The notes beneath the pieces were generated by a model, which saw nothing but the letters and a program-made list of their open reading frames with translations, ran no database searches and was not told the origin of the DNA. Positions 1 through 64,000 of a DNA stretch of 64,000 nucleotides are shown piece after piece. The translations under genes were made by a program, and so were the position numbers. This stretch comes from an uncultured Gemmatimonadaceae bacterium (GTDB lineage Bacteria; Gemmatimonadota; Gemmatimonadetes; Gemmatimonadales; Gemmatimonadaceae), in contig CAVUDW010000003.1 in NCBI GenBank assembly GCA_963740355.1, forward strand, positions 1,856,001 through 1,920,000, given 5' to 3'. Numbering within the stretch: the first letter of the stretch is position 1; each line of letters starts with the position of its first letter.

Positions 1-166
1 GCCACCGCTGGAGCAACGTGGCCGCTGTGAGCCCGCGCCCCGGAATGGGGCGCAGCTCGGCGATAGGTTGGCCGTCCATCGTGACAGTGAGCGTCTCGCC
101 GCCGGCGACGCGCTGCAGGACTCGGCCACCGTTATTGCGGAGTTCTCGGACGGAGATGTTGTCCAT
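1..166 (-). CDS. Phd/YefM-family (prevent-host-death) antitoxin, 3' end runs off the window
   Basis: Not in the ORF track. Manual translation from ATG at 166 gives MDNISVRELRNNGGRVLQRVAGGETLTVTMDGQPIAELRP, the typical Phd/YefM N-terminus (isvrELrn...l.rv..Ge.l.vT..G.PiA.l.P). Confidence 0.85.
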   Translation of the reverse strand, partial: MDNISVRELRNNGGRVLQRVAGGETLTVTMDGQPIAELRPIPGRGLTAATLLQRW

Positions 167-171
167 TCCGG

Positions 172-200
172 ATTGTATCACGCGTGAGACGGCGAGGCAA
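172..200 (-). promoter_or_regulatory. sigma70-type promoter with overlapping palindromic operator for the Phd TA operon (probably leaderless mRNA)
   Basis: Minus strand reads TTGCCT-17 bp-TACAAT, 5 nt before the ATG. Near-palindrome GTCTCACGCGTGATAC at 175-190 overlaps the spacer and -10. Confidence 0.7.
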
Positions 201-231
201 GCGTGGTTGTTTTTCGGCCGGTCTCCAGCCC

Positions 232-445
232 GATCTCAAAACGGGTATACCGACACAGCTCCCAGAGCGTGTGCCCGTGGAATGTGAAGTTCACGACCGA
301 GCTGCGTGAGCCGGCGTTTGCGCCGTGCGACCTCGTCGCCGAGCGCGCGTCGCGCGACGACTCGCGAGCGCTGGCGCGCGAGATCCTGATGATGGAGCCG
401 GTCGACTAAGCGAATACGTTCAAGGGTAGCGCCATCACGCTCGCA
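232..445 (+). pseudogene. queG: queG 3' fragment copy 1, preceded by conserved 26-bp junction motif (232-257)
   Basis: Translates QSVCPWNVKFTTELREPAFAP...SRALAREILMMEPVD*ANTFKGSAI, resembling the QueG C-terminus after the CDxCQxVCPWN Fe-S motif. Internal stop; no 5' part. Confidence 0.75.
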
Positions 446-535
446 GCAGGGATCGCGCGCGGCATCTTCCGCCAATTTCCATGCGGGCGGCGGCGAGTAT
501 GCGCGCCAGCGACTGGAGGATGCGAACGCGGGAGT

Positions 536-2725
536 CTACTTCCAGCGATATCGGAGGGCCACGTTCGCCATGAACCCTTCCAGCGGCGCCCAGACGTCGG
601 TCGTCCACCGGCCACCCATGCCCCTCGTACGTCGTACCAAGGAGTCAGTATCCGTCTGCCGCACGTTGAGCAGGTTCTCGAAATTGGCCACCAGCTCGAC
701 GGGTCCAAACTGCTTCGCCGCGATGGCCATCATGTACACGTAGGGCTTCGACGTGGTGCGGAAGGGATTGTCATCGAGAGGCTGTGCGCCAAACCACGTG
801 CCTTCAATGCCCATGCGATAGACACCGGGGCGCTCGAGCATCAGATCACCGCCCACGCGATGACGCGGCAGCAGCGGCATCGCTTCGCGCGTCCCCGTGA
901 ATGCATCGGGCCGACTGCCCCGGGAGTAGCCGTAGTTCGCGATGAACTTTCCGCCGGAGAAGCGCCAGACCGCGAGCGTTTCGATGCCGCCGACGCGCGT
1001 GCGCGCTGGGGCATTCTGTAGCAACGTCTCCCCTGCCGTCCCCACCCCGTCAGTCAGTTGCACGGCATCGGCGATGCTCGAGCCATACACGGTGAGCAGG
1101 ACTTCAGCCCGGAGCAGCGTGCCGTTGATGTCCAGCATCGCGCCGAGACTGCGTTCGGGATCGAGCGGTTGCGTCACGCGGACACCACGTAGCCCAGTCG
1201 CCTCCGTCTCTTCAGTCCGTCCAGTCAGTGCCGCGTACCCGTTGCCAACACTGCCGCGCACGGTCCATCCCTCCACTGGACGCGCGAGCAGCGCCACGCG
1301 CTCCGTGAGCTGCAGCCCCGCGTCGGGATGTGCGTCGGCGCGAACACTCGCGGAGACCGTCACGGGGCCGACGCCGCGTTCTGCCGTCACGAAGGCACCG
1401 GGAATGACCCAGCGATGATCGAACGTCGCGTTCAGTACGTTTTTGTAGTTGTCGAGCTGCACGACGCTGCCCAGCACGACTGCGCGCCGCTCCGCATCGA
1501 AGGCGCGCGTGACCTCGAGGAACCCTGTCGTGGTCTCGTCGTCCTCGCGTGCGCCCGGGCCGAACGCCCGCGCCCTCGCGCTGCCTGCAACGGCGAACCG
1601 CATCGACAGGCTGCCGCCCTTCATCGGAAGACGTGCTGTTCCGCCGATGTCGGCGCGCGTGCTGCGAAGCGCTTCGCGAAACGGCGTCCCATCCGGTGCG
1701 TTCGCCCCGCCGACGGTGCCGCCGACCCGATCATCGTATCCGACGCCCACCGTGAGGAACAGCGACCTCCCACGCGAGTCAACCGCGTGCAGTCGTGGAC
1801 GCAGGCTCCACCGCGACGCGCGCGATTGGTCCGCCCAGCCGTCGTCGTCGATGTCCTGCGCCGCCTGCGTCGTGCCGGCTGCAAGCAGCGACACACCAAC
1901 GCCCCTGCCGAAGCGATGACTGAGCCACGTCGCGCCGTCGGTCACGCCCAGCGTGCGGCGATTGAGCAGCAGCTCGTTCTGCCCGGTGGGTGGCTTCGAC
2001 ACCATGTTGATCACGCCACCCAACGCCTGTCCGCCGTACAGCGCCGACGCGGCGCCCTTGATGATCTCGACGCGCTGCAGATCGACCGGCGAGATGTCGA
2101 GCGGGCCCAACGCGCTCGCGCTGGCGCCATAGAGCGGCAACCCATCGGCGAGCATGACGGTGTACTGGCCCGGCAGTCCGAGAATACGCACGCTTCCCGT
2201 GCCCAGTCCGGGCGCTGCCGCCTGCACACGCAGCCCTGGCGTTTCGTTGAGCAGCATGCTGATGCCGCTGGGAGACATCAGCGTCTTCTCGTCGACTTCC
2301 ATCTCGTCGACGACTTCGACGCGGATCGGCGATGCACCGGCCAGACGTTCGATGCGCGTCGCGCTCACGCGCACCTCCGGCATTTGCATGGCCATCTCGC
2401 CCATTGCCGTGTTGCTCATGGTCGCGGTCACGATGACGGTGACTAGGCTATCGCGAACCACTCGCGTGGTGAGGCGGATGGGGGCGAAACCGATGCGCGT
2501 GACGGTGATGAGATGGCTTCCGACTGGCAGCACGAGCCGTGCAACGCCAGCGCTATCGCTCACGGCGCTCCGCCCGACCGACTGCACGAGAAAGCCCGCG
2601 ATCATTCCCATGGATTCCTGCACGGTGACGTGGACGCGTCCACTGTCGGCTTGCTGGCCGGAGAGCGGCGTGGCGCCAACGAGCAACGCGACAATGGCGA
2701 GCAGAGCGAGCAGTCGGTGCGTCAT
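536..2725 (-). CDS. TonB-dependent outer membrane receptor
   Basis: Signal peptide, carboxypeptidase-regulatory-like N-domain, plug motif RVEIIKGAASALYGGQALGGVIN, C-terminal ENLLN and LRYRWK. Confidence 0.9.
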   Translation of the reverse strand: MTHRLLALLAIVALLVGATPLSGQQADSGRVHVTVQESMGMIAGFLVQSVGRSAVSDSAGVARLVLPVGSHLITVTRIGFAPIRLTTRVVRDSLVTVIVTATMSNTAMGEMAMQMPEVRVSATRIERLAGASPIRVEVVDEMEVDEKTLMSPSGISMLLNETPGLRVQAAAPGLGTGSVRILGLPGQYTVMLADGLPLYGASASALGPLDISPVDLQRVEIIKGAASALYGGQALGGVINMVSKPPTGQNELLLNRRTLGVTDGATWLSHRFGRGVGVSLLAAGTTQAAQDIDDDGWADQSRASRWSLRPRLHAVDSRGRSLFLTVGVGYDDRVGGTVGGANAPDGTPFREALRSTRADIGGTARLPMKGGSLSMRFAVAGSARARAFGPGAREDDETTTGFLEVTRAFDAERRAVVLGSVVQLDNYKNVLNATFDHRWVIPGAFVTAERGVGPVTVSASVRADAHPDAGLQLTERVALLARPVEGWTVRGSVGNGYAALTGRTEETEATGLRGVRVTQPLDPERSLGAMLDINGTLLRAEVLLTVYGSSIADAVQLTDGVGTAGETLLQNAPARTRVGGIETLAVWRFSGGKFIANYGYSRGSRPDAFTGTREAMPLLPRHRVGGDLMLERPGVYRMGIEGTWFGAQPLDDNPFRTTSKPYVYMMAIAAKQFGPVELVANFENLLNVRQTDTDSLVRRTRGMGGRWTTDVWAPLEGFMANVALRYRWK

Positions 2726-2781
2726 GTGTGAACGTTAGCAGCCGTCAGCAACTCGCGGCTCGTGGCACGATCCCGCCTCCC

Positions 2782-2881
2782 GTGTCGCAGAATCTTTCAC
2801 GGACTCGCCGTTCCGGGCGCGATCGTTTTTGGACGGGAAAGACGCGCTGACGCTGGCGATGCCGCGGTGGTGCTGGAGAAC
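2782..2881 (+). pseudogene. queG: queG 3' fragment copy 2 (internally deleted)
   Basis: Encodes DSPFRARSFLDGKDALTLA, then jumps directly to AAVVLEN. Aligns with the copies at 4395 and 10192. Confidence 0.65.
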
Positions 2882-3157
2882 TCGAGCAGGGAGCGCCCGG
2901 CGGCGCGCATGGTCTGGCGTTCTGGGTTCAGAATCGAGGAACGATCATGGACCCTGACCGCATGGCTTCGACGGGCATGCTGCCGGACTACCCGTCAACC
3001 ATGGACCCGGGCAATACCGTCGCAAGTGACTAGGAATGTCCTATTCGTCGTGTTCGCCATGCGGCGAATTCCGTATGGGCGCAGCACCTAGGCTGGCGGC
3101 GTCATACGAAAGAATCGCTAGCTTTCGTCGCATGACGCTTCCACACGCCAGCGCCCA

Positions 3158-4096
3158 ATGAGCGCCGGCCTCCTCGCACTCGTCGACGATCTCACCGCCC
3201 TCGCCAAGCTCGTCGCATCCTCCGTGGACGATGCCGCAGCGCAGGGCAGCAAAGCCATCGGCAAGGCCTCGGGCATCGTGATCGACGATGCCGCCGTGAC
3301 GCCACGTTACGTGATCGGATACGCGGCCGACCGTGAACTGCCGATCATCGCGAAGATCGCCAAGGGTTCGCTGGTCAACAAGCTGGTGATCCTGACGCCG
3401 GTCTGCCTGCTGCTGAACAGACTGGCGCCATGGCTGCTGACGCCGCTGCTCATGCTCGGCGGCCTCTATCTCGCCTTCGAAGGCTACGTGAAGGTGATGG
3501 AAATGGTACGAGGCAAGACGGTGACGACCGCTTCCGCAGCGGGTACGACGGCGGAGACTGGCGCCGCATCCGAAAAGGCGAAGGTCGCCGGCGCCGTGCG
3601 CACCGACTTCATCCTGTCGGCCGAGATCATGGCCATCACGCTCGCGACCGTGGCCACGGCGCCGTTCGTGACGCAGGTAGTCGTCCTGGTGCTCGTGGGC
3701 ATCGGCATGACTGTGCTGGTGTACGGCACCGTGGCGCTGATCGTGAAGGCCGACGACTTCGGCGCCTATCTCGCGCAGACGGGCAGTGGTGCCGCGCGCG
3801 CACTCGGTCGCGGTATCGTGGTCGGGATGCCGAAGCTGCTGGCCGCGCTCGGCTTCGTCGGCATGCTGGCGATGCTCTGGGTCGGTGGCGGCATCATCAC
3901 GCACGGCCTGCATGAACTCGGCGTGCATGGGCCGGAGGAGTTCGTGCAGCACCTCGGCGCGCTGGCAGGCGGCGCGGTGCCTGCGATGGCGGGTGCCGTG
4001 TCCTGGCTCGTGACGGCCGCAATCTCCGCCGTCATCGGTCTCGCGCTCGGCGCGATCGTCTCACCGATCGGACACAGGGTGCTGCCGGCGCACTGA
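3158..4096 (+). CDS. DUF808 family inner membrane protein (YedI-like)
   Basis: Motifs GLLALVDD, GIVIDDAAVTPRYV, RELPIIAKIAKGSLVNKL and GAVRTDFILSAEIM. Confidence 0.9.
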   Translation: MSAGLLALVDDLTALAKLVASSVDDAAAQGSKAIGKASGIVIDDAAVTPRYVIGYAADRELPIIAKIAKGSLVNKLVILTPVCLLLNRLAPWLLTPLLMLGGLYLAFEGYVKVMEMVRGKTVTTASAAGTTAETGAASEKAKVAGAVRTDFILSAEIMAITLATVATAPFVTQVVVLVLVGIGMTVLVYGTVALIVKADDFGAYLAQTGSGAARALGRGIVVGMPKLLAALGFVGMLAMLWVGGGIITHGLHELGVHGPEEFVQHLGALAGGAVPAMAGAVSWLVTAAISAVIGLALGAIVSPIGHRVLPAH

Positions 4097-4121
4097 CGTC
4101 GCGCGCTGTTTGTTCTCAGCG

Positions 4122-4390
4122 TCAGAACTTGCGGGTGTAGCCGACACGAACGACCTGCCTCTCCAGGCAGTCGGTGCGCAGCAGTTGAAAGTTCGTCAAG
4201 CGGATCGTGCGTCGCCTGATTCGTGTTCAGCACGTCAGTGGCGTTGACCACGATCTCACCCTTGCCACTTTGTACCGAGACTTTCGCTCGAAGATCGCGC
4301 GAAAAGCGGCTGCCGATGCGGCCCTGCGGCAGCAGGTCCGGCGCGAGATACTCGCCCGACACCTGCGCTTGCCTGTCATGGGGCAGTCGC
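4122..4390 (-). pseudogene. C-terminal remnant of a TonB-dependent receptor / outer-membrane beta-barrel
   Basis: YLAPDLLPQGRIGSRFSRDL...GKGEIVVNATDVLNT, then a frameshift to RTDCLERQVVRVGYTRKF* (terminal Phe). The 5' part is missing and the remnant ends at the queG fragment. Confidence 0.7.
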
Positions 4391-4394
4391 AACA

Positions 4395-4568
4395 CGGGCG
4401 CGGGAGTTCATCGCGGAGAAAGACTTGCGCACGCTGGCGCAGGACATCCTCGCGCCGGATCGGGAGCAGTTCAGCGCGGCGCTCCGGAAGTCACCGATGA
4501 AGCGGGCGATATTGGCTGGATTGCGGCGGAATGCGGCTTTGGTGGTCACCAACGATGCCGAACGGTGA
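4395..4568 (+). pseudogene. queG: queG 3' fragment copy 3
   Basis: RAREFIAEKDLRTLAQDILAPDREQFSAALRKSPMKRAILAGLRRNAALVVTNDAER* matches the QueG motif F..SPMKRAK..GL.RNAAVVLGN. Confidence 0.8.
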
Positions 4569-4905
4569 CGTTCGTCAGGCGCGACCCATTCTCGTGGCCT
4601 GAAGTCATTGCGCCAGTGATGGTTTCCGTGTGAGCGCGGCCGGACGAGACGTCACCACCGGGCACGCGGGAATGCGTGCGTCAGACCGGCTGACACGGTT
4701 TCCACGACGCTCCGAGTCAAGTCGCAGACCCCACGCTACGTGGCCAACCGGTCGAGGCCGTCTTCGCCCGCGAGAGAATACGCCTCCATGACGCGGAGCA
4801 GGAACTTTGTACTGAAACTTCCGTACGTCATGCCACGCGTGACCCATCCGACAGGCAGCCTCTTTGTCACACTCGACGTCGTCTCCTCTCTCACCCGACA
4901 GCCCG

Positions 4906-6135
4906 ATGACCATCAGCATGCTCGTCCGGTCTTTGATCGCCGCGGCGTTATTCGCACTGCCCGCCGTTGCTCAATCGTCGAGAGCACGTTCGGACGGGCG
5001 AGTGGAAATTTCGATCAACTCGACTGTGCTCGGTGCGAGTCGACGCGTCATTCTCGCGCCACCATACGGCGGAACGAGTACCGAGGCGCATGCGGTGCTG
5101 CTGCTGCTCGACGCGGATGACGAGCCGCAGTTCAACGCCGCTGTCGCGAACATCCGCTTCCTCGAGGATCGTGGAGCGATCCCGCGGCTGCTCGTTGTGG
5201 GTATTCCGAATGGTGCGACGCGCAATCGAGACCTTGCCCCCGCAGCAACCATGCAGACAAATGTCGCAGATCCGGCATTACGCGAGGGCCCGGAACGTTT
5301 CGCTCGCTTCCTCGAGTCGGAGGCGCTGCCCGCAGTACGCGCGAGGTTTCGTACCCTTCCGTACACGGTCATTGCCGGACACTCGCTTGGCGCGCTCTTC
5401 GTATTGCAGCTGATCGCGAACCGACCCGGACCCTACGCAGCGGCGATTGCGATGAGTCCGTCGCTGTGGTGGAGCAATGGCGCGCTCGGTGCGCCGTTCG
5501 CCGATGCCATCAAGCGTCTGCGATCGCCGTTTCGCTTATTTGTGTCGAGTGGTGCGTTCGAGCCGCGCATAGACAAGCCGACGCAGCAGTTCATCGCGAC
5601 ATTGGAATCCAACCCACCATTGGGTTCGCTCGACTTTCGGTCGCGACACTACCTGGACGACTCTCACGCTCTCACACCGCTCGTGAGCCTGACTGACGGG
5701 CTACGCTTCATCTTCGAACCGATCGGCTTGGCCGTCAGCGCGATGAACAAGCTTGACGGCGAGTCCGATTCCACGAGCATCGTCACGGCATTCTCCGGCG
5801 TGACGAAGCGCTACTCGGCCGGCGCAAGGGCAATCGGCCTGGATACGTTGCTCCCGGAGTCCTTCGCCCTCCAATCGGGCGCGTCCGTGCTGCGGAATAT
5901 GCAGAAGCCTGGCGCCGCGCGTGTCATTCTCAACTGGGCCGTGCAGGCCTATCCTCAGTCTGCCGCCGCCCACGAAACGTTCGCCGACGCGCTGGTAGCC
6001 GCTGGTGACACTTTGCTGGCCCACACGGAATACGCGCGAGCGATCGTGCTCGCGAGTGCTGCCGGCGATTCGTCGGTCAGTGGCATTCGCGCCAAGCAGC
6101 GCGCCATCAAGCAACCGGTTCCACCGCCCCGCTGA
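4906..6135 (+). CDS. Secreted alpha/beta-hydrolase, putative esterase (IroE/Fes-like) with TPR-like C-terminus
   Basis: Signal peptide, LVVGIPN, RNRDLAP, nucleophile motif GHSLGA, and SPSLWW. Confidence 0.85.
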   Translation: MTISMLVRSLIAAALFALPAVAQSSRARSDGRVEISINSTVLGASRRVILAPPYGGTSTEAHAVLLLLDADDEPQFNAAVANIRFLEDRGAIPRLLVVGIPNGATRNRDLAPAATMQTNVADPALREGPERFARFLESEALPAVRARFRTLPYTVIAGHSLGALFVLQLIANRPGPYAAAIAMSPSLWWSNGALGAPFADAIKRLRSPFRLFVSSGAFEPRIDKPTQQFIATLESNPPLGSLDFRSRHYLDDSHALTPLVSLTDGLRFIFEPIGLAVSAMNKLDGESDSTSIVTAFSGVTKRYSAGARAIGLDTLLPESFALQSGASVLRNMQKPGAARVILNWAVQAYPQSAAAHETFADALVAAGDTLLAHTEYARAIVLASAAGDSSVSGIRAKQRAIKQPVPPPR

Positions 6136-6428
6136 TTCGCGACACGATTCGTCGCAGGCAGCAGCAGCCAGTCCCCTGGAACGCGCACATCAGAAGAACG
6201 CGCACATGTCCAGCGCGACGCCGTAGTCGCCGCGCATTGCAGCACCCCAGAAGCCGAGCGAGGTGCGCCCGTATGCGCATCGATGCGGTTTCGTGGCGCG
6301 AAAGGGGAGTGCGCCGTGATCCCTCGAAACTTTGGCGCCCCGTAGCCACGCACGCACGTCGGCCTACGGCTCGCAACGACCCACTCGTCCCGTGCGGCGT
6401 CCGTGTCGCCCCTTCGCGGTGACACCGA

Positions 6429-6980
6429 TTGCCGCGCGCACCTACGTTCGGCGCATCCCCAACCCCGAACAGGAGCGCATCATCATGCCCACTGCTATGG
6501 ATCGTCACCATCGTCGCGCGTGCGAGGCTCTCGGCGGTGTCCGGTGCCGCGCTGGCCGCCACCCTGCTGGCAGCTGGGACGGCGCGAGCGCAGTCGACAC
6601 GGTCACTGGCCGTTACGCGCCCCGCGCAGGCCGCTGCAGATACGACCATTCTTTCGAGCGGCCCTGACCTGCAGGGGCTCTGGGACTTCGCAATGCGCGT
6701 AGGCGACCGACCGTCCACCGGCTTCTTCGCGCTCGGCCCCGTCGAACGGGGATGGGCTGGCTCGCTCACGCCATACCTCACGAACACGCTGGCGATCCGC
6801 CTGCTCACCGTGGACGGGGACTCGGTGCGGATGGTCGTTGCGTCGCGGGAGGGCGATGTGCGATTTCATGGGCGGCTGACCGACAACGGACGCACGATGG
6901 AAGGCATCGTGGACTATCACGGCGGCGTGCGCGTTCCGATGACGGCCACGCGCCGCGCCCAGCCTGTCGCGCCACGCTGA
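6429..6980 (+). CDS. Hypothetical secreted protein (start uncertain)
   Basis: Signal-like segment AALAATLLAAGTARAQ, beta-rich body, directly upstream of the LytS/LytTR pair. The best RBS+ATG (6485) is out of frame. Confidence 0.6.
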   Translation: MPRAPTFGASPTPNRSASSCPLLWIVTIVARARLSAVSGAALAATLLAAGTARAQSTRSLAVTRPAQAAADTTILSSGPDLQGLWDFAMRVGDRPSTGFFALGPVERGWAGSLTPYLTNTLAIRLLTVDGDSVRMVVASREGDVRFHGRLTDNGRTMEGIVDYHGGVRVPMTATRRAQPVAPR

Positions 6981-6990
6981 GCCCAGCCGC

Positions 6991-8199
6991 ATGAGCGGAA
7001 TGGCCGTCCCCAATGCCCTTGATCGCACCGAGTCCCTCCCCGGATACTCAAAGGTGACGACACGCGCGCAAGAACTGGGGGATGTCGGCTCTTCGGAGTC
7101 GGCCACGGAGCGGCGTATCGTCCCGGTGGGGGCCGTCGTGCTGACGACGTTCTTTGCCCTGCTCTACGGGCTGCGCGGCAGCATCGCGGCCCTCGACCGT
7201 GGCGAGGATCCGCGCTGGGCGCAGCAGGTCGGCTGGTCACTCGCCATGTGGTGGACCTGCCTGCCACTGCTACCGCCGCTGGCGTCCCTCGTCCACCGGT
7301 TCCCGGTGGGACGCCCGCATCCGTGGAGGAACGCCGGCATCCTGCTGCTCGGCACGGCGACGGCCGCCTGGCTCCGGCACGTTGTGATGACCCCGGTCGT
7401 GGTGGCGATCACCGGTGTCCCCGACGTAGCGGCGAGCGCTGCCGCGCGGACTCTCACGTACTTCACCGTCTTCCTCGTGATGGTCGCGCTCCTCCACGCC
7501 TCTCACTACTACCGCGCGGAACGAGCCCGTGCAGTGCGCGAGGCAGCCCTTGCCCGAGGGCTCGCCGAGGCGCGGCTCGCCGCGCTGCGGACGCAACTGC
7601 ATCCGCACTTCGTCTTCAACGTGCTCAATGCGGTCACGACCCTCCTGCACGCCGACCCGATGGCGGCCGACCGAATGCTGACCCGCTTCGCGGCTCTATT
7701 GCGCGAGATACTGCACGAGGGGGCAGAAGAGCACGCGCTCGAGCGCGAGCTCGAGTTGTTGGCGCGCTACGTCGAACTGATGCAACTGCGTTTCGGTGAC
7801 CGCATCGTCGTGGAATGGGCCGTGGCCGATGCACCACTCGGCGCACGCGTGCCCTTTCTGGTCTTGCAGCCGCTGGTCGAGAACGCCTACGAACACGGGC
7901 TTGGCGGACGGGAAACGGGCGGACGCGTGCAGATCAGCGCGACACGCGCGGGCGACAGGCTTGAACTCGTCGTCGAGGACGATGGCGCGGGTCTCAGCGC
8001 TGAGGCAGGGTCGATCATCGGTCGAGGGAATGCGGAAACGGGTACTGGTATCGGCCTGCGCAACACGCGCGATCGCCTCGTGCAGCTCTACGGCGCGCAC
8101 GCCTCACTCGTGCTGGAGCGACCGTCGGATGGCGGTACGCGCGCGCGGGTGACGCTGCCGTTGATCGATGGACCGCACAGAAACGGGGCGCATCCATGA
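6991..8199 (+). CDS. LytS/YehU-type sensor histidine kinase
   Basis: TM segments, H-box LRTQLHPHFVFNVLN, LQPLVENA, VEDDGAG, GIGLRN. Confidence 0.92.
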   Translation: MSGMAVPNALDRTESLPGYSKVTTRAQELGDVGSSESATERRIVPVGAVVLTTFFALLYGLRGSIAALDRGEDPRWAQQVGWSLAMWWTCLPLLPPLASLVHRFPVGRPHPWRNAGILLLGTATAAWLRHVVMTPVVVAITGVPDVAASAAARTLTYFTVFLVMVALLHASHYYRAERARAVREAALARGLAEARLAALRTQLHPHFVFNVLNAVTTLLHADPMAADRMLTRFAALLREILHEGAEEHALERELELLARYVELMQLRFGDRIVVEWAVADAPLGARVPFLVLQPLVENAYEHGLGGRETGGRVQISATRAGDRLELVVEDDGAGLSAEAGSIIGRGNAETGTGIGLRNTRDRLVQLYGAHASLVLERPSDGGTRARVTLPLIDGPHRNGAHP

Positions 8200-9113
8200 A
8201 CGAACCGACGCGCGATCGGCGCGCGAGTCTTGCCGCCGAAAATCGAGGTTCCTGGAAGGTGCTGATTGCCGATGACGAGCCCCTCGCGCGCGCGCGCCTG
8301 CGTGCGCTGCTTGCGCGACATCCCGAGTTCGAGCTCACGGCGGAATGCGGAAGCGGCGCGGCGGTTCTCGCTGCGCTCCGCAACGGCCCCGCCGATGTGC
8401 TGCTCCTGGACATCCGCATGCCCGGCCTCGATGGCATCGCGACGGTGGAGGCTCTTGCCCAGGAAGCGCCATGGTCGGTGGAGCGGCCCCCATGCGTCGT
8501 CTTCGTCACGGCGAGCGAGGAGCACGCGATCCGTGCATTCGATCTGGATGCGGTCGACTACCTCGTGAAGCCGGTCGACATCGATCGCTTCGATCGGGCG
8601 ATGCGGCGACTGCTCGAGACGCTCGGGTCACCGTCCCACGCCCCCGATGCCGCAGCCATCGCGGCGGCCGATGCGGCGCTTCGGGGCGCGCTGCAGGCCC
8701 TGCATGGCGACGCGCCCGCGCCAGCCAGCGGCATCGCCGGGGGCTCCGCCTCCCACGCACGAACTGGGGCCGTATCGGAGGACAGGTATGCGAAGCGATT
8801 CGTGATCCGCGACGCGCGAGGGATGCATTTCGTGGCCGTCGCGGACGTCGACCGTGTCGAGGCGGAGGGCAACTACGTGGCGGTCTTCGCCGCGGGGCGA
8901 CGGCATCTCGTGCGTGAGTCGCTCAATGCCATCGCATCGCGGCTCGACCCGGCGGAGTTTGTGCGGGTGCATCGGTCGCATGTCGTACGGATCGACCGGA
9001 TTCGCCGCCTGGAACCCTGTGGCCATGGCGAGTACGACCTCACGCTGGGAGACGGCACCCGACTGACCTCGAGCCGGAGCTATCGGGAGCAAGTACGGCG
9101 ACTGCTCCGCTGA
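8196..9113 (+). CDS. LytTR family response regulator
   Basis: Receiver motifs IADDEPLAR, LLDIRMPGLDG, DYLVKP; LytTR motifs AEGNYV and FVRVHRSHVV. 4-bp overlap with the kinase. Confidence 0.93.
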   Translation: MNEPTRDRRASLAAENRGSWKVLIADDEPLARARLRALLARHPEFELTAECGSGAAVLAALRNGPADVLLLDIRMPGLDGIATVEALAQEAPWSVERPPCVVFVTASEEHAIRAFDLDAVDYLVKPVDIDRFDRAMRRLLETLGSPSHAPDAAAIAAADAALRGALQALHGDAPAPASGIAGGSASHARTGAVSEDRYAKRFVIRDARGMHFVAVADVDRVEAEGNYVAVFAAGRRHLVRESLNAIASRLDPAEFVRVHRSHVVRIDRIRRLEPCGHGEYDLTLGDGTRLTSSRSYREQVRRLLR

Positions 9114-9209
9114 CGGAAGCGCGAGCCATGCTGCGAAATGCCGTGGGCATCACACGATGACGCGGTCGTCAGAAGACACGCGGGACCCGTGTCGGGACGC
9201 GGCAGCCGC

Positions 9210-9308
9210 GAGCTCAGCGCGGCGTTCCGGGAGTCACCGATGAAGCGGGCGAAGTTGGCGGAGCTCAGGCGGAATGCGGAGGTCGTACTCACCAATGCCG
9301 AGGCATGA
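9210..9308 (+). pseudogene. queG: queG 3' fragment copy 4
   Basis: ELSAAFRESPMKRAKLAELRRNAEVVLTNAEA*. Clear nucleotide similarity to 4470-4555 and 10358-10400. Confidence 0.8.
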
Positions 9309-9383
9309 TCACGACGAAGTGAGACCGCCGGGGCTGCATGCATCGCCGCGCGCACCATGACGCTCGCCGCAACGGTCTGTCAT

Positions 9384-9779
9384 TCACAGCGACAAAGGAA
9401 CGAGTCGTGCGCGAATCCAGTCGGCCAGCAGCGCCTCCGTGACTTCTCCTCCCGCCAAGGCGACCATCATCTGCACCACATCCACCTCGGTCGCAGACAG
9501 CTCCTTCCCATTGAGTCCGAGGAAGGCCATCATCGTGACGAAAGCAGTGCGCTTGTTCCCATCGCTGAATGGATGCGCGCGCGCGAGTCCAAAGGCATAG
9601 GCTGCCGCCAGCGAGGCAAGGTCGGATGCCGGCTCGTAGGACCACTGCTGCCGTGCACGAGCAAGCGCGTCCTCGAGAGCGTTCTCGTCCCGGACGCCGG
9701 CGAGCCCTCCGTGCTCCCGCAGCTGATCGAGATGGATGGAATCCACGACGATACGCGGCACCCAGCGGGGCTCTCGCAT
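9384..9779 (-). CDS. doc: Doc/Fic family (death-on-curing) toxin
   Basis: HGGLAGVRDENALEDALAR and Fic/Doc motif HPFSDGNKRT. Confidence 0.92.
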   Translation of the reverse strand: MREPRWVPRIVVDSIHLDQLREHGGLAGVRDENALEDALARARQQWSYEPASDLASLAAAYAFGLARAHPFSDGNKRTAFVTMMAFLGLNGKELSATEVDVVQMMVALAGGEVTEALLADWIRARLVPLSL

Positions 9780-9788
9780 GACGCCGGT

Positions 9789-10016
9789 CTACTTGGCCAG
9801 CTCGCGCAACGCGTTGCGGTATTTCTTCGCCGCATGGGCCGCGACCGCGAGTCCAGCCTCGACGTCGGGATCGAACGGTGTCAGGAGAATCCCCTGTGCA
9901 GTCTCGATGGCGAGTACGCGGTCGCCCGCCTCGAGGTGGAGGCGGTCGGCCATATCCTTCGGGATGGTCGCACCAATCGACCCGCCCACCTGGCGCAGTG
10001 TCAGTTCACGGACCAT
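9789..10016 (-). CDS. AbrB/MazE/SpoVT-family antitoxin
   Basis: LRQVGGSIGATIPKDM swapped-hairpin N-terminus and C-terminal KYRNALRELAK. Immediately upstream of doc. Confidence 0.9.
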   Translation of the reverse strand: MVRELTLRQVGGSIGATIPKDMADRLHLEAGDRVLAIETAQGILLTPFDPDVEAGLAVAAHAAKKYRNALRELAK

Positions 10017-10064
10017 CGGTACACCCGCATCATCGGGATTACACCAGAGATTATCGCCAGAACG

Positions 10065-10093
10065 AAAGTAGCATTATTATGCTACCGATGCAA
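10065..10093 (-). promoter_or_regulatory. sigma70-type promoter with palindromic operator upstream of the AbrB-Doc TA operon
   Basis: Minus strand reads TTGCAT-17 bp-TACTTT. Inverted repeat GTAGCAT-N4-ATGCTAC at 10068-10085. Confidence 0.65.
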
Positions 10094-10191
10094 GCACGCC
10101 CTGCCGGCAGCGTGAGAACGCAGAGAGTGAGGCAATCATCACACCGCGACGGCGTCCGCCGACGGACGGTCCGGGCTCCTACGTTGAGCGG

Positions 10192-10420
10192 GATCTCAAA
10201 ACGGTTATGCCGACACATCGCCCAGGCCGTCTGCCCGTGGAGCATGAAGTGCTCGCAGGAACTGGCGTAGGACTTCACGTTCCGGGAGCGGGCGTTCATC
10301 GCAGGGAAGGATGTCGAGACGCTGGCGTCAGACATCGTGGCGCTGGACCAGAACGTGTTCAGCGCGGCCTTCCGGAAGTCGCCGATGAAGCGGGCGATGC
10401 TCGTTCGGTTGCAGCCCAGT
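10192..10420 (+). pseudogene. queG: queG 3' fragment copy 5, preceded by conserved 26-bp junction motif (10192-10217)
   Basis: QAVCPWSMKCSQELA*DFTFRERAFIAGKDVETLASDIVALDQNVFSAAFRKSPMKRAML with an internal stop. Motif is 24/26 identical to 232-257. Confidence 0.8.
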
Positions 10421-10565
10421 GTCACGCGCCGGCTGTACCCTCGCCACAGCTCCGTGCGACGTCATGGACAGCGCGCGTCACCTGATGAGCCGGTTTGCGC
10501 AGCATTCGGGTTCTGGACGAGTGGAGGTACTGATCGCCGGTACCGAACCCGATCAGGAGAACCGC

Positions 10566-11243
10566 GTGCGTCTGACATCTGCCATCACTGGAATCCTGGT
10601 AATCAGTGTGATCGTCACCGATGGCGCAAAGGGGCAGTCGTCGGGCGTGCATTGCGAGCGTCGGGCACCGCTGGTTGCCACCACCGACACGTCACCAGTG
10701 ACAGATGCATCGCGTTTCACAATGGACTCGATGGCGCGGTCGTGCCCGGACCCGGCGCGTTTGTCACACATTGACCCCATGCCCCCCAGCCGACTCCGGG
10801 TGCTCAGCGGAATCGGTGCCGCCGCGGCCGTCGCGCAGGCCATTGACTCGCCGGAGCAGTGGCCGCGGACCACCGTGGGCCTGTTACAGCGTCTCGCGGA
10901 TCGGTCGGGCGCCGTGGCGATTCAGGCACTCACGTACCACGCCGTCAGCCAGCGCCTTGGGTGGGTGCCGGACCAGGTCTCGTGTCCGACGGGCGCACTG
11001 GCACGCGCGCAGTGCGCGATTGCCAGTACGCTGGTCGTGCGAAACGCCCACGGCGCACCCCGCCCCGATGTCGCACGGCTCGCCGGGCTCACACTTGGCT
11101 CGGCTGCCTCGCTGCTCTGGCGCCCTGAGCGTCGCTCGGGCGGTGACGCCGCGCTGTTCGTCCTGACGCGCGTTGGGAGCGGACTCGCCTTCACCGCCCT
11201 GCGCCACGCGGTCGCCCGCCGACGGCCCTCCGGCCAGCACTGA
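10566..11243 (+). CDS. Hypothetical exported/membrane protein
   Basis: RBS (CAGGAG) before GTG at 10566, hydrophobic N-terminus, coding-like composition. Confidence 0.6.
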   Translation: MRLTSAITGILVISVIVTDGAKGQSSGVHCERRAPLVATTDTSPVTDASRFTMDSMARSCPDPARLSHIDPMPPSRLRVLSGIGAAAAVAQAIDSPEQWPRTTVGLLQRLADRSGAVAIQALTYHAVSQRLGWVPDQVSCPTGALARAQCAIASTLVVRNAHGAPRPDVARLAGLTLGSAASLLWRPERRSGGDAALFVLTRVGSGLAFTALRHAVARRRPSGQH

Positions 11244-11388
11244 TCCGCCGTTGTCGTTCCACACGTCCGACCGCTGGGCGGAACCAGCGAGCCCCATGAA
11301 CCCCAGGCCAATCCGTACGCTCCGGTGCCGCGATCCACGTCGAACGTCCGTGCATGTTTTTCGCCCATCACCCTCTGCCCGAACGACG

Positions 11389-11838
11389 ATGCGACATCCC
11401 TACCTCTCGGCGCTGGCCGTCACGCTCCTCGTGCTCGGCTGTCGCGCGGATTCACCGCCGACGGCGCCCGACGCGGTGCCACTCGATCCCGCTGGCAGCA
11501 TGACGATCGGCCCCGGAGTGTCCGGGCGCTGGGTGCGTACCGGCTACGCCGTCACCGGTACGGCCACGCTGACCATCGACGGGACCACGGCCCGGCTCGA
11601 TCTGTCGAGTGATTTCAGCATCGGACAGGCCCCCGGCCCCACGCTGTACCTCAACACGCAAAGCAATCCGAACGGAGGACAGCCGTTGCGCATCGGTGCG
11701 CTGCGCAGCCGCAGTGGCGCGCAGTCGTACTCGTTTCAGGTGCCAGCGGGCATACGCTACACACACATCATCATCTGGTGTGATCCGTTCAACGTGGCGA
11801 TGGCGGAAGTCGTGCTTCCGGCCAGCGGCGGGTCGTGA
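11389..11838 (+). CDS. DM13 domain lipoprotein
   Basis: Lipobox LVLGC; DM13-like DFSIGQAPGPTLYL, GAQSYSF and IIIWCDPFNV. Confidence 0.8.
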   Translation: MRHPYLSALAVTLLVLGCRADSPPTAPDAVPLDPAGSMTIGPGVSGRWVRTGYAVTGTATLTIDGTTARLDLSSDFSIGQAPGPTLYLNTQSNPNGGQPLRIGALRSRSGAQSYSFQVPAGIRYTHIIIWCDPFNVAMAEVVLPASGGS

Positions 11839-11925
11839 CGCCGTGGCGCAGCCAGTACGATTCCATTGATGTGTAGAAGGAGCACCGGCACGGGTGCATG
11901 CCTCGGCGATCTGCGCGAGTCCTCC

Positions 11926-14900
11926 TCAGGAGCCGCCGGAGCCTCGCTGCCCGGCGGCGGCCGCTGCAGCGAAGGGCACGCCGGTGACGCCCGGCCCCTC
12001 AAGCAGCGCGCGATACCATTCACGCGACTCACTGGACCGGCCGCTCCGATGCAGGCAGTCGGCCAGCGCGAGGCGCTCGGGATACTGGCTGAGAACGGGG
12101 TGCCGTGCGCGCAACGACGTCGGGAGGTCGAGCATCGCCTGCTGAAACGCGCCAAGCGCGCCGGCCACGTCGCCGCCGCGCAGCATGCGGTGGCCCGTCA
12201 GCGCGGCGAGCAATGGCGCTGCGACCCGCGAGGGTGTCGCTGATCGCGTCGCCAGCGCACGGAGGGCTCCGGCCAACCCGGTCGAATCGCTGATCCGGAT
12301 GCTCAGCATGCCGAGCAGATATTCCCGCACGTCGCGCTGCTCACGTCCCGTGAGCCCACTGCCCGCATCCACCGGGGTGACGCGGCGTGTCAGGAGTTCG
12401 TTGCGCAGCGAGCGAAGACTGTCGACGGCGATCGTGACGGATGGCGCCAGCGCGAAGAAGGCGCGATCGTCCACACCGCGTGCCGGATCGAGCCCCTCGG
12501 CGATTCGGAACCGCGACGAGGCCGCGACCCAGTTGCCGTCGGCGACATCCAGTGCCGCGAGGGCCCGCAGTCCTTCCGCCCGCGTGTCGGGGGTGGGAGC
12601 TGCCGCCATGGTGTTGGCGTAGGCACGCGCTGCTGAGCGATCGCGCAAGTCGTTCCCGATGCGCTGCAGACCGACGCGGGCGATAGCGGGGTCATCGCGC
12701 AGGTCGACCGGAAGCGTGTTCGCCGGCGCACCAGCGATGCGTCGGCGGTAGAGCGCCATGTACGCCGCACGGATGCCTGGCTGCTCACCGGCGCTGTTGG
12801 GACTGAAGTACATGCTGTACAGCGTGTCGAGCTGGCCGAGCCGATTGGCCTTGGCAGCGAGATCCATCAGGTACACCGTCACTTCGCGATTGCGCGGATC
12901 GAGCGCCATGACCGACTGGAATGCCTTGCCCGCATCCTGAATCGACCGGCCGCGATAGGGATTGCTGCCGAACTGCGTTTCGCCGAGCAGCATCCACGCC
13001 TCGACATCAGTCGGATAGTCGCGGACCATCTGCGCCAGCCGTCGCTCGGCAGCCGTCGGGCTACCGAAGCGCAGATCGTGATAGGCGCGGATCAACGCCT
13101 GCTGACGCGGCGGCAAGGTGCTCGCCAGATCGTATGCACGTTGGGCCGCCGATGAACTGAGGGATTCCACTTCGTTCCAGCGGGCGGCGCGGGCGAGGCG
13201 ATACCATGCCAACGCGAACTGCGAATCGGCCGCCACCGCTTGCTGAAAGTTCTCGACGGCTGCCGCCGGGCGCGCATCGCGAAGCTCGCGCTCGCCGTCG
13301 AGGAAGGCGCGCAATGCGCGCGATGACGATGTCGTCGCCGCGGCGATGCCGGCGACAGTATCAGCGGGCGCCAGCAGTGCGCTGGCGATGAGCTGGCGCA
13401 CGATCGCGTCGACGCCTCGCGCCAGGCTGGCCGTATCGTCCACGGCAGCGAAGGCGCGACCGATCTCACGGCCGTCGATACTGCGCAACGAGGCGCGGAA
13501 GCTGAGCATCCGGCCGCTCTTGACGAGACTCCCGACGACGTATCGATGGGCTTTCACGCGGACCGCAAGCGCACGCGCATCTGCGGAATCGAGCGTCGTG
13601 GCCCCATCGGTGCCCGCCGCGCCGATGATGGTGTTGGGATCGATGCCGCGGACGAGGCCCGTGCCATCGAACGCCGGCGTGAGCAGGTCGACCATCCCCT
13701 CACGCAGGTACGCGATGTCACTGCCGCCACGCGTCGAGAACGGAAGGATGGCGAGCGTCGGCAACGGCTCGTCGGTTCGCACGACTTCCACCGCTGGCGG
13801 CGACACGCCTGCGGCGGGCGTTCGCCGCGTCCACCACGCCGCACCAGCCAGCGCCGCCGCGACGGTGAGGGCAACGAGCGGCGTGCGAACACCACGCGTA
13901 CGGTGCGCCGACGTCGGGAGCGAGCGTGCTGCCTCGCTGTCAGGTGGCAGTTGGACGTCGCGCACGGGCACCGTGGTCCCTGGCATCGCCTGCAACGCCG
14001 CGAGGACGGCGGCGCCGTCGGCGGGCCGGTCATCGGGTGCGGCGCTCAGCATGCGCCGGATCACGGCTGCAAAGGCTGGCGTCGGAGTCGTTCCATCCAG
14101 GCGTGCGAGCGGCGGTAGCGGCCCGTCGATGATCGCGGCGGCGAGGGTCTCCGGGTCGGCCCCGGTGAACGGGCGCCGACCGGTCACCATCTCGAAGAAC
14201 GTGACCCCGAGCGCCCACACGTCGGCGCGCGCACTGCGCGGGGCGCCACGCCAGAGCTCGGGGGCGAGGTATGGGAGTGTCCCGATCAGCCCCTGCCCGC
14301 TCAGCGATGCCGCCTCGTGTTCATGCACGGCGACACCAAAATCGAGCAGACGCGCAACATCACCCTCACCGAAGCCGACATTCGCCGGCTTGATGTCACC
14401 ATGCACGATCCCGGCGTGGTGTGCGCTGGCAAGGCCACGTGCGAGATGATTCGCGATCGTCATCACGTCATCGAGTGTCAGCAGGCCACTGCGCAAGCGA
14501 TCGCGCAGCGTGCCACCGGCGCAGAAGGCCATCACGATGCAGAGTGCACCGTCGGCCGTCGATTCGATCGCGTAAATGGCGCAGACGTGCGGGTCATCGA
14601 GTCGCGACGCCGCCTGCGCTTCGCGGACGAGCCGTGCGCGAGCCACCGCATCGCCGCTCACTGATGGCGCGAGCACCTTGATCGCCACGTCGCGTTCGAG
14701 GAGTGTGTCGCGCCCCCGATAGACGATGCCCGCACCGCCGCTGCCGATCCGCTCGTGCACGACGAAGTGCCGGATGCGGTCCCCGGGCGCGACGACGTCG
14801 GTGCGCGGCGCATCGTGGTCCGGAGACTGCGTGTCGCGCAGGTCATCATGTGCCAGCGCGGGCTGGATGATGTCCGCATGCAGTTCGTCGAGAAATGCTG

Positions 14901-15072
14901 TCGCGCCGTCATGCGCGGCGACCAACGATTCGAGCTCGGCGCGGAACGCTGCGTCGGACCCGTACGTCGTCGCGAGGTACGAGGCGCGCTGCGACGTCGG
15001 CAACGAGATGACGAGCTCGAACGCGCTGCTCAACCGCTCCCAGCTCGCGCGAGCCTCTGGCGGTTCAACCAT
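11926..15072 (-). CDS. Hanks-type Ser/Thr protein kinase with TM segment, TolB_N-like and TPR domains
   Basis: IGSGGAGIVY, VAIKVL, HGDIKPAN, LLDFG, GTLPYLAPE, DVWALG; TM near aa 400; helical repeats. Overlaps the ECF sigma stop. Confidence 0.92.
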   Translation of the reverse strand: MVEPPEARASWERLSSAFELVISLPTSQRASYLATTYGSDAAFRAELESLVAAHDGATAFLDELHADIIQPALAHDDLRDTQSPDHDAPRTDVVAPGDRIRHFVVHERIGSGGAGIVYRGRDTLLERDVAIKVLAPSVSGDAVARARLVREAQAASRLDDPHVCAIYAIESTADGALCIVMAFCAGGTLRDRLRSGLLTLDDVMTIANHLARGLASAHHAGIVHGDIKPANVGFGEGDVARLLDFGVAVHEHEAASLSGQGLIGTLPYLAPELWRGAPRSARADVWALGVTFFEMVTGRRPFTGADPETLAAAIIDGPLPPLARLDGTTPTPAFAAVIRRMLSAAPDDRPADGAAVLAALQAMPGTTVPVRDVQLPPDSEAARSLPTSAHRTRGVRTPLVALTVAAALAGAAWWTRRTPAAGVSPPAVEVVRTDEPLPTLAILPFSTRGGSDIAYLREGMVDLLTPAFDGTGLVRGIDPNTIIGAAGTDGATTLDSADARALAVRVKAHRYVVGSLVKSGRMLSFRASLRSIDGREIGRAFAAVDDTASLARGVDAIVRQLIASALLAPADTVAGIAAATTSSSRALRAFLDGERELRDARPAAAVENFQQAVAADSQFALAWYRLARAARWNEVESLSSSAAQRAYDLASTLPPRQQALIRAYHDLRFGSPTAAERRLAQMVRDYPTDVEAWMLLGETQFGSNPYRGRSIQDAGKAFQSVMALDPRNREVTVYLMDLAAKANRLGQLDTLYSMYFSPNSAGEQPGIRAAYMALYRRRIAGAPANTLPVDLRDDPAIARVGLQRIGNDLRDRSAARAYANTMAAAPTPDTRAEGLRALAALDVADGNWVAASSRFRIAEGLDPARGVDDRAFFALAPSVTIAVDSLRSLRNELLTRRVTPVDAGSGLTGREQRDVREYLLGMLSIRISDSTGLAGALRALATRSATPSRVAAPLLAALTGHRMLRGGDVAGALGAFQQAMLDLPTSLRARHPVLSQYPERLALADCLHRSGRSSESREWYRALLEGPGVTGVPFAAAAAAGQRGSGGS

Positions 15073-15670
15073 GGTTCGTGGTGTCGGCGTCACGCAGCGC
15101 ACGATGCAACCAGGCCTGTGCGACGGCCCAGTCGCGCTTCACGGTCGCCTCAGAGATCTCGAGCGCGAGCGCGGTCTCGGGGATGGACAATCCCCCGAAG
15201 TAGCGGCACTCCACCACGCGACAGGGCCGCGGATGCAACTGCTCGAGACGTAGCAGCGCCGCATCGAGCGCCGCAACGCGATCGACCAGATCATCCGGCA
15301 CGACACCGAGTTTCTCGGCCAGCGCACCATCAAAGGTGTCGACGACCGCGGAGCCGCCACGCTTGAGTGCCTGTGCGTCACGGGCATAGTTGCTGACGAT
15401 CTGCCGGGTGGCCCGCACTGCGACGGCGAAGAAGTGACCACGGTTCTGAACCGAAAGCGAGCCGGCGCCCGCCAGCCGCAGGTAGACTTCGTGCACGAGC
15501 GCGGTCGTTTCGAGCGTGTGATCACCACGGGCGGCATTCCGCCGACGGAGCCGTCGCGCGATCAGCCGCAGTTCATCGTAGACGCGCGCGAACAGCTGGT
15601 CGCCGGCCTTCGTGTCACCATCGCCCCACGCCCGGATCAATCCGGTGACGGAGTCATCGACCTCGGACAC
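15065..15670 (-). CDS. ECF sigma-70 factor (kinase-associated, TIGR02999-like)
   Basis: VTGLIRAWGDGD, LFARVYDELRLIA, HTLETTALVHEVYLRL, KRGG, VVECRYFGGLS, TVKRDWAVAQAWL. Confidence 0.92.
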   Translation of the reverse strand: MSEVDDSVTGLIRAWGDGDTKAGDQLFARVYDELRLIARRLRRRNAARGDHTLETTALVHEVYLRLAGAGSLSVQNRGHFFAVAVRATRQIVSNYARDAQALKRGGSAVVDTFDGALAEKLGVVPDDLVDRVAALDAALLRLEQLHPRPCRVVECRYFGGLSIPETALALEISEATVKRDWAVAQAWLHRALRDADTTNHG

Positions 15671-15849
15671 CCGAACCTCGCACTGGTGGAAAGCGCTGCG
15701 AGCCGGGGCGTTCCGCCACGGGTCCGGAACTGTGGTGCTCCAGATTTCCGACAGACAGCGTTGCTCGACACAATCTATCGAGCGGCATCCAGGTGGCGAA
15801 TCGGTGATGGGTACCGATAGTGACCTGACGAGAGCGATGCACGCGACAC

Positions 15850-15933
15850 CGCGGACACGATCGCCCTCCAGCACCAGGTGTTGGCGCTGCAGGGCGATGG
15901 TGTCCGCGACGTCGCGTCGCTGCGACGTCGCGG
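15850..15933. repeat. Two abutting inverted repeats (27-bp arms, 24/27 matches; 12-bp perfect arms)
   Basis: 15850-15876 pairs with 15882-15908. CCGCGACGTCGC-N6-GCGACGTCGCGG at 15904-15933. Confidence 0.75.
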
Positions 15934-15984
15934 GGCGCCGAACGTGTAGCGTTCCCGTGTCAAGTGGTTCGGTAACGCGGCGAG

Positions 15985-16779
15985 TCAGGCAGACATGCGC
16001 TTCCGTCGCGCGATGACGCCGAGCATCAGCAAGCCCGAACCGAAGAGCACGTAGGTCGCAGGCTCAGGCACGACGGACGACGCGGTGAAATCGATGCGAT
16101 ACACCGCATCGGTGGCGGCCAGACCACTCGAGAAGACGTAGCCAGCGGCCGTCATCTGGCCGTCAAAGCCCATCAGTTCCGCGAAGTTGAACGAGACGAC
16201 GCCGTTCTGCGGCGTGCGGACGTCGTTCATGCCGTTGACCAGGAACGCCGCGCCCCCGACGCTGAAGGTTTCAGACCCAGCGTCCCAGATCTGACCGGCC
16301 GTCTGCGTGATGCTGCTGATCAGCAGATTTCCCGCGTCATCGAAGAGGCGGTATTGCTGCGGATTGTCGTTGCCGATGAAGAAGTCGTTGCTGGGGATGA
16401 CCATCGACGCGAACGAGAAGAACCGGTTCATCCCCGCATTGACGATGAAGCTCTGGCTGCGCGACTGTCCCGGCGTGAGGGCCCCGCCGATCGTGCCGCG
16501 GTTCGCCGTCGGATCCGCGGCGGCAAAGTCGGCTTGCCACTGGCCACCAGCACCGCCTTCAGCGACTGACACGATGCCGGGGCCGCCCGGGTTGCCGATA
16601 TTGAAGGCGTCGAACGCGCCATTGTGGAAGCCGAGGTGCAGTGGCGCGAAGCTGATGCTGTTCGGCTTCGCGAGGTTGGTGATCGTGACCGTCACCATCC
16701 GTTGCTGCGCCTGAATGGCGGATGCAGCGATCGTCAGTACAGTCGTGGCGCGAAACAGTGTCGACATGCAGCGGTTCAT
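15985..16779 (-). CDS. Spondin_N-like domain protein with PEP-CTERM sorting signal
   Basis: Signal peptide, FAPLHLGFH, VAEGG, SMVIPSNDFFIG, WDAGSE; C-terminal VVPEPATYVLFGSGLLMLGVIARRKR. Confidence 0.9.
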   Translation of the reverse strand: MNRCMSTLFRATTVLTIAASAIQAQQRMVTVTITNLAKPNSISFAPLHLGFHNGAFDAFNIGNPGGPGIVSVAEGGAGGQWQADFAAADPTANRGTIGGALTPGQSRSQSFIVNAGMNRFFSFASMVIPSNDFFIGNDNPQQYRLFDDAGNLLISSITQTAGQIWDAGSETFSVGGAAFLVNGMNDVRTPQNGVVSFNFAELMGFDGQMTAAGYVFSSGLAATDAVYRIDFTASSVVPEPATYVLFGSGLLMLGVIARRKRMSA

Positions 16780-17286
16780 GTAGCGAACTCCCTCGATGCG
16801 GTGTGGGTCGGATCCGGGACGGGGCGTCTCCGTTGCAGTGGAGCACCCGATTCCGCGCAAAACCGGCTCATTGCCGCTCTTTAGCTTCGGATCAGCCGCA
16901 CTTTTCCGCTCGAGGGTCTCCGCCAGCCCCCACCGCAGGCGCGGCGCCGGGGTCCACTTTCCCCATCGGGTCGGCACACCACCGACAGCCGCGGCGCCAC
17001 GCCGGCCGGGCTCGGTGTGAGAAGCGCGGCGCCCTGCGCGCGCCGTTGTCACGCACGAGCACTGGATTGCCCACGGTTTCAATGAGCGACGTCCCCCCAC
17101 AAAGGGTTGAGGTCCCGTCGGCCATGCTGGTCCAGTTCCGACGCACGCCGGATCAGCCGACCACCTGTGGTTGATGCCAGGCTCGCACCGCATCAGGTTC
17201 TCTGTACGAACTTCGCGCGTTCCAGCGAGCTCCCAGACTCCGGACGCAAGCGGCAGTGTGCCGGCCACGATCATCCCGAGGACCCG

Positions 17287-17727
17287 ATGACGCCGCCCCG
17301 ACCGATTCACCCGGCCTTCCGCGTGCTGCTCGGTCGCAAGCAGCCCGAGCTGATCGAACTCTTCTCCGATCTCCGAACCTTCATCCTTGAACTGCATCCC
17401 GCGGCGAACGAACTGCTCTATCACACGCACGCGCTGACCGCTGTCTTCTCGGTGTCGGACAAACTGGGCGACGCCTACTGCATGCTTCCGATCTACACCA
17501 AGCACGTCAACCTCGGCTTCAACAAGGGCACGCGGTTACCTGACTCTCACAAATTGCTCGAAGGCACGGGCAACCTGATCCGACATGTGCCGGTGACGCA
17601 GGCCAGCGACTATCGGAATCCGAAGGTGAAGGCGCTGGTCAGGGCCGCCATTGAATTTGCGATGTCGGACATGGATGCACCCTCGTCGTCGGTCGGCAAG
17701 ACGATTTCGAAGATCACGAAGGGTTAG
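17287..17727 (+). CDS. DUF1801 (YdhG-like) domain protein
   Basis: HVNLGFNKGTRLPDSHKLLEGTGNLIRHV motif; GAGGA RBS before the ATG. Confidence 0.8.
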   Translation: MTPPRPIHPAFRVLLGRKQPELIELFSDLRTFILELHPAANELLYHTHALTAVFSVSDKLGDAYCMLPIYTKHVNLGFNKGTRLPDSHKLLEGTGNLIRHVPVTQASDYRNPKVKALVRAAIEFAMSDMDAPSSSVGKTISKITKG

Positions 17728-17866
17728 CCGACTGGAGATGCAGCCCGGTGAAACCAACGGCGTCGCGTGGGCTCACGGAGACGATTCGCGTGTGAGCGGC
17801 GGTCAGCAGCGGGAGTCGTCGTCACTCGAATTCCGGATACGCACGAGACGCCGTAGCTTGTAATGC

Positions 17867-18388
17867 ATGTCCACGACCCCGCAAACCGTCGATTTCATCT
17901 GTGCGCAGTCCGGCCTCGCGCAGCGCATCACTGCCCGCAAGATGTTCGGTGAGTATGCGCTCTACGTCGATGGCAAGGTCGTCGCACTCGTCTGTGATGA
18001 CACGTTGTTCGTGAAGCCGACACCCATGGGAGCCGCATTGCTTGGTGCGGTCGACCTGCAGCCGCCCTATTCGGGCGCCAAGCCACACTTCTGCATCACC
18101 GAGCAGATCGACGACCGCGAGCTGCTCCAGCGACTCTTGCTCCTGACAGCCGAGGCGATGCCGACGCCCAAGGCGAAGGCGCCTGCGAAATCGAAGGCGT
18201 CGGCAGGGACAGCCACGAAGACACCGGCGCGGACTTCCACCTCCGTCGCGGCAACGCGACCCACCGCGAAGACCGCCACGAAGACCGCTACGAAGGCCGC
18301 CACGAAGGCCGCCACGAAGACCGCCACGAAGTCCCCCGTGAAGAAGTCACCAGCAAAACCGTCCGTAAAACCTCGCCCGACGCGATGA
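17867..18388 (+). CDS. TfoX N-terminal domain protein with Lys/Ala/Thr-rich basic tail
   Basis: RKMFGEYALYVDGKVVALVCDDTLFVKPT and PPYSGAKPHF; tail AKTATKTATKAATKAATK. Confidence 0.88.
   Translation: MSTTPQTVDFICAQSGLAQRITARKMFGEYALYVDGKVVALVCDDTLFVKPTPMGAALLGAVDLQPPYSGAKPHFCITEQIDDRELLQRLLLLTAEAMPTPKAKAPAKSKASAGTATKTPARTSTSVAATRPTAKTATKTATKAATKAATKTATKSPVKKSPAKPSVKPRPTR
18271..18330 (+). repeat. Coding tandem repeat, 5 x 12 bp (GRCCGCYACGAA; xATK)
   Basis: Five adjacent units read directly from the sequence. Confidence 0.9.
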
Positions 18389-18509
18389 TGGCCAGAACAC
18401 GCACGTCCGAAGCGCTCGGCCTGTTCGGCTCGCATGCAGGCGGCACCGGTGGCACTCGAACCCTTGCACGAATCGCCCGCAGATCGCAACACCGACCGTG
18501 CGGGTCGAA

Positions 18510-19196
18510 CTAGAAAGTCGCGCAGCTCGCCGGTGGCGTGGAATCGTTGGGGAATCGCGCGAGGCATGCACTGATGTCTCGCGCCACGCGCGACAACGCC
18601 GCATCGAGGCCGGTCACGAGACCGGCATAGTCACCTACGCGAAACGCCGCGCCACGATCGTCAGTGCTGCCTCGCACCATCACTGTACCGTCGAAGGGAC
18701 GGATGATGTCCCAGCCAGCCATCACGTGGACGCGACCATCGCGCGCCGCAGAGTCGGCGACGACGCCCTCGAAGCGCGTGACGTGCAGCTGCACCAGCAG
18801 GTCGTGCCGCACGCGCGCCGTCCATGGCGCGACGTCCACGGAGCGTATCCGTGGGGATCCCGCGAGATACGCGCCGACCGCGCGGTTGATGCCCTGATCG
18901 AGATCCCCGCCCCATCGGTGAAACTGCGAGACGATCAGCTCGTTTGCGCCGCGCCGCATCATGACGGAGGGCACGGACAGATACGACGCCATCTCGACGC
19001 GGCGCAGGCCGATACGGAATGCCTCGCCCCCCACCGAGGGCGCGCCGGCCGGGGGCGTCGGCAGTCCGCTCGCTGACCCTTCGCCGAGCGCGTACAACCG
19101 CAGCATTGGCGACTCGCGCGCGAGCTTGAAACAGCCGGTGAGCACGACGGGAACGACGAGCGTCAGCAAGCAGGCAATACGGGCGTGGGTTCGCAT
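18510..19196 (-). CDS. PqiC-family ABC transport auxiliary lipoprotein
   Basis: Lipobox VLTGC, ASYL, FHRWGGDL, VTRFEG; last gene of the mlaEFD-like operon. Confidence 0.85.
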   Translation of the reverse strand: MRTHARIACLLTLVVPVVLTGCFKLARESPMLRLYALGEGSASGLPTPPAGAPSVGGEAFRIGLRRVEMASYLSVPSVMMRRGANELIVSQFHRWGGDLDQGINRAVGAYLAGSPRIRSVDVAPWTARVRHDLLVQLHVTRFEGVVADSAARDGRVHVMAGWDIIRPFDGTVMVRGSTDDRGAAFRVGDYAGLVTGLDAALSRVARDISACLARFPNDSTPPASCATF

Positions 19197-19209
19197 GGTC
19201 ATCTCCGTC

Positions 19210-20199
19210 TCATCGGGACTGCGGCGGCTTCTTGCCGCGGAGCAGCATATCGGGATTCTGTTCAAGCGCGGTGATGAGGACCTTCAGTGCATCCGCGGCC
19301 TCGCGCAGACTCTTGAGCGCGCCGGTGAGCTCATAGCCAGGCCCGGTGTCGGCCGAGAGCAGTCCGTGTGTCTCGTCAAGCGTCGTGCGCAGCGCTTGCA
19401 GCGTGGCGATCGCCTCCGTGGACACACCCGTGACCTGGGTCTGCATCGGGTCGATCGCCTGCGTGGCGCGCTCGGCCAACTTCTGCGCCTCGGCCATCGT
19501 GCTGTTGAGCTGCGCCGTGGCGCCGGGCATCTGCCTCAGCGTTGCGCGCAGCTCGGGCAATTCGACCAGCTGCTGAACCGCTTTCGCCGATTTCACCACC
19601 GCCGCGTTGACCTCGCGCACGTTCACGTCACCGAGCATGCCATTCACCCGGTTCATGACCTTCATCACTTCGCCCAAGAGGCTGCCGGCACCGCCCCCGA
19701 TCGCCGCCATGAGCGACGGAGTGATCGGAATCTCTGGCCATGCGGTCTTTCTCTTCTCGAGCTTGGGCCGCGTGGAATCAGCCCGATAACTGAGCTCGAC
19801 GTACAGCACGCCTGTCACGAAGCTCTCCATCTGCAGCTGTGCGCGGAGCCCCTTCGCGACCTGTTGCCGAAGCACCAGCGTGTCGGACAGATCCACGAAC
19901 GTGCCGCGCGGCGTCGTGAGACGCGGCAGGTCGATCTCGTACTCGACGGGCACCTGGAACGAGTCGTCTAACCGGTCGATCTCGATGTTGATCGCCGTCA
20001 CGCGGCCGATCGGCACCCCCTGGAACTTCACGGGCGCACCGTTCGCAAGTCCGTTCACCGACTCGGGGAAGAAACTGATGAACGTCGTGCGATCCTGAAA
20101 CCAGGTCGGCGACGCGAGCACGAACGTACCGGCGATCGCGATCACCAGCCCACCAAGCAGAAAGAAACCGATGGCGGTCGGGTTGGCGCGCATGCTCAT
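19210..20199 (-). CDS. MCE/MlaD family protein
   Basis: N-terminal TM, SVNGLANGAPVKFQGVPIGRV, GLRAQL, VTGVLYVEL, coiled-coil tail ending LEQNPDMLLRG. Confidence 0.9.
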   Translation of the reverse strand: MSMRANPTAIGFFLLGGLVIAIAGTFVLASPTWFQDRTTFISFFPESVNGLANGAPVKFQGVPIGRVTAINIEIDRLDDSFQVPVEYEIDLPRLTTPRGTFVDLSDTLVLRQQVAKGLRAQLQMESFVTGVLYVELSYRADSTRPKLEKRKTAWPEIPITPSLMAAIGGGAGSLLGEVMKVMNRVNGMLGDVNVREVNAAVVKSAKAVQQLVELPELRATLRQMPGATAQLNSTMAEAQKLAERATQAIDPMQTQVTGVSTEAIATLQALRTTLDETHGLLSADTGPGYELTGALKSLREAADALKVLITALEQNPDMLLRGKKPPQSR

Positions 20200-20960
20200 G
20201 AAGCACCTTTGCTGCTACGGGTAAGAAATTGATGCACCTGCGCGTTGGGCGGATGGTCGCGCAGCTCCGCCGGCGGGCCGAGAGCCGTCGCGGTTTTCGT
20301 GTCGATATCGAGGAACAGCGCCCGGTCCGCGACGCGAAAGATGCTGTCGAGATCGTGTGTCACGATCACGATGGTCGTGCCGAAGCTTGCCTTGAGCTCC
20401 AGAATCAGGTCGTCCAGCCGACTCGCGCTGATCGGGTCGAGCCCCGACGACGGCTCGTCGAAGAAGAGCACGTCGGGATCGAGTGCGATGGCACGTGCCA
20501 GCGCGGCACGCTTGCGCATGCCACCGCTGATGGCCGACGGATAAAAATCCTCGAAGCCGCGCAGTCCCACGAGCGCGAGCTTGAACGACACGGTTTCGGC
20601 GATCGCCCGCGCATCGAGCTCCGTGAATTCCTCCAGCGGCAGCGCAACGTTCTCGGCCAGTGTGAGCCCGCTCCAGAGCGCACCGTTCTGGTACAGCACA
20701 CCGATGCGGCGCAGCACGCGGCTGCGCGCCGTGTCGTCGGTGATGTCGAACGCCTTGCCCTCGAACAGGATCGACCCCTGTGCGGGTGACTTGAGACCGA
20801 TGAGATGCTTGAGCAGCGTGCTCTTGCCACTGCCGCTGCCGCCCATGAGCACGAACACCTCGCCGCGCGCCACGGTGAAATTGATGTCCTGCATGATGAT
20901 GCGATCGCCGTATGTCATGGTCAGGTCGCGGACCTCGATTGCCGGCGTTTCGTCGCTCAT
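20196..20960 (-). CDS. MlaF/Mkl-type ABC ATP-binding protein
   Basis: GGSGSGKS, ISGGMRKRAALARA, FFDEPSSGLDP, VTHD. Confidence 0.92.
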   Translation of the reverse strand: MSDETPAIEVRDLTMTYGDRIIMQDINFTVARGEVFVLMGGSGSGKSTLLKHLIGLKSPAQGSILFEGKAFDITDDTARSRVLRRIGVLYQNGALWSGLTLAENVALPLEEFTELDARAIAETVSFKLALVGLRGFEDFYPSAISGGMRKRAALARAIALDPDVLFFDEPSSGLDPISASRLDDLILELKASFGTTIVIVTHDLDSIFRVADRALFLDIDTKTATALGPPAELRDHPPNAQVHQFLTRSSKGAS

Positions 20961-22108
20961 ACTTTGAGCAGGGCCGCGAGCCAGTCGATGACCGCGTTGG
21001 CCGCGATGATAAGCGTGATGCCGAGGACGACGGCGGCGGTTGCGGCGCGCCCGACGGCACTCGCGTCGGAACCGCCCTGCAGGCCTTTCATGCACCCCGC
21101 AAAGCCAACGATCAGTCCGAAGACGGTGCCCTTCAGGAGGCCGAGGAGTGCATCGGAGATCGTGACAGCTGCCAGCAAACCGTTCATGAACTGCGTGTAC
21201 GACAACTCGAGCAGCGCCCGCGACACGAGCATGCCACCCGCAATGCCGACGAAATCGGCGTAGAGCGTGAGCAGGGGCATCATCAGGAACAGCCCCAGGA
21301 TGCGGGGCAGCACGAGATGGTCGATCGGCGACACACCAAGCGTCGTGTAGGCGTCGATCTCCTCGGTGACCTTCATGGTGCCCAATTCGGCCGCGAAGGC
21401 CGCACCGGTGCGGCCGGCGATGATGATACCCGTCATCAGCGCCGCCATTTCACGCAGCATCCCGAAGCCGACGAGATAGGAAACGTAGTAGCCCGCGCCA
21501 AACCGCTCGAGCACCACCACGCCGAGAAAGGCGATGATCACACCGATGAGCAGCGCGATCAGCGTCACGATCGGGAGTGCCCCCGAACTGTTGATCTGCA
21601 CCACGACCCAGAACTGGCGCCACCGCATGTGGTTGCTGCGCGTGAACAGCCTCGCGAAGGACAGCGCGACTTCGCCGACGAAGGTGATCGTGGTCACTAC
21701 GCTGCGCGACGCGCCGAGCACCGCGGTGCCGAGACGGGTCACGAACCACGCGCGCGGGGGCGGATCGGGCTGCACGTTGTCGGGGACCGCATTCGCGAGC
21801 GCAAGGAGCCGCTCAGTCCGTTCAGGGAGCCCAGTGCGGTCACACTCGAGCCCGTGTTCGTCGCAGTAGCGCTGACACTGCACCAGGAAGATCAGGAGAC
21901 TGCTGTCCCATGGTCCGAGCTCCGTGGCATCGAACGTCAGCCTGCGAAGCCCTGGCTCTCCGATTGCGCTACTGCCGACGAGCGCGTCGAAACGTGGCTG
22001 AGCCTGCTCGAGCGACCAAGCGCCACCGATCACGACGACCAGCGAGTTGCCCTCCGTCCGGAGCGCGGCGTGAGCAGCATCCATCACGCTGGCCTCGGTG
22101 CGGTGCAT
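20957..22108 (-). CDS. MlaE-type ABC permease with N-terminal STAS-like domain
   Basis: LREMAALMTGIIIAGRTGAAFAAELGTMKVTEEIDA, LVLPR, VGRAAT. Confidence 0.92.
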   Translation of the reverse strand: MHRTEASVMDAAHAALRTEGNSLVVVIGGAWSLEQAQPRFDALVGSSAIGEPGLRRLTFDATELGPWDSSLLIFLVQCQRYCDEHGLECDRTGLPERTERLLALANAVPDNVQPDPPPRAWFVTRLGTAVLGASRSVVTTITFVGEVALSFARLFTRSNHMRWRQFWVVVQINSSGALPIVTLIALLIGVIIAFLGVVVLERFGAGYYVSYLVGFGMLREMAALMTGIIIAGRTGAAFAAELGTMKVTEEIDAYTTLGVSPIDHLVLPRILGLFLMMPLLTLYADFVGIAGGMLVSRALLELSYTQFMNGLLAAVTISDALLGLLKGTVFGLIVGFAGCMKGLQGGSDASAVGRAATAAVVLGITLIIAANAVIDWLAALLKV

Positions 22109-22120
22109 GCTCTCCCTTTT

Positions 22121-22186
22121 CGATGATATGACGCGAGCCAAAAAACTGTCTGCCGATGATACGGCGCGAGCCGAAAACTGTCGTGC
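22121..22186. repeat. Imperfect 33-bp tandem duplication upstream of the mlaE-like gene
   Basis: CGATGATATGACGCGAGCCAAAAAACTGTCTGC followed by CGATGATACGGCGCGAGCCGAAAACTGTCGTGC. Confidence 0.75.
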
Positions 22187-22262
22187 TGGCGGGGGTGTGC
22201 GCCCGATATCACGGGCAAGTTACTACCGAGTTCGAGCGTGCGGCCGCACGGCCGCCGACACC

Positions 22263-22360
22263 GGCAATTCCGGTGACAGTGCACTCATTGGCAATTCCGG
22301 TGACAGTGCACTCGTTGTGTAACAATGAGTGCACTGTCACCGGAATCACACCGGAATCAC
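22263..22360. repeat. REP-like element: two direct 27-bp units plus one inverted unit (core CGGTGACAGTGC)
   Basis: GGCAATTCCGGTGACAGTGCACTCRTT at 22263 and 22290; inverted copy at 22324-22346; partial CACCGGAATCAC duplication after it. Confidence 0.85.
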
Positions 22361-24186
22361 CGACCTGACCAGAGCACCTGGTAGTCACGGTTGGCCGCTT
22401 CCTTCGCCTTGAAGTCCTTCAGCGCCGTGCGCAGCGCCGACGCGAAGTCGGCGGTGCGCATGACTTCGCGCAGCACGGCCGGTGTGACGGCCTCGTTCTT
22501 CTTCAGCGGTCGGCCGGCGCCCGTGATCGTACCGGTGACGAACTTCGTCGCGGCGGAGTGACCGTTGGGTGCACCGATCATCTCGAAGGCGAGCGTCGGA
22601 ATCATGCTCCCTCCATCCTTCTCGCTCAGTTCGAGATCGAGCGTGACCTTGAGCAGCGTGTTGGCGCCAGTCTCACGCATGATCCGCGAGTCCACCCGAT
22701 TCCAGCCGTAACCCACGGACACTGGCAGGACAGCCGAGAGCAGGGTCGTGCCCTTGTAGCTATGCGTGAACTGCACGTCGGTGGTCTCGTCGTCCTTTGA
22801 GAAAGGCGACAGCGACTGATACGCCGGCGAGGCGACGACCTTGTCGATTGGAAGCATGGTTGCGCCAAGCTCCGATACGAACACTGGGCTCAGCGCATCG
22901 TACAGTTCTCCCAGCGCCACGTCCCACACCGCGTCCGGCAACTGCGGGAATCGCAGCGTGCGCGTTTCGGTGGTGCGGGTGGTGGCGGTGCTGGTCGTGC
23001 GGCTCTTGCTCAGGTACGTCTTGCCACGCACCGCGAACGACAGCACCGCGATGCTCGTGGCCTGTGTGATCGGGCGTGACGCGAATGCACCCGGCTTGAA
23101 CAGCGAGTACTCCAGCTTCCCGCCGGGCAGTGATAGCTCGGCCTTCGTCGTGATCCCGGTGTTCATGTCGGCCGACGGCGAGGCGCGGAACATGCGCCCA
23201 TCGCTCTCCGAGGTCATGATCTGCAGGCCGGCGAATGCGCCAGTCGCTTCGAGCGCAGTTTCCCAGCGCTCACGACTCACCAGCAGGTAGCTGTCGTTGA
23301 GGTTCGCTCCGGCCTTCACGTTGCCTGGTGCGATGTTCAGGTTCCGGAAGGCCGCCGCCGGCACCGTCACCGTTGCGCCGGGCTTCACGTAATACGCATC
23401 GTAGAATTCGCGCAGGCCGAGCACACTCGTGATGACCTTCACGACGATTGGGGACGTATCCGCAGCCGTCACACCGGCGAGCTGGATCGTGACATCCTTC
23501 GTCACGTCGATCGTCTCGGGATTGGCCTGTCCGTTGATGGTGACGACGCGCAGTGTGCCGTGCGGCGCCGGAATCGTGAAGCCCGCCTTTTGCCCCGTCG
23601 TCGTGGTGACCTCGACTCGGCGGGTTCCCTTGGTTGCCGGTGCCAATGCCGAGTAGACGCCCATTGTCGCATAGTCGGCCGTGCGACCGTCCACCGTCAC
23701 GGTGCCGTCGATCTTCGACATCATGCCGCCCGTGCGCTGTGTGAAGTTCACGGTCACCATGTCGCCGCCGCCGTCGCCCCAGTTGGGAATGATCTTCGTT
23801 CCCATGGTACCGAGCGACTTCGGCCAGGTGTTCGAGACGCGATAGACAAGCGGCACGACGGTGCTGAGGTCGGCGGTGCTACCCGTCATGACATTGCCGG
23901 CGACCGAGGCGATCGTGCCAACGACGCGGCTCGTCGCGCCACTTACCATCCCGCCCAGTGAAAAGCCCCGCTTTCGGGGAGCAGCTGCCGGTGTGGTTGT
24001 GGTGTCGCCATTTGCCTTGGCGGTACTGTCCGCGCGGGCCTTGACGACGCTGTCGGCGCGCGCCTTGGCCAGTGATGCGCTGTCAGGCTTGGAGCCGCGG
24101 CCGAAACGACCGAGCTGCGCGTGGGCGTCCGCAGGGGCCGCGGAGCAGACGAGCGCCGCGGCGAGGAGCAGTTTCCGTGATGTCAT
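22357..24186 (-). CDS. Hypothetical secreted protein (609 aa)
   Basis: Signal peptide ending AHA-Q, strong GC3 codon bias; no family recognised. Confidence 0.75.
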   Translation of the reverse strand: MTSRKLLLAAALVCSAAPADAHAQLGRFGRGSKPDSASLAKARADSVVKARADSTAKANGDTTTTPAAAPRKRGFSLGGMVSGATSRVVGTIASVAGNVMTGSTADLSTVVPLVYRVSNTWPKSLGTMGTKIIPNWGDGGGDMVTVNFTQRTGGMMSKIDGTVTVDGRTADYATMGVYSALAPATKGTRRVEVTTTTGQKAGFTIPAPHGTLRVVTINGQANPETIDVTKDVTIQLAGVTAADTSPIVVKVITSVLGLREFYDAYYVKPGATVTVPAAAFRNLNIAPGNVKAGANLNDSYLLVSRERWETALEATGAFAGLQIMTSESDGRMFRASPSADMNTGITTKAELSLPGGKLEYSLFKPGAFASRPITQATSIAVLSFAVRGKTYLSKSRTTSTATTRTTETRTLRFPQLPDAVWDVALGELYDALSPVFVSELGATMLPIDKVVASPAYQSLSPFSKDDETTDVQFTHSYKGTTLLSAVLPVSVGYGWNRVDSRIMRETGANTLLKVTLDLELSEKDGGSMIPTLAFEMIGAPNGHSAATKFVTGTITGAGRPLKKNEAVTPAVLREVMRTADFASALRTALKDFKAKEAANRDYQVLWSGR

Positions 24187-24591
24187 GACGTGGCGATGAG
24201 GTGTGCAGTCGTCCCGAGAGGACGCTCACGAATCATGCCCGTCAACACGCCAGCGGTCCGCAGGCTGCACATCGGCAGTCGGGCGAGAGGAGCGGGATGG
24301 AGACCGGCGACACGCGAACGCGTACGTCATAACACATAGTCGCGTTCTGTAACCGGCTGCATCCTCCGAACGGGTGAGGCGGAGCGGCGAGGCAACCTGC
24401 GTGATCTCCCAAGGAGGCGACGGCGGCACCGGCACTGAGACAGCCCCCAGTGCAGCTTGGCTCGACCGAGGGCGCCACTTCACGCGAGTACGACTTCGGC
24501 GATTCGTGCTCATGGCGGCAGTATCAGGGGACGCTACGCGAGGTAATCGCGCCGTGCTCGCGCCGATGTCGCCGCCGGCTCCCAGCCGCAC

Positions 24592-26016
24592 TCACGGCAC
24601 CGGACTGCCCGCCTTTGCCGGAACGCCGCCGCGTTGCAGCGCGGGAAACATCTCCGCGATCCCGTCGACGATAGCCGTCTCGGCACAGCCCGGCTTGAGG
24701 GTCGACGATAAGACCTCGAAGATGTTGAAGCCGAATGCCGCGTCGTTCGGGATGTAGCCGGATCGCGCCCACCCGTTCGTCAGCGTCGCCATCATCGTGT
24801 GCGCGTACGGTGACTGCCGCTTCAGGCGCTGCGCGACAAGGTTGAACACCTCGGCGTTCACTCCGCCGATCGCGACATCGCCGATCATCATCAGGCTGAG
24901 TCGTATCTCGATCGGCGCCGCATCCTTGTACGTGCCCGGAAAACCGGCCCGGCCGGAGTCAGTTCGTTCGCGACCCGGGCACACCACGGTCCGCTGATCG
25001 GCGTAGAGTGGTGCAGTTGGAACCGCCGCCTTGATGCCGCGCATCACGTGCAGCACTTCCTCTCCGAGCATCTGGCCCATCGACACCACCATCTGTCGCT
25101 GCTGCGACATCAGCTTCGCAACGCGGGCGTTGTTGCGATCCAACCCCTGGCCACCTGGCGGCATCGCGTTGCTGATGTCGACGCCACGCGCGGCATACTC
25201 CTTGATCCGGATGTCGCGCAGCTCGTACGTCTGGTTGAAGAACACCGGGTTCTGGTCACCTGCTGCACCCTCCGACCAGAGCGCGACCACGCGATCGTCG
25301 AAGTTGTCCTCGATGTATCGGGACGTGGCGCCCGGCGCATCGCCGCTCACTTGATCGAGAGCACCCGCGAGTACGGCGTGCATGGCGTAGTTGTAGTACA
25401 CGGCGATCGGCACACCAGCGGGCGTCTCGACCGTGATCACGGCCACCGTCTTGTCGGATGGACCGTCGTAGTTCGGGCCTTCCCACCATCGGTGCGTGGT
25501 GGGGTCGATGATGTTGCGATTGACGTTCAGGTACGAAACGCCGGTGCCGTAGCCGACACGCGCCGGCTGCAGCCTCCCGCTCGCCAGTTCGACCGCCGCC
25601 ACGATCTTGTCCGCCAGCGCGGGAATCGGCGTGTTCCACGGTACGCTGTGCGAATGTGTGGCGGTGATGAACACATTGCGCGCCGGAATGCCGAGCTTCG
25701 CTGACAACGGCGCGGTCACCGCACGCCAGAGCGGGTCGGGGATCCCGCCGGCGTCCACCGTGATCAGCGCCATCCGCTGCGCACCGTCGTCGACGACCAA
25801 CGCCCGCGCGAAGATGCGATCGAGCACACCGAGGTATCCTTTCGGCAGCTCAGCCGCCGACGGTGTGACATCCACCTTGGCAGCACCGGCGCGGAATACG
25901 CTTCCGGCTGGCGTCTGGCTGCCGAGCCGTGTTGCTGGCATGATCAGCAGCGCAGTGACCAGCACGGCGAGTTTGACGCTCATGGACGCTCTCCGGAGGT
26001 GCGCGGTGGCGGGCAC
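24592..26016 (-). CDS. Neutral/alkaline ceramidase-family hydrolase
   Basis: RAGAAKVDVTP, ITATHSHS, NVNR, YNYAMH, GAAGDQNP, GYIP. Confidence 0.8.
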   Translation of the reverse strand: MPATAHLRRASMSVKLAVLVTALLIMPATRLGSQTPAGSVFRAGAAKVDVTPSAAELPKGYLGVLDRIFARALVVDDGAQRMALITVDAGGIPDPLWRAVTAPLSAKLGIPARNVFITATHSHSVPWNTPIPALADKIVAAVELASGRLQPARVGYGTGVSYLNVNRNIIDPTTHRWWEGPNYDGPSDKTVAVITVETPAGVPIAVYYNYAMHAVLAGALDQVSGDAPGATSRYIEDNFDDRVVALWSEGAAGDQNPVFFNQTYELRDIRIKEYAARGVDISNAMPPGGQGLDRNNARVAKLMSQQRQMVVSMGQMLGEEVLHVMRGIKAAVPTAPLYADQRTVVCPGRERTDSGRAGFPGTYKDAAPIEIRLSLMMIGDVAIGGVNAEVFNLVAQRLKRQSPYAHTMMATLTNGWARSGYIPNDAAFGFNIFEVLSSTLKPGCAETAIVDGIAEMFPALQRGGVPAKAGSPVP

Positions 26017-26103
26017 GTCACGCGCTTGGTTACGTGGCGTGTGCGCGTGAACAATACCACGGGAAGCGCCTGTCGGTCGTGGCGTGCAGCGCGCCAGGCT
26101 CGG

Positions 26104-26709
26104 TCACGGCGCCGCGGAATCACTCCGCGTGATGGTTTCCGACAGTCGCGCCCAGGGTACGCCGAGTACGGTCACCTGCGCTTGATTGTCCACGGTGCGA
26201 GCATCGGCGTTGAGCGTCAGCCATTGCTCCATGTACACCGCTGGATGCCGCAGCAGATAGCGCAGATGGAACCGCGCGCCATTCGTCTCGGCCTGCACCT
26301 CGCCTTTCGCATCGCTGAGGGTCGCAGTGAAATGCGTCGCATCAACACGCCGCAGGTACCACACGCGCGTCTCGATGCTGCTGTCGCCAAAGGTGATCGT
26401 CTGATCGAGTCGAAAGCGACCATCGGTTTCGGTGCGACCGACTCCCTCGACACGCAAAGGTCGGTCGGTGCCGATGCGGACATCCAACCGGCCTTCGCCA
26501 TGCGTGTGTCCGGCGAAGAACTGCGTCGGATCGAAGATCGGCTGCGCAGCCGGCGCTGAGCGCGGCGGCAGGCTTGCAAGGCATCCGGCGAGCAATAACG
26601 CCAGCCCCACCGGAGCGACAAGCCGAGCTGCGCGCCGGCGAGAATCGCGGCACGAAATCGGATCGTCGCACCGACGTCGAGCTCCTGCGGGGAGCGAAGG
26701 TCGCTCCAT
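26104..26709 (-). CDS. DUF3833-family lipoprotein
   Basis: Lipobox LLAGC, FDPTQFFAGHTHGEG, RVWYLRR, MEQWL, LSETI. Confidence 0.75.
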   Translation of the reverse strand: MERPSLPAGARRRCDDPISCRDSRRRAARLVAPVGLALLLAGCLASLPPRSAPAAQPIFDPTQFFAGHTHGEGRLDVRIGTDRPLRVEGVGRTETDGRFRLDQTITFGDSSIETRVWYLRRVDATHFTATLSDAKGEVQAETNGARFHLRYLLRHPAVYMEQWLTLNADARTVDNQAQVTVLGVPWARLSETITRSDSAAP

Positions 26710-26756
26710 CGGATCGCGACCTCCGAGCGAGCTGGGAGCGTGCTGTCGCAGCGCGG

Positions 26757-27059
26757 CTACGCCGGCAACTTTGATGCGAGCACGTCGGCGGAGAGGAGCC
26801 GCGGCGGGCTCGCCAGCAGTTCGTCTGCCGACGCCATCAGCGCGGCCGCGATCGGCCCCTGCAAATGTGCCTGACGACCGGCATCGGTCGGGAACGCATC
26901 GACGATCCAGAACGTGGTCGGGCTCGTACGGAGTGCGAACCAGGCGGTCGTCGCGGGTTCGGCCTGCGCGAGCGGCAGTGCAGACGCGAGGAATGCGGCG
27001 AGCTTGTCAGCCGTCTCGGCTTTCGCCTCGAGTTCAACGACCAGTGCAACCGTGACCAT
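26757..27059 (-). CDS. Antibiotic biosynthesis monooxygenase (ABM) domain protein
   Basis: LVVELEAK, EPATTAWFALR, FWIVDAF, GRQAHLQGPIAAALM. Confidence 0.85.
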   Translation of the reverse strand: MVTVALVVELEAKAETADKLAAFLASALPLAQAEPATTAWFALRTSPTTFWIVDAFPTDAGRQAHLQGPIAAALMASADELLASPPRLLSADVLASKLPA

Positions 27060-27343
27060 GAATACTCCGGTGGATAACGCCATCTCCGCGCGAGACTGAG
27101 TATGAGGCGGAGAGGGCTAGTTGTGTCGGGTGCCGTGATGCGCGAGGAGCATGCGATCACGCGCGGCAAGGAACACTGCGGACGAACGTGGAGCATTGCG
27201 TCGCTGGTGCTCCTCACATGAAGTCGCGAGACACCAGTCCGTTCCACGCAATCGTCGCAGCAGATGAGGCGCGACATACAGCTGAGTCGGCTGTGGAGAG
27301 GCCTCGCCAACGCCGGAAGAACGGCGCGAGCCGACCCGGAGCG

Positions 27344-28351
27344 CTATTCGATGCGGTACAACCAGCCCATGTATCGCACCCACACCGCGCCATCTGCAGT
27401 CGTGAGATAGCGGTTGTCGGCGAATCCGATGCGCGCATCGTTTCGCTTCTGGTCAGTCGTCGAGAAATGCATCGTACGCGCGCCGATCGTCAGACCATAC
27501 TGCACGATTGATCGAAATTTGTAGTTCGGATAATCGAGTTCCCTTCCGCCGTCGAGCACCTCTTCCTCATGAAGCCTGACTGTCCCGTCCGTGATCGTGA
27601 ATTCGGCTCCCCCAGCGGTGGTATCGGCCGCAGGATTCATGGATGGACGCAGTGCGGGAAAGCGATCCCGGTATGGAGCAATATCTTCCTCCGCATACGT
27701 GAGCGGCGTCCACAGCGTGCGCTTCCCCACCGGCCCCGCGACATAGACAAACAATTTGCCGCTGGGCCACACCAGCCAATGGCAGTCCGTGCACTTTGCC
27801 ATCGCCGCATCGAACAACTTCATGTACGCCGGGATGTATTCATCGCGCGTCATCAGCTCGATGTCTTCCTTCGTCTGAAAATGCTGCTCGTGCCAGACCG
27901 GAATGTTTTCTGCGATCTTCAGCGTGGCAGTGTTGATCACGATGAAGTAGTCGCCTGAGTAGAACATCAACTCGTTGCCGAGCAATCCCATGGATGAGCC
28001 CCACGCATCATCCATGTCTTTCAGCTCGAGATGGCGCAGCACCTTTCCCCTGGAGTCGAGCTCGAAAATTCGGGCATCGATTCGCTCGGGTGGCCGCGGG
28101 TCATCCGGGTTGCGCTTGCCGAACGCCTTGTACGCCAACGCGTACAGATGCTGTTTGTCGGGCGCGATGAAGAACGTCTTCATCTGAAACCCGTCCGGGA
28201 GCTCGACATGCTCGAACCTGAGACCGGCAACATCCGTTTCCGGGAAGCGCTGGTACGGCTGAGAAGGAGCCTTATCCGGCTCCTTGCGGCCGCCAACGCA
28301 GCTGGCGAGAAACGTGAGCAGGGACATGGCGACCAGTGCGGGTTTCAGCAT
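27344..28351 (-). CDS. Hypothetical lipoprotein
   Basis: Lipobox FLASC; 335-aa ORF with normal protein composition. Confidence 0.75.
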   Translation of the reverse strand: MLKPALVAMSLLTFLASCVGGRKEPDKAPSQPYQRFPETDVAGLRFEHVELPDGFQMKTFFIAPDKQHLYALAYKAFGKRNPDDPRPPERIDARIFELDSRGKVLRHLELKDMDDAWGSSMGLLGNELMFYSGDYFIVINTATLKIAENIPVWHEQHFQTKEDIELMTRDEYIPAYMKLFDAAMAKCTDCHWLVWPSGKLFVYVAGPVGKRTLWTPLTYAEEDIAPYRDRFPALRPSMNPAADTTAGGAEFTITDGTVRLHEEEVLDGGRELDYPNYKFRSIVQYGLTIGARTMHFSTTDQKRNDARIGFADNRYLTTADGAVWVRYMGWLYRIE

Positions 28352-28638
28352 GTCGCAAGCTCCGTGCGGTCACGGTGCTGCGCAACATGACGCGGACGAT
28401 TGATTACAAATCTGGCGGCGATGAGCGTTCGCTTCGTCATCCGTCAGAAACCTGATGTATGGTGCGCGAGATGCACGACTCGAGGTCGCCCGCGCATTCG
28501 GTATCGCCGCCAATGCCGACGTGCTGCTCATCATTGCGCTGTCGGCCGATCGAACGGTGGACTTGGCTCTCGTGGGTCGGCTCATGCGGCGCGCTCCACA
28601 GAACCGCCGGTGACCGCCGGCCTTTCTCGGTCCAACGC

Positions 28639-30642
<2,004 letters not shown>

Positions 30643-30646
<4 letters not shown>

Positions 30647-31857
30647 TTTGCGATGATCGGGCGCAGGCGTGCGCCGTCCGTGATGGTGGACGTTGCCGCC
30701 GGCACGACGCGATCCCCCGCGACGAGGCCGTCGAGCACCTCACACAGTCCATGGCTGCGAAGGCCAAGCGTCACCGCCTGCCGGCGCACACGCCGTCCCG
30801 CAACCTTCAGAACCCATGGTGACGCGGTCTCGATGTCACGCACCGCGTCCGCCGGGACCAGCACCGCGTTCGTGCGCCGCGCGATCTCGATGTCCACCGA
30901 CACCGTCATGTCCTGCTTGAGGTACCTGGGTGGCGCTGGCACGCGCAGCTTCACGGTGACCGCCCCACGCTCTGCATCGACGCCGGGATTGATGTACACC
31001 AGCTCGGCAGGGAACCGCTCCGTCGGGTACGCATCCGCCGACGCCAGCGCCGAAAGGCCAAGCCTGAGCAGCTGCAGGTTCTTCTCGTCGATGTCCACAA
31101 CCAACTGCGTCTCACCGCCGGGGGAGAGCACCATCAGGGCCCGCCCAGGCTGCACGACATCGCCCGGCTCCACGGCGCGGGCGATCAGTGTGCCGGCGCT
31201 TGGTGCCTTGACGGTGGCGTAGCCAAGCTTCGCACGGGCGAGGTCGACACCAGCCTGCGCCTGCTCGAGCGCGGCCGCCGCCGCGACAGCATCACTTCCC
31301 GACGGCCTCGCGCTCGCCGCCTGCTGGCGCGCGCCGCGTAGCTGCGCGGCGGCCACCTGTTCTGCACGGCGTGCGTCTTCGAGCGCCGCCTCTCCGATCG
31401 CACCACCGGCGAGGAGCGCCTGACTGCGGCGCAGCGCATCGCGAGCCGCATCATGGTTGAGCTCTGCCTCGCGCAGCGCCTGCGCTGCCAGCGGCGACTG
31501 GACTTCCTGCAGCTGTCGCAGACGCGCCGAGGCCGCCTGCACGCTGTGCATTGCCTGATCGAGCGCGGCACGCAACTCGGAGGATTCCAGTTCGATCAGC
31601 GTGACGCCGGCGGCGACGTTCTGGCCTTCTTTCACCGGCACGGCGCGCACCGTCCCGGTCACCTGAACGCCCACGTCCACGCGATGTGGCGTCTCGACGC
31701 GACCGCTGGCGACCACCGTCTGCACGAAGTCCTGCCGGACGACGGGCTCGACGCTCACCTGCGGGCCGAGCAGCAGGCGTGGGCCGACGAGCGCGCCGAC
31801 CAAAATCACGACGCCGACGACGATCAGCGCCGTCCGATAGCGAAGAATGGTGCTCAT
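30643..31857 (-). CDS. Efflux periplasmic adaptor (MacA/HlyD family)
   Basis: VASGRV, VPVKEGQNV, alpha-hairpin, VKAPSAG, IDEKNL, DMTVSVDI. Confidence 0.9.
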
Positions 31858-32031
31858 GCCGGCGTCAGCCACACGGTGCTACGGCGCAAGAACGACGTGG
31901 CACTATTTGTGGGTCGAGGGCATGGCGAACTCGGGTGTGTGCAATCAGTTACCTGCGCTGGGGATGCGGCGGCGCCGCTCCGTCCGCTGTGCGCAAGGTC
32001 GGCACAGTACCGTGTCTTTGTTGTCCGGCAT

Positions 32032-32069
32032 TCCACCACAGCGTGTAATCGGTCACGCGCTGTGGTGGA
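32032..32069 (-). terminator. Stem-loop downstream of msrA (possible terminator)
   Basis: TCCACCACAGCGTGT-N8-ACGCGCTGTGGTGGA, 14/15 paired; no strong U-tract. Confidence 0.45.
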
Positions 32070-32090
32070 GCGGAGTGCGTTCAGGAGCAG

Positions 32091-32606
32091 CTACTCGCGC
32101 ATGAAGTGACAGGTGTAGCCGTTCGGATTCTTGCGCAGATAGTCCTGATGGTACGCCTCGGCAGTGTACCACGGCCCGGCCGGCTCGATGCTTGTGGTAA
32201 TCGGACGCTTCCAGCGCCCCGAGGCGTCGACGCGCGCGATCACGCGCTCCGCCGTGGCCTGCTGCTCCGGTGACTGCGGGAAGATGGCGGAACGGTACTG
32301 CGTGCCGACGTCATTGCCTTGGCGGTTCAGCGTCGTGGGGTCATGGAGCTTGAAGAACCACTGCTCCAGCAGCGTCTCGTAGCTGAGCACTGAAGGGTTG
32401 AACGTCACGCGGATGGCCTCGGCGTGGCCCGACTTGCTATCGTGCGTGTCGTGGTAGGTCGGGTTCTCCAGCCAGCCACCGGTGTAGCCGACGTCGGTAT
32501 CAAGCACACCCGGGACGTTCCGCAGGATGTCTTCGACACCCCAGAAGCATCCGCCGGCAAGGACTGCCACCTCCGGCGCCTGGCTCCCCGTCTTCGCATC
32601 GTCCAT
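32091..32606 (-). CDS. msrA: Peptide-methionine (S)-S-oxide reductase
   Basis: AGGCFWG, GYTGG, GHAE, HDPTTLNRQGNDVGTQYRSAIF, AEAYHQDYL. Confidence 0.96.
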   Translation of the reverse strand: MDDAKTGSQAPEVAVLAGGCFWGVEDILRNVPGVLDTDVGYTGGWLENPTYHDTHDSKSGHAEAIRVTFNPSVLSYETLLEQWFFKLHDPTTLNRQGNDVGTQYRSAIFPQSPEQQATAERVIARVDASGRWKRPITTSIEPAGPWYTAEAYHQDYLRKNPNGYTCHFMRE

Positions 32607-32948
32607 CACTGTCACTCCGTCCGTTGGTCCATTGCCAGTGTCGCCATGCCGCCAACCAGTGGTGGATCATGCGACCGTGTGCGCGTCGTCATCAATTAGA
32701 ACACCGCGACCTGATTGCCGGTGCCGTGACGTTGAGAGGCTCAGAGTTCCAGCCCAAGTCATGGCGCCCAACAGATACCGGACTTTCAGACGTCGATGCC
32801 CACCACGAGCTTCCCACTCGAGCGGATCGAAACGATTCACGGGCATCGAGCGAAGCGTCCGGGGTGATCGTCACGTCATGACTCGCGTGCAATCAAGAAT
32901 GAGCGGTGAGCTCGTGCGCGCGTGTGGGTGCCACGGTCAACATCACCG

Positions 32949-33386
32949 TCACGCCAGCCAGCCTCGGCGCGCGGCCATCTCTGCCAGCAGTACCAGCAGT
33001 GCGGCACCGACTAGCACCGTCACACCGAGCGGTAGCGAGCCGCCAGTGCCGACGCCGAGCACCCAGCCCCAGTCGATGACGACCGCAACAGCCGAGAGCC
33101 AGAGCAGCCCACGTGACCAGCGGCGCAGCAGGGCGAGGCCGACGGATCCGACAACTCCGGTGATGCATGAAACGCCGTAGGCGACGAATACGAACATGGG
33201 CATCGCTGCGACGCCGGGTGACACCGCGCCAGGTCCGAACACGCCCGCATCCGCCAGGAATGTTCCGAGACCGATCAGGTTCCACAGCACGGCAACGGCG
33301 CCGACAATCCTGATCCAACGGGGGGCGGGCGCTGCACTGGCCGACGCAGCGGCGCCGGCGACGTCATGAATTGGGGACTGCGGCAT
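32949..33386 (-). CDS. Hypothetical membrane protein (4 TM)
   Basis: PRW...VAVLWNLIG, several hydrophobic helices, ends ARRGWLA. Confidence 0.7.
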   Translation of the reverse strand: MPQSPIHDVAGAAASASAAPAPRWIRIVGAVAVLWNLIGLGTFLADAGVFGPGAVSPGVAAMPMFVFVAYGVSCITGVVGSVGLALLRRWSRGLLWLSAVAVVIDWGWVLGVGTGGSLPLGVTVLVGAALLVLLAEMAARRGWLA

Positions 33387-33586
33387 CGGATCACCTTCCG
33401 CGTGGAGTGCGATGGTGCGCCACTCTGCGGCGTCAAGAACGCCGGCCTGGCGCAGTCCCGCATGGTTGTCGGGCCCATGGTGAAGCTACGACCAACATAT
33501 TGCGCGTGCGCACCACCCGTCATCGTTGTGACGGCCGACGTTGGCTCCGCCCGCGCCCCTGCGCAACACACGCGACGCGAGCTGCC

Positions 33587-34732
33587 TTACGGAAGCACCT
33601 GAAACACCGCTCGTTCCGTCGTCAGCGGCAGCACTTCCTTCACCAGTGTAACGAGGAAGCGACCCGACTCCTCGAACATCGGATAGTGCGCACTCCGCTC
33701 GAAGGTGATGAAGCGCTTGTGCGGTGACCTGATCGTCTCGAAGTACTGTCGGGCCGACTCGTAGGGCGTGTGCAGGTCGTAGCGACCCTGCAGGATGATG
33801 ATGGGCACCTTGAACTCCCGCCCGATATCGCTCAGGTCGAGCGACGCGGTCTTCGCGGCGAGCTGCTCCCCACCCCAGCGGACGCCGCGCATGAACGCCT
33901 CCACCTCAGGGGCAGTGTATTCCGGCGCCCAGTCGGGCAGCGCGAACCAGAGCTTGAAATCGGGACGCCCATACCAGCCGCCGTTGTACACGCGTGCAGC
34001 ACGGCGCACGGCGATGATGTTCTGCAGCGGCGTGGGCGACCCGACGCTCGGGTACGGCGCCAGCGCCCGCAACTCCTTCAGAGTGGAGTCATCCCCTCGC
34101 TGTTGCGCGATCTCCATCACCCGGCGGTACACGACGGTCTCGATGTCACCGGCCGCGACCTGCCCCACACCAACATAGGCCGACACCCATTCCGGACGAC
34201 GCTTGATCAGCCGCATGCCGATCTCGCTGCCGAACGAGAATCCCATCACGACGATCTTGTCACGGCCGAACTGACGACGCAGCTGCGCCACCACCGCCTC
34301 GGCATCGGTCACCATCCGCTCGACCGACATCGTCGGCGCGAGTGCCGCGGTATCGGCGTCGACGTGGTTCTTGCCGACGCCGCGCTGCTCCCACTGGACG
34401 ACGGTGAAGTAGTCCTCCCATGGCCCCTGATAGGCCCAGGCTGAGCCCATCATGGCGGCCCCGGGGCCGCCATGGATGAAGAGCAGGATCGGATTGTTGC
34501 GATTGAGTCCCCGAATCGAGATCCACTGGTTGCTGCCGTCGATGGACAGACGCTGCAGCGTGTCGATCCCTTCCGGCGTGCTGATTTTCCGCAGGTCGCG
34601 GATCCTCGCGACAATCGAATCGCGATACGGCACCGGCGGCGGAAAGAGCGACTGGGCGGCCGCCGGGCGGACGCTCGAAAAGACGAGCAGGAAAGCCACG
34701 GCCGCGGAGCGGGCGAACGATGGAAGGCGCAT
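33587..34732 (-). CDS. Secreted alpha/beta hydrolase (proline iminopeptidase-like)
   Basis: LLFIHGGPG, WEQRGVGK, GFSFGS, QGRYD, FERSAHYPMFEE. Confidence 0.88.
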   Translation of the reverse strand: MRLPSFARSAAVAFLLVFSSVRPAAAQSLFPPPVPYRDSIVARIRDLRKISTPEGIDTLQRLSIDGSNQWISIRGLNRNNPILLFIHGGPGAAMMGSAWAYQGPWEDYFTVVQWEQRGVGKNHVDADTAALAPTMSVERMVTDAEAVVAQLRRQFGRDKIVVMGFSFGSEIGMRLIKRRPEWVSAYVGVGQVAAGDIETVVYRRVMEIAQQRGDDSTLKELRALAPYPSVGSPTPLQNIIAVRRAARVYNGGWYGRPDFKLWFALPDWAPEYTAPEVEAFMRGVRWGGEQLAAKTASLDLSDIGREFKVPIIILQGRYDLHTPYESARQYFETIRSPHKRFITFERSAHYPMFEESGRFLVTLVKEVLPLTTERAVFQVLP

Positions 34733-34785
34733 ATTGAAAGCATGCTGCCCGCGCCTGACGTAAGCCACCCCCGGATCGGCTGCGG

Positions 34786-36375
34786 ATGCTGAGACTTCGG
34801 TCATTCCTCAGCATCGCCGTCTGCCTGACCGTGTCCTGCGAGCGAGCGACCGCGCAGGCGTCGCCCGACCTGATCCTGCGTGGAGGGACCATCGTCGACG
34901 GGACTGGCGCACCTGGTCGCCACGCAGATGTCGCCATTCGCGGTGGTGTGATCGTCGCCGTTGGGCGAAATCTGCGCCGTGCTGCCAACACGCGGATCAT
35001 CGATGTCACCGGTCTGGTTGTGGCCCCGGGATTCATCGATCCTCACGCGCATATCAGCACCATCGCTCAGCAGCCGGATGCGGAGAATTTCCTGCGGCAG
35101 GGAATCACCACGATCTTCAACAGCTTGCACAGTCTCGACCAACCGTACCCGCTCGGTGCGTTCCTCGACACGCTGCACGTTGCCCCGAACACGCTTTGGA
35201 CGGCCGGTCACACCTGGCTGCGAAATCGCGTGATGGGACATGACAATCGGGCGCCGACCGCAGTGGAGTTGGACAGCATGTCCGCCCTCGTTTCGCGCGC
35301 GATGGACGACGGAGCGTTTGGACTCGGCACGGGTCTCGAATACATCCCCGCGGTGTATGCAAAGCGCGCTGAGGTGGTTGCGCTGGCACGGGCCGCGAAG
35401 CGTCCTGGGTCGCTGTACGTCACGCACCTGCGGGACGAAGGGGCTACGCTCGAGCTGGCGGTGGCGGAGGCGATCGACATCGGGCGAAGCACAGCACAGC
35501 CGGTGCACATCAGTCACGTCAAGAGCACTGGCGTGGGCAACTGGGGCAAGAGCACCAGAATCCTCCACACCATCGACTCGGTGAATTCGAGCGGGCAGCG
35601 TGTGTCGTTCGATGTCTACCCGTACGCAGCGTATAGCACCTACTCCGATGTCCTGTTTCCCGGCTGGGTTCTGGCGGATGGCCAGGATTCGGTGCGTGCG
35701 CGACTCACATCACCAGAAACGGTACAGCGCGTACATGCGGAGATGCGTCCGATCTTTACCGCGCAGACCAGCGGCACCGCCAAGGGGATTCTGTTCCGTA
35801 CGATTCCCTCTGCCCCGGAGTTCACCGGGCGGACACTTGCCGACTTTCTCGCCGCACGCGGGGTCGCTGAGTCACTGGACGCAATCATCGACGCCGTGAT
35901 CGCCTTGCAACGGGATGGCGGCTTCACGGCAATGTTCGAGGCCATGAGCGAGCGAGACATCGAGGCGTTCCTGCGTCACCCCGCGTCCATGGTGTCATCT
36001 GACGGCGATCTGGTCACCCCCGGCAAGGGATTTCCGCATCCGCGCAGCTACGGCGCCTTCCCGCGCATGCTCTCGCAGTATGTGAGTGAACGCGGCGTCC
36101 TGTCATTCGAATCAGCTGTTGCGAAGATGACGGGCGTGCCCGCGCGTACGCTCGGCCTTCGCGATCGCGGGCTGCTGCGCGTCGGCATGGTGGCGGACAT
36201 CGTCGTCTTCGATCGCGCGCGGTTTCGCGACAGGGCCACGTTCACCGATCCGCATCACTACGCGGAGGGCGTCGTGGATCTGTTCATCAACGGCCAGGCA
36301 GTGATACTCGATGGCGTGATGACCGGTGCCCGGCCTGGGCGCGCGCTGCGACGGCCGGGATGGCGCCGACGCTGA
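34786..36375 (+). CDS. N-acyl-D-amino-acid deacylase family amidohydrolase
   Basis: VVAPGFIDPHAH, GLEYIP, YVTHLRDE, HISHVK, DVYPY, SDG, PHPRSYGAFPR, ADIVVFD. Confidence 0.9.
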   Translation: MLRLRSFLSIAVCLTVSCERATAQASPDLILRGGTIVDGTGAPGRHADVAIRGGVIVAVGRNLRRAANTRIIDVTGLVVAPGFIDPHAHISTIAQQPDAENFLRQGITTIFNSLHSLDQPYPLGAFLDTLHVAPNTLWTAGHTWLRNRVMGHDNRAPTAVELDSMSALVSRAMDDGAFGLGTGLEYIPAVYAKRAEVVALARAAKRPGSLYVTHLRDEGATLELAVAEAIDIGRSTAQPVHISHVKSTGVGNWGKSTRILHTIDSVNSSGQRVSFDVYPYAAYSTYSDVLFPGWVLADGQDSVRARLTSPETVQRVHAEMRPIFTAQTSGTAKGILFRTIPSAPEFTGRTLADFLAARGVAESLDAIIDAVIALQRDGGFTAMFEAMSERDIEAFLRHPASMVSSDGDLVTPGKGFPHPRSYGAFPRMLSQYVSERGVLSFESAVAKMTGVPARTLGLRDRGLLRVGMVADIVVFDRARFRDRATFTDPHHYAEGVVDLFINGQAVILDGVMTGARPGRALRRPGWRRR

Positions 36376-36393
36376 ACGGGACGTGCGAAATCC

Positions 36394-39300
36394 TCACGGC
36401 TGCTCAGCAGAAATGCGGAGTGCCGTGAGTTTCCCTTGCGGACCCAGCGACACCACAACGCGGAATCGCTCCGGACCAAACCACGCGAAGTACTGGCGTT
36501 CCACATCGTCACCCACCTCGCGGCGCGCCAGTAGTTCGAGACGCGTCGGTGCACCCTTGCCCCGCAGCGTCGCCGTGAGCGCAGCGCGCATTCGCGGGAA
36601 CACGGTCTGACGCACCACTTCGAAATCATCCAGTGACAGCGAGCCGCTGGCCACACGCGTCAGTACGGCCTGCACCGTCGCGGTGGCTTGCGGATCCCGA
36701 TCGGGAATCGCCGTCACTGGCGCCGGCGATGCGGTCAGCGTCGAGTCCACCAGCGCGGCGACCTGCATGGCCAGCGCCGCCGGCGCCATCACGCGCGCAT
36801 TGGAGAGCACCATCACGGCGAGATCTTCATCCGGGAAGCGCGTGTACTGCGACACGAATCCCTGCCATGTGCCGCCATGCTCCTGCACCGGATGCCCACC
36901 GGCCTCGCCAAGGAACCAGCCGAAACCGTATGGATAGGTGCGTCCGCTGTTCAGCCGCGTCGCGGAGAGCATCAACGCCCAACTCTCTGGACGGAGCACC
37001 TTCCGTTCGCGCACCACGTCGTTCCACGCGATCAAGTCGCGCAGCGACAACAGCATGGAGCCGTCTGCCGTGGTGTTGAGGCGTGGCGCGACCCACGCCG
37101 CGTGCTCCCAGCCTGCTGAATTGGTGAGATAGCCGTGCGCGCGGTGCGGCACGACAGCGGACTCGGTGATCACCCGTATCGTCGGCATTCCAGCCGGCGT
37201 GAAGATCCGCTCCCGGAGGAATTCGTCATACGGACGCCCCGTGACCCGCGTCATGATGATGCCGAGGAGCACGTACCCGGTGTTGGAGTAGTTCCATCGC
37301 GCGCCCGCCGAGAACTCCAGCGGCAACGCAGAGGCCATCGCGATCAACTCGGCGTCGCTGTAGTCCTTGCGATAGTCGAAGCTGTCGCTGGTGTAGTCGG
37401 GAACGCCGCCGAGGTGCCCGAGGAGATGGCGAATTGTGATCGGTTGCCACGTGGCGGGGACTTCGGGGAGGTAGTGGCGCACGGAGCTGTCGAGCGCCAT
37501 GCGGCCGTCCTCCACCAGCGCGAGGATTCCAGCCGCAGTGAACTGCTTGCCGAGTGATCCTGACTGGAACATCGTCTCATCGGTGACCGGCGTCCGGTTC
37601 TCCAGTTCCGCCACACCGAAGCCGCGCGAGAGACTCACCTCGCCGCGGCGGATCACCGCGATCGCCAGCCCGGGAATGCGGGCCGCTTCCATGGTGCGGC
37701 GAACCAGCGTGTCGATGGCAGCGGTCGTCGGCATTGCGTCGCGTCGAAGTGACCAGGGCAGCGTGAGCGGCGCCGGGTTTGGCCAGATCCGGTCCAGCGT
37801 GCCGCCGCGATACAGTGCCCCACCCTTCATCACGCTGTTGATCGATCGCGCATTGCGGATGTTCTGCAGCGGGTCGGCATCGAGAACCACGAGATCGGCG
37901 ACCTTCCCGGCCTCGATCGATCCCAGATCAGTATCCAGGCCGAGCGCGCGCGCGCCTTCGATCGTGGCCACGCGCAGTACCTCGTCAGGGCGCATCCCGC
38001 CGTCCGCGAGCAGCCCCATCTCCCAGTGATTGGAGAGCCCCTGCACCTCGCCGTGCCCACCCAGCCCGATGTGTCCACCGGCACGCAGCACATCAACCGC
38101 GCCAGCCGCGGCCGCGCGATCATTGAAATCCTGAGGCGGGAACCAGAGCACGCGGGACGACGACTTCTGAAACAGCGCACCATCTGGGAACCAGCGATTG
38201 ATACGGGCGTCTTCGTGCGGCCGCTCCTCGGCCAGCAGGCGGTAGATCGGCAGCGCACCACCGAACGCCACGATGAGCGTGGGTGTGTTGGTGATGCCGG
38301 TGCGCGCCATCAACTGCACCACGTCGTCGTGAATGGGCGACTCGGGGATGGCGTGCTCCAGACCACTGAAGCCGTCGAGGATGTGTGTGATGTCTTCCTT
38401 GCCGTCCGCCCCGCCCTCGGTCGTCGGCATGAGACCGAGTTCGCGCGCGGCCTCGACGAGCCACTGCCGCTGTTGACGCGAGCCCGTCAGGTACGACTTG
38501 AGGTAGGCGGTCCCGTATTCGTCGCGGTATCGGCGGAGCTCGCGACGGGCGTCGTCCAGCGACTGGAAGTTCGTTGCGGCGAAGATGCCCGGACCGGTGG
38601 ATAGCACCCGCGGGCTCGGTACGCCGTCCACTTCCACGAGATTGGCGAGATCGAAGATGTCCGGCGTGACCTGCGGGTCGCGGATGGTGGTGATGCCAAA
38701 GGCGAGGTTGGCGAAGCCATTGGTGGACTCGGGCTGCAGGAGCGTTCCCGCCGATCCCCAATGCGCATGCAGGTCGATGAACCCTGGGACAATGAACTTC
38801 CCGGTCAGGTCGATCACCCGCGCGCCGTCGGGAGTGGGGACATTCCCGCGCGCACCAACGCCGACGATTCGGCCATCGGTGACCGTCACGTCGGCGTCCC
38901 GAAGCACCTCTGCGCCGCGCATGGTGATCACCGTCGCACCGCGGAGCACGACCGTGCCGGTGACTGTGGCACGCGGCAGCGACACTTCAAAGGATCGTGG
39001 CGCAGATGCTGTCGCTGGCGGAGTGACTGGTGGCACGGCAGCGGACGCCGCAGCAGCTCCAGCCGGCCGCGGCGCTGGCCCGACTACGCGGATCACGCCA
39101 CCGGCGGCGGCGACTTCCACTCGTTGTGCATTGGGCGGCAGTTCACCCGGCGGCACCGTCAGGGTGGAACGGAGCGGTGCGGTGTTCGCGATGATCGCGC
39201 GGCCGTCCTCGCTCCATGTGGGGTCAGCCCACCAGGCAGGCGCCGTGGTAAGGCGTACTGGTGACGCACTTCGGTCGGAGCGCGCTTTCCAGAGGGCACC

Positions 39301-40551
39301 GCCGGTCTCGTCCCACGTCACGAATGCCACCCATCGCCCGTCGGGCGACCACGCGGGCATGAACTCCCGGGCCCGGGGTGTGTCGGTGAGACGTCGTGGT
39401 GTACCGGTGGCGTCGGCCACCCACACGCGGCCCAGTGCGGAGAACGCCACGCGTCCATCGCGGGCGGTCGTCTGCTGCTGCACCCGTCGCGTGCGCACAG
39501 CGCCAGTGGCGAGCCGCTGCGGGAAGCGAAGGGTGGGCGTCACATCCAGCGCCACATCGGCGCTGAACGGTATGACGGTATCGGACCCGTCGTGCACACC
39601 GAGTCTGTGGATCTTGCCACCGAACGCCGCGAAGACGAAACGCCCATCAGGCGAAAACGCGGCGTTGGGCAACACATCTCGCGACGCGCGCGCTTCGAGC
39701 TGCTGACGGTCCACAGGGTACGCCAGCCATCGCTCGGCGCCGGTAGCAAGCGTTCGTGCGCGCAGCCCCGTCTGTCCTTCGCGCACGGTGCCGTACACCA
39801 GGGTGCCGCCGTCGGGCGAGAGCATCGGCTTCATGGCCGGTGTGCCTTCGACCGGCACGGGCGTCGCGGTACCGCCGCCAACCGGGATTCGCATCAGCAT
39901 GCTCGTCGCACCATTGCGGCTGCCGTACGGGCGCGGCGTGACGGATGTGAACCAGACAGTCGAACCATCGGGCGTTGGCCATGCGCCGTACGGGCCTGGA
40001 GGCGGAGAGGAGACCAGTGGTTGCGCCGGTCCGTTGCCATTGGCGACAAGCCGAACGCCCTCACCGGTTGCGACATCGAAGCGCCACAACTCAGCCGTGC
40101 GTGTCACATGCGGATCGGTGACCGTCACGAGGATGGCGCGACCGTCGGACGACCAGGCCGGCGACAGCATTCCTGATCGCGGAAGTCGCGTGACCGGTCG
40201 TGCGTCGCGCCCGTCCGCTGCGGCGATCCAGATGTTGTCGGACCCGCTCGCGTCGCTGATGAAGGCCAGCTGAGTTCCATCTGGGGAGAACCGGGGCTGC
40301 GACTGAAAGGCACGGCCGGACAGTATTGGCCGCGCCTGGCCGCCTTCGACCGGCACGCGATAGATGTCCCCCAGCAACTCGAAGACAAGCGCGCGCCCGT
40401 CACGGGTGACGTCGAGCGACACCCATGTTCCCTCAGTGGTGGTGAACGCCACGCGGCGCAGCGGCTGCGTGTCCTGCGCACGGACGCCAAGCGGCAGGAC
40501 ACCGACCAGCAGGACAAGGGTCACTGCGGTTGAGCGGCTACGGTGCAGCAT
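36394..40551 (-). CDS. Fusion protein: PD40/TolB-like propeller + amidohydrolase + beta-lactamase-family serine hydrolase
   Basis: TEGTWVSLDV, PRFSPDG and PAWSPDG repeats; PGFIDLHAH, LEH, GSIEAGKVADLVVL; then SGSLGK (SxxK), YSNTGY, HGG. Confidence 0.88.
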   Translation of the reverse strand: MLHRSRSTAVTLVLLVGVLPLGVRAQDTQPLRRVAFTTTEGTWVSLDVTRDGRALVFELLGDIYRVPVEGGQARPILSGRAFQSQPRFSPDGTQLAFISDASGSDNIWIAAADGRDARPVTRLPRSGMLSPAWSSDGRAILVTVTDPHVTRTAELWRFDVATGEGVRLVANGNGPAQPLVSSPPPGPYGAWPTPDGSTVWFTSVTPRPYGSRNGATSMLMRIPVGGGTATPVPVEGTPAMKPMLSPDGGTLVYGTVREGQTGLRARTLATGAERWLAYPVDRQQLEARASRDVLPNAAFSPDGRFVFAAFGGKIHRLGVHDGSDTVIPFSADVALDVTPTLRFPQRLATGAVRTRRVQQQTTARDGRVAFSALGRVWVADATGTPRRLTDTPRAREFMPAWSPDGRWVAFVTWDETGGALWKARSDRSASPVRLTTAPAWWADPTWSEDGRAIIANTAPLRSTLTVPPGELPPNAQRVEVAAAGGVIRVVGPAPRPAGAAAASAAVPPVTPPATASAPRSFEVSLPRATVTGTVVLRGATVITMRGAEVLRDADVTVTDGRIVGVGARGNVPTPDGARVIDLTGKFIVPGFIDLHAHWGSAGTLLQPESTNGFANLAFGITTIRDPQVTPDIFDLANLVEVDGVPSPRVLSTGPGIFAATNFQSLDDARRELRRYRDEYGTAYLKSYLTGSRQQRQWLVEAARELGLMPTTEGGADGKEDITHILDGFSGLEHAIPESPIHDDVVQLMARTGITNTPTLIVAFGGALPIYRLLAEERPHEDARINRWFPDGALFQKSSSRVLWFPPQDFNDRAAAAGAVDVLRAGGHIGLGGHGEVQGLSNHWEMGLLADGGMRPDEVLRVATIEGARALGLDTDLGSIEAGKVADLVVLDADPLQNIRNARSINSVMKGGALYRGGTLDRIWPNPAPLTLPWSLRRDAMPTTAAIDTLVRRTMEAARIPGLAIAVIRRGEVSLSRGFGVAELENRTPVTDETMFQSGSLGKQFTAAGILALVEDGRMALDSSVRHYLPEVPATWQPITIRHLLGHLGGVPDYTSDSFDYRKDYSDAELIAMASALPLEFSAGARWNYSNTGYVLLGIIMTRVTGRPYDEFLRERIFTPAGMPTIRVITESAVVPHRAHGYLTNSAGWEHAAWVAPRLNTTADGSMLLSLRDLIAWNDVVRERKVLRPESWALMLSATRLNSGRTYPYGFGWFLGEAGGHPVQEHGGTWQGFVSQYTRFPDEDLAVMVLSNARVMAPAALAMQVAALVDSTLTASPAPVTAIPDRDPQATATVQAVLTRVASGSLSLDDFEVVRQTVFPRMRAALTATLRGKGAPTRLELLARREVGDDVERQYFAWFGPERFRVVVSLGPQGKLTALRISAEQP

Positions 40552-41167
40552 GGCACGGAACTCCGGCGGCAGGTGCGTGGGGATCCGACGTGGTGGGGCG
40601 AACCAGGCGCTCCACCTGCTCTCGTGCAAAGGCCGCCTGCCAACCGGCGGAGCGTGCGGGCTGCATCATGGCCAGATGAATCGCCATCCCCTCGACGAAG
40701 AGTGCGACCGCCATCCCGGTGGATTCAGCGTCGACGACGCCGAGCGGAGTCACCAGTTCAGTGAAGAATGCGAACCAGCTGCGCATGCGGCGATCGTGCG
40801 CGCGTCGCATCGCGGTCGAACCGACGGCGCTGCCATGAAAGGCCATGAGGAGCCGCCAGCTCGTTCGGCGTTCGGCATCGGTAGGGAGCAATTCCCGGAC
40901 GACGGCATGGAGGCGCTCGATACCGGTGTTGCTCGACGCGACCTGGCGCGCCCGGGCCATGTGTCGATCAAAGGCTTTCGCCTTCGTGTACGTCACCAAC
41001 GCGTCCTTCGACGCGAAGTAGTGCGTGATCACGCCGACGGTCACTCCGAGCGTGTCGGCGATATCGCGCAAGGTGACGCGCTCGAGGCCGCGCGAGGCGA
41101 TGGTGCCGGCGGCGCCCTGCGCGATGGCGTCGCGCCGAGCGACGTGATCGCCGACTGGGCGGCTCAC
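40538..41167 (-). CDS. TetR family regulator (BetI-like C-terminus)
   Basis: RRDAIA...GLERVTLRDIADTLGVTVGVITHYFASKDAL. Overlaps the start of the downstream fusion gene. Confidence 0.9.
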   Translation of the reverse strand: MSRPVGDHVARRDAIAQGAAGTIASRGLERVTLRDIADTLGVTVGVITHYFASKDALVTYTKAKAFDRHMARARQVASSNTGIERLHAVVRELLPTDAERRTSWRLLMAFHGSAVGSTAMRRAHDRRMRSWFAFFTELVTPLGVVDAESTGMAVALFVEGMAIHLAMMQPARSAGWQAAFAREQVERLVRPTTSDPHAPAAGVPCHAAP

Positions 41168-41208
41168 GTGGTGGTGCTGCTGGCGGTCACGCGGCGTCGG
41201 GCGCAGGC

Positions 41209-41236
41209 GATTCCCATAATCGTTGTTATGGTAACG
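41209..41236. promoter_or_regulatory. Palindrome CCATAA-N6-TTATGG: probable TetR operator (also dif-like)
   Basis: GATTCCCATAA TCGTTG TTATGGTAACG, 42-69 bp upstream of the tetR start. Confidence 0.6.
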
Positions 41237-41310
41237 CGGGATGTCGGAGCCGCAACCTTGGTCGGCGCGCGCCATCGTAGCATGGCCGCGCGGCCGCTTC
41301 GCTCACTCAC

Positions 41311-41718
41311 TCACACCATGTACAGCTCCCACTTGATCGCGTCCGGATCCTTGAACGCGACATACTCCTTGCCCAGCACTTCATCCGTCTTGACCCCGGT
41401 GGATTCGATACCCCACCCGGTGAGCGCCGAGGCAACACGATGCAGTTCGGCGACGTCTGCACAGGCCAGCGCGACGTGATCGAGGCCGACACGAAACGGA
41501 TCGAAGGCATCACCGGCCGCGGTCGTTGCGCCGGGCGCCCGGATCGCGAACGCAGTCTGCCCGGCAGCAAAGATGAGGATCTCAGGAGTCTCCAGCAGCG
41601 GGACGAACCCCAGCGTGTCGATGTAGAACATGCGCGCCCGCGGCAGGTCGGTGCAGCGGAGCGCGACGTGGTGCACGCCGGCGGTGACGATGTTGATGGA
41701 CGTGGGCGATTCTGACAT
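41311..41718 (-). CDS. VOC/glyoxalase family protein
   Basis: GVHHVALRCTDLPRARMFY, GLDHVALAC, FKDPDAIKWEL. Confidence 0.9.
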   Translation of the reverse strand: MSESPTSINIVTAGVHHVALRCTDLPRARMFYIDTLGFVPLLETPEILIFAAGQTAFAIRAPGATTAAGDAFDPFRVGLDHVALACADVAELHRVASALTGWGIESTGVKTDEVLGKEYVAFKDPDAIKWELYMV

Positions 41719-41806
41719 GGAGTGCTCCGTGCAAGCGTGAAATCTCGGGAGCGCCGACCGGACATTTCATCGACGCAAGGCTGCCACGCGTCTATACTGA
41801 CCGGCA

Positions 41807-41828
41807 CGTCTCACCTGCGTCTCACCTG
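41807..41828 (+). promoter_or_regulatory. Perfect 11-bp direct repeat (CGTCTCACCTG x2), candidate wHTH/SARP binding site
   Basis: Tandem 11-bp units in the divergent intergenic region, just upstream of the BTAD-kinase gene. Confidence 0.5.
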
Positions 41829-41839
41829 CGCGCCTCCCC

Positions 41840-44800
41840 ATGGCTGATCAGCCGCAGCGGCTCCGGCTGCGCACATTCGGTGGCCTGAGTCTCGACCGCG
41901 CCGGTTCGCCGATCGGTGGGGCGGGACAGCAGCCTCGCCGACTCGCGATTCTCGCACTCCTCGCCGCCGCTGGCGCCGGTGGCATGACGCGGGCGCGGCT
42001 ACTGGGATTGCTGTGGCCGGAGACGGATGAAGAGCGCGGGCGTCAGGCGCTCTCACAGGCGCTCTACGCGTTGCGCCGCGACTCGGGCGGTCAGTCGCTG
42101 GTGAAGGGGGCTTCGGAGATCCTTCGTCTCGATCCGGCCGTGATCTCGAGCGACGTCGGCGACTTGCTTGACGCAGCGAGTGCGGCCGACCATGTGCGCA
42201 TGGCAGCGTGTTATGTCGGCACGTTTCTCGACGGCGTGTACCTCACCGGCGCGCTGGGATTCGAGCGATGGGTTGAGGATACCCGCGCCAGGTTCGCCGC
42301 CCTCGCCGCTCGCGCGTTCGAGGCACTGGCGACCATTTCCGATGCCGCAGGGGATTACGCCGCGGCCGCCGGGTGGTGGCAGCGACTCACCGAGGTCGAC
42401 GCCCTGCAGACGCGCGCCGTGCTTGGGCTGGTGGCCGCACTGATCGCCAACGGAGAACGCGGCGCCGCGCTCGGCTACGCCGAGCGGTTCGCCAGACGCG
42501 TGCGAGAAGACACCGAGCGTGACGCCAATCCGGCCGTTGGAACTGTGATCCGACAACTGCGATCGGAACTGCAAATGGCCACGGAAATGACGGCGATTCC
42601 CGACGCCGAGCGTGTCGGATTCGAGAGCCGATATGTCCTCGGTCGTGAACTTGGTCGCGGCGGAATGGCGATCGTGTTCCTCGCACGCGACGTCCGACAT
42701 GACCGTGACGTGGCGGTGAAAATGTTGCACCCGGATGTTGCAGAAGCCCTGGGACGCGAGCGACTCGCGCGCGAGATCCGTGTCACCGCCGGGCTCCGGC
42801 ACCCGCACATCCTCCCGCTGTTCGATTCCGGTGAGATCGACGGAACTCCATACTTCGTCATGCCTTTTGTGGAGGGCGAGACACTCCGGGCAAGGCTCTC
42901 CCGAGATCACCGGATGTCGATCGACGACGCTGCCCGGCTTTGCCGCGAAGTGGCCGATGCGCTGGCACACGCACACGCGCGTGGCGTCGTGCATCGCGAC
43001 ATCAAGCCGGAGAACATCATGATCAGCGATGGTCATGCCATCATATGCGACTTCGGGATCGCACGGCTGTTGACGGATGCGGCACAGCCGCTGCTGACAC
43101 AAGTCGGCCTCTCGGCGGGAACGCCGGCGTACATGAGCCCCGAGCAATTCAGCGAGGATGCCGAGGTCGATGGCCACAGTGACGTCTATTCGCTGGCGTG
43201 CGTGATGTTCGAGATGCTTACCGGCCGGCCACCGTGGATCGCGGCCGCAGGTGAAGCATCGCGGCAGAAGCGGTTGGCCGAGACGCCGCCTCTCGTCACG
43301 GCGCTTCGCCCCGACGTGCCGTCGCGCATCGCAACACTGCTCGCGCGGGCGCTCCATCCCGAGCCGACTGAGCGCGGCGTCGATGCGATCGCATTCGCCG
43401 AGGCCCTCACCGGCGCGCTCCCGATCGCAGCAGAACCGTCCGTTGCCTCATTGCCGGAACCTCCCGGCGTGCTGGTGGGACGCGAGCGTGAACTCGCAGC
43501 GGCACGAGCGCTCATCACGCGACCTGACCTCCGCGTGCTGACGGTGACGGGCTCCGGTGGCGCGGGAAAGACGCGCGTCGCGCTTCGGCTGGCGCGTGAT
43601 CTGTCGACACATTTCGGCGGGGGTGTCCGCTTCGTCGATCTCTCCGCCGTGCGCGAGGCCGACGCGGTACTGCCGGCGATTGCAGCGTCACTCAACGCCC
43701 GTGAAGGCGAAGGGCGCTCGGCACTTGACGCGATCGTGCAGACAGTCGCGACACGACACATGCTTCTGCTGCTCGACAACTTCGAGCAGGTGATTGCGGG
43801 CGCACCGGCGCTCGCGCCGTTGCTCAGCCGATGTCCGCGACTGTCGCTGCTCGTCACCAGCCGAATCAGGCTTCGCATCAGAGGCGAGCACGAGTTCTTT
43901 CTATCGCCGCTTGCGCTGCCCGGTGCGGGCGTCAGGGCTGCGGCGGTGCTTCGCGAGAGTCCAGCGGTCGATCTTTTCCTCACGGTCGCGCGCGCGTCGA
44001 ATCCCACATTCGATCCCGACGATTCCGCGCTCGGTGTGATTGCGGACATCTGCACGAGGCTCGACGGTCTTCCGCTTGCGATCGAACTGGCAGCATCGCG
44101 ATGCCGTCTGTTGTCTCCTCGAGCCATCATCGCGCGGATGGACCGACGCTTCGACCTGCTTGTCGGTGGCGCGCGAGACCTCCCGTCGCGTCAGCAGACA
44201 CTGCGCAGCGCGATCGCATGGGGATACGACCTCCTGAGCGACGACGAACGGCTTGCACTCCGTGGGCTCTCGGTTTTCGCCGGCGGTGCAGCGCTCGACG
44301 ACGCGATGGCAGTGCTCGACCTCCCGGATGCACTGTTCCTCGAGACGGTCCAGTCGCTTGTCGACGCGTCCCTCATCAGGCGCGCCGAGGATCCAGACGG
44401 CGGAACGCGATTCGTGTTGCTCGAGAGTATCCGTGAGTTCTGTGTGGAGTTGAGTGTAGCGAGCGGCGAGGACCGTCGACTGCAAGAGCGGCACCTCGAA
44501 GTCTTCGCATCGCTTGCGACGTCACTGCCGGCCGCGATCGAGAGCGCGGATTCGACTCGCGCCCTCGCCCGCTTCGACCAGGAACGCGAGAATCTTCGGG
44601 CGGCACTCGACTACGCCGACCGCGCAGGGCACGAGGCCAGCTTTGCCCGGATGACGCTATGCTTGTGGCGCGCATGGTTGGTGCGCGGCGAGTGGGCAGA
44701 CGCACGGCGGCGATTGGCGCGCGCGATGCAGCTGTCCACCGTGACTGGCACCACGATCCACGCGGAACTGCTCAGCGCGGACGTGACGATAGCACAGAAC

Positions 44801-45631
44801 CAGGGCGAGTGCCTTACCGCTTTCGAATCGGCACAGCGCGCACTCGAGCTCTGGCGTCGTGCGGATGATCACGCAGGTGTGGCGCGGACCCTGGGCGTGA
44901 TGGGCTGGCTGGGATGGCGCCTCGGCGAATTCGCGGAGGCACGCCGCACGTCGGAGGAGAGCCTTGCGCTGCATCGTCGGCTTGGCGACTCCCGCGGCAT
45001 TGCCTTGGCGCTGTCGAACCTCGGCTGGATTGACCTCTCCCAGGGCAACGCGAGTGCAGCGGTGGTCTCGCTGGAGGAGAGTCTTGCTCGCCGTCGCCAG
45101 CTCCACGACGCACGCAATGTCGCCTTTACGCTGACCGTGCTCGGTTGGGCACGTTTGCGCAATCGGGAGCCCGCTCTCGCCGGCGTGATCCTGTCGGAGG
45201 CATGCACGATGTTCAACGAGCTCGGTGAGCGTCAGCTGCTGGCGTTCAACGTGTGCATCCGCGCCGAACGCGAATTCGTCTTGGGCAACGGCGCCGCAGC
45301 GCACCACCTGCTCTCATCGGACGCAATTCCTCAATTCAGGAAGATCGGCGACCGCTGGGGCCTGGCCTTCGCACTGGGAATCCTGACGGATGTGTTGGCC
45401 GCTCTCGGACGCCACGACGAGGCGCATGCCGCGCTAGCCGAATGCCGCACGATTTGCGAAGCCATCGGTGATCGCCTTGGCATGATGCACGCCGACACAC
45501 GCAAAGCCAGACGGCTGCGGCTGCAGGGCGATGAGCTCGACGTTCACCAGCAGCTGGCAAGCCGAATACAGGCCGAGGCACTCGCGATGGGCGTCCCGGA
45601 TCCATTCGGGGCTGACCGCACGCTTCCGTGA
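41840..45631 (+). CDS. Multidomain regulator: wHTH-BTAD + Ser/Thr kinase + AfsR-like STAND NTPase + TPR
   Basis: LRTFGG/LLWPE/LSQALYALRR; LGRGGMAIVF, HRDIKPEN, DFG, GTPAYMSPE; LVGREREL, GSGGAGKTR, LLLDNFEQV, LDGLPLAIELAA; TPR tail. Confidence 0.9.
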   Translation: MADQPQRLRLRTFGGLSLDRAGSPIGGAGQQPRRLAILALLAAAGAGGMTRARLLGLLWPETDEERGRQALSQALYALRRDSGGQSLVKGASEILRLDPAVISSDVGDLLDAASAADHVRMAACYVGTFLDGVYLTGALGFERWVEDTRARFAALAARAFEALATISDAAGDYAAAAGWWQRLTEVDALQTRAVLGLVAALIANGERGAALGYAERFARRVREDTERDANPAVGTVIRQLRSELQMATEMTAIPDAERVGFESRYVLGRELGRGGMAIVFLARDVRHDRDVAVKMLHPDVAEALGRERLAREIRVTAGLRHPHILPLFDSGEIDGTPYFVMPFVEGETLRARLSRDHRMSIDDAARLCREVADALAHAHARGVVHRDIKPENIMISDGHAIICDFGIARLLTDAAQPLLTQVGLSAGTPAYMSPEQFSEDAEVDGHSDVYSLACVMFEMLTGRPPWIAAAGEASRQKRLAETPPLVTALRPDVPSRIATLLARALHPEPTERGVDAIAFAEALTGALPIAAEPSVASLPEPPGVLVGRERELAAARALITRPDLRVLTVTGSGGAGKTRVALRLARDLSTHFGGGVRFVDLSAVREADAVLPAIAASLNAREGEGRSALDAIVQTVATRHMLLLLDNFEQVIAGAPALAPLLSRCPRLSLLVTSRIRLRIRGEHEFFLSPLALPGAGVRAAAVLRESPAVDLFLTVARASNPTFDPDDSALGVIADICTRLDGLPLAIELAASRCRLLSPRAIIARMDRRFDLLVGGARDLPSRQQTLRSAIAWGYDLLSDDERLALRGLSVFAGGAALDDAMAVLDLPDALFLETVQSLVDASLIRRAEDPDGGTRFVLLESIREFCVELSVASGEDRRLQERHLEVFASLATSLPAAIESADSTRALARFDQERENLRAALDYADRAGHEASFARMTLCLWRAWLVRGEWADARRRLARAMQLSTVTGTTIHAELLSADVTIAQNQGECLTAFESAQRALELWRRADDHAGVARTLGVMGWLGWRLGEFAEARRTSEESLALHRRLGDSRGIALALSNLGWIDLSQGNASAAVVSLEESLARRRQLHDARNVAFTLTVLGWARLRNREPALAGVILSEACTMFNELGERQLLAFNVCIRAEREFVLGNGAAAHHLLSSDAIPQFRKIGDRWGLAFALGILTDVLAALGRHDEAHAALAECRTICEAIGDRLGMMHADTRKARRLRLQGDELDVHQQLASRIQAEALAMGVPDPFGADRTLP

Positions 45632-45649
45632 GTGTGCGAGAGTAGCAAG

Positions 45650-45702
45650 TCGGTGACGGTACACCGAATTCGGGGAGCGCGAAAACGGGGTACGTCCCCA
45701 TA
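45650..45702. repeat. Degenerate REP-like palindromes (TCGGTGACGGTACACCGA; GGGGTACGTCCCC)
   Basis: Short hairpins after the regulator stop. The first shares CGGTGAC with the elements at 22263 and 47210. Confidence 0.4.
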
Positions 45703-45748
45703 AATCGCCCCCTGAGCCCAAGGAGCCCGTGCCCATGGGTCGTCGCAC

Positions 45749-45776
45749 TTGACGCATTCCGTTATGGGAATATGTT
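45749..45776 (+). promoter_or_regulatory. Promoter and ArsR operator (ATTCC-N6-GGAAT)
   Basis: TTGACG-16 bp-TATGTT enclosing the inverted repeat at 45756-45771; ATG follows 9 nt later. Confidence 0.65.
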
Positions 45777-45784
45777 TCCGCCAC

Positions 45785-46120
45785 ATGCCACGCGCTGCCA
45801 CGACTTCCGACCCGTTCAACGCCATCGCCGAGCCTCGCCGACGTGCGCTTCTCACGCTGTTGGCCGATGCCGAGCGGCCTGTGGCTGAGATCGCCGATGA
45901 GTTGGGCATGGCACAGCCGTCTGTCTCAAAGCACCTGCGCGTGCTGCTCGACGTGGGGCTGGTCGAGGTGCGCAGGGAGGGGCGGCACGCCTACTACCGC
46001 ACCAATCCTGAACGGATCAAGGCCGTGCACGACTGGACACGCACGTTCGAGCAGTACTGGCAGCACCAGCTGTCGCGCATCAAGACGCGTGCAGAACGCA
46101 CTCCCTCCCCGAAGACCTGA
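45785..46120 (+). CDS. ArsR/SmtB family transcriptional regulator
   Basis: DPFNAIAEPRRRALL, QPSVSKHLRVL, GLVEVRREGR. Confidence 0.92.
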   Translation: MPRAATTSDPFNAIAEPRRRALLTLLADAERPVAEIADELGMAQPSVSKHLRVLLDVGLVEVRREGRHAYYRTNPERIKAVHDWTRTFEQYWQHQLSRIKTRAERTPSPKT

Positions 46121-46141
46121 CGCATTCCCGGAGATTCCAGC

Positions 46142-46594
46142 ATGGTCAGCATCGCTTCACCACTCGATGAGCTCACCCTCGACGTCTCGCTCGAAACACG
46201 CGTTGCCGCCTCGATCGACGACACCTTCTCCGCCCTGCTCGAGGAGCTCGGCCCGCACAATGTCGGCATGAGCCAGGCGCCGATGCCGATGGTGCTCGAA
46301 GCACACCCCGGTGGCCGGTGGTATCGCGACCTCGGTGACGGGAATGGGCACTGTTGGGGCATCGTCCAGGCGATCCGGCGACCCGCGCTGCTCGAGATCA
46401 ACGGCCCGCTGATGATGTCGTTCGCGGTCGCGTCGAACGTGCAGTACCGCCTCAAGAGCGATGGCAGCGAGACCGTGATCTCATTCCGACACACGGCGCT
46501 TGGCCTCTTTCCTGACGGCTACCGCGAAAACCTCACCGCTGGATGGACTGCCATTGGCGAGCGAGTGCAGAAGCGCGTCTCGAGCGATCGCTGA
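46142..46594 (+). CDS. SRPBCC (AHSA1/CalC-like) domain protein
   Basis: LEAHPGGRWYRDLG, WGIVQAI, GPLMMS, GW near the C-terminus; typical ArsR-SRPBCC context. Confidence 0.85.
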   Translation: MVSIASPLDELTLDVSLETRVAASIDDTFSALLEELGPHNVGMSQAPMPMVLEAHPGGRWYRDLGDGNGHCWGIVQAIRRPALLEINGPLMMSFAVASNVQYRLKSDGSETVISFRHTALGLFPDGYRENLTAGWTAIGERVQKRVSSDR

Positions 46595-46617
46595 TCACCC
46601 CTCAAACGCATTCCTCC

Positions 46618-47115
46618 ATGTCAATCGCACAGACGATCATTCAGGAGCTCGAGATGGAAGCGGCAACGACACGCCGCGTCCTGGAGCGTGTGCCCGAGGA
46701 GAACTTCGCATGGGCACCCCATGCGAAGTCGCGCACGCTGGGCGAGCTGGCCATGCACATCGCCGGCAACCCGGGCGGCGTGATGACCCTCGCGTCGCAG
46801 AATCCCGCAGAGATCCCTGGTTTCGGTGATGTCACGCCGCATTCCACCGCTGAAATCGTGGCAACCCTCGACGCGAGCGTCGCGGAGGCACGCCGCCTGC
46901 TCGAAGGCATGTCCGATGCGCAGCTCACGGAACAGTGGCGCGTGGTCGCCAACGGCAGGGAGATCATGGCCGTGCCGCGCATGGCGTTCCTTCGCTCGGT
47001 GCTCCTGAACCACTGGTATCACCATCGTGGGCAGCTCTCGGTGTACCTGCGCGAGCTCGACGTGCCAGTGCCGTCGATCTACGGACCGAGCGCGGACGAG
47101 AATCCGTTTCAGTGA
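46618..47115 (+). CDS. DinB family protein
   Basis: TTRRVLERVPE, WAPHAKSRTLGELAMHIA, NHWYHHRGQLSVYLR, PSIYGPSADE. Confidence 0.92.
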   Translation: MSIAQTIIQELEMEAATTRRVLERVPEENFAWAPHAKSRTLGELAMHIAGNPGGVMTLASQNPAEIPGFGDVTPHSTAEIVATLDASVAEARRLLEGMSDAQLTEQWRVVANGREIMAVPRMAFLRSVLLNHWYHHRGQLSVYLRELDVPVPSIYGPSADENPFQ

Positions 47116-47209
47116 AGTGATTCGCGGTTGGCGCAGGCGTGCGGTCGCTGGCGGCCGTGCCATCCGCCGCTGTCGCTCGGGGAGGTCGCTCAGGGTCGGC
47201 GGCGTTAAG

Positions 47210-47264
47210 GCGGTGACAGTGCCTGGGGAAGAGCGGTGACAGTGCCTGAGTGCACTGTCACCGC
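47210..47264. repeat. REP-like element, second copy (two direct GCGGTGACAGTGC plus one inverted)
   Basis: Units at 47210-47222 and 47233-47245, inverted unit at 47252-47264; same core and layout as 22263-22346. Confidence 0.85.
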
Positions 47265-47406
47265 TTCTGCTTTCCACGCTTTCGGCCGGCGACTCACACA
47301 CCATGGCGGCACCAGCCCCCTGGGGCAGAGAGGTCAGCCGCTTCATTCAATCCCGAGGGACCCGACCCGCCGAACTTCTCGTCATCACCCTTCAGCGAGG
47401 TCACAG

Positions 47407-48012
47407 ATGATGAAGCGACTGGTCGTACTCGGGATCCTGATGGCGAGTGTCACGCAACCGACCGCGGCGCAGCGCCGTGACCGCACCATGGTGGCGGGTA
47501 TCCGATCGGGATTGATCGCCGGGTCCATGCGGCTCTCCCGGCTCGATGCGGCCTTTGGCGACCTGGCGAACGACGGGCCCTCGGGACCGCACATGTCCGG
47601 CTTCTACCTGCTCGTGCCGGTGCGCTCACACCTGCGGATTGGCGTCGAAACACTGGTGGGCAATTCCAATCAGGAGGCCACCACGACCATGAACTATCAG
47701 GCAGCCGGACCAGTGGTGGAGCTGACCTATGGCGACACATGGTTCGTCGCCGGTGGTGTTCACGCCGGCGGCGTCATCGTCAACGCGATGTCGCGTACCG
47801 AAGCCACGCCGACGTCCGGAGCCACCCGCGGCTCGTACTTCAAGGCCAACGGCGGGTTCGCCGCTCCGTACGCGGATGTGGGGTATCGCCTTCGGCGCGG
47901 CGAGGTGGGTGTGTATGTCAAACGCGCTGCGATGTTCGGCGCGAAGGATCGCGGTGGTCTTTCGCCGTTCAGCGCGACATTCGTCGGCGTACGGTTTGGA
48001 ATCCGACTGTAG
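47407..48012 (+). CDS. Hypothetical outer-membrane beta-barrel protein
   Basis: Signal peptide, alternating beta-strand pattern, C-terminal FVGVRFGIRL. Confidence 0.65.
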   Translation: MMKRLVVLGILMASVTQPTAAQRRDRTMVAGIRSGLIAGSMRLSRLDAAFGDLANDGPSGPHMSGFYLLVPVRSHLRIGVETLVGNSNQEATTTMNYQAAGPVVELTYGDTWFVAGGVHAGGVIVNAMSRTEATPTSGATRGSYFKANGGFAAPYADVGYRLRRGEVGVYVKRAAMFGAKDRGGLSPFSATFVGVRFGIRL

Positions 48013-48025
48013 AGACCTCCCGACC

Positions 48026-49045
48026 ATGAAATGGATTCGTCGCTCCATCATCGCGGTGCTCCTGCTGACGGCAATCGGAGTTGGCGCCGCGTACCGCAGT
48101 GCGCTTCGATCGACGCGCCCCGTTGGCTTCCAGGTGCTGCGCACCACGGACGCAACCGGTCAGCCGTTCCCAATCGGCGTCTGGTACCCGACCGACGCGC
48201 GACCGTGGCCTACGACGCAAGTGGGGAACGTGCTGATGAACGTGGCGCGCAACGCGACGGTGGCGGGAGATTCCCTGCCGTTGGTGGTGTTCTCGCATGG
48301 AAACGGTGGGAGCCTTGCCAGTCACGCCGACCTCGCGATGGCCCTCGCCGGCGCCGGGTATGTCGTCGCTGCACCGATGCATGTGGGTGACAATTTCGCT
48401 GACCACGCACGCACAGGACGGGCGACGTTGTTTCACGAACGCGCCAGCCAACTGCGCGCGGCCGTCACCGCCATGCTGACGCAGTGGCCAGGGCACGAGC
48501 ACATCGATGGCACGCGCATCGGCGCCTTCGGATTCTCGGCAGGTGGCTTCGCCGTGCTTGGCATGGCAGGCGCGCAACCGGATCTGCGCCGCGTGGCCAC
48601 GCACTGTGCAACCAGACCGGAGTTCATCTGTCAGGTGCTGCGTGCGTCGGGCTCTCCACTCGTCAATGGCTCCGGCCCTCCGACCCTGCCACCATTCGAG
48701 CCGGACCGGCGCGTGCGCGCCATCGTGCTCGCGGCGCCCGGCCTTGGTTTCACAGTGGACTCCGCGGCCGCGCGCGGCGTGACGGTGCCTGTCCAGCTCT
48801 GGAGTGGTCGCGCCGATGAATCTGTGCCATTCGCGACCAACGCGCAGCCACTCAGCCTCGCACTAGGTCAGCGCGTGGAGCTCCATCAGGTGCCACACGC
48901 GACTCACCTGTCGTTTCTCGTGCCATGCGGATTATTGCGGCCGCCTGGACTCTGCGATGATCCAGACGGATTTGATCGGCGCGCGTTTCACGAGATGATG
49001 AACGAAAGCGTGGTCGCCTTCTTCAACGCACACCTTGGTCGTTGA
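48026..49045 (+). CDS. Alpha/beta hydrolase (predicted dienelactone hydrolase family)
   Basis: GVWYPT, PLVVFSHGNGG, GFSAGG, DRRVRAIV, HLSFLVPC, DRRAFH. Confidence 0.85.
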   Translation: MKWIRRSIIAVLLLTAIGVGAAYRSALRSTRPVGFQVLRTTDATGQPFPIGVWYPTDARPWPTTQVGNVLMNVARNATVAGDSLPLVVFSHGNGGSLASHADLAMALAGAGYVVAAPMHVGDNFADHARTGRATLFHERASQLRAAVTAMLTQWPGHEHIDGTRIGAFGFSAGGFAVLGMAGAQPDLRRVATHCATRPEFICQVLRASGSPLVNGSGPPTLPPFEPDRRVRAIVLAAPGLGFTVDSAAARGVTVPVQLWSGRADESVPFATNAQPLSLALGQRVELHQVPHATHLSFLVPCGLLRPPGLCDDPDGFDRRAFHEMMNESVVAFFNAHLGR

Positions 49046-49057
49046 GGATTCCTCGGC

Positions 49058-49489
49058 TCATTGCTGGCTCGGCCGCAACGCGACTCGCCGCCGCCACACG
49101 AGGATCGCGAGGTAAACCGGTGCCGCCATGTCATAGGCGCCGCACCAGACGGGCCACCATGACGGCACGCCGGGATTCGATACGATCCCGTCATGGAAGA
49201 CGTCCATGACCCCGTGGGCGGCGAGGCCAGCCATCACGATCCGGAGGTCGCGTCGATAGCCCCAGGCGGAGAATGCCGCGAATCCCGCGAAGATGAGCAG
49301 CTCGGGGCCAAGCGCCGAGTACGCTCCTGACATGACGGCAAACAGGATGTAGTACGACGCGATGACCACCAAGGCCGTCGGGTAGAATGCGCGCTCCCGA
49401 TCCAGCCCGGTCATCGTGCCATAAATCCCGACTGCCAAGGCGCACGCGACGCCGATGAGAGAGGCAATCACGTCCGAGCATACCTTCAC
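49058..49489 (-). CDS. Hypothetical membrane protein
   Basis: GLDRERAFYPTALVVIASYY, AAHGVMDVFH, NPGVPSWWP; four TM segments. Confidence 0.75.
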   Translation of the reverse strand: MKVCSDVIASLIGVACALAVGIYGTMTGLDRERAFYPTALVVIASYYILFAVMSGAYSALGPELLIFAGFAAFSAWGYRRDLRIVMAGLAAHGVMDVFHDGIVSNPGVPSWWPVWCGAYDMAAPVYLAILVWRRRVALRPSQQ

Positions 49490-49522
49490 CGAGTCCGCCA
49501 GACAACCCGGTGTTGTTACCGA

Positions 49523-52500
49523 TCAGGGCATCGCCGCGATCGCCGCCTCGATCCGCCGCGCGAATGCGATCGGCTGAATCTCCTTCCCTTCGAACATCCA
49601 CTGGTTCAGCACCGCCACCGTGCGCGTCTTCGGAAACACGAAGACATACTGGCCACCGTACCCCCAGCCGAAGTAGGCGCCGGGATCCTGCAGCACGCCG
49701 GGGCCGACGGTCCACCACATCAAGCCGTAGTTGATTCTGGCGGGCGGTTGCCCCGGCGTCGCCGGCCGCTGGCCACGCACGGCGTCCGCCACCCACTCCG
49801 CGCTCACGAGTCGCGTGCCGTTCCACAGCCCTTGATCGAGCATCAGCTGGCCAAGTTTTGCGAGGTCGGCGGGCTCGAGGTAGAGCCCCCCTTCGGAATC
49901 GGTCAGTCCACCCGATGATCGCTTCCACTGAAAGCGGGTGATGCCGAGCGGTGCGAACAGGTGCTGCGCGGCATACACCTGCAGGTCCACGCCGGTGGCT
50001 CCGCGGAACACCTCGGCCAGCAATGCGGCGGCACCATCGTTGTAGTGGTACGTACGCGCCTGGAACGGTGTCCATCGGCTGCGCGAGCACCATCGAGACC
50101 CAGTCGGCGCTGTTCTCCATGCGCTGCGTGATGTCGTCGTCACTGCCATACCCGCCGCCCTCGGGCCAGCGGATGCCGGACGTCATCGTCAGCAGATGGC
50201 GAATGGTGATCGTCTTCCGCAGCGAATCGCGGAAGGCGTCAGCGTGCGCCGGGATGAACCGCGCGATCGGCTGATCGATCGTGGTGATGTCCTTGCGCGC
50301 GAGGGCCACGCCGTAGACCAGGGAGACGATGCTCTTGGTCACCGATTGCAATGTGTGGAGCGGGCGTCCCTGATAGAACGGATGCCAGCTCGGGTCCTGG
50401 TAGTTGTACGCGCCTGGCGGCGCCTTCATCGGATACACGCCGTCGTAGTTGCGCGCGAAGGTGCGCGAGTGCAACGGCATCCCATTGCGTTGCACAAAGA
50501 GTGCATCGACGTAGCCGAAGTCGCCGCGTGCCATGGAGTCGGCAAGCGCCGTCAGTGCCGGTGATGGAACGGCCGGCGCGGGCGCCACGCAACAGGCGGC
50601 ATCGCGCTGCCGGGCAAACCAGTCCGTGATGTAGGCCACCTTCGCGATGTGGTGACTGGGCCGACTGCGTGCCCCATGCGGTTCGCCGGGCAGGCGCACC
50701 AGTTCCGTGGGAACGCCTCGCAGGCGCAGGGCCGTGAACCACTCCTCGGATTGCCCGAATGGCGTGCGATAGTCGCCGTCGCCACCCATCACCAACGTTG
50801 GCGTCTGCACACTGGCGACGCGCGACAGCGGCGACTGCGCCCAGTAGTGCGTCGGGTTCTCCCACGGTGCGCCGCGCAGCCAGTGCCCCTGAAAGTGTGA
50901 GCCGTTGTCGGCCGTCAGCACCTCACTGGTCCAGTCGATGACGGGATAGAGCACCGCTGCGGCGCGGAAGCGATTGGTGCGCGCTGTCAGCCACGCCGTC
51001 AGCAGTCCGCCGCCGCTGCCTCCCGTGACGTACAGTTGCGCCGGATCCGCCAGGCCGCGCGCCACGACTGAATCGACCGCCGTCAGCAGGTCATCTGCGT
51101 CGTCACCGGGATACGTCTTGTCGATCATCCGTGCGAACGCTTCGCCGTAACTGGTGGAGCCGCGAGGATTGACGTAGAGCACCACGTATCCCTGCGCGGC
51201 CATCCACTGCTTCTCGATGTCGAAACGATCGCCGTAGGCGGCGAAGGGGCCGCCGTGAATCTCGAGGATCATCGGATACTTCTTGCCCGATGTGTAGCCG
51301 GGTGGCGTGATGATCCACGACTGGAATCGCTGGCCGTCCTTCGACGACGCCGCCCAGAACGACGAGACCTGCCCGACCTGGCGTTCGGCAAGGACGTCGT
51401 CGTTGACGGCCGTCAACCGCTTCGCCGGTGCACCTGCCGCGGCAGCGAACCAGACGTCGCCCGGTGACGTTGGCGACCCTCGCGTGAGCGCGAGAGCACC
51501 GCTGGGGCTCTGCGAATATGCCTGCCCGCCACCGTACGCTTCGAGATCGCTGGCGAGCGAGTCAGCCATCAACGCCGTTGTACCATCGAGCGTGATGCGC
51601 CACAGTCCGGCGCGACCTTCACGATCGGCAAGGAGCAGCAGACCACTGCCGTCGGGGAGCCAGGCCGGGTTCTCGGTGGCGGCGTCAAACTTTGCCGACA
51701 GCAGCCGCGGTTTCGCATCGCCGCTGCGCGGGATCAACCAGAGCCGTGGTTGCGTCCACGCGTGCCCGGAATCCGCGACGCTGACGAATGCGAGCCACTT
51801 GCCGTCGGGTGAGATGGCGGGCGAGCGATTCGTCCCGCGCCGACGGAACAGTGGCGTCACGACACCATCGGCGACACGCACCTCGAACAGGTCAGACGAG
51901 CGTGACGTCAGATCTGGTGACGGATTGCCGTTCGCCGTAACGATGAGCGCAGCGCCGTCAGGCGTCCAGATGCCAGGCGTCGCGCCATACGCACGTCCGT
52001 ACTGCAGCGCGCCGCCGGAGGTGATCTGTCGCGCCGTGCCACCGGTTGAGGGCATGACGAACAGTTCAGCGCGACCGGCCGGCAGCAGTCCCACGCCATC
52101 GCTGCGGTACCGCACATCGGCTGCCACCACCGCGGGTGGTGCCCACGTCGCTCCGGCTGGCGCCGCTGGCATTCCCGCCGGTACGTGCGACGGCGCCGCG
52201 ACGAGCATCGCAAACGCGATCCGCGATCCATCGCGCGAGAGCGCGAACCACTCCGGTGTCGATGGCAGCTTCGCCAGCCGCACCGTCTGCTCGCTGCCCA
52301 CATCGCGACGGAACAGTTGCGTCGTGCCATCCACGCTCGATAGGTAGATGACGGCATCGCCGGCCGGCGTCCACTGCGGCGCTCGATCATTCCCGTCGCC
52401 CGCGGTCAGGCGTCGATGCATCGATCCATCCGCGTTCACCATCCAGAGCTGCGTCACCTCACGGTCGCGCATGATGTCGAAGCTCTTGCGCACGTACACC

Positions 52501-52772
52501 ACGTGCTTCCCGTCCGGCGAGAGTTGCGGGTCACTCACGGTCTCGAGGCGGAAGAGATCGAGCGGCGCCAACGGTGTTGTCACGTGACGCGCCACCGTCG
52601 CCGCCTGCGCCGCAGCGCTTCGGGTGTCGTCGAGCCGGTCCAGTTGCGTGAGGTACGCGGCACGCGCGAGGGGTGACGCTGTGCTGAGCGTGTCGGTCTC
52701 GCGCCCCTGAGCGGCGATCCGGTCAGGATCGGAGAGTGCGGCGAGAAGTCCCAGCGCGAGGAATCGGTTCAT
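49523..52772 (-). pseudogene. S9 family peptidase fused to beta-lactamase-family serine hydrolase, +1 frameshift near 50056
   Basis: PD40 repeats, IHGGP, NPRGS, GGSGGG, D-R, E-HG; then QSVTKS (SxxK). The YHYNDG and GWGYGGQ motifs lie in another frame. Total span is 3250 nt = 3n+1. Confidence 0.8.
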
Positions 52773-52967
52773 TGGTCGTGGACTCGGTAGGCGGCGGAAG
52801 GGATGCAGAATCTGTCACCGCGCAAGGGACAGCGGCATGCCCAGTATCGCCCGTGCGTCGGCGGGTGTCGCGACGGCGCGATTGCGTTCGTATGCGTGAA
52901 GCACGGCACGTGCAGCCGGCTGCGCGTTTCTCTCGGCCAGTTCGCCACTGCCCCGCTGGCGCCGTCT

Positions 52968-53056
52968 CTCACGCTGTTGGTCAGGCATCGGGAAGTCCGG
53001 CAACCGCGTGCCGGACATTCATCCTTAATCGCTCGATGAGATCGCGACGTCCGTTG
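52968..53056 (+). pseudogene. Decayed duplicate of the 3' end of the nitroreductase gene at 54332-55000
   Basis: 53006-53050 is 40/45 identical to 54948-54992 (RVPDIHP*SLDEIATSV vs [17 protein letters not shown]). Confidence 0.8.
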
Positions 53057-53076
53057 AACGCCGTCCGACGTCCTGG

Positions 53077-54192
53077 TCAGCCGGCGGCGAGAATCTTCTG
53101 GAGCGTCTCGCCAACGGCGCGCGCGCCTGCAACCACAGCGCCCGCGAGGTACCCCGGCTCGATCGCGCTCGTCTCACTCCCGGCGAGCGCGAGGCGTGCC
53201 TGCCACGGCCCCGACACCCATGGCGCGAGGTCTGCAGCGGGATGCCCAGTCGCCACCCGGTCGGCAGCCGTCGCCGTCAGCGCGTCTGCGGCCCAGTCCT
53301 TGAACAGCGTTGCACGCGGATTCTGCGCCTCGGCGCCGAACAGCCGCGCGAACTGCTCGATGCACGCACGGGTGAGGGCTTCTTCGCCAAGCGCGCTGCG
53401 CTGATCGGCGCTGACACCGAGGAAACCGAAAAGCGCCGCCTGGCCCGACGCCGTGGTTGCGTCGTGTATCTCGGGCATCGGCCCGACCATGCTCTGTGCA
53501 GTGCCCGACAGCCCCGCATCGCGCCAGAAGGGGCGATCGTAGAGGGCGATGAACTTCGCGTGCGGTGCCATCCACGTGGCCGTCTCGCGCCAACGCCGCG
53601 CGGTCGACGCGTGCTGGACGGGCGCGAACACCACGGTGGCTTCGAGCAGTCGAGGCGGCAGTGCCGCGATCACGTGGTCGGCCACCAACGTCTCCTGCCT
53701 GTCACCCATCTCGGTAGCGCGCCGCAGCTCCAGCTCCACACCGTCGCTGCGCAGTGTCATCGCCGTGACTGTGGCGCCCAGCCGAACGGTGCCCTGCGGC
53801 AGGTCGCGGGCGAGCGCGCCCACCAGCGCGGCCGTGCCGCCGGCGATGCGGAAGGAGAGTTGCTCCTGCTCGGTGCCAGGGTACCGTTGCGGCCCCTCAC
53901 GCGACATCCGCTCGAAGATCACGTCACCGCTGGTGGTCTGCGCGAAGGCGGGAAGGCCAAGCTCCGCGATCAGCGCAGCGATGGCCGGTTGCATGCGAGG
54001 CCAGTACCACGAGGGGCCGAGATCGAATCCGTCCTCAGCCGGTTGACCCGCCGCGTCCACGGAGAGAATTCGGCCCCCGAGTCGAGCCCGGGCCTCGAGC
54101 ACCACGCACTCGACGTTCGCCGCGCGTAGCAACCGAGCGGCGTGAAGGCCGGCGAGACCGGCACCGACAATGGCAACTTGCGTTCGTGTCAT
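53077..54192 (-). CDS. Flavin monoamine oxidase family FAD-dependent oxidoreductase
   Basis: VAIVGAGLAGL, LEARARLGGRI, DLGPSWYWP, TWMAPHAK, AGSET, GYLAGA. Confidence 0.9.
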   Translation of the reverse strand: MTRTQVAIVGAGLAGLHAARLLRAANVECVVLEARARLGGRILSVDAAGQPAEDGFDLGPSWYWPRMQPAIAALIAELGLPAFAQTTSGDVIFERMSREGPQRYPGTEQEQLSFRIAGGTAALVGALARDLPQGTVRLGATVTAMTLRSDGVELELRRATEMGDRQETLVADHVIAALPPRLLEATVVFAPVQHASTARRWRETATWMAPHAKFIALYDRPFWRDAGLSGTAQSMVGPMPEIHDATTASGQAALFGFLGVSADQRSALGEEALTRACIEQFARLFGAEAQNPRATLFKDWAADALTATAADRVATGHPAADLAPWVSGPWQARLALAGSETSAIEPGYLAGAVVAGARAVGETLQKILAAG

Positions 54193-54331
54193 CCCGGCAA
54201 GGTATCGCGATCGAACATCCTCACGATCGACAGCGCTTGCGGCGTGCTATGTTCTCGGCGCGCGGCGTGCAGGTGGATCCACTCAACCGCGCACGGCAGG
54301 TGCAGTTCGTCCCGAACCTAGAGTCTAGCCC

Positions 54332-55000
54332 GTGTCCGATCCGACGTTTGTCCGCCTTGCGACATACCAGGAATATCCACCGGACGAGATGGCCCGGCGG
54401 GCCGCGGAGTTCTACCAGGAAGCGGATCGCAGACGCTCAGTGCGCGCGTTTTCCGACCGCCCCGTACCGCGCGCCATCATCGAGGATTGCCTCCGGACCG
54501 CCGGCACCGCGCCGAGTGGCGCTCACCTGCAACCGTGGCGTTTCGTGGTGGTGAGCGACCCTGTGAAGAAGCATGACATCCGGCTCGCCGCCGAGCGCGA
54601 GGAACACGACTTCTACGCGCACCGCGCTCCGCCGGAGTGGCTGCAGGCGCTGGCACCGCTCGGCACTGACGAGAACAAGTCCTTCCTCGATGTCGCGCCG
54701 TACCTCATCGTCGTGTTTGTGGAGAGTCATGGCTTGCTGGCCGACGGCACGAAGGTGAAGCACTACTATGCCAATGAATCCGTGGGCATCGCAACGGGAA
54801 TGCTCATCTCGGCGCTGCATCACGCCGGCCTCGCGACGCTCACGCACACGCCGAGCCCGATGAGTTTCCTCAACACGATTCTCGACCGGCCGTCGCGCGA
54901 GCGCCCGTTCCTCAACCTGGTAGTCGGGTATCCGGCTGACGGTGTCTGCGTGCCGGACATTCATCGCAAGTCGCTCGACGAGATCGCGACGTTCATCTGA
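54332..55000 (+). CDS. Nitroreductase, iodotyrosine deiodinase (IYD)-like
   Basis: [21 protein letters not shown], lid [10 protein letters not shown]...[37 protein letters not shown]. Confidence 0.9.
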
Positions 55001-55386
55001 CGCTGCGACGGGGTCGCTGTCGGCTGTGCGTCAGCGAGCAGCGCGACCTCCGAGAAGACCACGCCCTGATTCTTGCCGAACACCTTGGCGCAGCGCGGTC
55101 AGGTGGCCTAGTAAAAGAGATGCCGCTTCGTCTCGTAATTGGTGGGCGCTTCACACCTGTCGGAAACAAGTGACAACGTGTCGCATGCTTGATGGGCGTC
55201 ACGTCATCGCGCAGGGAGTGTGCCGCAGAGGGCGCCCGCAGAACTGGCGTGTCGTGGCGCGGTAAGTCATTGCGCTCACGTGTGTTACGAGGCCAGCGAG
55301 CACGCATGAGGCGTGGCCATGGTTTTGGTATACGACTCGCTGGTGGTATGTCGCATCCCGTTCGCCGCCACCGTCGAATCGCCGCC

Positions 55387-56196
55387 ATGCCGACCTGCGC
55401 CCCTTCCCGCTTCCTCCGCCACATTGCCTCGCTCGCCGCGCTCCTCGTCGGCACCACCGCCCAGGCGCAGATCAGCCTCGACCGACGGGAATTGGTCCTC
55501 CGCCCCGACAGCTCGGCGCAACGCAGCGGGGTGATGATCGTGCGGAACACCGGCCGGTCGCAGACGGAGGCGGTGATTCGCGTCGGGGACTGGGATCGCG
55601 GCGCCAATGGCGAACATCGCTTCTACGATGCCGGCACGCAGCCTGGCAGCTGTGCCAGCGTCCTCTCGATCGCGCCGCTCGAATTCACCCTCGCCCCCGG
55701 TGAGAGCCGCGCCGTGCAGGTCGGCGTCGACGGCGTGGTCAACTCGGCCTGCTGGAGCCTGGTGTTCGTGGAGACGGTGGAACGGGTGCCCGACGAGAGT
55801 GGGAAGTTGGTCCTGGCCGCCGTGCGAGTCGGCCTGAAGGTGTACGCCGAGCCGTCGGACTCGCGTGCGCTGGGCGAGGTGAGTGAGGTCGAACTGGAAA
55901 CCTCGGAAGCGTCGCACACCGGAACGCCCGTTCGTGGGTCGATGCTCGCTGCCGTGACGTTCCGCAACACTGGTGAGCGGCACCTGCGCGGCGAAGGTCG
56001 CGTCGAGATCCTACGCGCCGATGACAGTGTGATCACGTCGCTCCCATTGCCCGACCTGCAGACACTGCCAGGCGCCACGATGACGGCGCGGGTCGCATTG
56101 CCGGCGACGCTGAAGGGCACATATCGGCTGCGTGCCGTCGTGAACTATGGTGGGTCGAGTGTTGCGGCAGCGGAGCGCGAGGCGGCGATTCCCTAG
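55387..56196 (+). CDS. Secreted PapD-like (pilus chaperone-type) two-Ig-domain protein
   Basis: Signal peptide, DWDR, SIAPLEFTLAPGESRAV, WSLVFVE, FRNTGERHL, LPG. Confidence 0.65.
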   Translation: MPTCAPSRFLRHIASLAALLVGTTAQAQISLDRRELVLRPDSSAQRSGVMIVRNTGRSQTEAVIRVGDWDRGANGEHRFYDAGTQPGSCASVLSIAPLEFTLAPGESRAVQVGVDGVVNSACWSLVFVETVERVPDESGKLVLAAVRVGLKVYAEPSDSRALGEVSEVELETSEASHTGTPVRGSMLAAVTFRNTGERHLRGEGRVEILRADDSVITSLPLPDLQTLPGATMTARVALPATLKGTYRLRAVVNYGGSSVAAAEREAAIP

Positions 56197-56912
56197 CTCG
56201 CGCGAGGCGGACTCAAGCTCCCCATCACGAGCTCGAAGGCGGCCTGCAGTCGCCGTTCCGCTTCTGCCGGCTGCACGCCCCATTGCGCCAGATGTCCGTC
56301 GACGTGCATGCGTGCGAGGCCATACACGAGCGCGCGGGCTGCGAGCGGCACGAGTGTCTCGTCGAGCTGGCGCAGCATTCCGCGCTGTCGCGCTTCGTCG
56401 AGCAGGTCGTTCATCAGTCCCTGGATCTCCGCATTGTGGCGACGGAAGATCTCCGAGCCGTCGAGGTCGATGAGACTTCGGTCGGAGACCACGCGGAAGT
56501 GCATCGGATTGCCGAGTGCCCAGCGCAGGTAGGCGGTACCCACGGCGCGAAAACGGTCCAGAGGGTCGTTGGGATTGGCTTCCTTCTGCGCTTTTTCGAT
56601 TTCCGCGCTGAAACGGCCAATCGCCTCTTCAGCCACTGCCGTGAGCAGCGCCCGCTTGGTGGGGAAATGACGGAACGGGGCGCCAGACGAGACGCCGACG
56701 CGCTTCCCGGCCTCTCGCACCGTGACGCTTTCCGGGCCGCCTTCCTCGAGCAGCTGCAGCGTCGCCTCGATCAGGGCCTCGCGCAGGCGCCCGTGATGGT
56801 AGGGCTTCCGGCGCCCGGCGCTGGTTGACTCACCATCGCCAGCTGATACCTGCGGCTCGGCGTCCGGCATCGGCTCTGTCGTTGGGCGCTCTGGATCATC
56901 TGCTCGATTCAT
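56193..56912 (-). CDS. TetR family regulator (WHG-type C-terminus)
   Basis: YHHGRLREALI, TVREAGKRVGVSSGAPFRHFPTKRALL, GTAYLRWA, LVYGLA. Confidence 0.92.
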   Translation of the reverse strand: MNRADDPERPTTEPMPDAEPQVSAGDGESTSAGRRKPYHHGRLREALIEATLQLLEEGGPESVTVREAGKRVGVSSGAPFRHFPTKRALLTAVAEEAIGRFSAEIEKAQKEANPNDPLDRFRAVGTAYLRWALGNPMHFRVVSDRSLIDLDGSEIFRRHNAEIQGLMNDLLDEARQRGMLRQLDETLVPLAARALVYGLARMHVDGHLAQWGVQPAEAERRLQAAFELVMGSLSPPRAS

Positions 56913-56941
56913 CCTCCAAGAGTAGCCGTTGCCAGCGCCAG

Positions 56942-57025
56942 ATGTAAGCCACGCTCACTTGCCTATTGACTTGCGCGGAGCACCATGTAAGCATTGCTCA
57001 CACTAAATGTAATCAATACTTACTT
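56942..57025. promoter_or_regulatory. Three imperfect palindromic TetR operators (consensus ATGTAAGCANTGCTYAC) around a TTGACT -35
   Basis: Copies at 56942-56960, 56985-57003 and 57007-57025 in the divergent intergenic region. Confidence 0.75.
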
Positions 57026-57039
57026 TTCTGGAGATTCCG

Positions 57040-57765
57040 ATGCCTTCCCTGCTCCTGGCTCCGCACCTGCGCACCCTCCCGTTCGTCGCCCTCGCACTGG
57101 CATCCGTCGTCCGGGGTCAGGCGCCGGCCAGTGCTCAGACCACTCCGAGTTCAGCGGCGGTTTCGCCGCGCCTCAGCATCGAGTCGCCGACCGCTGACAC
57201 TCTGGAAACGCCTAGCGCACTCGCGCCGCGTTCGCGGTGGGCGCTTCGCCTGCCGAGCGGCGCGCTGGTGTCGACCGGTGCGCAGCGAGGGGTGGTGAAG
57301 GACGGCGCGTTGACCGCTGTGCAGCTCGCGTATGCCGTGCACCCGCGGCTTGCGGTGACAGCGACACTTGGCTGGGCACGGAGTCGGGACATCGCCACCG
57401 CCAATGACCCGAAGCTCGATGTCTTTACCTACGATGCTGGCATCGAGGCGAAGGCACCGCAGTGGTTTGCCGGCACGGCATTCGCCGTCAGTCCATTCGC
57501 CGGCGCCGGCGTTGGCGCGCGGAGCTACAACTATCGAACGCTCGAACTCGACGCCACACACAACGTTGCCGGATACGGCAGCATCGGTGGCGAAGCCGGC
57601 ATGGGACGTGTGCGTGTGCGCCTCGAGGTGCGCGACTACGTGGCAGGCTTCAAGCCACTCAGCGGCATCGGCGCGTCGAGTACCCACAACGATGTGGTCG
57701 CGATGTTTGGGATCAGCTTCGCGCGGCACGCCGCAACCGGTGCTGCGCGGCGCGCCAGCGAATGA
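57040..57765 (+). CDS. Hypothetical outer-membrane beta-barrel protein
   Basis: Signal peptide; SPFAGAGVG, GYGSIGGE and VRLEVRDY strand motifs. Confidence 0.7.
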   Translation: MPSLLLAPHLRTLPFVALALASVVRGQAPASAQTTPSSAAVSPRLSIESPTADTLETPSALAPRSRWALRLPSGALVSTGAQRGVVKDGALTAVQLAYAVHPRLAVTATLGWARSRDIATANDPKLDVFTYDAGIEAKAPQWFAGTAFAVSPFAGAGVGARSYNYRTLELDATHNVAGYGSIGGEAGMGRVRVRLEVRDYVAGFKPLSGIGASSTHNDVVAMFGISFARHAATGAARRASE

Positions 57766-58418
57766 CACACGCCACACGTTCCGAGTGGCGCAATTCCGCG
57801 GCGCTGATCGCGCTCAGCCTCGTTCCTGCGGCGGCGGGAACGGTGCGGTTGGCGGAACTGGCACAGGGCGCCGAAATCACCGCTGCAAACGCGCGATTCT
57901 TCGCATCGCCGCTGCCGGTGCTGCTGCATGTACCGGCCGTGATCGTCTACAGCATGCTTGGCGCCCTGCAATTCGCTCCCACGTTTCGACAAGGTCACCG
58001 AACCTGGCATCGCGCGGCTGGTCGAGTGGTGGTCGTGTGCGGCCTTATCGCCGTGCTGTCAGGATTGTGGATGACACTTTCCTACCCGTGGCCCGTAGGC
58101 GACGGTGCGGCGTTGTACATCGAGCGGCTGACGTTCGGGTCAGCGATGCTGCTGTCGCTCCTGATGGCACTCGATGCGATCCGCCGTCGGACCTTTGCCG
58201 CGCATGGCGAATGGATGATTCGCGCCTATGCAATCGGCATGGGCGCGGGCACGCAGGTGCTGACACACCTGCCGTACTACCTGCTCGTGGGCACGCCGGA
58301 TGAATCAACTCGCGCGATGCTGATGGGTGCGGGCTGGGTGATCAACGTCGTGTTTGCGGAATGGATCATCCGCCGGCCACGTGCCCGACGAGCGACGGTG
58401 TACGCAGCACCGGTGTGA
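57762..58418 (+). CDS. DUF2306 family membrane protein
   Basis: LIALSLVP, LHV, LGALQF, WHRAAGR, HGEWMIRAYAIGMGAGTQV, GWVIN. Confidence 0.85.
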   Translation: MTHATRSEWRNSAALIALSLVPAAAGTVRLAELAQGAEITAANARFFASPLPVLLHVPAVIVYSMLGALQFAPTFRQGHRTWHRAAGRVVVVCGLIAVLSGLWMTLSYPWPVGDGAALYIERLTFGSAMLLSLLMALDAIRRRTFAAHGEWMIRAYAIGMGAGTQVLTHLPYYLLVGTPDESTRAMLMGAGWVINVVFAEWIIRRPRARRATVYAAPV

Positions 58419-58498
58419 CGATGAACGGCGCCGCAGCCATCAGGCGCCGAGAGATCCTGATTGGCACCAGTCCGTTCACCTGTCGTCGAGACGCCGCC

Positions 58499-59884
58499 AT
58501 GAAGTTCCGATTCCTGTTGCTCGCACCGCTGCTGGATGCTGCCTTGCCACTGCAAAGTGCCGCGCAGACAGCCACTACCACAGCGGCCGCACCGAAGGCG
58601 ACGACGCGGTTGGCGACGCGTGTACCTCCATCGGGCGGCGTCCACACAATTCCCCGAACGCCCGCCGGCAACGCGCTGCGCGCCTGGATCGAGGCATTCA
58701 ACAGTGCCGACTCCGTGCGCATCAACGCGTATGCCAAACGCTTCGAGCGGGACGTCATCGTGGGCGATGAGCTTGGCTTTCGCGAGCAGACCGGTGGCTT
58801 CGACGTGGTCAGCATCGAGCGGAGCGACCGACACCACATCGAGTTCATCGTGCGCGAGCGAAAGAGCCCGATGACGGCCTTCGGCGCGATCGACATGTCA
58901 GCACAAGCGCCTGCGAGGGTCGCGTCGCGCCGTTTTCAGCCGCTCGGACCGAACGTCGTTGCGGCAGCGCTGCTGATCGACGAGGCCGCGAGGGCGCGTA
59001 CGATCTCGGCCGCGGCGGCACTTCTCGACACCTTCTACGTTGCGCCGGACGTAGCACAGCGCGCCGGGGACACACTGCGAGCGAGGAGCGCACGCGGCCG
59101 ATATCGCCGCCACCGGAACGGCGTCGCGTTCGCGATGCAGCTCGACGACGATCTGGCAGAACTGACGCGCGACAAGCACCTGCACCTGATGTACAGCGTG
59201 CCGGTACTTCCGACGGATGCCCCCGCGACCACCATGCGCTCGATGGACGAGGCGCGGCGTGAGAAGGAGCGGTTGCTGGCCATCAAGTGCGGCTTCGAGA
59301 AGGTCGAGGTCCTGCCCGGCAATGTCGGCTACATCAAGCTCGACATGTTCGCCGATCCCGAGTTCTGTGGAGCCACGGCAGCCACGGCGATGGCGGTCGT
59401 CACCGAGACGCGCGCGCTCATACTCGACCTGCGTGACAACGGTGGCGGCGAGCCGTCGATGGTCGCCAACATGGCGTCGTATCTCTTTGACACGCGCACA
59501 CACCTCAACGATCTCTGGACGCGGCGCACTGGCGCAACGGAGCAATTCTGGACTCGCGACAGCGTCGCAGGGCAGCGCCTTGGTGGCACGAAGCCAGTGT
59601 ACGTCCTGACGTCATCGCGCACCTTTTCCGGTGGCGAGGAATTCACATACGACCTGCAGCAGTTGAAGCGCGCGACTGTCGTCGGCGAGACCACCGGCGG
59701 TGGTGCGCACCCGATGGCGAGCCACCGCATCGACGATCATTTCCTGATCTCCGTTCCGTTTGCGCGCCCGGTCAACCCGGTGACGCAGACGAACTGGGAA
59801 GGAGTGGGCGTTGCGCCGGACGTGAAGGTTCCGGCAGACGACGCGCTCGTAGCGGCGCTGCGGCTGATCGGAGTTCGTCCCTGA
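58499..59884 (+). CDS. S41 family peptidase (IRBP-like)
   Basis: DKHLHL, GNVGYIKL, ILDLRDNGGG, TFSGGEEF, VVGETTGGGAHP, NWEGVGVAPD. Confidence 0.92.
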   Translation: MKFRFLLLAPLLDAALPLQSAAQTATTTAAAPKATTRLATRVPPSGGVHTIPRTPAGNALRAWIEAFNSADSVRINAYAKRFERDVIVGDELGFREQTGGFDVVSIERSDRHHIEFIVRERKSPMTAFGAIDMSAQAPARVASRRFQPLGPNVVAAALLIDEAARARTISAAAALLDTFYVAPDVAQRAGDTLRARSARGRYRRHRNGVAFAMQLDDDLAELTRDKHLHLMYSVPVLPTDAPATTMRSMDEARREKERLLAIKCGFEKVEVLPGNVGYIKLDMFADPEFCGATAATAMAVVTETRALILDLRDNGGGEPSMVANMASYLFDTRTHLNDLWTRRTGATEQFWTRDSVAGQRLGGTKPVYVLTSSRTFSGGEEFTYDLQQLKRATVVGETTGGGAHPMASHRIDDHFLISVPFARPVNPVTQTNWEGVGVAPDVKVPADDALVAALRLIGVRP

Positions 59885-59961
59885 TTGGCGTGTCGCTGAC
59901 TGCTTGATGCACCGACGACCCGCTCTCCCGCCGATCGAGCACCTACCGCGTCGGACGTCAG

Positions 59962-60735
59962 CTACTCAGGGGTGGATTGGGCTCGGCGCTGCAACGCGAT
60001 GCGCAGCGCCTTTGCCTCATCCCACACATCGCGAATCACCGCATTCGCGTCCGCGCCTCCTGGCGTGGCGTTTCCATGTCCCTCGCGCAGTGCGGGCGTC
60101 ATGGCGCGCGGCGGCATGAGAGCGGCGCGCACATCATCCGGATCGCCCAGCCCCGTGCTGCGAAGACTGCGCAGCCGGTCGAGGATGAGGTCACGCACTT
60201 CCTGCGCATTTGCCAATCCGCGCAGTCGAGCACAGTGCTGCGCCCCGCCATGCTCGGCAGAGCCACCGCCCGCCGTCTCGATTTCCACCGTCGAAAAGCC
60301 GAAGAACCGCTCCAACGGTCCCTGCGTGACGCGCACGTTCTGCGCATTTGCAAAGGTGAGCGTGATTTCCTTCGTGTTCCAGACACCCTCGCGGATCATC
60401 AGGCTGCGATCGGTGATCACGTACCATCGCAGTTCGTAATCGAGCCGCATGGTGACGTAGAGCGTCGCCGCCTTCGCAATCGCAACCAGCACCAGTGGAA
60501 TCACCAGCAGCAGGAGTCGCACATCGGCGACCAGCAGCAGCGAGCTGACGACGGTGACCGCCAGAGCCCACGCGGCGGCGTACAGACTCCACTCGAACAG
60601 CTTCAATCGCAAGAATCCGGGGTGTGCGCGCTCGACTCGGAGCGAGTCGTGTGGATCGTGCCCAGCCGGGGGGTGCGGCTCGCTCCCCTCGATACGGAGG
60701 AGCGGCAGGATGATCCCCTTCAGCCACTCATACAT
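59962..60735 (-). CDS. Bacterial PH-domain membrane protein (YdbS-like)
   Basis: Two TM segments, RWYVITDRSLMIREGV, QNVRVTQGPLERFFG, IETAGG. Confidence 0.85.
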   Translation of the reverse strand: MYEWLKGIILPLLRIEGSEPHPPAGHDPHDSLRVERAHPGFLRLKLFEWSLYAAAWALAVTVVSSLLLVADVRLLLLVIPLVLVAIAKAATLYVTMRLDYELRWYVITDRSLMIREGVWNTKEITLTFANAQNVRVTQGPLERFFGFSTVEIETAGGGSAEHGGAQHCARLRGLANAQEVRDLILDRLRSLRSTGLGDPDDVRAALMPPRAMTPALREGHGNATPGGADANAVIRDVWDEAKALRIALQRRAQSTPE

Positions 60736-61309
60736 CAGGCCCACCGGGTGACTGCGCCTCGAGCAGCAGGCGCACGGCGCGCAACTCATCACGAATCCCA
60801 GCCAATGCGTCCACCGCCAGTGCGTCGGTGCTCGCCGGAAGGGCCGCAGTCGGCCGATCTCCGCTGATCCCAGGAGCTGACTGCGACGTATCGCGATGCC
60901 CACGCATGCGCGCGTAGAGGTAATTCCGCACATCCTGGTACGCGGTCAATCCGGGGATCGACTCCGTCGCAGCGGAACTGCCTGACGCTGTCTGGATTTG
61001 CACCGTCCCGATACCGAGCCAGCGCTCGAAGATGTTGCGCGTGACGTGAATATCCTGGATGCGCGCGTACGTGAGGTAGGTCTCGCGACGCCAGAACAGG
61101 CCGTGTGACACCGAGACGCCCTCATCATCGAACCGGAATCGCAATGTGCGATACATGAAGTAGGACGGCACGAGGACGCCAAGGAACGCCACATTCGCCA
61201 GTACCGAATAGATCAGGTACAACTTCCACAGTTGCGGATCCGGCCGCGTGATCTCCTGAACCTGCGTCGCGGCAACCGGCCGCAGGTGCGCATCGCCATC
61301 GGGGAGCAT
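60728..61309 (-). CDS. Bacterial PH-domain membrane protein (YdbS-like)
   Basis: YRTLRFRFDDEGV, YARIQDIHVTRNIFERWLGIGTVQIQTASGS. Confidence 0.85.
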   Translation of the reverse strand: MLPDGDAHLRPVAATQVQEITRPDPQLWKLYLIYSVLANVAFLGVLVPSYFMYRTLRFRFDDEGVSVSHGLFWRRETYLTYARIQDIHVTRNIFERWLGIGTVQIQTASGSSAATESIPGLTAYQDVRNYLYARMRGHRDTSQSAPGISGDRPTAALPASTDALAVDALAGIRDELRAVRLLLEAQSPGGPDV

Positions 61310-61408
61310 CGACACCTCTGGAAGTCCATTGCCGCCGTTTGCACGGGGCGCCACGCGTCACGGCCCGGGGCCGCGCGCTTCGCTCATCGCATGCTAGTGC
61401 TCGGCGAG

Positions 61409-61639
61409 TTACGAGGACAGGTGCGACGGCCGTTCCCGATTGCGCGAGTCCGACTGATCGGGCAGTTCCTGCGGTCCGTGGACTAGGTCAGGCAGGTCGC
61501 TGAAGGTGCGCCGATCGCTCTTCGGCCTGCCGAGACGCACAAACGCAAACAAGGCCATCACGAGCAATACACAGGTTCCGACGGCGAAAGCCGAGGCGGC
61601 CAGCTTCACGAACGTTGGAGATCGCAATACGTCGAGCAT
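61409..61639 (-). CDS. Small hypothetical membrane protein
   Basis: 76 aa with a single hydrophobic helix; fits an intergenic gap. Confidence 0.4.
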   Translation of the reverse strand: MLDVLRSPTFVKLAASAFAVGTCVLLVMALFAFVRLGRPKSDRRTFSDLPDLVHGPQELPDQSDSRNRERPSHLSS

Positions 61640-61863
61640 GATCAGTGATCAGGGGATGGACTTGGCGGCGCAATCGGACTGCCACCACGCGACTCATGAT
61701 CGCGTTGCGATCATGACTCCACTACATTGAACCACTGAGTCACACCAACGGTTTCATGCGGCGCGACGCAAGAGCCGCTGGCGCACGCCTTGCTCACGTA
61801 ACGCCGAGGCTCCTCGTGCGACTCGGCGGATCGTGGCAGCACACGGCGAATCGCCGCAATCAG

Positions 61864-62604
61864 TCAGATTCCGCTGTACCACGCATAACTGCGCGCATTC
61901 GTGCTGATCTTCAGGTCGGCCACCGAATCCGTGACCAACAGCCGTTCGATGAACTTCACGCTCTTGTAGCCGAGCTGACGCGGCACGCGCATGCGAAGCG
62001 GCCCGCCGAACGCCACGGGGAGGATGTCGCCATTCATGCCCCACGTGACGAGCGTCTGTGGGTGCATCGCCTCGTCGATGTCGATGCTGTCGTACCAGCC
62101 GTCGGCCGCGTAGTAGACCACGTATTTCGCCGACGCGCGCATCCCGCACGCCTGCAGCACGGCCGATAGCGGCGTCCCGGTCCATTCGGCCACGTACGAC
62201 CAGCCTTCCTCGCACGTGACGGCGGTGATCTGCGACTTCTGTTCCATGCTTCGCAACGTGTCGATCGAGAGCGGGAGTGGCTTCTCCACCAATCCGCCCA
62301 CATCGAGCTTCCAATTCGCGAAATGTTCTGCCTGGTGACGCGCGAATGCCTCTGTCGGCGCCGCGATCGTGTTGGCGAACGGCTGTGCCGCGATGGCGCT
62401 CCGAGGAAACTCGCGCGCGAGGGCGTTGCGGCCGAAGATTCGGTGAGCCGCGTAATTGAGCGTGTTGCCTGGCGCGAAGAGACCCTCCGCGTCTGGCGGC
62501 ACCAACCCGAATCGCCTGCTCGCGGCAACTGCCGCGCCGCCGAGCGCGGCGACCGCAGCGGTGATGCCGCCGGCCAGCAGGGATCGACGCGTGATGCGAT
62601 TCAT
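61864..62604 (-). CDS. Molybdopterin-dependent oxidoreductase (sulfite oxidase/MsrP-like), Tat-exported
   Basis: TRRSLL Tat motif, WKLDVGGLV, TCEEGWS, WTG, HPQT, FGGPLR, LGYKSVK. Confidence 0.9.
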   Translation of the reverse strand: MNRITRRSLLAGGITAAVAALGGAAVAASRRFGLVPPDAEGLFAPGNTLNYAAHRIFGRNALAREFPRSAIAAQPFANTIAAPTEAFARHQAEHFANWKLDVGGLVEKPLPLSIDTLRSMEQKSQITAVTCEEGWSYVAEWTGTPLSAVLQACGMRASAKYVVYYAADGWYDSIDIDEAMHPQTLVTWGMNGDILPVAFGGPLRMRVPRQLGYKSVKFIERLLVTDSVADLKISTNARSYAWYSGI

Positions 62605-63374
62605 GGCCGTGCCTCCGCAGCACCCGTGATCATCGCGCGCATCACTCGCCGGAATCCGGCGCGAGCGATCATCATCACGTGCACGATGGTGAACAGCACG
62701 AGGCCGATCGTCGCGATGAAGCGCAGCGTGCGCGCCGATTGGTGACCACCGAGGATGGACACACTCCACGGCAAGACGGCAGTGAACCCCGGCGACATTG
62801 CAAGGCCAGTCCAGATCACCAGCGGGAACAGCACGAACAGCACACCGAGGTACGCCGTCCGCTGCAACACATTGTGTTGACCCGGCACGTGCGTCGCGGC
62901 AGCGGTCGCGCCTCTGGTGTGCTCGGCGATGCTGTCACGAAGCGCTGGCCAGTTGCGGGTGTGTGGCGCAGGGACGAGACGGCGGGCGAAATGACCGGAA
63001 CGGGCGCCAGCGATGAGGTAGGCCGCACCGACGAAGAGCACCAGCCACGCCGACTGGAAGTGGAGCGACCGACTCCAGCCGTTCTGGTCGGGGAGCGTGA
63101 AGTTGTATCCGGTGGGCACCGTGGCGCGCGACGACGGAATCGGAATGGAAAACAGTGTCGGCGTGTTGACGTTGCCGACCTCACCCCAATAGAAGCGCGG
63201 ATGTCCGATGATCAGCTCGATGCCACTGACCACCAGCGCGAGGGTTGCGACGGTGGTCAGCCAGTGCGTGATGCGGACGAAGCGCGGGTGGGCCGGCGCG
63301 GGAGCGCTGGCCTTCACTGCCGCGGCGGGCGCGAGTTCAGGGACCCACGGCGCAGTGTGCGAAGGGACGGGCAT
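62601..63374 (-). CDS. Cytochrome b/b6 domain membrane protein (YdhU-like partner)
   Basis: VRITHW, SG, RSLHF, NVLQRTAY, TGLAMSP, ART, VHV; translationally coupled to the Mo enzyme. Confidence 0.88.
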   Translation of the reverse strand: MPVPSHTAPWVPELAPAAAVKASAPAPAHPRFVRITHWLTTVATLALVVSGIELIIGHPRFYWGEVGNVNTPTLFSIPIPSSRATVPTGYNFTLPDQNGWSRSLHFQSAWLVLFVGAAYLIAGARSGHFARRLVPAPHTRNWPALRDSIAEHTRGATAAATHVPGQHNVLQRTAYLGVLFVLFPLVIWTGLAMSPGFTAVLPWSVSILGGHQSARTLRFIATIGLVLFTIVHVMMIARAGFRRVMRAMITGAAEARP

Positions 63375-63409
63375 CACGGTCTGGGCGAAGGGGAGGCGGA
63401 GTTCGGAAC

Positions 63410-64000
63410 TTACTCCGCGATCGTGATCAACAGTTTCCCCCGTCCCCTGCCGTCGCTGTACTGGCTGTTACCCGGTGACTGGATGACCGCGAACAGCTTG
63501 TCATCGACGTGCTTCAGGCTGATCAGGACGCCAGAGCGCGGGCCGCCAATGAAGCCGGACTTGAAGATCGCGTCGCCGCCCGTCGGCGTGATTCGATTGA
63601 TCTGGGTCTGCGTCCCGCCGGTGAAGTAGTACACGTTACCCTCGTCATCGAAGGTGACATTCGGACCGAGAAGGGCACTCGTGTCGAGGCGAATGTTCTG
63701 CACCTTGACGGTGAAGGTGTTCGTCGTGATGTCGTAGATGAACGTCGAACAGACGCGAGCCGAGCCGTTGTAGATCAGGCCGATGATCTTCGTGCCCGCG
63801 CGATTCCGCTTCGTCGAGATAAAGACGTCGGGGCGATAGTTCGGGAGGGAATTCGCCGCGATGTACTGCGAGATCATGGGCAACCGGACGCTTGCCAGTA
63901 CTGCACCCGTCCCGTAGTTGTAGACTGACAGCGAGTCATTCTTGCCGATGACGAACGCGAGTGGAATGCCGGCAGGAGACAACTCCAACGCGGCGCCAAC
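63410..64000 (-). CDS. Hypothetical protein, 5' end outside the window (beta-rich)
   Basis: The frame stays open to the window edge, with protein-like composition. Confidence 0.65.
   Translation of the reverse strand, partial: VGAALELSPAGIPLAFVIGKNDSLSVYNYGTGAVLASVRLPMISQYIAANSLPNYRPDVFISTKRNRAGTKIIGLIYNGSARVCSTFIYDITTNTFTVKVQNIRLDTSALLGPNVTFDDEGNVYYFTGGTQTQINRITPTGGDAIFKSGFIGGPRSGVLISLKHVDDKLFAVIQSPGNSQYSDGRGRGKLLITIAE

Follow-up and report, generated by a model that had tools for sequence, protein, structure and literature searches.

Gene Content of the Window

The DNA analyzed here derives from an uncultured Gemmatimonadaceae bacterium (GCA_963740355.1, contig CAVUDW010000003.1, below C3; positions 1,856,001-1,920,000 of the forward strand), and this whole 64,000-nt stretch is referred to as the window. 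Its left end holds cargo genes, assigned with Pfam, that alternate with five remnants of one repeated site, located with an nhmmer site profile and with tblastn, for which the query was this genome's QueG (339 aa):

2-181, minus strand: Phd/YefM antitoxin (PF02604), gene continuing beyond the window start; a PIN toxin (PF01850) and a Ser/Thr kinase (PF00069) of the same module lie just left of the window
202-405, plus strand: site remnant 1 (profile positions 7-201, E 3e-37), with the left-arm 27-nt motif at 239-265 (2 mismatches), then a decayed QueG-like piece from VCPWN; tblastn match 230-460, QueG aa 229-305, 38% identity
536-2725, minus strand: cargo, TonB-dependent receptor (Plug and TonB_dep_Rec beta-barrel)
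2800-2860, plus strand: site remnant 2 (profile positions 114-174, E 2e-10; repeat family D4), a mid-piece only, with left arm and VCPWN deleted; weak tblastn match 2574-2906
3158-4096, plus strand: cargo, DUF808 membrane protein (PF05661, 3.7e-110)
4210-4395, minus strand: C-terminal remnant of an outer-membrane beta-barrel gene (PF14905, residues 2-62 of ORF 3766-4395)
4395-4574, plus strand: site remnant 3 (profile positions 128-307, E 6.5e-40), left arm absent; tblastn match 4401-4553, QueG aa 263-313, 71% identity
4864-6135, plus strand: cargo, putative esterase (PF00756)
6429-6980, plus strand: cargo ORF with no Pfam family match
6991-8199, plus strand: cargo, LytS-type histidine kinase (PF06580, PF02518)
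8196-9113, plus strand: cargo, LytTR response regulator (PF00072, PF04397)
9210-9308, plus strand: site remnant 4 (profile positions 200-298, E 1e-19), the last third alone (SPMKRA...RRNA..VL.N); tblastn match 9210-9305, QueG aa 285-316, 75% identity
9384-9779, minus strand: cargo, Doc/Fic toxin (PF02661)
9789-10016, minus strand: cargo, AbrB/MazE-type antitoxin (PF04014)
10160-10421, plus strand: site remnant 5 (profile positions 5-266, E 3e-67), the most complete and final site of the array, with the left-arm motif at 10199-10225 (2 mismatches) and one in-frame TAG; tblastn match 10217-10426, QueG aa 239-308, 59% identity

The first-pass annotation had recognized five same-strand fragments of the QueG C-terminus between unrelated cargo. 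The fragments are real, with profile coordinates within about 30 nt of those given there; tblastn and the profile both confirmed their origin from the QueG C-terminus, and Pfam confirmed the names of the cargo genes. The claim that the modules have no recombinase of their own was also borne out by Pfam in the study genome, where ORFs were hand-picked (as in G021; a third-position G+C filter was applied to the G016 and G009 arrays), a choice that small or atypical genes may escape.

Intact queG and its Displaced Tails

An intact queG, predicted to lie left of the window, was found ~4 kb from it at C3:1851018-1852037 (window -4982 to -3963). Its 339-aa product scores 291.5 bits with the TIGR00276 equivalog model (cut-off 200; model positions 2-329 of 337); the five fragments match its aa 229-316 by tblastn. 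All five window matches are on the plus strand, and the remaining significant matches in the 5.4-Mb genome are the intact gene and a ferredoxin-domain paralogue on C2, which aligns with QueG aa 132-248 only. We also made a DNA profile from relatives' sites and ran it with nhmmer over the whole study genome. Results showed exactly six matches, all on the plus strand of C3, corresponding to queG and the five window sites. The QueG-tail copies are thus co-oriented and linked to queG, with all six matches confined to one strand within at most 15 kb that begin at the intact gene, and none lies elsewhere in the genome. A repeat search independently recovered the same site families as D2, D3, D4, and D6.

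The array of the study genome is a decayed relic. The left arm is gone from three of its five sites, the tails bear frameshifts or stops, and a PF07508 search of the genome found no large serine recombinase (LSR). For this bacterium, the 15 kb after queG amount to horizontally acquired, toxin-antitoxin-rich mosaic DNA that is now fixed in place.

Arrays Across the Genus

QueG aa 225-339 were used to search 61 related genomes, and 60 of these gave matches. There were 1-27 matches in each of 19 congeners and a single one in 37 of the 41 genomes from other genera, and the additional copies mostly begin at query residue 14, i.e., at S/VCPWN. Array contigs from 13 genomes, 738 kb in all, gave 143 profile matches, every one of them co-oriented with the queG of its contig. 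The queG cassette-array pattern is therefore genus-wide. Among 95 full sites, 81 tails retain at least 72 open codons, and conservation by codon position (0.877, 0.888, and 0.774) suggests that the tails are under selection.

Structure of the Site

Ahead of most displaced copies lies a conserved 27-nt arm, AAACGGTTATACCGACACATCTCCCAG; the displaced copies examined have a left arm there that is missing from queG itself. Allowing up to 3 mismatches, the 27-mer was found 114 times in 16 of 20 congeners, 35 times perfectly, while the reversed control gave 0 matches. In three 9-nt windows spanning -23 to +3, mean conservation across the 95 full sites was 92%, 96%, and 82%. Homology between queG and its copies begins at ATCTGCCAG in dozens of cases, and one copy in G016 has an unusual CAATCCGTCTGCCCATGG in common with that genome's own queG. 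At four LSR-bearing loci, host-variable sequence gives way to element-constant sequence immediately after CAG. The LSR elements' own tail reads EVCPYNRKF, versus SVCPWNVKF in most cassettes. The best ungapped score for dyad symmetry of the site was 13/27, which is not convincing.

Open frames and apparent codon-level selection in most relatives' copies, as well as their location downstream of an expressed gene as in silent cassette banks, could indicate that the copies are not scars but a silent bank from which gene conversion alters the QueG C-terminus, or else free-standing small paralogues. We find this scarcely credible, since 0.2-35 kb of unrelated cargo separate the copies, which are found in these arrays only, since the copies inspected show no conserved start codon ahead of the arm, and since the arm itself can be read as a QueG stretch that has lost both Cys. 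Moreover, QueG acts on tRNA in the cytoplasm and is not known to require variation.

Cassette Movement Between Species

The 106 inter-site cassettes are 195-34,670 nt long, with a median of 3.6 kb, and they move: their order differs between species and cassettes are shared across species. In G012 one family comes first after queG; its place is the seventh inter-site interval in G009 and far inside the array in G015. The Doc-AbrB unit of the study genome is directly behind queG in G018 (blastn, 85.8% over 703 nt). Between G005 and G014, 97.7% identity is seen over a 1141-nt cassette whose neighbors differ on both sides. The TonB cassette of the study genome matches a copy in the array of another species at 96% over 2.2 kb (blastn; contig C66 of G010), and the DUF808 cassette matches G016 at 93-94%. 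The two cassettes thus reach 93-96%, versus 80-84% for the flanking core DNA and 79-84% for the queG 5' part and upstream genes. Gain, loss, and re-ordering of modules at the fragment boundaries, as the first-pass annotation had anticipated, are thus seen in relatives, and the boundaries are marked by an att-like arm.

Could homologous recombination alone account for these arrays, by Campbell-type single crossovers of circles or other incoming DNA with a queG tail anywhere in the ~215-bp homology and RecA-type shuffling between the repeated tails, with no dedicated recombinase for the cargo-only cassettes? A single crossover within a tail yields exactly the observed layout, the tails are long and ~80% alike, most array-rich genomes have no LSR, and in one cassette shared between genomes the tract of 98-99% identity starts ~180 nt into the tail. 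However, this explanation does not account for the conservation of the arm core (92-96%, compared with 77% at third codon positions in the selected coding tail beside it), nor for a single fixed point at which queG homology starts in so many copies. In another cassette pair, identity switches from ~50% to 100% exactly at that crossover point, and an LSR clade is tied to the queG site at 5/5 loci (see below). We therefore regard homologous recombination as the sole process as unlikely.

Search for a Recombinase

The integrase expected beside queG was not found: neither the array of the study genome nor the 15 kb upstream contains PF00589, PF00239, or PF07508. It is in other genomes only that an LSR gene flanks queG, on its downstream side. 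In G009, G010, and three metagenome or genome loci, the LSR gene is convergent with queG and abuts its 3' end, an arrangement present at 5/5 loci with the flank available and at LSR identities down to 48%. The metagenome scan returned nothing with a single LSR query and succeeded with a profile query. In LSRs, a resolvase-type catalytic domain at the N terminus precedes a "Recombinase" domain and a zinc ribbon rich in Cys. The queG-linked protein matches PF07508 at 7e-11 (42.7 bits vs. a cut-off of 21.1) but reaches only 22.9 bits with PF00239, just under the cut-off of 23.3 and on a duplicated N-terminal copy; a YTRKSTESGERQ motif and invariant C336/C339 can be read from its sequence. A PDB sequence search with the LSR gave no match, and NCBIfam returned an XisF-like model only (28.6 bits vs. 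a cut-off of 375) and no Ccr model.

PF07508 is present in 3 of 20 congeners, and the largest arrays, those of G005 (27 copies) and G019 (24 copies), are in genomes without it. Searches of 29 other array contigs covered tyrosine recombinases, resolvases, PF07508, and PF01548, together with tblastn for the LSR. Searched against the same 738 kb of array contigs, the LSR query matched nothing beyond G009, G010, and a single remnant cassette family; in this family, common to G005 and G014, an LSR C-terminal remnant adjoins a displaced tail inside the arrays. With just one such family, most of the cassettes do not look like autonomous elements that have decayed. The LSR element of G009 is a 34-kb defense island. 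For the LSR element of G010, no displaced copy that could represent attR was found within the 41 kb to the contig end. The only nearby transposase gene, ~15.5 kb upstream of queG in the study genome, belongs to an IS110 with matches at 8 genomic places, 6 of them scoring the same as this copy, and was treated as coincidental; the other arrays checked gave only a sub-threshold PF01548 match (19.5 bits vs. 29) on the G019 array contig.

Another resident recombinase might act in trans, either the bacterium's own integron integrase or XerC/XerD, in the manner of integrons, IMEX, or dif modules. Three strong Xer-like genes are kept in every congener checked; in the study genome these encode XerD, XerC, and an integron integrase proper (TIGR02249, 386 bits vs. 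265). In most genomes the arrays occur without an LSR. The integrase, however, owns a classical array of at least 12 adjoining attC sites (CTAAC...GTTAGGC) 490 kb away, and eight real attC sites of the study genome fold (mean z -3.4) whereas 12 queG sites do not (mean z 0.06). Furthermore, the genome's dif (ACTTCTTATAAGAAGTATTATGTAAACT) is unlike the arm, and a G|TT crossover within the arm would destroy Cys codons of queG. Xer/dif and the integron integrase were accordingly rejected as the enzyme on the basis of site sequence and folding, and we consider a resident recombinase of this type highly improbable.

Proposed Mechanism

Taken together, we consider it likely that this left-end region of the window is the far portion of an array accreted by serial, SCC-like, LSR-linked entry at an attB inside queG. 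The attachment site would lie at queG codons Q237 to V239, immediately after the codon for the final Cys in the Fe-S motif. An incoming element would bring a site unit of ~260 bp, composed of the conserved, non-coding left arm (ending ...AAACGGTTATACCGACACATCTCC) and a functional copy of the last 75-100 queG codons. Recombination inside the common ATCT(C/G)CCAG would fuse the host's 5' portion of queG to the 3' copy brought by the element and leave queG intact, while the old 3' end would gain the element's left arm at its head and be displaced downstream. Repeated entry would leave queG followed by alternating cassettes and displaced tails. The likely enzyme is the divergent LSR encoded against the queG tail on autonomous elements such as that of G009; we infer that it makes these joints. 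The cargo-only cassettes, which are the majority and have no recombinase, were probably mobilized by the LSR in trans, and homologous exchange between the repeated tails may add to the shuffling.

Several observations count against LSR accretion, namely the absence of a recombinase in or near the study array and of an LSR from the genomes with the largest arrays, the single LSR-remnant cassette family, the mismatch of tail types, the identity tract that starts inside the tail, and the unconvincing dyad symmetry. Repeated entry at a regenerated site also needs relaxed pairing by the LSR; canonical LSRs, to our knowledge, recombine attP with attB only. Public reads were also considered. Even the best runs contain no more than 19% of the words sampled from the region, and contigs from four runs compared with window positions 1-16000 gave short, low-depth pieces only. 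Apparent joints between site copies in these contigs (e.g., 292>2801, 292>4395, and 4424>9214) have sides of 21-24 letters with 90% likeness and may therefore stem from site copies of other organisms; they were rejected as evidence of excision. No excised circle or empty site was seen among these pieces.

More tentatively, and with the balance somewhat against it, the queG array could be a working analogue of an integron that uses a different chemistry, with the gene itself as platform. The cassette site would then be double-stranded, ~260 bp long, and made up of the 27-nt recognition arm and a usable QueG C-terminus, and a queG-specific serine recombinase, provided in trans by occasional autonomous elements, might capture, excise, and re-order cargo-only cassettes. 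If so, dozens of cassettes would circulate by its action between species of the genus, alongside the classical integron. Trans mobilization, if true, would represent a second, independent solution to the gene-cassette platform, at work in a phylum of soil and freshwater that has received little study and has retained true integrons as well, and would offer a new queG-specific LSR with defined sites.

Comparison With Known Systems

Tandem accretion at the 3' ends of genes is already known from SCC elements, tRNA islands, and tycheposons. A full-text literature search found no paper on queG as the target of such elements. In the queG arrays, the density of the units, their small size, and their recombinase-free nature bring them near integron cassettes, yet their sites are double-stranded and in part coding, and the linked enzyme is a serine recombinase.

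The description of the array as integron-like holds for its layout: long one-way arrays of small, mostly recombinase-less, toxin-antitoxin-rich cassettes, with one recombination site per cassette and entry beside a fixed platform. It does not hold for the sites, which are not attC-like, or for the cargo. Integrons have an adjacent IntI, attC hairpins with R''/R' boxes, and mostly co-oriented cassettes, whereas the queG platform has no IntI, no tyrosine recombinase was found in or near the arrays of five genomes checked, the sites do not fold and double as coding sequence, and the cargo occurs in both orientations with its own signals. IMEX and dif modules have 28-bp dif-like boundaries, and the dif of the study genome (C2:2388979) is unlike the arm. 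The study genome also has a separate classical integron.

At the 3' end of fda in Streptococcus thermophilus, CIMEs related to ICESt1/ICESt3 are att-flanked units that lack recombination genes and stand in tandem with an integrative element. The queG cassettes resemble them as att-flanked, recombinase-less units in tandem at the 3' end of a housekeeping gene, but CIMEs involve a tyrosine recombinase and one or two units, compared with dozens in queG arrays.

In the tycheposons of Prochlorococcus (bioRxiv 10.1101/2020.12.28.424599), tyrosine recombinases target tRNA genes, new entries at one site push older ones inward, and the cargo is adaptive. The single entry site, the partial copies of the target gene and degenerate remnants dispersed along the island, and the adaptive cargo have counterparts in queG arrays. 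Compared with that description, the target here is protein-coding, the linked recombinase is a serine recombinase, no PF00589 was found in the arrays of the five genomes checked, and most units have no mobility gene.

Staphylococcal cassette chromosome (SCC) elements are close in plan. In SCC (PMC7029136), an LSR mediates entry at the 3' end of an RNA-modification gene, rlmH/orfX, with the frame kept, and composite islands arise by successive tandem entries with direct repeats between them. Similarly, queG arrays are linked to an LSR, entry is at the 3' end of an RNA-modification gene whose frame is kept, and tandem entries are separated by direct repeats; queG is intact, the sites are co-oriented, and the tandem units include recombinase-less ones. 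The linked recombinase is not a Ccr, since no Ccr model matched it, and the study genome has no LSR. Relative to SCC as described there, the target is queG rather than rlmH and the host a member of the Gemmatimonadaceae, the repeat is ~260 bp with 75-100 replacement codons rather than ~18 bp, and the arrays are far denser, with up to 27 sites per genome and a median cassette of 3.6 kb.

An array of displaced queG ends downstream of queG

The first-pass annotation, made by a model from the window sequence alone, proposed that decayed 3' ends of queG punctuate a series of cargo modules acquired by integration at an attB within that gene. This core reading, in which the array grew by accretion at an attB within queG, holds. 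Using the genome's own QueG as the tblastn query, we found five pieces, all on the + strand and each no more than 15 kb downstream of intact queG, and no further significant copy of the QueG C-terminus in the 5.4-Mb assembly. A DNA profile of the site (the conserved non-coding left arm plus the QueG tail copy), made from the sites of relatives, matched six times genome-wide, at queG and at window 202-405, 2800-2860, 4395-4574, 9210-9308, and 10160-10421. The tblastn pieces and profile matches agree, bearing out the fragment positions and shared motifs first reported; intact queG lies left of the window, as predicted, and Pfam confirmed the identities given for the unrelated cargo between the pieces. 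The features are as follows (C3, contig CAVUDW010000003.1, on which the window spans 1856001-1920000; negative positions lie left of the window start):

Window -4982 to -3963 (C3:1851018-1852037), + strand: intact queG (TIGR00276, 291 bits; cut-off 200)
Window -3583 to -3116 (C3:1852417-1852884), - strand: VapC/PIN-like toxin gene between queG and the kinase, judged by eye from the sequence
Left of and into the window: module 0 cargo, comprising Phd and, immediately outside the left edge of the window, its PIN toxin and a Ser/Thr kinase (Pfam)
Cargo: TonB receptor (Pfam)
Cargo: DUF808 and a beta-barrel remnant (Pfam)
Cargo: esterase, one ORF of unknown family, and a LytS/LytTR pair (Pfam)
Cargo: Doc and an AbrB-type antitoxin (Pfam)

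Among the + strand ORFs scanned, those overlapping the VapC/PIN-like gene had no Pfam match. A homologue of this gene forms the end of a cassette (the DNA between consecutive sites) in five other genomes, and the site that follows it is gone in the genome under study, G000; on this basis, module 0 looks like two cassettes fused through site loss. Just past the last site, window 10419-15102 contains one ORF of unknown family as well as genes for a DM13-domain protein and for a Ser/Thr kinase of 1058 aa, and is homologous to the interior of large 'cassettes' in the relatives G014 and G019, where further sites follow. Elsewhere in the window we observed a tandem 12-nt repeat (ACCGCCACGAAG-like, ~8 units; 18248-18343, within ORF 17867-18388) and a 56-nt direct repeat (53006-53061 and 54948-55003; 82% identical, 1.9 kb apart).

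Tail copies, left arm, and exchange point in relatives

A query of QueG residues 225-339 found matches in 60 of 61 related genomes, a tally that includes one unpublished genome (G026) entering no other result. Members of the same genus carried 1-27 matches each (n = 19), the highest counts being 27 in G005, 24 in G019, 21 in G012, 19 in G002, and 18 in G003, while among other genera (n = 41) there was one match in 37 genomes and 2-4 in G021, G022, G024, and G031. Extra copies mostly begin at query residue 14 (S/VCPWN) and finish near residue 90. Array contigs totalling 738 kb were retrieved from 13 genomes, and all 143 profile matches on them share the strand of the local queG.

The displaced copies inspected are preceded by a stretch, ...GATCTCAAAACGGTTATACCGACACATCTCCCAG, that is absent from queG itself and resembles the QueG segment IYGCDICQ minus both cysteines and one codon shorter. 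With up to three mismatches allowed, its 27-mer was found 114 times (35 perfect; reversed control pattern, 0), spread over 16 of the 20 congeners, and in G021, of another genus, a displaced copy is headed by a diverged arm, ...CGGCACGTCTCCCAG. With one genome taken per species, a near-exact arm pattern found 64 loci, 60 of them in records whose titles name Gemmatimonadaceae, Gemmatimonadales, Gemmatimonadota, or Gemmatimonas; the remaining four fall on three short contigs binned outside Gemmatimonadota. Exact 27-nt copies were seen at L122, L139, L150, and L162, on the three short contigs, which are binned as Phycisphaerales, Acidimicrobiia, and Sphingomonadales MAGs and which are probably mis-binned Gemmatimonadaceae contigs.

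Conservation of the unit across 95 full sites extends from about -45 to +215. Tail conservation at codon positions 1, 2, and 3 was 88%, 89%, and 77%, and 81 of the 95 tails had an open frame of at least 72 codons; together these values argue that the tails have experienced selection at the protein level, which would follow if any tail can come to serve as the functional end of queG. Conservation is tighter still in the non-coding arm (majority identity averages 92%, 96%, and 82% over -23 to +3, taken as three 9-nt windows), which points to its acting as a DNA recognition sequence.

Three observations bear on where the joint falls. Homology between queG and its copies starts at ATCTGCCAG (window -4268) in dozens of copies; the rare CAATCCGTCTGCCCATGG, directly after the arm, is common to one G016 copy and that genome's own queG; and at four recombinase-bearing loci host-variable sequence gives way to constant element sequence (GAGGTGTGTCCGTATAACCGTAAATT) immediately after CAG. 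Together, these observations place the exchange within ~9 bp, at queG codons 235-237.

Mobility of the cassettes

The 106 cassettes between consecutive sites ranged from 195 to 34,670 nt (median 3.6 kb), and many were found again as whole units in other species. In G012 one family takes the first place behind queG; in G009 it fills inter-site interval seven, and in G015 it is found deep within the array. Likewise, the Doc-AbrB unit is directly behind queG in G018 and last of the array in G000. The outcome named in the first-pass annotation as refuting it, identical and syntenic cargo in relatives, was therefore not what relatives displayed: cassettes are re-ordered, and two G000 cassettes exceed core DNA in cross-species identity. 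The TonB cassette of G000 is 96% identical to that of G010 over 2.2 kb and its DUF808 cassette 93-94% identical to that of G016, whereas the 5' part of queG and its upstream genes show only 79-84% identity between G000 and all congeners. Between G005 and G014, a 4.9-kb cassette is 98.5% identical, with identity rising from ~50% to 100% at the joint, and a 1141-nt cassette is 97.7% identical with different neighbours on both sides. In the latter pair the high-identity tract begins ~180 nt inside the tail, a position that points toward homologous exchange.

Candidate recombinases

The integrase anticipated beside queG was not found in G000: no tyrosine recombinase lies near the array, the four PF00589 matches being elsewhere, and a genome-wide family search gave no resolvase-domain or PF07508 match. 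An IS110 element ~15.5 kb upstream of queG has matches at eight places in the genome, six scoring equal to that copy. Three Xer-like genes conserved across the genus correspond to XerD, XerC, and, unexpectedly, an integron integrase, and the relevant loci are:

C3:2343144-2344244, - strand: integron integrase (TIGR02249, 386 bits)
C3:2331212-2344244: classical chromosomal integron, ~475-488 kb right of the window
Contig C2:2388979: canonical dif-like site ACTTCTTATAAGAAGTATTATGTAAACT, ~18 kb from xerD

The integron integrase, of which a homologous gene was present in all four congeners checked, has at least 12 attC sites of its own beside it in a classical array (C3:2331212-2341783; ~93 nt each, CTAAC...GTTAGGC). 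These attC sites fold well, with a mean z of -3.4 (n = 8), whereas no folding was seen for the queG sites (mean z of 0.06, n = 12), and the genome's dif is unlike the arm; we therefore rejected both the integron integrase and XerC/XerD as the enzyme of the array.

A recombinase next to queG, missing from G000, was present in the relatives G009 and G010 and at three loci from a scan of metagenome contigs. In G009 the feature is:

Directly behind queG, convergent with it: large serine recombinase (LSR) core, 572 aa (PF07508, 7e-11)

This gene is one end of a 34-kb element carrying a C5 methylase, a Gabija-like pair, and a STAND NTPase, and the far end bears an arm variant. The LSR frame (L045:4619-7329, the G009 locus) stays open across the antisense strand of the queG tail that the element carries, ending ~8 nt short of the joint; just upstream lies a truncated duplicate of its first 159 residues (80% identical). 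Homologues were sought in the 61 genomes. G010 has an intact copy (88% identity), also against queG, and a second PF07508 recombinase ~6 kb from it (G010:C95:33353-33676), a pair reminiscent of the paired Ccr genes of SCC. One C-terminal remnant, beside a displaced long-type tail, sits in a cassette common to G014 and G005, and more distant copies occur in G046 (not adjacent to queG) and G036 (at a contig end). When metagenome contigs were scanned with a profile, 23 LSR relatives emerged; in all three loci holding the gene end and flank, full queG converges on the recombinase (72%, 73%, and 48% identity) at 140-150 nt. Since all five testable loci (these three, G009, and G010) have the recombinase adjacent to queG, the clade is tied to that gene.

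As the mover of the cargo-only units, however, the LSR is no more than a candidate: PF07508 occurs in only 3 of 20 congeners, a single remnant family was present in 738 kb of array contigs, and the tail carried by the recombinase elements themselves (EVCPYNRKF) is not that of most cassettes. Canonical LSRs are not known to enter a product site again; for the SCC recombinases there are reports of relaxed pairing. The G000 array is a relic, decayed and lacking an enzyme, from which no activity is expected, and the active-looking version, with its candidate recombinase, is found in congeners. The recombinase-less cassettes may form a pool mobilised in trans, the more interesting possibility.

Comparison with known systems

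In full-text literature searches, no paper describing queG as the target of such elements turned up. The composite islands that SCC elements form at rlmH are alike in using a serine recombinase and targeting the 3' end of an RNA-modification gene, and in having repeats between units, some of which lack a recombinase (PMC7029136). Tycheposons are alike in push-down accretion (bioRxiv 10.1101/2020.12.28.424599). The queG arrays differ from both in target gene, in how large the repeat is and what it encodes, and in recombinase lineage. The array had also been called integron-like; it shares none of the defining integron features tested, but in density and small size its cassettes are nearer to integrons than to SCC islands or tycheposons.

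Follow-up and report, generated by a model that had tools for sequence, protein, structure and literature searches.

A 26-base motif that occurs twice near the start of the window, the whole 64,000-nucleotide stretch analysed here (G000:C3:1856001-1920000), is very probably the P half, that is the left, element-side half, of the attP of a large serine recombinase (LSR) element that targets queG, and the two window copies are very probably attR-type scars of that element. Together with three truncated queG relics, the motifs mark four to five integrase-less cassettes stacked behind the intact queG of this Gemmatimonadaceae genome (G000).

Motif copies and the cassette array in the window

A pattern search placed the motif at 232-257 (copy A) and 10192-10217 (copy B), both on the plus strand, and at up to three mismatches found no further copy in the 5.45-Mb assembly; the chance expectation for the window, taken from 100 dinucleotide shuffles, is none. 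The two copies agree at 24 of 26 bases and the 26 bases behind them at 18 of 26, so the earlier note was right to call the motif better conserved than the DNA that follows it. In both copies the motif leads in frame into Q.VCPW and queG C-terminal sequence. The intact queG of the same genome (C3:1851036-1852037, same strand, 4 kb upstream of the window; TIGR00276, 291 bits) reads YGCDICQSVCPWNVKF, has YGCDICQ at the place of the junction and lacks the motif, which agrees with the further claim that both copies are fused at the same codon position, with the YGCD codons replaced. The note needs one correction here, in that similarity to queG goes on for about 30 nt to the left of the motif as a diverged stretch with the blocks CCnGTC and GAGCGG. 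From its sequence, the intact gene reads as an unoccupied attB (B-B'), a vacant target. A second, weak TIGR00276-like match (G000:C2:2024945-2025262; 47.7 bits, below the cut-off) is an unrelated Fe-S protein and not a second queG.

Gene calling and Pfam gave the local gene order, and queG comparisons gave the relic coordinates (Table 1). Upstream of motif A are the intact queG, a PIN toxin with its antitoxin, a Ser/Thr kinase-TPR gene, and VapC with Phd. From motif A onwards, relic A is followed by a TonB receptor, a queG relic, a DUF808 gene and another relic, then by an esterase, a histidine kinase, a LytTR regulator, a further relic, Doc with its antitoxin, motif B and relic B; the three relics between A and B are 5'-truncated and motif-less. 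Cassette cargo in G000 comprises toxin-antitoxin pairs, the TonB receptor, the DUF808 protein and a two-component system. Pfam and recombinase searches detected no integrase of any kind in the array stretch of the window, the window contains no tRNA or tmRNA target, and window positions 1-19000 contain no Rfam family at the gathering score.

Ser/Thr kinases with TPR or WD40 tails are recurrent cargo (window 11926-15874, L005:7253-9484, and the arrays of G010, G083 and G132), sometimes paired with a PF07638 ECF sigma factor, and one window kinase has at least 12 paralogous stretches in the G010 array contigs alone. Two window ORFs supported by GC3 (6429-6980 and 10419-11243; 183 and 274 aa) match no Pfam or NCBIfam family. 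At the end of the G010 array, homologues of window genes 18510-20199 (90-96% amino acid identity) begin no more than about 220 bp behind the last queG fragment, and the 8-kb segment that stands behind relic B in G000 is not there. Because the G010 array end meets these homologues almost directly, the 8 kb 3' of relic B may be a further insertion without a surviving repeat; queG-fragment searches found no distal repeat behind this segment in G000.

Table 1. Features of the array at the start of the window, in window coordinates unless a locus is given.
Feature	Position	Strand	Basis and remarks
Phd-family antitoxin gene, 5' part	2..181	-	ORF L005:9918-10181(-), PF02604; TIGR01552 weak; last gene of cassette ending at site A
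VapC/PIN partner of Phd antitoxin	L005:9508-9921, just upstream of window	-	PF01850
Putative P half-site A (attP element-side half in attR-type scar), includes motif copy A	229..262	+	Conserved columns; mirror of P' arm
Predicted central crossover dinucleotide CA, site A	263..264	+	Centre of P/P' inverted repeat
Putative B' half-site and displaced queG 3' relic A, encodes SVCPWNVKFTTELREP..., TAA end	265..409	+	queG comparison
Cargo: TonB-dependent receptor	536..2725	-	PF07715, PF00593
Degenerate queG 3' relic without P half-site, heads DUF808 cassette	2799..3012	+	79-85% identical to fragment and tail heading G083 DUF808 cassette
Cargo: DUF808 protein	3158..4096	+	PF05661; cassette also in G083, other array position
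queG 3' relic, residues ~255-307, 5'-truncated, without P half-site	4395..4553	+	queG comparison
Cargo: esterase, unknown ORF, histidine kinase, LytTR response regulator	4864..9113	+	Pfam
queG 3' relic, residues ~278-311, 5'-truncated	9198..9308	+	queG comparison
Cargo: Doc toxin 9384-9779, MazE/AbrB-type antitoxin 9789-10016	9384..10016	-	PF02661, PF04014; TIGR01550, TIGR02609; last module before site B
Putative P half-site B, includes motif copy B	10189..10222	+	Conserved columns
Predicted central crossover dinucleotide CA, site B	10223..10224	+	Centre of P/P' symmetry
Putative B' half-site and queG 3' relic B, in-frame TAG 10268-10270	10225..10470	+	Final queG fragment of G000
Candidate further inserted segment: unknown ORF, Ser/Thr kinase-TPR, ECF sigma, PEP-CTERM protein, TfoX	10471..18450		Absent at G010 array end

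The queG repeat across the family, its sites and a linked recombinase

The motif was searched at up to three mismatches in 201 genomes of the same family, with the reversed pattern as a control. It is present in eight of them, with 30 copies in total (control, 0), and a queG 3' fragment lies directly behind it in 30 of 30 copies. The earlier note had taken the motif for the element-side arm of an attR-type junction at queG and proposed a genome scan for queG 3' sequence behind it; these 30 copies in eight genomes sustain that reading, none of them standing without a queG fragment, and the motif is absent from the left halves of all 12 intact queG genes examined, where it might have been an in-frame part of the gene. 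The other four genomes of the genus are all positive (15 copies in G010, five in G132, four in G083 and one in G171). Downstream of one intact queG, the motif copies follow one another on the same strand at intervals of about 1-10 kb. Searches by tblastn with the G000 QueG found one full-length or near-full-length queG in five of five genus genomes (that of G171 is cut by the contig end) and, over the 10-60 kb downstream, between four and more than 20 same-strand queG 3' fragments. Most fragments begin at residue ~228-236 and end near 308-311, and some are 5'-truncated. In DNA comparisons, most copies begin to match the intact gene at one common base directly behind the motif and match it over about 220 bp; the repeats are 70-88% identical over this length and all in direct orientation.

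In a profile of 38 units, the columns of the motif and P half-site are 80-99% conserved, and weaker blocks (TGAGnGTT, CCnGTC and GAGCGG) extend up to ~30 nt left of the motif. These blocks are in frame and are read as a putative diverged copy of queG codons. They lie ~33-60 nt left of the site centre (window ~203-231 and 10163-10191), beyond the usual serine-integrase half-site, and may be an ancestral queG remnant or a site for an accessory protein.

The DUF808 cassettes of G000 and G083 share 93% nucleotide identity over 1157 bp, compared with 81% for the queG 3' region, and occupy different array positions in the two genomes; a kinase cassette common to G010 and G083 shows 91% identity. Cassettes appear to move between species. 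An attempt to map the crossover from shared cassettes failed, since their identity of 80-93% falls in the range found between any two repeat units. The sequence left of site A (window 100-231, the Phd-VapC promoter region) recurs in six of the 38 units, from five genomes, and that left of site B (window 10120-10191) is found in three units (G000, G083 and G132); this recurrence points to a few lineages of cassette ends. About ten of the 38 units (e.g., L026, L021, L028, L006 and L012) have a hairpin ~25-60 nt upstream of the motif, of the form TAAC.C-loop-G.GTTA, with compensatory changes (TAACCC/GGGTTA, TAACTC/GAGTT, AATCCG/CGGTT) and a GTTGATTTTC-like loop, and five loci carrying it gave no Rfam match at E<=1. 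The hairpin was rejected as a general part of the site, being found in only ~10 of 38 units, and marks one lineage of cassette ends. One cassette of G061 (L050:9262-14675, from attR1 to attR2) encodes an ArsR-type regulator, a SAM methyltransferase, an SBF/ACR3-type transporter, a metallophosphoesterase and a flavin oxidoreductase, and looks like an arsenic-resistance set.

Pfam analysis of the 97 ORFs of the G132 and G083 arrays identified one recombinase, a 721-aa protein with PF07508, whose gene in G132 lies immediately downstream of the intact queG, convergent with it and overlapping its 3' end. A homologue in G061 (49.6% identity over 714 aa) has the same position, and the LSR gene overlaps the 3' end of an intact queG at nine of nine informative family loci and at three of three loci in a second family of the class, a count that leaves out L063 (cut by the contig end) and L064 and L066 (30-35% identical, no queG nearby). 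PF07508 scores above the cut-off in both the G061 and G132 proteins; PF00239 reaches 33.3 bits in G061 (cut-off 23.3), and the N-terminal Resolvase match of G132 is sub-threshold at 22.9 bits. The motifs YTRKS and CAHCG are invariant in seven LSR homologues. A model of moderate quality built on the alignment of these seven (mean pLDDT 64.7; zinc-ribbon region below 50) has an N-terminal a/b domain, a long helix, a middle domain and an antiparallel helix pair (405-507), and the top 16 Foldseek matches to it are all large serine integrases (SPbeta-type, phiC31, Bxb1 and LI), with E values down to 3.5e-13. The model shows the domain order of serine integrases, in which a resolvase-type catalytic N-terminal domain carrying the serine motif is joined by a recombinase domain and by a zinc ribbon with an inserted coiled-coil. 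A sequence search against the PDB returned nothing at E<=0.01, and the sole NCBIfam resemblance is to XisF, at 28 bits compared with a cut-off of 375.

A cognate LSR was found in only two of the eight motif-bearing genomes (G132 and G061), in addition to a remnant in G010, where residues 430-620 lie in a cassette right behind a queG fragment. PF07508 matches of G112 and G158 were rejected as cognate, since they are on other contigs and have no match to the queG-linked LSR. No LSR trace was found in G000; with the cognate LSR missing, its sites are inactive today, nothing in this genome can be shown to be active, and the LSR reading of its motifs rests on relatives. G073 carries the LSR and attL, and no attR fragment was found there. 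LSR elements bounded by attL and a P-B' site are 23.3 kb long in G061, ~27 kb in G039 and ~35 kb in G132. The G061 element encodes a Rep_1 protein, an AAA ATPase, a small resolvase, a DNA methylase and a 2107-aa NTPase, and Pfam detected no phage structural genes in it.

At LSR-bearing loci, the intact queG is native in its left half. In the nine family loci the right half changes from CCGTGGAACG... (CPWNVKF) to CCGTATAACC... (CPYN-H/R-KF), and all 12 loci have a P'-like right half where the native type would stand. The nine family loci share CCrTAyAACC there, while the three second-family loci differ in outer bases (e.g., CCATTTCCGCG). The P' arm is an inverted repeat of the motif. When the arms are mirrored around a central CA, P (attR1) and P' (attL) of G061 agree at 21 of 22 inner positions; the consensus sequences of P (n=38) and P' (n=10) agree at 20 of 22, and the arms of G039, G164 and G107 at 17-18 of 22. 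The P and P' arms together give an attP-type inverted repeat around a central non-palindromic dinucleotide, CA. A census of unique sites yielded 35 P-B', nine B-P', three B-B' and one P-P', with four unclassified. Judged by sequence, these four classes are the attR, attL, attB and attP of a serine-integrase system, site classes that are described in passages of PMC3783163. The same passages place the outer (ZD) motif 5 bp nearer the centre in attB than in attP; an ACGG block does shift by 5, but in an offset scan of consensus P against consensus B, +5 gave 5/13 and was tied with -3.

The place of the exchange can be narrowed from both sides. All fragments have TCC, compared with TGC or TGT in intact genes, two bases before CAG, which puts the exchange to the right of that base. 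The first base that tells P' from B' is 15 nt right of CA, and attL and attR1 of G061 and G039 are identical for 14 nt right of CA. These two differences bound the exchange to ~16 bp (window ~262-278 at site A), within which CA is singled out as the centre of P/P' symmetry, and we infer that strand exchange takes place at this CA, in the Gln codon, at both window sites (Table 1). The centre is thus six to seven bases further 3' than the crossover near GAC/AC that had been proposed earlier.

The LSR frame runs antisense through the element-supplied queG tail (L034:2619-2621 in G132; L049:5567-8035 in G061). In G132, the TGA stop of the LSR is made up of the central CA and the last base of the host-side half; since the stop spans the site centre, the C-terminus of the protein would differ between the integrated and excised states. 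The G061 frame has no stop at the site and is open to 822 aa. This antisense frame is probably incidental to high G+C. G132 also has a partial tandem duplication of the LSR N-terminus (L034:4751-5323; ~160 aa, 80% identity to the start of the full gene).

Growth of the array and competing explanations

LSR elements of this family very probably integrate between YGCDIC and Q, within the stretch of queG that encodes its second Fe-S motif. The inserting element would bring its own queG 3' end, so that the gene stays intact and attL has the form B-P', and the displaced old 3' end would remain behind the element, headed by the P half-site, as an attR of the form P-B'. Repeated LSR integration would then build up the array, with the part that bears the integrase being lost or leaving afterwards. 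If elements simply integrated in tandem, P-P' sites would be expected inside the array, whereas P-B' was observed at 35 of 37 classifiable P-sites, and an extra step is therefore needed. P-P' sites are rare, with one in the census and one more in G410. Internal sites of P-P' type are seen at L071 (G164), L074 (G107) and L083 (G410), the last beside an LSR C-terminal remnant, and suggest that integration beside an already occupied site sometimes happens.

Two routes, both relying on known reactions alone, could restore attB. By the first, attL would be excised with any one of several downstream attR sites, and the LSR element would either carry distal cassettes off or leave them in place while restoring attB. 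By the second, B'-type sequence would take the place of the P' arm once the element had integrated, and decay of the integrase-proximal part would follow. The unit G010_C77 has an element-type queG tail (QELSLATFAARP, as in the G132 attL) followed by the LSR remnant 430-620, and its right half-site is B'-type. With an element tail and an LSR remnant joined to a B' half-site, this unit is a direct witness for the second route.

A rival reading is an integron-like arrangement, in which the P-B' sites would be the working sites of integrase-less cassettes that an LSR acting in trans inserts into queG, each insertion regenerating B-B' in the manner of attI x attC. The sites are P-B' in 35 of 48 cases, and the first site is B-B' in the LSR-free genomes G000, G010 and G171; the cassettes are small (~1-5 kb), and one genome holds up to 15 motif copies and more than 20 fragments. 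Cassettes are common to species at an identity above that of queG and at other positions (DUF808, 93% compared with 81%; kinase, 91%), and in the consensus strings B' retains 10 of 15 outer P' positions. However, passages of PMC3783163 report serine integrases to pair only attP with attB, or attL with attR in the company of a directionality factor, canonical reactions with alternative attR sites can give the same array, and one cassette, in G010, is plainly a decayed full element. We regard working P-B' sites as unlikely. That queG is the docking point of an integron-like LSR cassette platform, where a visiting LSR inserts, collects and drops P-B' cassettes in trans with the target regenerated each time, is possible, though doubtful. 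The ~220-bp queG repeats might likewise serve homologous recombination, for instance following natural transformation, which would build or reshuffle the array and leave the motif as a passive passenger of one ancient integration. The 70-88% identity and uniformly direct orientation of the repeats, a TfoX-family gene nearby and the mosaic look of the arrays, in which the two halves of G010_C36a 6.2-8.8 kb match different genomes, are all consistent with this. Yet it would not account for a non-coding P half-site conserved at 80-99% per column in 38 units while the flank further left is unconserved, for queG-derived DNA that drops to ~60-90% beyond ~40 bases, for the same start base of the units, or for LSR-bounded elements with a mirrored P'. 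As the origin of the array such recombination is improbable; as a secondary contributor beside LSR integration it may well, and probably does, play a part through the same 220-bp repeats.

The suggestion in the earlier note that the motif is an Xer-type half-site, or that of some other tyrosine recombinase, as in IMEX or dif modules, drew on a resemblance between the XerC arm and the TTATGC string of copy B, and the genomes do keep three to four housekeeping-type tyrosine recombinases. That string proved to be a minority variant: TATGCC is found in just two of 30 copies, and the rest have TATAC. In dif, arms of ~11 bp flank a central region of 6-8 bp, whereas here arms of 22 bp surround a 2-bp centre. 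No PF00589 gene lies in or near the arrays; in five genomes these genes are hundreds of kb away or on other contigs, and Pfam found none among 137 array and element ORFs (19 + 97 + 21, the 97 being the scanned share, all from the G132 and G083 arrays, of 227 called ORFs that also take in the G010 and G171 contigs). With the site tied to an LSR gene in 12 of 12 loci, a tyrosine-recombinase site is very improbable, and of the earlier interpretation as a whole the element-side arm of attR stands, while the Xer link and the place of the crossover do not. A reading of the motif as mere queG coding sequence in decay, without a part in recombination, is scarcely credible. Over the 55 nt to the left of the junction the frame is still queG-like, as (F/V)R.P..SG.I...Y, but random decay would yield neither the same sequence in 38 copies from eight or more genera nor an inverted copy at the other side of the element, and motif conservation and mirror symmetry contradict such an origin.

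Read as the P half of an LSR attP, the isolated repeat becomes part of a complete, testable recombination system in a little-studied phylum, and queG is identified as an integration hot spot. Twelve natural pairings of a divergent LSR with predicted attL and attR sites are now at hand, from which attP and attB can be read together with a predicted CA crossover, and serine integrases with defined sites are wanted tools for the insertion of large DNA. The same reading explains a variable region of 10-60 kb as stacked cassettes with addiction modules, Ser/Thr kinases, an arsenic-resistance set, and denitrification-related and sugar-use genes. That internal sites are nearly all P-B', while the first site is again a clean target, could teach how arrays remain receptive to further insertions. 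If the integron-like platform were true, the host would accumulate exchangeable toxin-antitoxin, kinase, transport and resistance modules.

Comparison with known systems

In a literature search, no paper turned up that connects queG with an integrase or attB; the published catalogues of LSRs, with their supplements, lie outside that search and may list such sites. Phage and ICE serine integrases (A118/LI, phiC31, Bxb1 and SPbeta) share the domain order of the queG-linked LSR and are its structural matches, although the LSR has no detectable sequence match to solved integrases. Passages of PMC3783163 describe attP as an imperfect inverted repeat of ~45-50 bp around a central dinucleotide, with the integrase gene at the element edge by attP. 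The predicted queG attP is likewise an inverted repeat around CA, with the LSR gene at the element edge beside the site. In contrast to those systems, the P' arm here doubles as QueG coding sequence (CPYN-H/R-KF), and the G061 element looks plasmid-like or defence-like and not phage-like.

Integrons (IntI, attI, attC) resemble the queG arrays in having a one-directional array of small, promoter-independent cassettes, rich in toxin-antitoxin genes, behind one fixed usable site. The queG arrays differ in that they have no IntI or other tyrosine recombinase in or near them, that their repeat of ~260 bp is a gene-tail copy with an LSR half-site in place of attC, which folds as an imperfect hairpin, and that their cargo is found on both strands, in part as multi-gene units. 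For want of a tyrosine recombinase at the arrays, and with another site geometry, the queG system is neither an integron nor an Xer module. The fdxN element (XisF) is an LSR element sited inside the gene of an Fe-S protein, which it interrupts. The LSR resembles XisF at a score (28 bits) far below the cut-off of 375, queG is left uninterrupted with a replacement 3' end supplied by the element, and there is no evidence of developmental excision of the queG elements.

The closest known analogue, by its mode of working, is the composite SCC/SCCmec island at rlmH (orfX), with CcrAB or CcrC. In both systems an LSR element enters a conserved housekeeping gene at its 3' end but does not inactivate the gene, and a tandem stack builds up that includes recombinase-less (pseudo-SCC) units, each bounded by direct site repeats. 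The repeats of SCC are short (~15-20 bp), whereas the queG repeat includes ~220 bp of duplicated gene tail. A passage of PMC5397144 describes an SCC island with five recombination sites; queG arrays reach at least 15 units, and most array genomes have no recombinase. The queG system further differs in its phylum (Gemmatimonadota), in its LSR clade and in its target, the codons of the queG Fe-S motif. Membership of the SCC family is ruled out, given that the target is queG and not rlmH and that the LSR has no close named family. We conclude that the queG system is very probably a serine-integrase integrative element and its scars.
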